Of a DNA stretch of 20,000 nt, positions 1-20,000 are shown piece after piece; position 1 is the stretch's first letter; every line of letters begins with the position of its first letter. The notes beneath the pieces are model-generated. The model was not told the DNA's origin. It did not search any database and was given only the letters and a program-made list of their open reading frames with translations. The position numbers were made by a program, and so were the translations under genes. This DNA comes from an uncultured virus (IMG/VR IMGVR_UViG_3300012347_000249). Its lineage: Duplodnaviria; Heunggongvirae; Uroviricota; Caudoviricetes. Location of the stretch: IMG/VR virus record IMGVR_UViG_3300012347_000249. The stretch is one strand, 5' to 3'.

Positions 1-2
1 TC

Positions 3-812
3 ATGCTGCCCGAGTTTACATTCGAGAGTGCAGAAGCACACATGGATTCGTTGTTAGAAAACGATGACTTTGCACCAAGCAAACGTGCTGCCACTAATAT
101 AGCTGCAAGCGGCTGGAGACGAGGTGGAGAGCGTACAGGTAGTTTAAAGGGCTACGTAGAAACAACTTTTGATCACATTAAAAGTGTGTTTGGCGACCCA
201 ATAGATGGGCCAACCGACAAGCCATATGATAAAGTATCCTGCGAGTGGATCGTGACATTCAAAGATGGCACTGTAGCATCAATTTACGATTACAAAACCG
301 GCAAAACCCCAATGAATCTATATCGTTGGCACATTGGCGGGAATAATGCAAGAGCCGTTGAGTATGTAACTCACCTATTAGGCATTGAAGGCGAAGTATA
401 CGAAGGGCAAGAAGTATTTGAAAATGCTCCAGCATTGCTAAAAGCAGAAATGCCATTGGTTCGTGAAATTGAACAAAGCATGGCAGATAACGGATACCAA
501 AAAGGCACAGAAGAATACACAAAAGTATTTGATCATATGTTGGCATTCCATCGCAAATTTGGTAACGCCAGCAGAATTAACCAACCGGACCCTGTTAATA
601 AGTTTAACCACAATCCCGACGACAATTGGTCTGCAGACTTTGAGCGCCGTATGAAAGTTAGTGAAATGACCGCAGGTGGCACAGGTGCAGGCGGATTTGC
701 AACAGGCCCTACTGCTGGTGGTACATTTAAAAAGACAACAGGTGTTCCTAAAAAAGTTAAAAATACTCTACGTAGAATATCACCTAAAATTGGCACAGGA
801 ATTTACAAATGA
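3..812 (+). CDS. Modular putative head-packaged polyprotein, probably 5'-truncated by the window edge
   Basis: ORF starts at the window edge. Putative processing sites LLE|NDDFAP, VFE|NA and VSE|MTAGGTGAGGFA. The first module (SLKGYV..FGDP..DKV..EW..ASIYDYK..WHIGG) looks like a small domain I recall from phage hypotheticals. Basic C-terminus. Stop overlaps next ATG (ATGA). Confidence 0.75.
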   Translation: MLPEFTFESAEAHMDSLLENDDFAPSKRAATNIAASGWRRGGERTGSLKGYVETTFDHIKSVFGDPIDGPTDKPYDKVSCEWIVTFKDGTVASIYDYKTGKTPMNLYRWHIGGNNARAVEYVTHLLGIEGEVYEGQEVFENAPALLKAEMPLVREIEQSMADNGYQKGTEEYTKVFDHMLAFHRKFGNASRINQPDPVNKFNHNPDDNWSADFERRMKVSEMTAGGTGAGGFATGPTAGGTFKKTTGVPKKVKNTLRRISPKIGTGIYK

Positions 813-2785
813 GCGACATGAAACGTCTACTAGAAAAGATGACTCAATTTGCTGGTCAAGCAGTTGGGCAAAAGCCCGGTGATCAAGTTCGCGGCACAGA
901 GAAGGCAACCAAACGTAAAGATAACAAGCATCCGTTTGCCGGTCGCTTAGTTGGGGCTAGCGAAAGCAAAAGCCTATTAGCTGATTTAGAAAAAGAGCTA
1001 GTTGAAGGTGCGGTTAAGCGTAGCCTAGCAGAACAGTTTGCTGAGTTTAAAGAAACTAAGGTTGCATACGATAAGCAAACTGGGCAAATGGGAGTAGATA
1101 ACTCAGATCCAGATCAACGCCACGGATTATATATTAACGGTAAACTAGTTAAGACTGTAAATGGCGCAGATGCAGCCAACAACTTAAAGAAACGTGATCC
1201 ACGCTTTAAGGATGCAACTGTTAAGAAGATTGCAGAATCTGACGATATGTTTGCAGATCGTCAATCTCAGAAAATCGGGCAAGCTATTATCAAAGCCGGC
1301 AAAAGTGTAATAGAAGATGCACCACATATGTGGCCAGACGATAAAGAAATGATTGAATTTACCATTATCGATGGCAAAGACATGATCAAGATTGGCAAGA
1401 CATTCATTGAACAAGGTATGTCTGCTGGCGAAGATGCGTTCTGGGACGTAGACACCGCAGTGCGTGATCAAATGTATGACGCTGTTCTTGATATTGGCAT
1501 CGACCTAAATGATGTATTGCTTGATGAACAGCAAGATGTGGCAGAAGGCTCTAATGTAGATTCGCAAATCAAACGAATCAAAGACAGAATCCTACAACTC
1601 AAGGATTGGAATACAACTGGCTCACATGACAAGAAAATTAAAGAACTACAAACAAGACTAAAAGAACTACGGTCACAAAAGCAAAGTGTGGCGGAAGAAA
1701 TGACGCCGGCTGGCGAATTTCTAAACAAACAAGAACGCTTGAAAGCTGGCGACAAAGTTTATTACAAAGGCCGTGTAGTTGGTATTGCAACGGGCGACAT
1801 GGATGACGACCGTGTGGTGTTTAAGCCAGTGCCTGGATATGGAACTAACCCCAACTTTGCTAGCTTGCCAATTGATTTAATCAGTTTGAGAGAAAGCAAT
1901 CAGTTTAGCGACTTAGAAATTGCTATCATGGAAGGCGGCAACTCTCTAGAAGAGTTAGATGAGACTCGTTTGATCCACAGTGATTCCAAAGTTAACATAT
2001 TCTACAAGCCAGGACACAATCAAACTAAAGCTCAGATGGTAGCACGTATGGTCCCAAACAGCCAGGTTGATCGCATTATTGCATCGTTGGTAAACAAGTT
2101 CGGGGTTAAGTCAACAGATTTTGAATGGCATCCTGGCGATCGTGATCAGTATAAGTTTACCAATGAAGATGCCGAGTCTTTTGGATACAAGAGTTTACAT
2201 CCAGAAATATTTAAAGCACGTCAACAATTCCCAATGGCCAAGAGCGATATGGAAGCGTTGTTGATGTATGTGCAATCGCAAGAAGAACAAGACATTGATC
2301 GTGTTGACCGTGTAAACGATCGCGAAGATGCAGAGATTGAACAGCTTGACAAAGAAGAAGATTCATTAGAAAGCCGACTAGAAGCATTAACTGCACAGTT
2401 GGAAAAATTAAAGACAAAAGCAAAAACTGTTAAAGAAGAAGTTCCTGCACCAGTTGCAACCGCAGGTGGTCCAGCTGGAGCCAATCAACCAAAGACTACA
2501 CCGCCTGGTGCTACTCCAGCAGTTGATCCTGCACAGCAAGCATTACTAAAACAAAATCAATCTAAGCTACAACAAAACCTAGCAAACTTAAAGAGTGCTG
2601 GCGTACAAATTGATCCTGCAAAGGCTGCTCAGACCCTACAAAAGACTGATACCGGCGCCCCAATGAACGCAATGGATAAAGATACTATTGCACAAATGGC
2701 ACCTGCTATTGGTGACGTAATGTCAAATCCACAGACAGCAACTCAATTAAATACACTAATTAAAAAGGCTGGTGGTGGTGTGTAA
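809..2785 (+). CDS. Modular putative head-packaged polyprotein (658 aa)
   Basis: Leader MSDMKRLLE. Many [ILV]-x-E junctions (LVE|G, IAE|SDDMFA, VAE|GS, VAE|EM, LRE|S, LDE|T, VKE|E) separate short domains. Coiled-coil segments and a P/A/Q-rich C-terminal module. Confidence 0.8.
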   Translation: MSDMKRLLEKMTQFAGQAVGQKPGDQVRGTEKATKRKDNKHPFAGRLVGASESKSLLADLEKELVEGAVKRSLAEQFAEFKETKVAYDKQTGQMGVDNSDPDQRHGLYINGKLVKTVNGADAANNLKKRDPRFKDATVKKIAESDDMFADRQSQKIGQAIIKAGKSVIEDAPHMWPDDKEMIEFTIIDGKDMIKIGKTFIEQGMSAGEDAFWDVDTAVRDQMYDAVLDIGIDLNDVLLDEQQDVAEGSNVDSQIKRIKDRILQLKDWNTTGSHDKKIKELQTRLKELRSQKQSVAEEMTPAGEFLNKQERLKAGDKVYYKGRVVGIATGDMDDDRVVFKPVPGYGTNPNFASLPIDLISLRESNQFSDLEIAIMEGGNSLEELDETRLIHSDSKVNIFYKPGHNQTKAQMVARMVPNSQVDRIIASLVNKFGVKSTDFEWHPGDRDQYKFTNEDAESFGYKSLHPEIFKARQQFPMAKSDMEALLMYVQSQEEQDIDRVDRVNDREDAEIEQLDKEEDSLESRLEALTAQLEKLKTKAKTVKEEVPAPVATAGGPAGANQPKTTPPGATPAVDPAQQALLKQNQSKLQQNLANLKSAGVQIDPAKAAQTLQKTDTGAPMNAMDKDTIAQMAPAIGDVMSNPQTATQLNTLIKKAGGGV

Positions 2786-4659
2786 TGCGTATACATGATA
2801 TTTTTGAGAACAGTGGTGATGACTTATTTTCTACGCCACGTAACGAGCTAGGCAAATATATTCGTGCCGGACAGTGGGCAAGTGCTGCTATTCAATGTTT
2901 AAAATCTGGTTATCGAAACGCTCAGGTTGAGCAGAATATCATTCCTGGTATTACTCGCAGCAGCCGATCCGGTAGTGTTGCAGGTGGGGCAATTTGGTAT
3001 GATGTTAGAGATTGGTATCAAAAGTTTATTGCACCAAACGACTGGCCTGAATTGTTACAGTACGTATCTAGTCTAAAGGCCAAAGGTCCACTTAATTCTG
3101 CATTAAGACACTTGGTGAATTTTTATGCAGATGATAACCCACAACGTACCAATGAGGTATATCAACTAATAGTTGACAAAAAAGCCGTTGATGCATTGGT
3201 TTACTTCTTAACTTGGCCGGGCAACGAAAATATGAAACGTGTTCCGGAATTGGAACCATATATTATGACTAGCCCGCGTGCCGCTATGTATTATGCAGAC
3301 AGTGTGTTAGATTCACGTTGGCCCGATGCTGAGCCATATATTGCCACAGACAAAGTGTCGTGGAGCATGTATTCTGCTAGATTATTAAACACCGACAACA
3401 TGACCAAAGCAGGCCGTGCTACTAGAGATGCAGCACAGCAAGAAGCATTAAGAAGATTACCAGCAGGACACAAGAAACGTATCGCAGAAGATGAAATGTT
3501 TGCCACAAGCAATCGCAGCAAAGTATATCCTGCAATTAAATCTGTGTTAGATGGGTTTTACGACCATTATCAAGCTCTATACAATCAAGCAGATCCAGAA
3601 GCCAGCGAAGAATGGTATATTCAACTTGGCGAATATCTAAGTGACTACGACTATCTGCGTAGCGAATTAGCACGAGGCGGCATCCCTGGATTTTTAAATG
3701 GCTTAGACATGATGTCACAAGAAATCATAAATGCTATTGACAGCGAACTAGCAATCAAGCATCGGGTATTCTTGAATCAAATTGAAGATCAGAATGCTCC
3801 ACTAGACGAAGACACTGACGAATACGATGATGATATGTTTGGCTCAAGGACTACTGGTCACCCTACATATCTACTGAAAGCTAAACAAGCTCGAGAAAAA
3901 TACATCCAGCACGAAAATCAATTTGAGAAAGAATTGCGTAAACTAGGCCAACGTTTACCACAGTCGTGGGATGGAAGCAAAATGTTTAAGAAATTATCCA
4001 GTGACCCAAAGTACGCTGCGGCACTAAAACATTATGCAGCCAGTGAAAAATATGCAGGTCTAGCACAAAAATACGAAGACTTAGCACAACGTAAAGCGGT
4101 TAAGGAAGAAGACGATATGTTTTCTGATAACCGTGTAGTGATCAACCCACGCACTTTATCTAATATTACTCATCAATTATCTCGTAGATACCACAAATAT
4201 GCCGGAACTAGTGCCGAACAAGACACTGCTGATCTATATCATTCGGAGGCATATGTGCTAGAACGTGCATCGGATGCATTTCTAAATGGACTACGTGCAG
4301 GCATTAAAGAACTAGAAGACTTAGAAGATTCAACAACATGGGAAGACCTAGATGAACTTGCTGCCGACTTCAATATTAACTTATCTGCACTAATGGACAA
4401 ATACGATGCAGGTGAATTACACGAGTCTGAAGACGATGACATGTTTGCGCCAAGCAACAAACCCAACCTACAAAAGATTAGCACAGATCAACTAAGAATG
4501 CTGCACTCATTGTCTAAGACTGATTCCCGTCAAGAGTATGCATCTGCACATAAACTACAAATAGCAAGAATTGAGGCGGAAATGGCCCGTAGAGGTTTGC
4601 CAATGCGAACTCTCGACGAAGACATCAACATACCACTCGGTTCCCATAAAGGTAAGTAA
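2785..4659 (+). CDS. Modular putative head-packaged polyprotein with five DDMF-tagged modules (624 aa)
   Basis: Leader MRIHDIFE. Junctions IFE|NSGDDLFS, IAE|DEMFA, LDE|DTDEYDDDMFG, VKE|EDDMFS, LHE|SEDDDMFAP. TAATG overlap with the upstream gene. Confidence 0.8.
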   Translation: MRIHDIFENSGDDLFSTPRNELGKYIRAGQWASAAIQCLKSGYRNAQVEQNIIPGITRSSRSGSVAGGAIWYDVRDWYQKFIAPNDWPELLQYVSSLKAKGPLNSALRHLVNFYADDNPQRTNEVYQLIVDKKAVDALVYFLTWPGNENMKRVPELEPYIMTSPRAAMYYADSVLDSRWPDAEPYIATDKVSWSMYSARLLNTDNMTKAGRATRDAAQQEALRRLPAGHKKRIAEDEMFATSNRSKVYPAIKSVLDGFYDHYQALYNQADPEASEEWYIQLGEYLSDYDYLRSELARGGIPGFLNGLDMMSQEIINAIDSELAIKHRVFLNQIEDQNAPLDEDTDEYDDDMFGSRTTGHPTYLLKAKQAREKYIQHENQFEKELRKLGQRLPQSWDGSKMFKKLSSDPKYAAALKHYAASEKYAGLAQKYEDLAQRKAVKEEDDMFSDNRVVINPRTLSNITHQLSRRYHKYAGTSAEQDTADLYHSEAYVLERASDAFLNGLRAGIKELEDLEDSTTWEDLDELAADFNINLSALMDKYDAGELHESEDDDMFAPSNKPNLQKISTDQLRMLHSLSKTDSRQEYASAHKLQIARIEAEMARRGLPMRTLDEDINIPLGSHKGK

Positions 4660-4662
4660 TAT

Positions 4663-6261
4663 ATGTTTATTAATGAATTATTTGAAAATGACGACATGTT
4701 CGCTGCCAAGCGTCCCGGAAAATACTATGACTCCGATCGTCAACCACGTGAGTACCGAGTCTTTTGGGATCAGCTAATCCCTGATTCAGGAAAAGCAGAA
4801 ACCGTCGAAGGTGAAATGCTACGTGCAGTTTCTAAAATACAACACGACTTCTATAACAACGGATTTGGTAACAACTGGAGCGGGGCACTTGCTTACCTAC
4901 AGCAATATTTGCCATCATTTGGTGTTAATATTCCTCATACCTTATGGAACACTATTAGTCCGTATGCCACAGGAAGAACACATCCTAATAACCAAAAAAT
5001 AGAAAACAATATCGGCCTAGCACTTGACCAAATCACAGACGGTGTTATGGCTGCAATACGAAATAGTGATGGCAACTATCATCCTAATCGAGCAGATATG
5101 TATGACATGTCTAGTCCAACTCAATGGAGTGACGACGAAGATGATTACGACGAAGATGAAGACGATTATGAGGATGATGTTTACGAAAACGCAGACGAAA
5201 TGTTTTCAACTAGTCGGCCTCGTGTGGCTGCAAACCAGAGAGAAGAATTGCAGCGAAGAATCATTAATGCTTATAATAGGGTTAATAAAAATCATCTAGA
5301 TTACGGGGTTAGACAACTCGATGATAGCGAAGAATACCGAATCCTGAAAATTATCTATGCAGACAATCCCGATCCGTTGCAGGCGGCTCTAGAAAGAGCC
5401 AAAGAGTCAGACTTAGACGTTTTGGCTAACGATTTCGAAAAGATAGCCGACGAGCTTGATAGAGATCTACTCGAAGCATCGTTTCAGTTTGACTTAGACG
5501 ACGAACCAGAGCCTCCTAAGAAAACCCAAACTAAGGATAAGCCAAAGTTTAATCACGATCCGTTCCAACAGCAACAGGATCGCCCTTTAGCCAATCGCCA
5601 AGCAGAGCCGCAGGGCAGTGCAGCCCAACCGGCTGCTCCTAGAATGCGCCAAGCAACAGCAGCAAACACCCGTAGAGCCGCAGGAAATGTGGAACCTACG
5701 GATCAAATGCGTGATATGTTGGGTCGCATGCGAGACATTGAAATTGATCCAGACTTGGCAGACTACCCTGCCGACGAGCCTACTTTAGATATTAGTACAG
5801 AAGTTAACACTGAAAACTTGCCAGCAGTGGCAGGACAAGCAATTGCCGCAGCAGGCGAATCTAGCCCAGAGTTCCACCAAGTTGCACGTTTACCGGGCAA
5901 CATGAGTCGCATGATTCGTCAACTTGGCAAAGCATTGTTTGGCAGCATGACCAATACACCAACAGAAGACATCTACATGATTGGTAACTTAGGTGGGCAA
6001 GGTCCAAACACACGCATGGAAGTGAATGCAGTTGCTAACTTTGTTCGTGAGAACGGCAACGACATGGGCCCAGGAGATATTGATTTTGATGCAGTAATGC
6101 CAGGTTACTCTGCACAGACACATCAGTACGAAGCAGCAGGCATTCGTTGGTTGCTGGTCAAAGACTTTGCAGGTGAATACATTTATGCATGGCCAGAGGC
6201 AGATAGCAAGAACACTGGTAATACTGCACAACTAAGCAACGAGCCAAAGAGAATCAAATGA
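4663..6261 (+). CDS. Modular putative head-packaged polyprotein (532 aa)
   Basis: Leader MFINELFE|NDDMFAA; module LIPDSGKAETVEGEMLRA..YNNG; acidic linker; VYE|NADEMFS; LLE|AS; C-terminal globular domain. Confidence 0.8.
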   Translation: MFINELFENDDMFAAKRPGKYYDSDRQPREYRVFWDQLIPDSGKAETVEGEMLRAVSKIQHDFYNNGFGNNWSGALAYLQQYLPSFGVNIPHTLWNTISPYATGRTHPNNQKIENNIGLALDQITDGVMAAIRNSDGNYHPNRADMYDMSSPTQWSDDEDDYDEDEDDYEDDVYENADEMFSTSRPRVAANQREELQRRIINAYNRVNKNHLDYGVRQLDDSEEYRILKIIYADNPDPLQAALERAKESDLDVLANDFEKIADELDRDLLEASFQFDLDDEPEPPKKTQTKDKPKFNHDPFQQQQDRPLANRQAEPQGSAAQPAAPRMRQATAANTRRAAGNVEPTDQMRDMLGRMRDIEIDPDLADYPADEPTLDISTEVNTENLPAVAGQAIAAAGESSPEFHQVARLPGNMSRMIRQLGKALFGSMTNTPTEDIYMIGNLGGQGPNTRMEVNAVANFVRENGNDMGPGDIDFDAVMPGYSAQTHQYEAAGIRWLLVKDFAGEYIYAWPEADSKNTGNTAQLSNEPKRIK

Positions 6262-6968
6262 GAGCTAGTGAGTTCATACCCGAAGACATAAATCCTGACG
6301 TTTACCATCAGGATTTTTCTCATGAACTTGAGATAGACGGTATTGTATACCGAGCTAAAACACTAAAGAACGACCAACAGTTTGTTGTTAGGGCATATGC
6401 CGGCAAACAATGCATTGGATTTGCAAAGTTTCGCCTCCCACGACATGAGGGGCTATCATTATCCAGTGACTGGACTAAGGTTGCAAAGTCATATAGAAAC
6501 AAAGGCATTGCATCTAACATGTATGCGTATGCACGTATGCTAGGTAATACCATTAACCCATCTAGTTATCAACTTGACCCAGGTAGACGTATGTGGGACA
6601 AATGGCGCGAAAAAGGTGATGCTAAACACCTAAGTGAAACAGATGACGACATGTTTGCCCCGACTAAGGGCATACGAATTGCAGATGCACTGATACGTAT
6701 TGCAATCAGCGAACTTAGAGAACTAAGACACAACTTAGAAGTAGCTACAGATCCTGTTGAAAAAGACTGGACTCGTGATCAAATTACAGATATTCCACAG
6801 TTAATTGAGCTAGCTAACACCTTTAGAACAGAACCATTGTCAGTAGCACTAGATGCCGCAGAATCATTATCATTTGTATTGTCAATTGATTTTATTGACC
6901 TGCTACTGCACCACGACAACATCGACCTACGTGAGCTATTCACTGGGTGGGAACCAGAAGACAACTAA
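6258..6968 (+). CDS. GNAT-family acetyltransferase domain plus a DDMF-tagged helical module; putative head-packaged protein
   Basis: Leader MRASEFIPE; acetyl-CoA-binding motif A V-AKSYRNKGIA; downstream PSSYQLDPGRRMW; junction LSE|TDDDMFAP. Confidence 0.75.
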   Translation: MRASEFIPEDINPDVYHQDFSHELEIDGIVYRAKTLKNDQQFVVRAYAGKQCIGFAKFRLPRHEGLSLSSDWTKVAKSYRNKGIASNMYAYARMLGNTINPSSYQLDPGRRMWDKWREKGDAKHLSETDDDMFAPTKGIRIADALIRIAISELRELRHNLEVATDPVEKDWTRDQITDIPQLIELANTFRTEPLSVALDAAESLSFVLSIDFIDLLLHHDNIDLRELFTGWEPEDN

Positions 6969-6971
6969 ATA
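6965..6971 (+). promoter_or_regulatory. Probable T4-type late promoter core (CTAAATA); would give a near-leaderless mRNA
   Basis: TAAATA at 6966-6971 overlaps the upstream stop codon and lies 4 nt before ATG 6976; no Shine-Dalgarno present. Confidence 0.45.
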
Positions 6972-6975
6972 GATC

Positions 6976-8370
6976 ATGCGAGCAAAAGAATTTTTACTGT
7001 TAGAATACCGCAGAGATGTAACTGCACAAAAGATGGGCGACCGTCTTATTACATCGTTCCACGCTAAAGAGAACGGCCATTCCCTGCCTGACAATTTGTA
7101 TGGCGCATGGACAGTAGTAGATATGGTTATTCGCCCAAAGTTTCACTTTGAAGATACAATCGTAATGAATGTGTTGGGACAGAAGACCACCATCAACAAA
7201 GCAACTGCTCCGGAAATACTACAAAAAATAAAACCAGCACTAATTGATGCTATCCTAGCAGCATTGGAACAAGGCGATCCAACAGCACACAAAGAATACA
7301 CCCAATGGATTGCTGCCCGTTACATTACTGGCGACACAAAGCTAGAGGATGTTAGCAGTACCTTAAGAGAATATCTTCATAAGTTTGTTATTCTAAAGCG
7401 TAAGAAGATTCTAAAGCCGCCAGCAAACGATATCAACAAGTACAACAGCTTTGGTAACTTCATGGACAACATGGACGAGTATGCATTGCCCGAAGATGAA
7501 GTTGCTGATAAGGGCAAAGTTACTGAAATGTACAAGGATGCGGAAGTTCGCATTGTTGTACCAGAAGATGAACCAGCAGCTTGCTACTATGGACGTGGCA
7601 CACGTTGGTGTACAGCCGCAACACAGGGCACCAACTACTTTAATCACTACAGCCGTCAAGGTCCGTTGTATATCCTGATCCCAACAAAGGCCATGTACGA
7701 AGGCGAAAAGTACCAGTTACATTTCCCTAGCGAACAGTTTATGGACGAACAGGACGAATCTGTTTCATTGGAATACGTTATCAATGAACGATTTCATTTA
7801 TTAGACTTCTTTAAACAGCAAGAGCCCGAACTCAAAGACTATGTTGCATACACTGATGAAGAGCAGTTAGCGCCATTGCTGGCAAAGATCAAAGAAGTTG
7901 CAATGGACTGGCTGTGGGACGAAGTAATGAATTGGGAACAACAAGATGATTACTATACTCAGTGGCAAGCAGAGCAGGCCCGTGAACGTGGATGGGAAGA
8001 CGAAAATGGTGAGGTCGACTGGGATCGTGTACGCGAAGACGATCACCTAAACAACTACCTAGAATACAACGACGAAGTTAGAACTTGGGTCAAAGAAGTA
8101 GAAACTGCATTAGACTACAGCCCAAAAATGGTTAAAGATTTTGCATCTGCACCTAGAGATGGACTAGACGATCAAACATACAAGATGGAAGAGCTTGACG
8201 CTTTGCTTGCACGAATAGTAAACTACGAAACTGGTAAAGCTGGTAGTCGGGAATTTGATCACATTGCCAGTGCAATTGTAGAACGCATTGGTGTACGTAA
8301 AGACAGCAATAGAATCAGCAACAATGACCCAGTCTGGACAGTGTACGTATCAGGATGGCCCAGACACTAA
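6976..8370 (+). CDS. Putative head-packaged protein with a 'DPT..K.Y' helical domain and an 'RWCTA' domain (tentatively PcfJ-like); paralog of 8401..10794
   Basis: Leader MRAKEFLLLE; motifs GDPTAHKEYTQW, ACYYGRGTRWCTAA, YFNHYSRQGPLYILIP, EKYQLHF..QFMD. Confidence 0.75.
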   Translation: MRAKEFLLLEYRRDVTAQKMGDRLITSFHAKENGHSLPDNLYGAWTVVDMVIRPKFHFEDTIVMNVLGQKTTINKATAPEILQKIKPALIDAILAALEQGDPTAHKEYTQWIAARYITGDTKLEDVSSTLREYLHKFVILKRKKILKPPANDINKYNSFGNFMDNMDEYALPEDEVADKGKVTEMYKDAEVRIVVPEDEPAACYYGRGTRWCTAATQGTNYFNHYSRQGPLYILIPTKAMYEGEKYQLHFPSEQFMDEQDESVSLEYVINERFHLLDFFKQQEPELKDYVAYTDEEQLAPLLAKIKEVAMDWLWDEVMNWEQQDDYYTQWQAEQARERGWEDENGEVDWDRVREDDHLNNYLEYNDEVRTWVKEVETALDYSPKMVKDFASAPRDGLDDQTYKMEELDALLARIVNYETGKAGSREFDHIASAIVERIGVRKDSNRISNNDPVWTVYVSGWPRH

Positions 8371-8374
8371 CTCG

Positions 8375-8382
8375 TATAAATA
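8375..8382 (+). promoter_or_regulatory. T4-type late promoter TATAAATA
   Basis: Exact match to the T4 gp55-dependent late promoter consensus in a 30-nt intergenic gap, followed by AGAGGA and ATG 8401. Confidence 0.8.
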
Positions 8383-8400
8383 CTCATAAGAGGATTAGAC

Positions 8401-10794
8401 ATGAGATTTAACGACATTTTATTAGAATATAACCGCGATCAAACAGTTAAGAACTACGGTAACAAAGTATTAGCAGTTGCACTAAAAGATCGTTCAGTTA
8501 TAAACGCACTTATTGGGCGATTCCCAAATGGTGCAATTAAAGCTGGTGCAGATACCCCAGAAGGGCAACAGTTAATTCTAGACTACGTTATGGGGGTTAT
8601 TGAGCAATCAGACCCAACAAAGAACAAAAACTACGCACAAGCTATTACTAGAATGTACACCTTGGGTGGCACAATGCTAGAAGATATTGAGTCTACACTA
8701 AGTCAGTATCTAATCAAATTTGACAAGCTAAAAAACAAAAAGAAGATTCCTGCTCCGCAAAACGACTTTATGCGTTACAAGAGCTTAGATGAGTTCATGA
8801 GCGTAGTTGAGCAACTACCTGATCCAGACAGCGAAATTGAGCAACAAAAAATCGGTGCTGTGCAATTACCACCCGAACGCGACTGGCGTTACGTTTACGG
8901 AAGAATGGATGAGCAAGGTCGTATTACAACTGACTGCTTGATCATTCAACCATTGACTAAATTTGGCGGTTACTGGTGGGCAAAAGAATACCCAAAGAAG
9001 GGTGTTACTAACCGTTGGTGTACAGCGTGGGAAGGCGATAACAGTCGCTTTGATTACTATGCCAAGCAAGGCCCACTATTCATTATTATTCCTGCACAAC
9101 GCACAGACGATAACGAAAAGTATCAATTCCATTTCGAAACTAAACAGTTCATGGACTTCCAAGATCACCAAATTGGTGACGAAGGTATGGACCAATTGGC
9201 TAAACGTTTCCCTGCACTACAACAGGTATTTAGACGTCAGGCAATCCAGTACAACTTACTTGGACTAATGACAGATGACTACAAAGCCGCAGTTCGCAGC
9301 CACTCTAAAGTTGCGTCTAAAGAGCTAGACTCTCTAATTGAGCAATACAAAGAACGTATTGCTGGGTTTGGATTCAGCAGCCTAGGTGACTACGGTATCA
9401 CTATCCCTGAAGACACTCAACGTGAATTAATGCCACTAATTGAAAACTACCTTGAGCAGTGTAGAGCTACGTTAGTTAGCAAGGACGGATTCTGGCGCCA
9501 GGTAGTGAATAAACTAGGCACAGAGCGAAACGAAGACAAACTAGAAGTTATCTTAAACACAGACTCATCACTAAAAGCATTAGTTGAGCAAAGTGAAGCA
9601 GGAAAAGCAGTTGCAGAAATAGCATCCTTGCCAAACATCAAACAGCGTATTGATGCAAGTCACTTGCAAGATTTATTATTGCGTGACCCATTGTTCCGTT
9701 TTACCATGCGCCAAGTTCCTAAGTTGTACAAATCCTTCTTAGATGAATTGAGTAGCACACAAGTTAACGAAGCATATAGCATGGATGACTTGCGTAAAGA
9801 TGCAGCAGCCGGAGTAAAAGCGTCAATTGATAAACAAAGTGATGCACGTATTGCAGCACAACGAAACCCACAGAGCTTTATGAGCAAAGTCGGCGATAAG
9901 ATCGTAGGCGGCGTTACTGGAGCAGTTAAGGGAGCCTACAATGGTTTCCGTGGCGAGCTAGAAGAAAACAACAACGAAATGTTTAGCGACGAAGGATTCT
10001 TTGTTGTTATTGCAAACGAAAACGATGGCGCCTTTGTTGGTATGGTAACCAAAGATGGCGGTAAGTGGAGAGAAACTGATGTAGAAGGTAATGCACCAAG
10101 CAACTGGGGCGGCAACTACATGAGCTACTTAACACCAGACGATGTAATGCAACATATTCGCAATGACTACCGTAGACATAGCGAAGTTAAAGGCCCGTTC
10201 TTTGATGAGCAAGAAGCTCTTGAGTATGCACGAAGCCATTATGACTTAGGTGGTGACGACGATTACTTTGATGACGAAGACGAAGACACCATGGAAGAAG
10301 GCAAAATGAAAGACATTGATATTGGTCGCCAAGACCGTGAATCAATGTCACCACAACAATTCCGTGGACAGTACAAGCAAAGCAAAGACGACTGGACTGC
10401 CGATAACAGCGATGTACTGGATGGCCCAGCTGTTGCTCCTACACCACGTAAGAAGGCCTCTAACACTGTCGAAGCATACATGGAAGTGTATAACAAACGT
10501 GATCAACGTGAGTTTAAGAGCATGCCTTTCCCAAGCGAGAAAGCAGCACAACGTTGGGCAGATTCGCACAACGCTATTATCCATAGCATTGTTCCACTAA
10601 AAGGGGTAGCAGAGCAAACTGAAGAGCCAGAAGACGATGTAGATCATGATGATGGTAAAATTGCAGGACGCTACCACCCAGACGAGTTTGACGAGTTAGT
10701 TAATCGCGTTAAAGCAAAAGCCAAAGAACAAGAACGTATTCACGGTCCTGTTGATATTGCAAAACTTGCAGCACGTCTACGCGGTATCCAGTAA
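8401..10794 (+). CDS. Modular putative head-packaged polyprotein; N-terminal half paralogous to 6976..8370
   Basis: Leader MRFNDILLE. Motifs SDPTKNKNYAQ, NRWCTAW, RFDYYAKQGPLFIIIP, EKYQFHF..QFMD. Later junctions VNE|AY, LEE|NNNEMFS, VAE|QT. Confidence 0.8.
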   Translation: MRFNDILLEYNRDQTVKNYGNKVLAVALKDRSVINALIGRFPNGAIKAGADTPEGQQLILDYVMGVIEQSDPTKNKNYAQAITRMYTLGGTMLEDIESTLSQYLIKFDKLKNKKKIPAPQNDFMRYKSLDEFMSVVEQLPDPDSEIEQQKIGAVQLPPERDWRYVYGRMDEQGRITTDCLIIQPLTKFGGYWWAKEYPKKGVTNRWCTAWEGDNSRFDYYAKQGPLFIIIPAQRTDDNEKYQFHFETKQFMDFQDHQIGDEGMDQLAKRFPALQQVFRRQAIQYNLLGLMTDDYKAAVRSHSKVASKELDSLIEQYKERIAGFGFSSLGDYGITIPEDTQRELMPLIENYLEQCRATLVSKDGFWRQVVNKLGTERNEDKLEVILNTDSSLKALVEQSEAGKAVAEIASLPNIKQRIDASHLQDLLLRDPLFRFTMRQVPKLYKSFLDELSSTQVNEAYSMDDLRKDAAAGVKASIDKQSDARIAAQRNPQSFMSKVGDKIVGGVTGAVKGAYNGFRGELEENNNEMFSDEGFFVVIANENDGAFVGMVTKDGGKWRETDVEGNAPSNWGGNYMSYLTPDDVMQHIRNDYRRHSEVKGPFFDEQEALEYARSHYDLGGDDDYFDDEDEDTMEEGKMKDIDIGRQDRESMSPQQFRGQYKQSKDDWTADNSDVLDGPAVAPTPRKKASNTVEAYMEVYNKRDQREFKSMPFPSEKAAQRWADSHNAIIHSIVPLKGVAEQTEEPEDDVDHDDGKIAGRYHPDEFDELVNRVKAKAKEQERIHGPVDIAKLAARLRGIQ

Positions 10795-11870
10795 TGACTG
10801 ACAAGACTAAGATCCTGGACATGATCAAAAAGTTCCTTCCTATTGCTGTGAAGGAACTTGATCTACAATCATTGCCAGCAATGAAACCAGTTACTAGTCT
10901 TGCACATGGCGAACATCCTAGCTTTGGTCGCTTTGTTCCTGAAACAAACACCATTGAGTTTGCCATTGAAGATAGACACCCAATTGATATTCTGCGTACA
11001 CTTGCACATGAACTAGTGCATTGCAAACAACGCGAAGATAATCGTTTAAAGCATGACAGCGGTGAAACTGGCAGCAACGAAGAAAATGAAGCCAATGCCC
11101 GTGCAGGTATTATTATGCGTAACTTTGATGATGCGTATCCTGGGTACTTTGCCGAAGAGCCGGTTAATCTAGATGAAGGAATAGACTATGCTAAAGGGAA
11201 CATTGATTATCATAGTACTCTTAATCCTATCGCCTGGGAAGGTGACCAGTTACGAACCGAAGTCAGACTCAAGCTACTTGAAATTGCGAAAGTATTTGTA
11301 GACTACTTAGAGATTCCCGATTTTGAAATTGCAGACATTGTGCTAACTGGGTCATTGGCCAACTACAACTACACTAAGTTCAGCGACTTTGATTTACACG
11401 TAGTAACAGACTACAGCAACTTGCAGTGCGACGATATTGCAGAAGCATTGTATCAAGCCAAGAAACAAATTTGGAATGATCGTCATGACATTACCATTCA
11501 CGGGTACGATGTTGAGTTGTATGTTGAGGATATCAATCAGCCACCTGTTAGTGCAGGTACATACAGCATCCTAGATCAAACTTGGATCAACACACCGGAA
11601 CAAAAGACCCCAACCATTGACCGTAATGCAGTTAATGCAAAGGTAACAGATCTAGTTAAGCAAATTGATCACGCAATTGCCGCAGCTGATGAACCTAGTG
11701 ACATTAGACGTGTAACTGCTAAGTTACGTAAGATGCGACAAAGTGGATTAGACTCAGCAGGTGAGTTCAGTGTAGAAAATTTAGCATTTAAAGTTCTACG
11801 TAACTTGGGCTACATAAGTAAATTAAGTAAAGCATTTTATCACAAGCAAGACAGTCAGTTAAGTTTGTGA
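10794..11870 (+). CDS. Fusion of an N-terminal HEXXH zincin-like metallopeptidase domain and a C-terminal DNA-polymerase-beta-superfamily nucleotidyltransferase
   Basis: LRTLAHELVH (11007-11021) with downstream ENEANA; junction NLDE|GI at 11169-11177; NTase signature LTGS-x10-DFDLH plus a third acidic strand DVELYVED. Confidence 0.8.
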   Translation: MTDKTKILDMIKKFLPIAVKELDLQSLPAMKPVTSLAHGEHPSFGRFVPETNTIEFAIEDRHPIDILRTLAHELVHCKQREDNRLKHDSGETGSNEENEANARAGIIMRNFDDAYPGYFAEEPVNLDEGIDYAKGNIDYHSTLNPIAWEGDQLRTEVRLKLLEIAKVFVDYLEIPDFEIADIVLTGSLANYNYTKFSDFDLHVVTDYSNLQCDDIAEALYQAKKQIWNDRHDITIHGYDVELYVEDINQPPVSAGTYSILDQTWINTPEQKTPTIDRNAVNAKVTDLVKQIDHAIAAADEPSDIRRVTAKLRKMRQSGLDSAGEFSVENLAFKVLRNLGYISKLSKAFYHKQDSQLSL

Positions 11871-11876
11871 TCCCGA

Positions 11877-11990
11877 ACCTACCTTAGGTCCGTTGATGTC
11901 AACGGTTAGGAGCTCTGCTCCAGGCGTCAAATAGGCGGCTGCTGCCTAGTACATGAGTTACGCCAGATTCTGTACAAAGTGAGCTTTTTT
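11877..11990 (+). ncRNA. Candidate structured RNA: five hairpins, two potential pseudoknots and a 3' U-tract; family not recognised
   Basis: Stems ACCTA/TAGGT, CCGTTG/CAACGG, GGAGC/GCTCC, TAGGC/GCCTA, GTACA/TGTAC. Loop ACGCC (11960-64) is complementary to GGCGT (11923-27). Loop GCTGCT (11938-43) is complementary to AGT-G-AGC (11978-84). Confidence 0.6.
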
Positions 11991-11996
11991 ACGGCC

Positions 11997-12012
11997 GTTG
12001 TAAAAATACAAC
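11997..12012. promoter_or_regulatory. Palindromic operator-like site GTTGTA-AAAA-TACAAC
   Basis: Perfect 6-bp inverted repeat with a 4-nt spacer just upstream of a promoter; second copy at 12389-12404. Confidence 0.55.
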
Positions 12013-12060
12013 AAAATATTTCTATCTTTTCGGTAAAGTTCTTAAAAATGGTGTTATACT
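12013..12060 (+). promoter_or_regulatory. Early/middle-type promoter: AAAATATTT, GGTAAA, 17-nt spacer, extended -10 TGtTATACT
   Basis: GGTAAA 12032-37 and TATACT 12055-60; same layout recurs at 12410-12458. Confidence 0.6.
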
Positions 12061-12106
12061 CTAGTTATTGCAGCACAGTGCTGTAATCAACAACCAGGAG
12101 TAAACA

Positions 12107-12379
12107 ATGCCCAAAGCAACTGCAAACTTTACAGCAGACGATCTTAAACCCCTTGAAACCGCAGAATCCAAGGAATCTGCACAAACTTTGCTTCACGCTA
12201 TTGTGGACAAAGCAGCGGGCAGCAAGTACGCCATTAAGCCTGAAAAAGTAGCTGCATTGCATCGCAACATTAATAATGCACGTAGCAAAGCAGAAGTCGT
12301 TGCAATTGGCTGGAACATGTTGCTTGCTGGTGAAAAGCTGTCTAGCGTGTCTAGCACATACCAACGCAAGTACGCATAA
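12107..12379 (+). CDS. Hypothetical protein (90 aa)
   Basis: AGGAG Shine-Dalgarno at 12096-12100, own promoter, 5'-UTR hairpin at 12067-12087. Confidence 0.8.
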   Translation: MPKATANFTADDLKPLETAESKESAQTLLHAIVDKAAGSKYAIKPEKVAALHRNINNARSKAEVVAIGWNMLLAGEKLSSVSSTYQRKYA

Positions 12380-12413
12380 TTTTAGGGTGTTGTAGAAATA
12401 CAACACTTTAAAA
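12380..12413. promoter_or_regulatory. Extended palindrome GTGTTGTA-GAAA-TACAACAC; operator and/or terminator hairpin
   Basis: 8-bp perfect inverted repeat, extendable to 15 bp with two G-U pairs; GAAA loop; begins right after the stop of 12107..12379. Confidence 0.55.
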
Positions 12414-12458
12414 ATAATTTTGCCAAATTGGTAAAATCATTCAAAAACCGTTTACAAT
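12410..12458 (+). promoter_or_regulatory. Early/middle-type promoter: AAAATAATTT, GGTAAA, 17-nt spacer, TACAAT
   Basis: GGTAAA 12430-35 and TACAAT 12453-58. Confidence 0.6.
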
Positions 12459-12494
12459 ACACACATGTTCAACAAACGCTCAAAGGAGAGCCAA

Positions 12495-12761
12495 ATGCAA
12501 GTTCAAACTAAAACAGGTATCATCCACAAAGGTAATTACGGTTCGCTGTACAATGTGGAAACTGGTCAAGTCATGGAAGCCCGTGTAAAAACTGGCAAAC
12601 GTGGCCGTCCTGCTAAAGTTGACGCTCCTGCGTTTTGCACTAACATTACTAACGATCTGTTTGGTCGTGTGCCTAATGTTGCTCCTAAGGGCATCCAAGG
12701 TCGTGTGGTGATTGGCAAGGCCAGCGCCAATGCAGTGTATGCAAACGACTGCGACGAATAA
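12495..12761 (+). CDS. Small basic protein with an AT-hook-like motif (KRGRPAK); possibly DNA-binding
   Basis: AAGGAG at 12483-88 favours ATG 12495 (MQVQTK) over the ORF-track start 12465; RGRP core flanked by lysines. Confidence 0.7.
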   Translation: MQVQTKTGIIHKGNYGSLYNVETGQVMEARVKTGKRGRPAKVDAPAFCTNITNDLFGRVPNVAPKGIQGRVVIGKASANAVYANDCDE

Positions 12762-12770
12762 GCAGTAAGA

Positions 12771-12817
12771 AAAATATTTTTGCAAAGTCAAAAATTAATT
12801 CAAAACTGTCTTACAAT
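12771..12817 (+). promoter_or_regulatory. Probable promoter for the MoxR gene (AAAATATTT ... TACAAT)
   Basis: AAAATATTT starts 41 nt before TACAAT (12812-17), matching the 42-43 nt offset of the two upstream promoters; -35 region degenerate. Confidence 0.5.
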
Positions 12818-12864
12818 AGAGACTGAAACAATTTTTTAACAACAGCTTTTTTAAGGAGTATTTC

Positions 12865-13965
12865 ATGGCTGTAACTGAGCATCGTTCCGTAACCCCATCT
12901 GACGCACGTAGCCGTGTGTTGCGAGCATTCAAGAACAAACGTCCCGTGTTCTTGTGGGGCCCTCCTGGTATTGGTAAGTCTGAGCTGATCCAAGGCTTGA
13001 CTGAAGAACTGGGTGGCGCTTGCATTGACTTGCGTTTGGGCCAATGTGAACCCACTGACTTGCGTGGCATTCCCTACTTCGATCGCGACAAAGGCGTTAT
13101 GAACTGGGCTCCCCCAATCGAACTGCCAAGCGAAGAATTCGCTAAACAATATCCAATCGTGGTGTTGTTCTTGGACGAGATGAACTCCGCTGCTCCTGCT
13201 GTGCAGGGTGCTGCTTACCAGCTGATCTTGAACCGCCAAGTTGGTACCTACAAGTTGCCCGACAACGTGGTGATGGTTGCTGCGGGTAACCGTGAAAGCG
13301 ACAAGGGTGTGAGCTATCGCATGCCTAGCCCACTGGCAAACCGTTTCGTCCACTTGGAAGTGCGTCAAGACTTTGACAGCTGGTTCAACTGGGCTGTGAG
13401 CAAGAACATCCACAAAGACGTTGTTGGTTACATTTCGTTTGCCAAGCAAGATTTGTTTGACTTTGATCCAAAGTCTGCAAGCCGTAGCTTTGCTACTCCT
13501 CGTACATGGACCTTCGTGTCTGACTTCTTGTACGACGAAGACGCCACTGACGCAGAGTTGACTGACTTGATCGCAGGTACAGTTGGCGAAGGTCTTGCTG
13601 TGAAGTTCATGGCACACCGTAAGGTTGCTGGTTCTATGCCACGTCCCGAAGATGTGTTGGCCGGCAAGGTCAAAGAGTTGAAAGTGAAAGAAGTGTCTGC
13701 TATGTACTCGCTGACTATCAGCTTGTGCTACGAACTGCAAGAGCAATACAAAAAGCTCGGCAAGGACAAGATGGCAGACTGGCATGCTCAAGCTGATAAC
13801 TTCCTGAAGTTCATGATGGATAACTTCTCCACAGAACTGGTTGTTATGGGTGCTCGTGTTGCATTGACTACCTACAACCTGCCCATGGTTCCTGGTAAGA
13901 TGCCTAACTTCGACGAGTTCCACAAACGCTTCGGTAAGTACATTATCGCAGCTAGCGGCAAGTAA
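12865..13965 (+). CDS. MoxR-like AAA+ ATPase
   Basis: Walker A GPPGIGKS, Walker B LFLDEMN, sensor-1 AAGNR, arginine finger LANRF; AAGGAG Shine-Dalgarno. Confidence 0.92.
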   Translation: MAVTEHRSVTPSDARSRVLRAFKNKRPVFLWGPPGIGKSELIQGLTEELGGACIDLRLGQCEPTDLRGIPYFDRDKGVMNWAPPIELPSEEFAKQYPIVVLFLDEMNSAAPAVQGAAYQLILNRQVGTYKLPDNVVMVAAGNRESDKGVSYRMPSPLANRFVHLEVRQDFDSWFNWAVSKNIHKDVVGYISFAKQDLFDFDPKSASRSFATPRTWTFVSDFLYDEDATDAELTDLIAGTVGEGLAVKFMAHRKVAGSMPRPEDVLAGKVKELKVKEVSAMYSLTISLCYELQEQYKKLGKDKMADWHAQADNFLKFMMDNFSTELVVMGARVALTTYNLPMVPGKMPNFDEFHKRFGKYIIAASGK

Positions 13966-13983
13966 CCTGGGACGATGCTAGGT

Positions 13984-14020
13984 AAGGAGGCTGACGCAAG
14001 TCATAAGTCCTCCTTTTTCT
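13984..14020 (+). terminator. Intrinsic terminator with an internal loop and GCAA tetraloop
   Basis: AAGGAGG/CCTCCTT outer stem, TGAC-GCAA-GTCA inner hairpin, T-rich tail. Confidence 0.65.
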
Positions 14021-14023
14021 ACT

Positions 14024-14299
14024 ATGTCAATAGTCATTACTAAACTCGATGGTCGTCATGCAGGACATATATTATTTTCGCACAGAGCGGAAATAATTGG
14101 CACTTGGATAGAACGTGACCAAGAGTTCGTTCAAGTACGTGAGTGGTGTTGGGAAACGTTTGGCCCCGGCGTTGAAAGAGATCTAATCCACGCAAAGAAA
14201 GATTCTAAGTGGGGCTGGCACCTAAACCAAAGTCCCGCAAAGTATTACATTTATCTTAAAGATGAATACCTAACACACTTTACCCTTAAATGGAAGTAA
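14024..14299 (+). CDS. Phage hypothetical protein (W-C-W-E-T-F-G-P ... F-T-L-K-W type)
   Basis: 91-aa ORF filling the gap; pattern resembles small proteins I recall as expanded in large phages. Confidence 0.7.
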   Translation: MSIVITKLDGRHAGHILFSHRAEIIGTWIERDQEFVQVREWCWETFGPGVERDLIHAKKDSKWGWHLNQSPAKYYIYLKDEYLTHFTLKWK

Positions 14300-14300
14300 A

Positions 14301-14762
14301 ATGGAAGAAGTAAACGAAAACAGCGTTGAGGAAGAAGTCGTTCTTCACTTTAAACGCTTCGCACAAGAAAAGCAGGACCAAGTTCGTGCTCTAGTTAACT
14401 ATGCCACCCTTATGGGGCTCAACGGCAAGGACCTAGTTAGTATTGGTGGTAAATTAAATCGCATTGCCGACAATCGCGAACTGAAACTAAACGAACACAT
14501 TGTTTCAAGCATGAATATCCGTCCAATTGGTCAGGATAAAAACTGCTACAATCGTTGGGCGTACACTGACGCTTCAGGAGTGGTTTATCACTTCAAATGC
14601 AGCTATTCTAGGTACGATATTACCAATACTGTTACTAAAAAGACAGCCAAAGGGTACACCAATGAGTACTACAAAGTTGGCCGCCGTTTTCACATCTTGG
14701 AAAACCGCGAGTTACCCAACATCATGCTAAACATTTATCACGGCAATATTTTTTTGCCGTAA
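14301..14762 (+). CDS. Hypothetical protein (153 aa)
   Basis: ORF starts 1 nt after the previous stop; no recognisable motif. Confidence 0.7.
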   Translation: MEEVNENSVEEEVVLHFKRFAQEKQDQVRALVNYATLMGLNGKDLVSIGGKLNRIADNRELKLNEHIVSSMNIRPIGQDKNCYNRWAYTDASGVVYHFKCSYSRYDITNTVTKKTAKGYTNEYYKVGRRFHILENRELPNIMLNIYHGNIFLP

Positions 14763-14781
14763 ATCAAAAATCGTGTATAAT
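14754..14781 (+). promoter_or_regulatory. Sigma70-like promoter TTGCCG-N16-TATAAT
   Basis: Perfect -10 at 14776-81, TTG-containing -35 at 14754-59, AT-rich upstream tract, AAGGAG at 14794-99. Confidence 0.6.
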
Positions 14782-14804
14782 ATAGACATTAACAAGGAGT
14801 AACT

Positions 14805-16058
14805 ATGTCTGCTGTCGCTGAAAAGAAAAAGCCCGTTGAAACAGATCCAAAGATCGACAACGCTGCTAAAGAAAAACTCATTACTGCACGTATCGGTCTG
14901 CTGCTCAAGGCACCATTCTTCGGTAATCTTGCAACCCGCATGAAGTTGGTTAATGCCGACGAGTGGTGCTCTACTGCTGCCACTGACGGTCGCACGTTCT
15001 ATTACAACAGTGTGTTCGTTAACAACATGCCGCTCAAGCAAGTTGAGTTCTTGGTAGGTCACGAAGTGCTCCACGCTGTTTACGACCACATGGGTCGTAC
15101 TGGCGCACGTGATCGCAAAATCATGAACATTGCTGCTGACTTTTGCGTTAACAGCGATTTGATTGATCAACGTGTAGGCGAGAAGATTACTGTTGTTCCT
15201 ATGCTGTACGATCCAAAGTACAAAGGCATGGCAATGGAAGAGATCTACGACGACTTGATGAACAACGCAAACAAGGTTGACATCAACAAGTTGGCTCAAC
15301 AAGTTTTGGACCAGCACTTGGATGGCGAAGGTGACGGCGATGGTGACGGTGATCAAGACGGCAATGGTCCTCCTCGTCTCAGCAAAGCAGATCGCGATGC
15401 TATCAAGGACGAGATCAAAGAAGCTATGTTGCAGGCTGCACAAGCATGTGGCGCAGGTAACTTGCCCGCAGGTGTTAAGCGTCTTGTTAAGGACTTGACC
15501 GAGCCAATGATTGGTTGGAAAGAGCTGTTGGAACAACAAATCCAAAGCACTATCAAGAGCGACTATACGTTTGCTCGCCCAGGTCGTAAGAGCTGGCACA
15601 TGGATGCAATCTTGCCAGGTACCAAGCCGGGTGAGACTATTGACGTGTTCATTGGCATCGACACTTCGGGTTCTATTACCGACAATGACTTGAAGATCTT
15701 CTTGAGCGAGATCAAAGGCATTATGGAATCGTACGATGAGTACAAGATCCATGTGGTTGGTTGGGATACCCAAGTTCACAACAGTGGTATCTTCACTAGC
15801 GAAAACCTTGCAGATATTGCAGAGTTCCATCCAGGTGGCGGCGGCGGCACTGACCCAATGTGCGTGTGGGAACACTTGATCCAAGAAGGCATTGAGCCTA
15901 AGAAATTGATCATGTTTACTGACTACTGCTTCTTTGGTTGGGATCCTAATAAGGTCGAAAGCTACTGCGACACTGTGTGGATTATCAAAGGTAATCCAAG
16001 TGCAGAGCCAGAGTTTGGTATCTGGGCTCACTACGAGGACGTGAAAAAGGGTAAGTAA
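14805..16058 (+). CDS. DUF2201-like protein: N-terminal HEXXH metallopeptidase domain plus C-terminal vWA domain; likely MoxR partner
   Basis: TAATDG, GHEVLH, NIAADFCVN, G/D-rich linker, MIDAS motif IDTSGS, GGGGTD, MFTD. Confidence 0.9.
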   Translation: MSAVAEKKKPVETDPKIDNAAKEKLITARIGLLLKAPFFGNLATRMKLVNADEWCSTAATDGRTFYYNSVFVNNMPLKQVEFLVGHEVLHAVYDHMGRTGARDRKIMNIAADFCVNSDLIDQRVGEKITVVPMLYDPKYKGMAMEEIYDDLMNNANKVDINKLAQQVLDQHLDGEGDGDGDGDQDGNGPPRLSKADRDAIKDEIKEAMLQAAQACGAGNLPAGVKRLVKDLTEPMIGWKELLEQQIQSTIKSDYTFARPGRKSWHMDAILPGTKPGETIDVFIGIDTSGSITDNDLKIFLSEIKGIMESYDEYKIHVVGWDTQVHNSGIFTSENLADIAEFHPGGGGGTDPMCVWEHLIQEGIEPKKLIMFTDYCFFGWDPNKVESYCDTVWIIKGNPSAEPEFGIWAHYEDVKKGK

Positions 16059-16064
16059 GATACA

Positions 16065-16090
16065 GTTAGGGCTTCGGCCCTAACCTTCTT
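16065..16090 (+). terminator. Hairpin with cUUCGg tetraloop; terminator or mRNA-stabilising
   Basis: GTTAGGGC-TTCG-GCCCTAAC followed by CTTCTT (weak U-tract). Confidence 0.7.
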
Positions 16091-16101
16091 AAAGGAACAA
16101 T

Positions 16102-16341
16102 ATGGATATCGATTCATCAGCACAATTTCTAGTATCAAGCATCTTAGTGGGCCTTGGCCTTTCTGCTATAGCTGTGGCACTAGTGTTTATTAACAACCTC
16201 TTGTCCAGATATTGGAAACCTGTTAAAATTTGGGTTCCAAGTTACTTCGATCACGGACCAACTCGCTTTATGACAGATGAAGAAGTTAACCGTGTCGCCC
16301 CGACAATGGATCAAACCCCTCCAACTTCAAAACCTAACTAA
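16102..16341 (+). CDS. Small single-pass membrane protein
   Basis: Hydrophobic stretch FLVSSILVGLGLSAIAVALVFI; AAGGA Shine-Dalgarno. Confidence 0.75.
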   Translation: MDIDSSAQFLVSSILVGLGLSAIAVALVFINNLLSRYWKPVKIWVPSYFDHGPTRFMTDEEVNRVAPTMDQTPPTSKPN

Positions 16342-16349
16342 GGAAAAAC

Positions 16350-16712
16350 ATGACTACACCTTCAAATGAACTTCTCGACGATATGCGTATGTCTCCCGAA
16401 GAGGAGATGGAACATATCAAGAATAGCACCTTGAACGCACCCAAAGACTACTTTGCTGCGGTTAAGCGTATTATGGAACTCGAGATGCGTCTTGAGGACT
16501 TGGCCCGTGCTAGCGAGATTGTTGAAATTACTCGACAATTCGAACTGTTCGAAGGCTTCCGCAAAGCAGCAGATGAGTCCTTGGAAAACAAGATGACCAT
16601 CAAGCGTGAAAACACAGGTGACATGAACCTTACTGTGGTCACTGGACAACTTGATCCTACACTTGCTGGCAAAGTTGCTGGACAAGTAAATCAACAACCG
16701 CAAGCTATCTAA
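16350..16712 (+). CDS. Hypothetical protein (120 aa, helical)
   Basis: TAAGGA Shine-Dalgarno; in operon context. Confidence 0.75.
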   Translation: MTTPSNELLDDMRMSPEEEMEHIKNSTLNAPKDYFAAVKRIMELEMRLEDLARASEIVEITRQFELFEGFRKAADESLENKMTIKRENTGDMNLTVVTGQLDPTLAGKVAGQVNQQPQAI

Positions 16713-16722
16713 GGAGAACTCT

Positions 16723-17415
16723 ATGTTTGCAACAGGCGTATATCGCGATGCACCCGCAATTAATGCGGCAATGGGCCGTGTGTACTTTTACATGATGACT
16801 GCTGTGCTTAACAGCATGTTGGTCAGCTATGTAATTGGCACCACCCCCGCACTGGCCCACTTTTTCCTAACCGGAATTATGCACTGGGTGGTAATCTTTG
16901 CACCATTGGTGGCAATTTTCTTCATCACTCCTGCTCTTGCAGCAGATCCACCTGCACCAGTTGCAGTAGGCATTCTACATGCCTTTGCGGCACTAATGGG
17001 ACTAAGTCTTAGTGTGATCTTTGTTGCATACGCAATGACCAGTATCTTTACAGCGTTCATGGGCGCCGCAGTGCTGTTTGGTACTATGAGCTTCTACGGT
17101 TACTTTACTAAGAAAGATCTTAGTGGAATGGGTAGCTTGCTGTTTGTTGGATTGATTGCAATCATCATTGCCAGTATTATCAATATCTTTATTGGTAGCA
17201 CAGTAATGCAAATGGTTATCAGTGCAATTGCAATCTTGATCTTCTTGGGCTTTACTGCGTATGACACACAGCAAATCCGTGAATCACTTAGTGTAGACAA
17301 TGAAGGCACAGCAGCACTTGAAGTAATCGGAGCATTGAGCTTGTACCTTGACTTCATTAACTTGTTTGTTAACTTGCTGCAACTTATTGGCGTAGCACCG
17401 GGCAACGACGACTAA
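16723..17415 (+). CDS. Bax inhibitor-1/YccA (TMBIM) family membrane protein
   Basis: About seven hydrophobic segments; signatures YGYFTKKDLS, TAYDTQQI, GALSLYLDFINLF; AAGGAG Shine-Dalgarno. Confidence 0.92.
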   Translation: MFATGVYRDAPAINAAMGRVYFYMMTAVLNSMLVSYVIGTTPALAHFFLTGIMHWVVIFAPLVAIFFITPALAADPPAPVAVGILHAFAALMGLSLSVIFVAYAMTSIFTAFMGAAVLFGTMSFYGYFTKKDLSGMGSLLFVGLIAIIIASIINIFIGSTVMQMVISAIAILIFLGFTAYDTQQIRESLSVDNEGTAALEVIGALSLYLDFINLFVNLLQLIGVAPGNDD

Positions 17416-17416
17416 C

Positions 17417-17710
17417 ATGCTAAAGCACAACGACCCTAACCCGTTGAGTGTGCATCAAATGCGGAGGGTAGATCACTTACCCCCGCATTTCACACCTGTG
17501 CTGTTTGGTATAGCCACACAAGAAAAGGCCATCACTGACTGGATCTGGGAAAACTTAGAAGGTCGATTCTTCTTTGGGGATTTTTACAGTGAAACCGAAA
17601 GCGGCTCTTTAGACACGCAAAAGGCCGCAGCATTTGAAAGTGCAGGGGAGGCAAGTATGTTTGCTCTTATCCTGGACACAATTAATCGTTACGATTACGT
17701 TATATCGTAA
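17417..17710 (+). CDS. Phage hypothetical protein (97 aa)
   Basis: ORF 1 nt after the previous stop; NPL..RR...PPHF, WIWENLEGRF, FES..EASMF.L pattern. Confidence 0.75.
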   Translation: MLKHNDPNPLSVHQMRRVDHLPPHFTPVLFGIATQEKAITDWIWENLEGRFFFGDFYSETESGSLDTQKAAAFESAGEASMFALILDTINRYDYVIS

Positions 17711-17735
17711 AAATATTTGGGGGGTTTCCTACTGT

Positions 17736-17743
17736 CGTAAATA
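17736..17743 (+). promoter_or_regulatory. Probable late promoter variant CGTAAATA
   Basis: TAAATA core in an intergenic gap 24 nt before ATG 17768; AGGA Shine-Dalgarno follows. Confidence 0.45.
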
Positions 17744-17767
17744 ACTATAGTTATTTCATAGGACAAC

Positions 17768-18007
17768 ATGGAAACCACTCAACCACAATCAAACACACAA
17801 CAACCAGAAGCGCCAAGTTTGCAAATCGCAGACTTGGTTCTCGTTCTGAAGTTAATCCAAGCCACTGCTCAACGCGGTGCAATTCGTGCAGAAGAAATGG
17901 CCGATATTGGCACACTGCACAATAAACTATTCCAATTTCTAAGTGCAGTAGGTGCAATACAGCCTGCACAAGAACAAAAACCCACTGAGGAGAATCAAAA
18001 TGGTTAA
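17768..18007 (+). CDS. Phage hypothetical protein (79 aa; LQIADL..RGAI.AEEM..IG.LHNKL..FL)
   Basis: TAGGA Shine-Dalgarno; pattern resembles a small protein family I recall from T4-like phages. Confidence 0.75.
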   Translation: METTQPQSNTQQPEAPSLQIADLVLVLKLIQATAQRGAIRAEEMADIGTLHNKLFQFLSAVGAIQPAQEQKPTEENQNG

Positions 18008-18686
18008 ACACGTTGGTAAACACAACGACAAGAAAGTCGTTATTCTATTCCGAGAAGTTCCGGGCGAAGAACACATGTGCCTAGTTGCGTATAGCGACTT
18101 GTTACCACGTTTGTTGCACGATGATCTAATGCGAGCAGTTGAAAGCGATAGCGGACAACAAGCACAAGAGATTAGCGAAGTTCTGAACCGTACATACATG
18201 AAAGACGGCACTATCATTCTGCAAAGTTTGCACCGCCAGGGCTTTATCAAGAAGGCTCCTACTAACCAAGTGTTAGTAACGCCAAACAATAAGTCTAGTG
18301 TACGTTTAGACGAACTAAACGGCATCTTAAACGAAATGAAAAAAGGTGACGAAGCTGTTAAACGTCTAGCCGAAATTGATGCCAGTCGCGGCATGACAGG
18401 CAAAGCACGTAAAGCAGAACCACGTGAAGTTGGTGTTGCCCCAAACAGCCGCAGCATTCCTGCACAAGGCAATGTTAGTGCCGAACAGTACTTAGGTGAA
18501 GTTTTAACTGACGAAGATCTAGCCAAGCAGCGTTTAACGCAGGCAGCTGAAATGAAACGTCAAGCAGAAGCAATGTTAGCAGAAGCAGCTCGACTAGAAG
18601 TCGAAGCAAAAAACTTAAATCCTACTACAGATGGCACAACAACAAGAACCAAAAAAGCCAAAGCGACCAAAAAGCAAGCGGCTTAA
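18000..18686 (+). CDS. Phage hypothetical protein (MVKHVG-type) with a C-terminal coiled coil and basic tail
   Basis: GAGGAG at 17987-92 supports ATG 18000 rather than the track start 17952. Confidence 0.8.
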   Translation: MVKHVGKHNDKKVVILFREVPGEEHMCLVAYSDLLPRLLHDDLMRAVESDSGQQAQEISEVLNRTYMKDGTIILQSLHRQGFIKKAPTNQVLVTPNNKSSVRLDELNGILNEMKKGDEAVKRLAEIDASRGMTGKARKAEPREVGVAPNSRSIPAQGNVSAEQYLGEVLTDEDLAKQRLTQAAEMKRQAEAMLAEAARLEVEAKNLNPTTDGTTTRTKKAKATKKQAA

Positions 18687-18978
18687 TTTAAGTAGTAAAA
18701 AACAGTGGGAGTCGATATTGAGAGATATCGACAAGCCAGATGTACCAATCGAAATGATGGAACGTGTGGTAGTTAGTTTAACAGACGGCACCACTGTTAT
18801 TATCGACATCAAAGCTATGCTAGCCGAAGGTGCAGATCCGGACTTCCTAAAAATACATTTAGACGAACGCCTGGACAGCCTGGATCACATTATCGAAGAC
18901 GTTGACTTCTACGTTAACGTTGACGAAGTACGTAAGACCGTACAACCCTTAACTGACAGTATTTTAAAAAATCTATGA
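18631..18978 (+). CDS. Hypothetical protein (up to 115 aa; start uncertain)
   Basis: Fills the gap to DHFR with an ATGA overlap; 56-nt overlap with the upstream gene if 18631 is the start. Confidence 0.7.
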   Translation: MAQQQEPKKPKRPKSKRLNLSSKKQWESILRDIDKPDVPIEMMERVVVSLTDGTTVIIDIKAMLAEGADPDFLKIHLDERLDSLDHIIEDVDFYVNVDEVRKTVQPLTDSILKNL

Positions 18979-19475
18979 TAAATGCCCTTTTTGCCGTTGA
19001 TAGGAACGGCGGAATGGGGTTTAATGGCACCATGCCATGGCCTCACAACTCCGCTGACCTTAAAAACTTTAAAGAACTAACTGATGGACATGTAGTCGTA
19101 ATGGGTCGCAAAACCTGGGACGACAAGAACATGCCCAAGCCCCTTAAAGGGCGAACCACATATGTTGCAACAAATGCAACATTCCTACAGCATACGTTGA
19201 CCATCAAGGGCAACATAAAGGAAGAAATCCTTGCATTAGAAAAGAAGCACCCCGATAAAACTATTTGGGTAGTTGGCGGTCCTGAGTTATTGGCACAATG
19301 CGATGGTGTGTTTGATCGTTTATACTTGACGCACTATAAGGGATCGTTTAAAATAGATACTAGATTAAACTTAAAAACGTTTTTATCTGGTTGGAGTCAG
19401 AAGTCCGCAACGGCAGATCCAACAACTAATTTCACAACGGTAATTTATGAGAGCTTATTTAAACGCCTTAAATGA
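18975..19475 (+). CDS. frd: Dihydrofolate reductase
   Basis: AVDRNGGMG..MPW....DL.NFK..T....VVMGRKTW, PL.GR, WVVGG motifs. Confidence 0.95.
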   Translation: MINALFAVDRNGGMGFNGTMPWPHNSADLKNFKELTDGHVVVMGRKTWDDKNMPKPLKGRTTYVATNATFLQHTLTIKGNIKEEILALEKKHPDKTIWVVGGPELLAQCDGVFDRLYLTHYKGSFKIDTRLNLKTFLSGWSQKSATADPTTNFTTVIYESLFKRLK

Positions 19476-20000
19476 AGTCCTGCAAAAGGGCACAGTAAAA
19501 GAAGACCGCACAGGCACTGGCACAATCAGCTATTTCGGCATGCAACAGCGTTACGATCTCAGTGAGACTTTCCCTGCCGTAACTACAAAGAAGCTAGCAT
19601 GGAAAAGTGTAGTCTCAGAGTTGCTGTGGTTCATTGAAGGATCAGGAGACGAAAAGCGGTTGCGAGAGATATTACATGGTAGCGCCGAGTCTAGCAAGAC
19701 AACTATCTGGACTGCCAATGCCACAGCACCTTACTGGCAACCCAAAGCACAGTTCGAAGGCGATCTAGGAAGAGTTTATGGTGTACAGTGGAGACACTGG
19801 CGCCATTATAAAGAGCAAAAGGAAATGGGTCCTGCCCACTTAGGCGGTGTGCGAGTAGCCGCTGATAGACATGAGGTTGATCAACTATTAGAACTAATCA
19901 ACGGCATTAAAGCAGACCCACACGGACGACGACATATATTATCTGCATGGAACCCAGGCGAATTAGAAGCTATGGCCCTGCCCCCGTGTCATACCTTTGC
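19447..20000 (+). CDS. thyA: Thymidylate synthase ThyA, 3'-truncated by the window edge; absent from the ORF track
   Basis: Manual translation: MRAYLNAL..EDRTGTGT..FPAVTTKKL..ELLWFIEG..DLGRVYGVQWR..GRRHILSAWNP..MALPPCH. Confidence 0.97.
   Translation, partial: MRAYLNALNEVLQKGTVKEDRTGTGTISYFGMQQRYDLSETFPAVTTKKLAWKSVVSELLWFIEGSGDEKRLREILHGSAESSKTTIWTANATAPYWQPKAQFEGDLGRVYGVQWRHWRHYKEQKEMGPAHLGGVRVAADRHEVDQLLELINGIKADPHGRRHILSAWNPGELEAMALPPCHTF

Follow-up and report, generated by a model that had tools for sequence, protein, structure and literature searches.

Seven consecutive genes of an uncultured virus mostly encode strings of small, swappable modules joined by one repeated element, a cut-type site followed by a short acidic tag, and it is therefore probable that the phage packs such chains, cuts them apart and delivers a variable set of mini-proteins. 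These genes, ORF1-ORF7, lie tightly packed on the plus strand of the window, by which we mean the whole 20,000-nucleotide stretch analysed. Its source is best explained as an uncultured jumbo (giant) myovirus with a T4-type head. Judged from the sequence, the block appears to encode capsid-targeted cargo proteins, and the best reading of its products is that of capsid-packaged polyproteins that would be cut after Glu; the probability we give to this cargo-polyprotein reading as a whole is about 0.55.

How would such a system work? The leader at the start of a chain, and perhaps the joints too, would bring the chain into the prohead core. A prohead protease of the T4 gp21 (S77) type would then cut behind each Glu, and the freed modules would be small proteins able to exit with the DNA, with the acidic Met-Phe peptide remaining at each new N terminus. 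In this proposal each joint forms the portable border of a cassette, and modules can be swapped, duplicated or moved to another gene while packaging and release are kept.

The joint and its occurrences

The preliminary description of this DNA had listed eleven junctions in six genes, and all of them are present at its coordinates, in frame, in six plus-strand ORFs. ORF1 (3..812, 269 aa) begins with the leader MLPEFTFE, followed by junction 1 (51..77, LLE-NDD-F-AP, where Met is absent) and a single module. ORF2 (809..2785, 658 aa) has conserved ends (N-terminal aa 1-82 and C-terminal aa 539-658), a swapped middle and one junction (junction 2, 1229..1255, IAE-SDD-MF-A); an HD-type motif can be read by eye in its homologue from the relative G002. 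In ORF3 (2785..4659, 624 aa, leader MRIHDIFE), five junctions delimit six segments: junction 3 (2800..2832, IFE-NSGDD-LF-S), immediately behind the leader, junction 4 (3481..3504, IAE-DE-MF-A), junction 5 (3802..3843, LDE-DTDEYDDD-MF-G), junction 6 (4099..4125, VKE-EDD-MF-S) and junction 7 (4417..4449, LHE-SEDDD-MF-A). ORF4 (4663..6261, 532 aa, leader MFINELFE) carries junction 8 (4678..4704, LFE-NDD-MF-A), also immediately behind the leader, and junction 9 (5179..5208, VYE-NADE-MF-S), preceded by an acidic tail. ORF5 (6258..6968, 236 aa) consists of the leader MRASEFIPE, a weakly GNAT-like N module (E 6e-4 against Pfam Acetyltransf_1, just below the cut-off), junction 10 (6630..6659, LSE-TDDD-MF-A) and a C module. 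ORF6 (6976..8370, 464 aa, leader MRAKEFLLLE) is without a tag, and its N-domain is paralogous to that of ORF7 (8401..10794, 797 aa, leader MRFNDILLE), whose single junction (junction 11, 9958..9987, LEE-NNNE-MF-S) is kept in L006. The block ends with ORF8 (10794..11870, plus strand, 358 aa), which has neither leader nor tag and combines an HExxH zincin-like N part with a nucleotidyltransferase domain.

Nine of the eleven instances are of the type [DE][DE]MF, one is DDLF and one is DDF without Met. Over the 3580 aa of ORF1-ORF7, the core motif [DEN][DE][ML]F[AGS] is counted ten times, a number never reached in 5000 whole-protein shuffles (mean 0.09, maximum 2); shuffling in blocks of 30 residues gives 0.11. 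With the full regular expression of the preliminary description, which had proposed a comparison with shuffled proteins, there are 11 matches against 0.04, and overall 10-11 joints are seen where shuffling predicts 0.01-0.5. In the 2887 aa of the window's other 16 ORFs there is a single weak match, NDLFG at 12651, without a preceding hydrophobic-x-Glu, and a six-frame scan of the window returns 11 matches on the plus strand and 0 on the minus strand. Across 43 distinct DNA contexts the tag is written with varying codons (GAT/GAC, TTT/TTC, four Ala codons), whose choice agrees with background usage. Selection thus acts on the peptide, as had been supposed from the synonymous changes, and a DNA-level repeat is rejected on the same grounds.

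A family set of 72 related metagenomic proteins plus the window ORFs yields 190 distinct tags, whose definition demands Phe and a following [A/S/G], so that the constancy of Phe is no finding. The joint is made of two parts: a hydrophobic-x-Glu site and, after 2-9 mostly acidic residues, [M/L]-F-[A/S], behind which P-S-x-R/K often stands. The earlier observation of a gp21-type site at the joints extends to the family, with [LIVFM]-x-E lying within 12 residues upstream of 188 of the 190 tags. This motif is short and common, yet shuffling the same segments 2000 times leaves it at a mean of 68 of 190 (36%; maximum 89), and other acidic pairs in the same proteins are preceded by hydrophobic-x-Glu at the background rate (271 of 766, 35%). 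At P3, where the search pattern fixes the choice of residues, L comes first with 97, followed by I 54, V 22, F 10 and M 5 (n=188); the prevalence of L/I/V marks the site as of the T4 type, the motif reported for T4 gp21 (S77) being L/I-x-E (PMC9026906).

In the tag itself, Asp occupies positions -2 and -1, the two residues preceding [M/L]F, in 90% and 84% of cases; at -3, D (39%) and E (33%) lead over N and S (8% each), and the residue before Phe is M (87%) or L (13%). The distance from Glu to Met varies from 2 to 9, which makes the tag a separate element and a fixed-register role in the cut site unlikely. From tag to tag the median spacing is 109 aa (interquartile range 97-126, n=217), and a protein may carry up to 13 tags (P0018, P0037). 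In a structure model of ORF3, all five joints fall in coil with pLDDT <50 between helical modules at 70-90, and in a weaker model of ORF4 both joints do likewise (coil, pLDDT <50), although these low values may partly stem from shallow alignments (9-11 rows).

Modules, leaders and relatives

The modules have about 100 residues, are mainly helical and are strung on flexible linkers. Fifteen relatives of ORF3 are differing strings drawn from 27 module clusters, with 2-10 segments per protein in varied order, and modules are inserted, deleted, duplicated and transferred between genes with borders exactly at the joint. For example, P0006 equals P0005 plus one extra module, in P0028 a one-time start leader is now internal, and an ORF1-type module also sits inside the ORF2-type protein of P0034. 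In other phages the first module of ORF4 (aa 21-149) forms a gene by itself, and the ORF1 module (aa 47-136) has relatives in 14 viral contigs at 32-35% identity. Paralogues are frequent among the modules, with 32 members in cluster A, and the tag is common to unrelated clusters, which agrees with the early remark that the modules behind the tag are often unrelated to each other. Searches of Pfam and PHROGs with the window ORFs and 28 further tag-bearing proteins gave almost no families: four of these 28 had a Pfam match at E 1e-3 or better, and the families seen are CTP_transf_like (three proteins), DUF5661 (one) and the weak GNAT of ORF5. PDB sequence searches with ORF1, ORF4 and ORF6 found no match below E 0.1, a fold search with the ORF4 model returned generic helical bundles only (Z 7.4 or less), and among annotated phages no DNA/protein matches to ORF1-7 or ORF3 were found.

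All seven ORFs of the block, one after the other, start with a leader of 8-10 residues that resembles the T4 capsid-targeting sequence (CTS); the basis of the comparison is the N termini of ipII and ipIII taken from the T4 record. A leader of this kind is present in 47 of the 69 family proteins that start with Met, and in 38 of the 69 it is followed by a tag.

Which protease might act on such chains? A 320-kb relative, G002, whose backbone proteins are 62-84% identical to those of the window, encodes an S77 prohead protease (E 5.6e-27; Pfam-supported), a scaffold bearing 22 hydrophobic-x-Glu sites, and a Gp23 capsid protein in which four sites of this kind precede the Gp23 domain. It also has leaders and multi-module proteins, and these are essentially tag-free (3 casual matches in 429 crude ORFs), so the tag appears dispensable for packaging and cutting in general. 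In G002 the matching block is flanked by lysis/chaperone genes on one side and replication genes on the other, with the head module some 65 kb away; the block of the window adjoins replication and nucleotide-metabolism genes. Head genes, the S77 protease included, were found neither in the window nor in the fragments of the tag lineage (G003, G001), and P0021 (a 360,168-bp contig), sought for the head genes of that lineage, was not found in viral/metagenome contigs.

The tag is confined to the block: on the 60-kb contig G003, three proteins share 6 tags, and the remaining 76 ORFs give 1 casual match. A C-terminal NEDLFA in a G002/G003 protein was considered as a tag and set aside as casual; by eye, this protein is QueD-like, a queuosine-pathway enzyme. 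A back-translated DDDMFAP pattern gave 5 matches in IMG/VR, made up of 2 known contigs and 3 chance hits. The T4 late promoter motif occurs once in the window, at 8375, 19 nt ahead of ORF7, which is no more than chance (expected 0.87), and was not found ahead of the G002 head genes; it thus provides no evidence on timing. As for the virion, the N-domain of ORF6 is 36% identical to PA5oct gp205, annotated in GenBank as 'structural protein, ESI-MS/MS', the one link to the particle being this annotation of a distant relative of the block's one tag-free protein. An unannotated ORF beside gp205 is read as the large terminase.

Possible roles of the joint

Our best guess about the tag, a tentative one, is that its work is done before ejection, when it would dock the chain on the assembly core, or on the protease at a place away from the active-site cleft. 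The rival reading, which was among the suggestions of the preliminary description, is a function after ejection, either as a common N-terminal address docking the modules on one host or phage hub (e.g., a sliding clamp or a pocket for acidic-aromatic tails), or as an ejection-order signal. This we consider unlikely, even if several features speak for it: the tag would stay with the module after the presumed cut, Asp dominates ahead of [M/L]F, the distance to Glu is variable, a tag-like C-terminal tail (...FDSLFSWE) is seen on the DNA polymerases of G002 and G003, and G003 has a likely gp45-type clamp (a lead from the ESM Atlas, with scores of 0.94-0.95 against clamp clusters). However, one target for so many unrelated modules is improbable, the close relative G002 does without the tag, and the two molecular models suggested for such an address fit poorly. 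The bacterial beta-clamp-binding motif is described as Q-aliphatic-x-[L/M]-[F/L], with a greatly lowered affinity when Gln is replaced by Glu (PMC11139829). The tag agrees with positions 4 and 5 ([L/M][F/L], Phe by definition), but position 1 (-3) lacks Gln and the 90% Asp at -2 stands in place of the aliphatic residue, so the proposed mimicry of clamp-binding DLF motifs fails at the defining positions. A complex prediction for three copies of the likely G003 clamp with a 42-residue tag window, run without controls, scored 0.01 and is evidence neither way. The SSB tip (DDDIPF) acts at the chain end, where the acidic-aromatic peptide is terminal and its Phe has a free carboxylate. The tag is not C-terminal in the listed contexts: there the chain continues, mostly into a module of about 100 aa, and the definition, with its [A/S/G] after Phe, leaves a chain-ending Phe outside; on this feature the suggested mimicry of the tip fails as well. 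The original proposal of protease-cut polyproteins is supported in part and indirectly, by the bead-on-a-string chains, the hydrophobic-x-Glu at module borders, the CTS-like leaders, the joints in low-confidence coil, the S77 protease and T4-type head module in G002 and the kinship of the ORF6 N-domain with PA5oct gp205. In its most ambitious form, the joint would be a 'pack, cut and label' code in which any module of about 100 residues between two joints is packed, freed and tagged, and the tag would serve, once ejected, to bring dozens of unrelated mini-proteins to a single hub of host or phage, or to order their exit; we regard this as doubtful.

Other readings dispense with the cut, with the prohead protease or with the virion. 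Might the chains stay uncut and act as multivalent 'sticker and spacer' scaffolds? The joint as a whole would then be a short linear motif, present in 2-13 copies per chain, whose binding to a multivalent partner could build up, for example, an inner-body-like protein mass within the capsid or a condensate inside the cell. Up to 13 tags about 109 aa apart in disordered linkers would suit such a scaffold, but a near-universal hydrophobic-x-Glu with a T4-type P3 at a variable distance from the tag is better explained by a separate cut site than by a single motif. The leaders finish in the same hydrophobic-x-Glu, and so variable a module content is a misfit for a structural scaffold, which leaves this reading with rather poor odds. 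Poorer still are those of cleavage by another enzyme, namely the zincin-like HExxH protein ORF8, a possible alternative processing enzyme, or a DUF2201 metallopeptidase/VWA protein with a MoxR ATPase (12865-16058 of the window). ORF8 closes the block in the window and has a counterpart at the same position in G002, its peptidase part has its own leader in G003, and zincin-like peptidase domains are described as a hallmark of polyvalent proteins and as their proposed processors (PMC5512222). Against it, ORF8 and the DUF2201 protein are well conserved in the tag-free G002 (63% and 80% identity), and the motif before the tag agrees with the known specificity of S77 proteases. Very improbable is a role outside the virion, with multi-domain host-takeover proteins of the infected cell whose joint is kept mainly as a recombination-friendly linker inherited with duplicated modules. 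The neighbouring replication and nucleotide-metabolism genes and the many paralogous modules, such as those of cluster A, would agree with it. Against it stand a fixed peptide with randomised codons and its presence on unrelated module clusters, and neither the CTS-like leaders nor the coupling of tag and hydrophobic-x-Glu would be accounted for.

Significance and comparison with known systems

If packaged and cut cargo polyproteins are indeed the answer, a single short joint suffices for any small protein to be packaged and released, and the rapid turnover of injected anti-host or anti-defence repertoires would have an explanation. Injected mini-proteins of uncultured jumbo phages could also be recognised by the joint, as a simple rule at the sequence level, and it already gives about 27 module clusters in the present protein set, nearly all without a known family. 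The tag points to a binding partner in head assembly, in ejection or in the infected cell, and it could become an engineering handle to bring foreign proteins into phage heads, as with the T4 CTS. Should it be a post-ejection address, it would represent a cargo-addressing system without a described phage counterpart. Our literature search found no description of a comparable post-cleavage tag, in agreement with the preliminary description.

One architectural parallel is with the polyvalent proteins (Iyer, Burroughs, Anand, de Souza, Aravind 2017, PMC5512222), for which the available text describes many domains per chain, extensive mosaicism, predicted capsid packaging and delivery with the DNA, and a zincin-like peptidase nearby, here the separate ORF8. 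Their 2-15 distinct domains in mosaic architecture find an equivalent in 2-10 segments from 27 clusters in varied orders. Polyvalent proteins are, however, defined there by known effector domains (peptidase, ART, nuclease and others), whereas almost all modules here are familyless, and the same text describes no conserved junction motif and uses the word 'linker' 0 times.

In the giant phages phiKZ, 201phi2-1 and SPN3US, a protease related to gp21 cuts many proteins of the head behind Glu; their chains also may hold several cut sites, and proteins are ejected with the DNA (PMC10052503, PMC9026906). The residue at P3 is Ala, Ser or Gly in these phages and Leu, Ile or Val in the present joints, whose P3 counts given above do not fit S/A/G-x-E sites with their small P3. 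Moreover, the cuts in those phages take off propeptides and free no strings of modules, and the 'extremely few other cleavage determinants' noted for them contrast with the strong tag behind the present site (PMC10052503, PMC9026906).

T4 IPII and IPIII start with MKTYQEFIAE and ORF6 with MRAKEFLLLE, both leaders ending in L/I-x-E; as in IPI, IPII, IPIII and Alt, varied cargo follows a conserved leader, the repertoire is hypervariable, as described for the T4 internal proteins (PMC3012670, PMC9026906), and a gp21-type S77 protease is present in the close relative G002. Packaging and gp21 processing are features of the T4 system, and both would, from the sequence, apply to the present phage. 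Unlike T4, where the cargo is a single unit with one leader, chains here reach about 13 modules at most, with an internal cut-type site at every module border, and no T4 counterpart was found to the acidic [M/L]-F-[A/S] tag behind it. This conserved tag behind the cut site is the new part, and, if the cargo reading is true, this lineage has turned the leader and protease-site scheme of T4 into a modular delivery platform.

A peptide tag behind hydrophobic-x-Glu sites

All eleven junctions proposed in the preliminary description lie in frame where it had placed them, and their tags read [DE][DE]MF in nine cases, DDLF in one and DDF in one. In the first seven ORFs of the window (ORF1-ORF7, the block; 3580 aa), the pattern [DEN][DE][ML]F[AGS] occurs 10 times, against means of 0.09 in whole-protein shuffles (maximum 2 in 5000) and 0.11 in 30-residue block shuffles. 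The expression suggested for such a test, [ILVF].E.{0,7}[DN][DE][ML]F, occurs 11 times against a shuffle mean of 0.04. In the remaining 16 ORFs (2887 aa) there is a single weak match, and no hydrophobic-x-Glu lies upstream of it. Tag codons vary; across 43 distinct DNA contexts, drawn from the window and from five related loci, their usage follows the background of the genes that carry them. Therefore, as had been claimed, the constraint acts on the peptide. Outside the block, a tag-like string (NDLFG) occurs only in a 98-aa ORF (12465-12761), which matches two tandem repeats within a 600-aa protein of the tag-less relative G002; the string is kept in the related locus L006.

Together with 50 database relatives, ORF1-ORF7 give 212 tags (190 distinct), in 54 of 57 proteins. 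Counting the Met or Leu as position 0 (M 87%, L 13%), E makes up 47% at each of -5 and -4, D/E 72% at -3, D 90% at -2, and D 84% and E 16% at -1. The constancy of F at +1 is by construction, as is the restriction of +2 to A, S or G (78, 17 and 5%); further on, P reaches 29% at +3, S 35% at +4 and R/K about 40% at +5 and +6. Within 12 residues upstream, [LIVFM]-x-E precedes 188 of the 190 distinct tags, compared with a mean of 68 and a maximum of 89 when the same segments are shuffled with composition kept (2000 shuffles), and with 271 of the 766 further acidic pairs that these proteins contain. P3 of this site is L in 97, I in 54, V in 22, F in 10 and M in 5 cases, and P1' is S in 64, E in 48, N in 35 and D in 24. 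The hydrophobic-x-Glu is thus the L/I-X-E motif of the T4 prohead protease gp21 (PMC9026906), unlike the A/S-X-E of phiKZ or SPN3US (PMC9026906, PMC10052503).

The joint is bipartite, and its two parts are tightly coupled. The tag keeps no fixed register with the presumed cut, the gap from Glu to Met/Leu being 2-9 residues (mode 3-4); because this register varies, Met-Phe stands as an element of its own rather than as a subsite residue at a fixed position. A second sub-lineage (L059/L060) uses DDDLF, and a minimal variant, E-FAP, is present in G002 and in the related protein P0023. In both (L011/G002 251816-254356, and P0023), L-x-E runs directly into FAP, and a cut after Glu would leave an N-terminal Phe, a destabilising residue in bacteria.

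Modules and their exchange

Searching a word index with ORF3 gave 15 relatives, 355-1058 aa long and all of metagenomic origin. Cut at the joint, their pieces form 27 module clusters, strung differently in nearly every protein. After its leader ORF3 reads B-A-F-A-C, its relative P0002 reads J-B-V-K-L-E-A-A-C, and P0006 differs from P0005 by a single extra module, G, whose borders coincide with the tag: the joint is the exact point of module shuffling. Modules of ORF1, the middle of ORF2, ORF3 and ORF4 occur within one another's frames (P0034, P0023, P0016, P0028), and in P0028 a former start leader, a gene-fusion relic, now stands mid-chain. Tags lie a median of 109 aa apart (interquartile range 97-126, n=217). 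Built from 42-residue junction windows, the profile A3 retrieved 49 proteins from the word-indexed database (E <=1; 8000 scored candidates) and, searched exhaustively against 1.84 billion representatives, only 38 proteins at E <=0.001, each with 2-11 matched stretches.

ORF3 as modelled by AlphaFold (11-row alignment, mean pLDDT 67.5) has helical modules at pLDDT 70-90, and all five joints fall within coil segments of pLDDT <50, eight of which exist in total. The weaker ORF4 model (mean 42.7) has a confident first module and both joints in low-confidence stretches; Ralstonia phage RP13 and phage C48C1 carry this module as a stand-alone gene of ~154 aa that has an acidic tail. Pfam searches of 28 further tag proteins gave three cytidylyltransferase-like N modules and one DUF5661, and ORF5 has a weak GNAT match. 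ORF2 (809-2785) and its G002 homologue (L011 10001-12538) share the first 82 and last 120 residues at 74% and 84% identity, with the whole middle replaced; in G002 it holds a stretch resembling an HD-type hydrolase by eye and a small module that recurs at the C-terminus of ORF7. ORF2 has the look of a carrier whose payload can be exchanged.

Leaders, head genes and neighbours

The leaders of the block are MLPEFTFE (ORF1), MSDMKRLLE (ORF2), MRIHDIFE (ORF3), MFINELFE (ORF4), MRASEFIPE (ORF5), MRAKEFLLLE (ORF6) and MRFNDILLE (ORF7). They share with T4 IPII and IPIII, which start MKTYQEFIAE in the T4 record, an N-terminus like the capsid-targeting sequence (CTS). In T4 this is residues 1-10 of IPIII, with residues 4 and 7 serving targeting and 8 and 10 processing (PMC9026906). 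A CTS-like leader opens 47 of 69 Met-start family proteins, 38 of them with a tag <=25 residues from it. The T4 gp23 propeptide (L127) contains IFENQEKDFQTAP, which aligns with IFENSGDDLFSTP of ORF3 (2797-2835); this likeness may be due to chance.

No annotated phage matched the window's DNA, whose genes all lie on the + strand. Protein records assigned to the window itself place it on a contig of 74,157 bp. Among whole genomes its best relative is G002 (IMG/VR, 320,767 bp, completeness estimated at 92%), with backbone proteins 62-84% identical to those of the window. Its syntenic block of multi-module proteins (leaders MKITEIILE, MFIAEMFTE, MKTTDFITE, MFLNQIFE) sits between lysis/chaperone and replication genes, ~65 kb from the head genes. 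These head genes stand next to one another; their products are an acidic core-like protein, a protease of the Peptidase_S77 family, a scaffold (368 aa, 22 hydrophobic-x-Glu sites) and a capsid protein of the Gp23 family, in which four such sites precede the Gp23 domain.

As for the Pseudomonas jumbo phage PA5oct, its gp205, annotated 'structural protein, ESI-MS/MS', is 33-36% identical to the N-domain of ORF6 and ORF7 and adjoins gp204, a protein labelled simply as hypothetical that, judged by eye, is the large terminase. The AAA ATPases of PA5oct and the window share 51% identity. Downstream of the block stand a MoxR-type AAA ATPase paired with a DUF2201 metallopeptidase/VWA protein (12865-13965 and 14805-16058), a phage-encoded Bax inhibitor-1 family membrane protein (16723-17415; Pfam E 3e-54, 80% identity to G002), DHFR and thymidylate synthase; by its annotation, the PA5oct homologue of the MoxR-type ATPase was seen in virions by mass spectrometry. 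The block closes, here and in G002 (63% identity), with ORF8 (10794-11870), which joins an HExxH zincin-like N part to a nucleotidyltransferase domain; in G003, a 60-kb contig of the tag lineage, the peptidase part is a separate gene of 124 aa with its own CTS-like leader. TATAAATA lies at 8375-8382, 19 nt upstream of ORF7 in the sole intergenic gap of the block, a single match being the chance expectation.

Role of the tag and known systems

On the best reading, ORF1-ORF7 would be cargo polyproteins packaged in the capsid, perhaps late, where an S77 prohead protease would cut them after Glu into pieces of ~100 residues, and the joint would act as a portable cassette border. What, then, would the tag add? 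G003 has six tags in three block proteins (1297 aa) and one casual match in its other 76 ORFs (about 17,400 aa), and G002 has three casual matches among 429 crude ORFs. Among 74 metagenome loci with ORF3's RWPEAEP-repeat module, five carry tags, two casual matches and 67 none. This repeat (module B, 2830-3480) is widespread, with relatives in 265 metagenome stretches, nearly all of them tag-less and one of them on a 450,775-bp contig. The leaders and multi-module proteins of tag-less G002 mark the tag as a recent addition, restricted to one lineage, to an older scheme of leader and cut site; packaging or cutting in G002 would do without it.

Mimicry of the two host motifs named in the preliminary description is unlikely: the tag departs from the bacterial clamp-binding motif at the positions that define it and, unlike the SSB tip, is not C-terminal. 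The DNA polymerases of G002 (257675-260344) and G003 (reverse-complement 10259-12922) end in a tag-like acidic-Leu-Phe tail, TTFDSLFSWE, and a 243-aa protein near the polymerase is likely a gp45-type sliding clamp (an ESM Atlas lead only).

In line with the preliminary description, a search of the literature on CTS and internal proteins, prohead proteases, and polyvalent and jumbo ejection proteins brought up no account of a conserved peptide that follows the cut site. Among known systems three come closest: the internal proteins of T4, which have a CTS and are processed by gp21; the polyvalent proteins of Iyer et al. 2017 (PMC5512222); and those head proteins of giant phages that are cleaved several times.

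Follow-up and report, generated by a model that had tools for sequence, protein, structure and literature searches.

What is encoded by a GC-rich interval of little more than 100 nucleotides that separates two same-strand genes in a phage genome? The window analysed here, 20,000 nucleotides from an uncultured virus of the class Caudoviricetes (IMG/VR record IMGVR_UViG_3300012347_000249), contains such an interval at 11877-11990, for which an earlier note, made from the sequence alone, had proposed a novel structured RNA with five stems and two pseudoknots (PK1 and PK2). As that note stated, this segment is richer in GC than its surroundings (0.51-0.53 for the element against 0.31-0.38 for the flanks), and the stems and both loop complementarities are found where it had placed them. 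The features of the locus are as follows.

10794-11870, plus strand: upstream gene; the N-terminal ~130 aa are a HExxH peptidase-like domain that recurs beside the RNA
11876-11984, plus strand: the complete RNA element of some 109 nt, which belongs to a phage-only family
11877-11889, plus strand: local P1 hairpin of the earlier note, weak; appears in the minimum free energy (MFE) fold, 78% of cells paired
11879-11894, plus strand: family-wide motif M1, made up of CUACCUUAGG, U and CCGUU in that order; one mismatch to its antisense target, E. coli 23S rRNA 1917-1933
11890-11905, plus strand: P2 hairpin, mirror of 23S helix 69; 93% paired, one of six pairs changed on both sides in the window class
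11909-11921, plus strand: P3, variable hairpin; four of four counted pairs change on both sides, 100% paired
11921-11929, plus strand: CAGGCGUCA junction, a 9-mer antisense to 23S 1827-1835; 11923-11927 (GGCGT) is the 5' strand of PK1
11932-11948, plus strand: P4 hairpin with invariant loop GGCUGCU; the two outer pairs covary
11938-11943, plus strand: 5' strand of PK2, GCUGCU, in the P4 loop
11949-11975, plus strand: P5, two-part hairpin with apical loop ACGCCA; nine of ten pairs change on both sides
11958-11965, plus strand: UUACGCCA, an 8-mer antisense to 23S 1971-1978; 11960-11964 (ACGCC) is the 3' strand of PK1
11978-11984, plus strand: 3' strand of PK2, AGUGAGC, with G11981 bulged
11985-11990, plus strand: T6 tract 3' of the element, seen in the window
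12107-12379, plus strand: 90-aa ORF with no assigned function, downstream of the element

The 5' limit of the element, 11876, is the point at which a metatranscriptome contig starts directly after adapter sequence, and the 3' limit, 11984, is the last pair of PK2; in the window, the upstream stop codon lies 6 nt before the element. In the window, the sequence of the element has an MFE of -40.9 kcal/mol (z-score -1.89; 6 of 200 shuffled sequences fold equally well) in a structure that lacks P4, and the minus strand of the element has a z-score of -0.80. Taken alone, this sequence folds only slightly better than its shuffled versions and is unexceptional, so the case for a real element rests on comparison with its relatives and not on this fold.

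Family membership and distribution

The element belongs to a large, phage-specific family of single-copy pseudoknotted small RNAs of about 80-120 nt. Environmental phage contigs, 4-355 kb in length, have yielded no fewer than 164 distinct members. Six exact-pattern scans of IMG/VR returned 6, 67, at least 118, 69, at least 120 and at least 120 loci, with one match per row returned; the 67-locus scan includes 2 false matches and the 69-locus scan 13, and among 80 loci taken from the scan with at least 118 there were 49 true members. One covariance model (R2) matches 100 of 100 family loci, and another (R1) finds one copy in each of five jumbo-phage records of 240-355 kb, three of which are close relatives, and scores near-identical copies in related jumbo-phage records at 120.8-125.5 bits. 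The antitoxin RNA of type III toxin-antitoxin systems, built of tandem short pseudoknot repeats beside an endoRNase toxin, was considered and rejected, as there is one copy per record (five of five) and one match per locus in every scan.

Pattern searches of 185,579 bacterial and archaeal species genomes gave 29 matches, only one of which is a true member; an LSU rRNA model found no 23S rRNA in the single bacterial MAG that carries it. Across the element the nearest record (G001) shows 100% identity, a related-locus search with the upstream protein retrieved only the near-identical record of the window, and blastn of 11700-12200 against 50,697 phage records gave no match. Members come from freshwater, wetland and marine viromes, and from small phages as well as jumbo phages of up to 355 kb.

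The novelty suggested for this RNA is borne out by Rfam 15. When 11500-12400 of the window was searched (E <= 10), just two matches came up, each at chance level: SNORD41 (E 1.1), which lies upstream of the element, and HOLDH (E 7.8), with 10.1 bits compared with 319.4. A search with ten diverse members (E <= 1) gave a single sub-threshold match, to Atu_C8 (24.2 bits against 50). No Rfam family scored at or above its gathering threshold, including hammerhead, twister, twister-sister, pistol, hatchet, HDV-like and glmS ribozymes, phage pRNA and riboswitches, and ARAGORN called no tRNA or tmRNA in the window or in 40 family loci. Literature searches returned, among the matches listed, nothing on this family for structured phage RNA motifs and nothing relevant for a full-text query with the P4 motif. 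Fremin, Bhatt and Kyrpides (2023, PMC10690425) predicted 10,006 candidate structured RNAs in IMG/VR, and their abstract names tRNA-like, terminator and gene-upstream classes, with no mention in that abstract of complementarity to rRNA. The family may be among these candidates, which, as far as the abstract describes them, it resembles in being a covarying intergenic phage RNA without assigned function from the same data source; its motifs are absent from the six supplementary files of that study that were searched.

Secondary structure and pseudoknots

We compared 43 distinct sequences of the class to which the window belongs with 500 shuffles. In this class 91.0% of the cells are paired, compared with 82.2% after shuffling. 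Its covariation score of 0.270 was reached by none of the 500 shuffles, which gave 0.123; the family-wide score was likewise reached by 0 of 500. With hundreds of homologues at hand, the check that the earlier note had proposed can be read directly: the predicted helices P2, P3, P4 and P5 covary, and these four of its five stems stand, whereas its local P1 is weak, the outer pair being unpaired in 28 of the 43 sequences. In the majority class, the motif sits instead in a junction closed by a long-range P1 helix. Across the family, all five P2 pairs change on both sides, and the pair flanking P4 occurs as GC (37), AU (28), GU (10) and CG (6); within the window class, two of the five P4 pairs show double-sided changes. 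The innermost fifth pair of P3, scored as a separate helix, is paired in only 20%, and P3 is missing from some members, such as L009. Paired cells include 175 G.U against 36 A.C combinations, an excess which indicates that the RNA is read from the plus strand.

PK2, which joins the P4 loop to the 3' tail, is paired in 100% of the 43 sequences and is supported by three independent changes of the compensatory kind. A U-A pair is replaced by C-G in two sequences (L231 and L255) and a G.U pair by A-U in a third (L266), and the tail of L323 is a perfect complement of the P4 loop with no bulge. All five pairs of PK1 (GGCGU with ACGCC) are invariant, so that covariation neither supports nor refutes it. 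The predicted topology is an H-type pseudoknot of the P4 loop and the 3' tail, with P5 inserted in its third loop, preceded by a 5' domain that presents CCUUAGGACCG beside P2, after which the near-invariant P4 follows. In some subclasses CCUUA pairs internally with a downstream UAAGG. A parallel is offered by the pseudoknotted 3' end of the turnip yellow mosaic virus tRNA-like structure, where, as here, the 3' terminal strand pairs with a hairpin loop; as a result of this pairing P4 and PK2 can stack on each other, and the 3' end would leave the resulting helix of some 10-11 bp. Unlike the viral structure, the element has no CCA, T-loop or anticodon mimic, and is not called by ARAGORN.

This is indeed more structure than a terminator needs. 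A role as terminator or as a 3' exonuclease block for the upstream operon would draw on the T6 tract directly 3' of the pseudoknot, on the position of the element 6 nt after the upstream stop codon, and on the possible capacity of a 3' pseudoknot to hinder 3' exonucleases; we consider it very unlikely. The T6 tract is present in the window as claimed, but it is a minority trait, with a T run of at least four within the first 8 nt 3' of the element in only 30 of 164 distinct members, and a terminator consensus scan of the window called no site at the element; on these two counts an intrinsic terminator was rejected. One copy per genome of 240-355 kb is also unlike a generic signal, and the transcript evidence (see below) has the RNA continuing downstream. 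Blocking of 3' exonucleases on the upstream mRNA may occur but is not favoured.

Complementarity of the exposed segments to 23S rRNA

The most telling property of the family, missed in the earlier note, is that its invariant exposed bases are antisense to 23S rRNA. With the E. coli rrnH operon as the reference, the family-wide CCUUAGGACCG and the P5 loops match E. coli 23S rRNA 1917-1937 and 1968-1978 exactly in antisense; in other words, the conserved bases predicted to be left unpaired by the secondary structure are an exact antisense of the H69-H71 junction in domain IV. In the window these matches cover 1924-1933 (10 nt, complementary to 11879-11888 within M1), 1827-1835 (9 nt, carried by 21 members) and, for the P5 loop, 1971-1978 (8 nt only); the mismatch in the motif falls opposite U1923. 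The motif of other members has 12-17 nt of exact antisense.

Among 147 members, the longest antisense match to 23S rRNA has a median of 12 nt and a maximum of 17, and 12 nt or more are reached by 89 of 147 members; the corresponding figures are 30 of 2940 for shuffles and 0 of 147 for the sense orientation. The members being related, such counts are not independent events. The heptamer CCUU[AG]GG is found in 99 of 106 distinct sequences of a sample drawn without requiring the motif. Among 103 sequences of the same sample, at least 10 nt are antisense to 23S 1900-1940 in 86 members, at least 8 nt in P5 are antisense to 1925-1985 in 87, both matches occur in 74, and 16 have no P5 match of 8 nt or more. 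The P5 loops fall into classes complementary to 1929-1937 (9 nt, abutting the target of the motif) or 1968-1977 (10 nt), and a UCGUGC loop class has a 6-nt complement only. The clustered antisense cover in the window amounts to 27 nt, which 6 of 3000 dinucleotide shuffles reach; for six representatives, the observed cover is reached by 24, 29, 71, 123, 185 and 493 of 1000 shuffles, so that support of this kind for single members is moderate, and for most representatives weak.

According to the Rfam LSU consensus, from which the limits of H69 were also taken, the targeted rRNA bases are highly conserved and lie mostly outside helices, with 1917-1924 forming the 3' strand of H69. All 84 matches to the 23S target found in sampled genomes (66 of 151, from one phylum) show the E. 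coli sequence without change across 20 nt. The idea that the variable base of the motif tracks rRNA position 1923 was set aside, as all 84 carry T in that one sampled phylum. The computed duplex of 11877-11907 with 23S 1905-1934, in which P2 faces H69, has an energy of -32.9 kcal/mol, and in a local scan against 23S 1800-2000, computed without shuffle comparison, three window segments gave -32.9, -19.0 and -18.2 kcal/mol. In the window class the 5' half of the element is collinear with antisense 23S 1827-1933, P3 standing in for a much shortened H68; by this shared order PK1 would mirror rRNA helix 67. The LSU consensus pairs CGCC (1830-1833) with GGCG (1972-1975). This order, shared with antisense rDNA, could be a relic of capture and not a sign of function.

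Two further matches were evaluated. A P4 10-mer is antisense to 16S rRNA 519-528 in 143 of 147 members, and is not significant by itself, since 331 of 2940 shuffles also reach 10 nt against 16S. A match of the tail to 23S 1098-1105 (8 nt) is within chance.

The arrangement of conserved exposed segments, complementary to a defined target, is that of the loop-presenting antisense RNAs, of which CopA/CopT of plasmid R1 and RNA I/RNA II of ColE1 are examples. As in these systems, the molecule is small, highly structured and probably stable, short conserved complementary segments are placed in loops and junctions, and recognition appears to be multi-segment. In contrast to them, the candidate target is rRNA and not an mRNA or primer, the RNA is encoded in trans by a phage, and its body is an H-type pseudoknot with an inserted hairpin. 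Bipartite guide recognition is known from group II introns, where EBS1 and EBS2 pair with IBS1 and IBS2, and from snoRNA guides acting on rRNA. In the majority class of the present family the two exposed segments cover a contiguous stretch of 18 nt, rRNA 1920-1937, and, as with EBS2 and EBS1, it is the segment lying upstream that would pair with the 5' portion of this stretch; snoRNAs, too, pair with conserved rRNA. Unlike either, the element is about 100 nt long and has no intron domains, C/D or H/ACA boxes, or Rfam match. We know of no phage or bacterial small RNA that targets rRNA by base pairing, and neither a literature search for phage RNAs complementary to 23S rRNA nor the wider one on structured phage RNA motifs found one among the matches listed.

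Our best explanation, held tentatively and at somewhat less than even confidence, is that the element is a stable phage RNA that base-pairs with domain IV of the host 23S rRNA. Since invariant exposed bases complement a conserved 23S stretch, the phage may act on the host ribosome through an RNA. The molecule would be made or processed as a stable species that begins at the base of the first helix and has the 3' end locked in the pseudoknot, and its exposed segments would pair with host 23S rRNA. The H69-H71 junction may be buried in the mature 50S subunit; the most plausible target would be domain IV of nascent or free 50S, and pairing would disturb or divert the maturation of 50S, or the joining of the subunits, in the course of infection. 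If functional, such pairing would be a new viral route to take over or disable translation, acting on what the invariant bases mirror, the base of helix 69 at the subunit interface, among the most conserved parts of the ribosome. Even if the complementarity is a relic, there remains a large, well-defined orphan RNA family with a supported pseudoknot, and perhaps with a protein partner and an exactly positioned 5' end as well (see below).

The same matches could be read at the level of DNA: the interval might be an attachment core, the target of a homing endonuclease, or a piece of rDNA that was captured and has no RNA function. Identity to the rrl gene, in opposite orientation, reaches 17 bp at most, and the rDNA stretch in question is a known homing-endonuclease site. 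Compensatory changes that keep the helices and the G.U to A.C ratio of 175 to 36 speak against such a feature, which we regard as extremely unlikely; besides, the rDNA-like pieces are split among loops and not contiguous, and the near-absence of the family from bacterial genomes gives no sign of integration.

Transcription, neighbouring genes and possible partners

Same-strand genes flank the element at every locus; the upstream one mostly stops 3-25 nt before it (in a few cases up to about 60 nt), and a downstream start follows 6-122 nt after it; an ATG is found within 30 nt downstream in 105 of 164 members. A moderately conserved AAG|AAC precedes the first helix. The metatranscriptome contig mentioned above, from a close relative, is 1863 nt long, has a depth of 58.7, is identical to the window through 11929, and continues downstream. 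Only one contig, from one run, carries this transcript signal, and a contig can establish neither that it represents a single molecule nor what chemistry an end has. Reads of runs X15-X17 cover flanking stretches only.

A start of RNA at 11876, the close spacing to the upstream stop and the downstream start, and the AAG|AAC signature would also fit a cis-acting intercistronic element that sets where the downstream transcript begins, whether it cleaves itself at G11875|A11876 or is cut by a host RNase, and then serves as a compact structured leader stabilising or tuning the mRNA; the rRNA match would be ancestral or incidental. Invariant junction and loop bases combined with a pseudoknot are typical of small self-cleaving ribozymes, and the HDV-like, hatchet and glmS ribozymes cut at their own 5' edge. 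The element is like these in size, pseudoknotting, invariant junction bases and phage or metagenome habitat, and the one contig end suggests that its RNA, too, may begin precisely where the first helix starts. HDV itself is a nested double pseudoknot whose P1 begins at the cleavage site and whose 3' terminal strand forms P2 by pairing with the segment directly following P1. In the element, unlike HDV, the 3' tail pairs with the P4 loop and not with a segment after P1, and cleavage is hypothetical; an HDV-like ribozyme was rejected on the grounds of this tail pairing and of the lack of an HDV-type match in Rfam, where no ribozyme family matched at all. A sigma-70-like promoter within 40 nt 3' of the element, in 27 of 164 members, means that there the element is not a leader. 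A general cis role is likewise hard to reconcile with a single copy per genome, given the many intercistronic junctions of a phage, and with downstream genes that are unrelated between loci, and it leaves unexplained why the P5-loop classes are each antisense to neighbouring 23S segments. With support from one contig in one run, we judge the cis element unlikely, if still worth serious consideration. A riboswitch was rejected in view of the unrelated downstream genes and the intervening promoter in some members; a packaging-related RNA, one of the roles floated in the earlier note, is improbable given contigs of 4-355 kb and unrelated neighbouring genes.

The RNA might alternatively be the cofactor, guide, activator or inhibitor of the HExxH protein, in a two-part phage module that could be combined with rRNA pairing. 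At 20 of 38 distinct loci a domain of about 130 aa with this signature is encoded on the same strand within 2.5 kb, either next to the RNA on its upstream or downstream side or separated from it by one gene. Each of the five jumbo records (240-355 kb) has a single strong match (E 1e-52 to 1e-55), no more than about 1.6 kb from the RNA. Its predicted fold (pLDDT 85.3) is weakly similar to IrrE/PprI, Wss1/SPRTN and minigluzincins, with a best Foldseek E of 2.9e-3 (all above 1e-3) and TM-scores of up to 0.56. No such gene occurs within 2.5 kb at the other 18 of 38 loci, three of the five jumbo records are closely related, all Pfam matches of the domain are below threshold, and a PDB sequence search found none. 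The linkage may also be explained by shared ancestry of an early-gene region, as other neighbours recur too (an 88-aa regulator at 17 of 38 loci and a 146-aa protein at 13). Such a partnership seems rather doubtful to us.

Several proteins of the IrrE/PprI, Wss1/SPRTN and minigluzincin group are proteases switched on by nucleic acid. A more elaborate combination, and a long shot, would be an RNA-guided, ribosome-directed module of RNA and HExxH minigluzincin: the RNA would dock on H69-H71 of 23S rRNA, perhaps with its P4 loop on the 530 loop of 16S rRNA, and the peptidase, recruited or activated, would cut a ribosomal protein or translation factor, so that host translation is reprogrammed or shut down.

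The earlier note had placed the element at a boundary of late and early genes, a label that Pfam and PHROG annotation of the ORFs does not back. In the window, the genes downstream of the element are those of an AAA ATPase, DUF2201, Bax1-I, DHFR and ThyA. The 90-aa ORF downstream has no PHROG or Pfam match, and BLASTP found no similarity between it and one example (L090, 88 aa) of the recurrent downstream regulator family. Between positions 3 and 11870, Pfam (E <= 0.001) has no match for five of eight ORFs and only weak ones, to Prefoldin_2, Acetyltransf_1 and NTP_transf_2, for the remaining three, while a PHROG scan of six upstream ORFs gave families without a function or a weak metalloprotease.

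Structure and distribution of the RNA family

The RNA occupies positions 11876-11984 of the window (about 109 nt, plus strand), between ORFs 10794-11870 (+) and 12107-12379 (+). All stems and complementarities that the earlier note had proposed were found where it had placed them, and the family-wide 5' motif overlaps the first two:

11877-11889 (+), helix P1
11890-11905 (+), helix P2
11909-11921 (+), helix P3
11932-11948 (+), helix P4
11949-11975 (+), helix P5
11923-11927 with 11960-11964 (+), pseudoknot PK1, GGCGU with ACGCC in the P5 loop
11938-11943 with 11978-11984 (+), pseudoknot PK2, P4 loop with 3' tail
11879-11894 (+), 5' motif with the core CCUU[AG]GG

The element is also richer in GC than its flanks, as had been noticed (0.51-0.53 vs 0.31-0.38). 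Its minimum free energy is -40.9 kcal/mol (z -1.89), which 6 of 200 shuffles equal, and z is -0.80 for the minus strand; the optimal structure contains P1, P2, P3 and P5, and P4 is missing from it. The single-sequence fold thus barely beats chance, and the case depends on the comparison of relatives.

An exact 28-mer of the element retrieved six IMG/VR loci, on contigs of up to 354 kb, in which the element is much more conserved than its flanks and P4 and P5 carry compensatory changes. Looser patterns gave 67 loci (65 true members), further patterns at least 118 (49 true members among 80 fetched), another pattern 69 loci (54 distinct sequences, of which 13 are false), and two additional patterns at least 120 loci each, with one match per row in every scan. 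The family set comprises 164 distinct members. Of two covariance models, R2 matches 100 of 100 loci at E <= 1e-3, the window's class included, and R1 finds exactly one copy in each of five jumbo-phage records of 240-355 kb, three of which are at least 92% complete. A pattern scan of 185,579 bacterial and archaeal species genomes produced 29 matches, of which just one is a true member; it sits in a Haliscomenobacter MAG, on a contig of 183 kb, and has a sigma-70-like promoter and an 86-aa regulator after it, so that a phage may have been binned with this MAG. The window's stretch occurs in freshwater, wetland and seawater metagenomes.

The claim of novelty held: the window has two chance-level rows in Rfam 15 at E <= 10, and ten diverse relatives have one sub-threshold row at E <= 1 and otherwise no match. 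With ARAGORN, neither the window nor 40 related loci yielded a tRNA or tmRNA, and similar DNA was not found among 50,697 phage records. A description of the family was found neither in Rfam nor among the papers searched; the large supplements of PMC10690425, which lie outside the search, may list it as an unnamed candidate.

Across the 43 distinct sequences of the window's class, the proportion of paired cells is 91.0%, vs 82.2% in shuffles, and the covariation score is 0.270 vs 0.123; none of 500 shuffles reaches the observed value, and all slid controls are far lower. Both sides have changed in 4 of 4 pairs of P3, 9 of 10 of P5, 2 of 5 of P4 and 1 of 6 of P2; the innermost pair of P3, its fifth, was scored as a helix of its own and is paired to only 20%. 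For the whole family (88 distinct sequences) the score rises to 0.337 vs 0.112, again reached by 0 of 500 shuffles, and the pair flanking P4 is GC in 37, AU in 28, GU in 10 and CG in 6. G.U pairs outnumber A.C pairs by 175 to 36, from which it follows that the RNA is the plus strand; that the element is instead an rDNA-like feature at the DNA level, for which its likeness to 23S rRNA (see below) might speak, is very improbable.

Covariation backs one of the two pseudoknots. Three changes speak for PK2, the pairing of loop GCUGCU with tail AGU(G)AGC: in loci L231 and L255 the loop reads GCCGCU and the tail AGUGGGC, in L266 the loop reads GCUACU (G.U to A-U), and in L323 an unbulged tail is perfectly complementary to the loop. 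PK1 is invariant, and covariation is therefore silent on it. The local P1 hairpin is present, but is weak, with 78% pairing. Members of the majority class carry the motif in a junction that a long-range helix closes, and in several subclasses CCUUA pairs with a downstream UAAGG. Together, P4 and PK2 make up an H-type pseudoknot whose third loop houses P5; the tail is preceded by an A-rich stretch. We conclude that the element is a real, novel, single-copy pseudoknotted RNA on the plus strand, and that its family is large and confined to phages.

Complementarity to 23S rRNA

At the level of sequence, the conserved bases that are unpaired in the secondary structure are antisense to domain IV of 23S rRNA (E. 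coli numbering; the rrnH operon served as reference). The window has exact antisense matches to 23S 1924-1933 (10 nt), 1827-1835 (9 nt) and 1971-1978 (8 nt), its own motif having one mismatch; other classes reach 14 nt, e.g. CCUUAGGACCGUUA with 1917-1930, and the maximum is 17 nt. Among 147 members the median longest match is 12 nt, and 89 have at least 12 nt, a length that 30 of 2940 shuffles reach and that none of the 147 reaches when read in sense. Shuffle tests of single members are moderate (window, 6 of 3000; six other representatives, 24 to 493 per 1000). In a motif-unbiased sample, drawn on P4 plus tail only, 99 of 106 distinct sequences contain CCUU[AG]GG (of the other seven, two are truncated where the contig ends and four are one base off), stretches of at least 10 nt are antisense to 23S 1900-1940 in 86 of 103, and in 87 of 103 at least 8 nt of P5 are antisense to 1925-1985.

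The strongest point, in our view, is that the P5 apical loops, which differ between classes and sit at one and the same structural position, each match, in antisense, one of several neighbouring segments of the rRNA. For the majority loop, UUCGCUACC, the match is to 23S 1929-1937, directly abutting the target of the motif, so that loop and motif jointly cover 1920-1937; the loop UACGCCAUUC matches 1968-1977. In the Rfam LSU consensus the targeted bases are highly conserved and largely outside helices, CGCC 1830-33 pairs with GGCG 1972-75, and H69 is a hairpin just 5' of the target; PK1 of the window is thus an antisense mirror of helix 67 and P2 a mirror of H69, and the order of the 5' half (11879-11929) is that of the 23S antisense from 1933 to 1827, where P3 stands for a shortened H68. 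The duplex energies computed are -32.9 kcal/mol for 11877-11907 with 23S 1905-1934, -18.2 for the junction and -19.0 for P5. All 84 target matches, from 66 of 151 sampled genomes and one phylum, are identical to E. coli over 20 nt. As these matches suggest, the RNA may well act by base-pairing with the 23S rRNA of the host, the likeliest target being nascent rRNA or that of free 50S; we hold this reading tentatively.

The near-invariant P4 bases GCGGCUGCUG (11935-11944) are, in 143 of 147 members, exactly antisense to E. coli 16S 519-528 (530 loop). This match of 10 nt lies within the range of chance, being equalled by 331 of 2940 shuffles (about 11%). PK2 occupies this loop.

Genomic context and RNA end

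The element always falls between two genes that share its strand; the upstream stop mostly precedes it by 3-25 nt (by up to about 60 nt at a few loci), and a downstream start follows it by 6-122 nt. These genes vary from locus to locus (nucleases, kinases, Hsp20, radical SAM); a small regulator accounts for 7 of 34 downstream genes. The U6 tract noted after the element is present in the window, but is not a family feature, since only 30 of 164 members have a run of at least four T within 8 nt of the tail. A sigma-70-like promoter lies within 40 nt in 27, an ATG within 30 nt in 105, and A follows GAGC in 129 of the 164. A terminator or 3' block, to which the window's U tract would be suited, is accordingly improbable.

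Four RNA-type runs were compared with 11600-12400, three of which cover flanks only. A riverine metatranscriptome contig (1863 nt, depth 58.7) begins with 24 adapter letters, followed by 11876-11929 without a difference, and continues with a relative's version of P4 and onward. A fragment end, most simply an RNA 5' end, thus lies precisely at the foot of the first helix (G11875|A11876), with the RNA running downstream; coming from one contig, it is only a hint. This end would suit a leader or an element defining a 5' end, possibly self-cleaving, which we consider possible but doubtful beside the matches to 23S rRNA. Throughout the family, a moderately conserved AAG|AAC precedes the first helix (window 11870-11876; aligned positions in L269-L388), and the sole RNA end observed falls between its G and A.

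All-against-all comparison of ORFs within 2.5 kb of the RNA revealed, in 20 of 38 distinct loci, a same-strand HExxH domain of about 130 aa that is minigluzincin-like and has the motifs RHPxDILRTLAHELVHxKQ and SGxTGSPxENEAN. The domain lies directly upstream, directly downstream or one gene off, fused to various other domains. Listed with it here is a second recurrent neighbour, a small regulator:

10794-11200 (+), window, HExxH domain, N-terminal part of ORF 10794-11870, directly upstream of the RNA
L115:2037-2438, L095:2562-2969, L087:2563-3843 and others, HExxH domain at other family loci
L084:2566-2889, L090:2606-2869, L132:2625-2885, L142:1844-2104 and others, 87-108-aa regulator downstream of the RNA

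In each of the five jumbo records, the only strong match to the domain is within about 1.6 kb of the RNA. Pfam gives sub-threshold metallopeptidase matches only (DUF6782 in 6 and M78 in 5 of 12 members), and some metagenome sources name homologues ImmA/M78 peptidase; a confident predicted model (pLDDT 85.3) shows weak resemblance (best E 2.9e-3) to IrrE/PprI, minigluzincins and Wss1/SPRTN. This association of domain and RNA may have a function, or it may stem from a common early-gene region. That the RNA is a partner of the HExxH protein, which is compatible with pairing to 23S rRNA, seems rather unlikely.

The 87-108-aa protein (phrog_12534 / phrog_639, 'transcriptional regulator') occurs in 17 of 38 loci, and in most cases a conserved 96-aa ORF comes next (12 of 38); a 146-aa phrog_3636 DNA-binding protein lies upstream of the RNA in 13 of 38.

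The description of the site as a 'late/early boundary' found no footing: the matches of the ORFs between 3 and 11870 are uninformative, and the genes downstream encode AAA ATPase, DUF2201, Bax1-I, DHFR and ThyA. Other loci have a clear TTGACA-type promoter directly 3' of the element; in the window, an extended -10-like TGTTATACT was read by eye at 12052-12060, about 45 nt ahead of ORF 12107, where a consensus scan called no promoter. A 15-pair terminator-like hairpin (12380-12413) immediately follows the 90-aa ORF 12107-12379. A MoxR-like AAA ATPase (12865-13965) is paired with a DUF2201 metallopeptidase/VWA protein (14805-16058), which PHROGs labels 'HNH endonuclease' without Pfam support. 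The phage also encodes a Bax1-I family membrane protein (16723-17415), dihydrofolate reductase (18975-19475) and thymidylate synthase (19447-19998), the last two ORFs sharing a 29-nt overlap.
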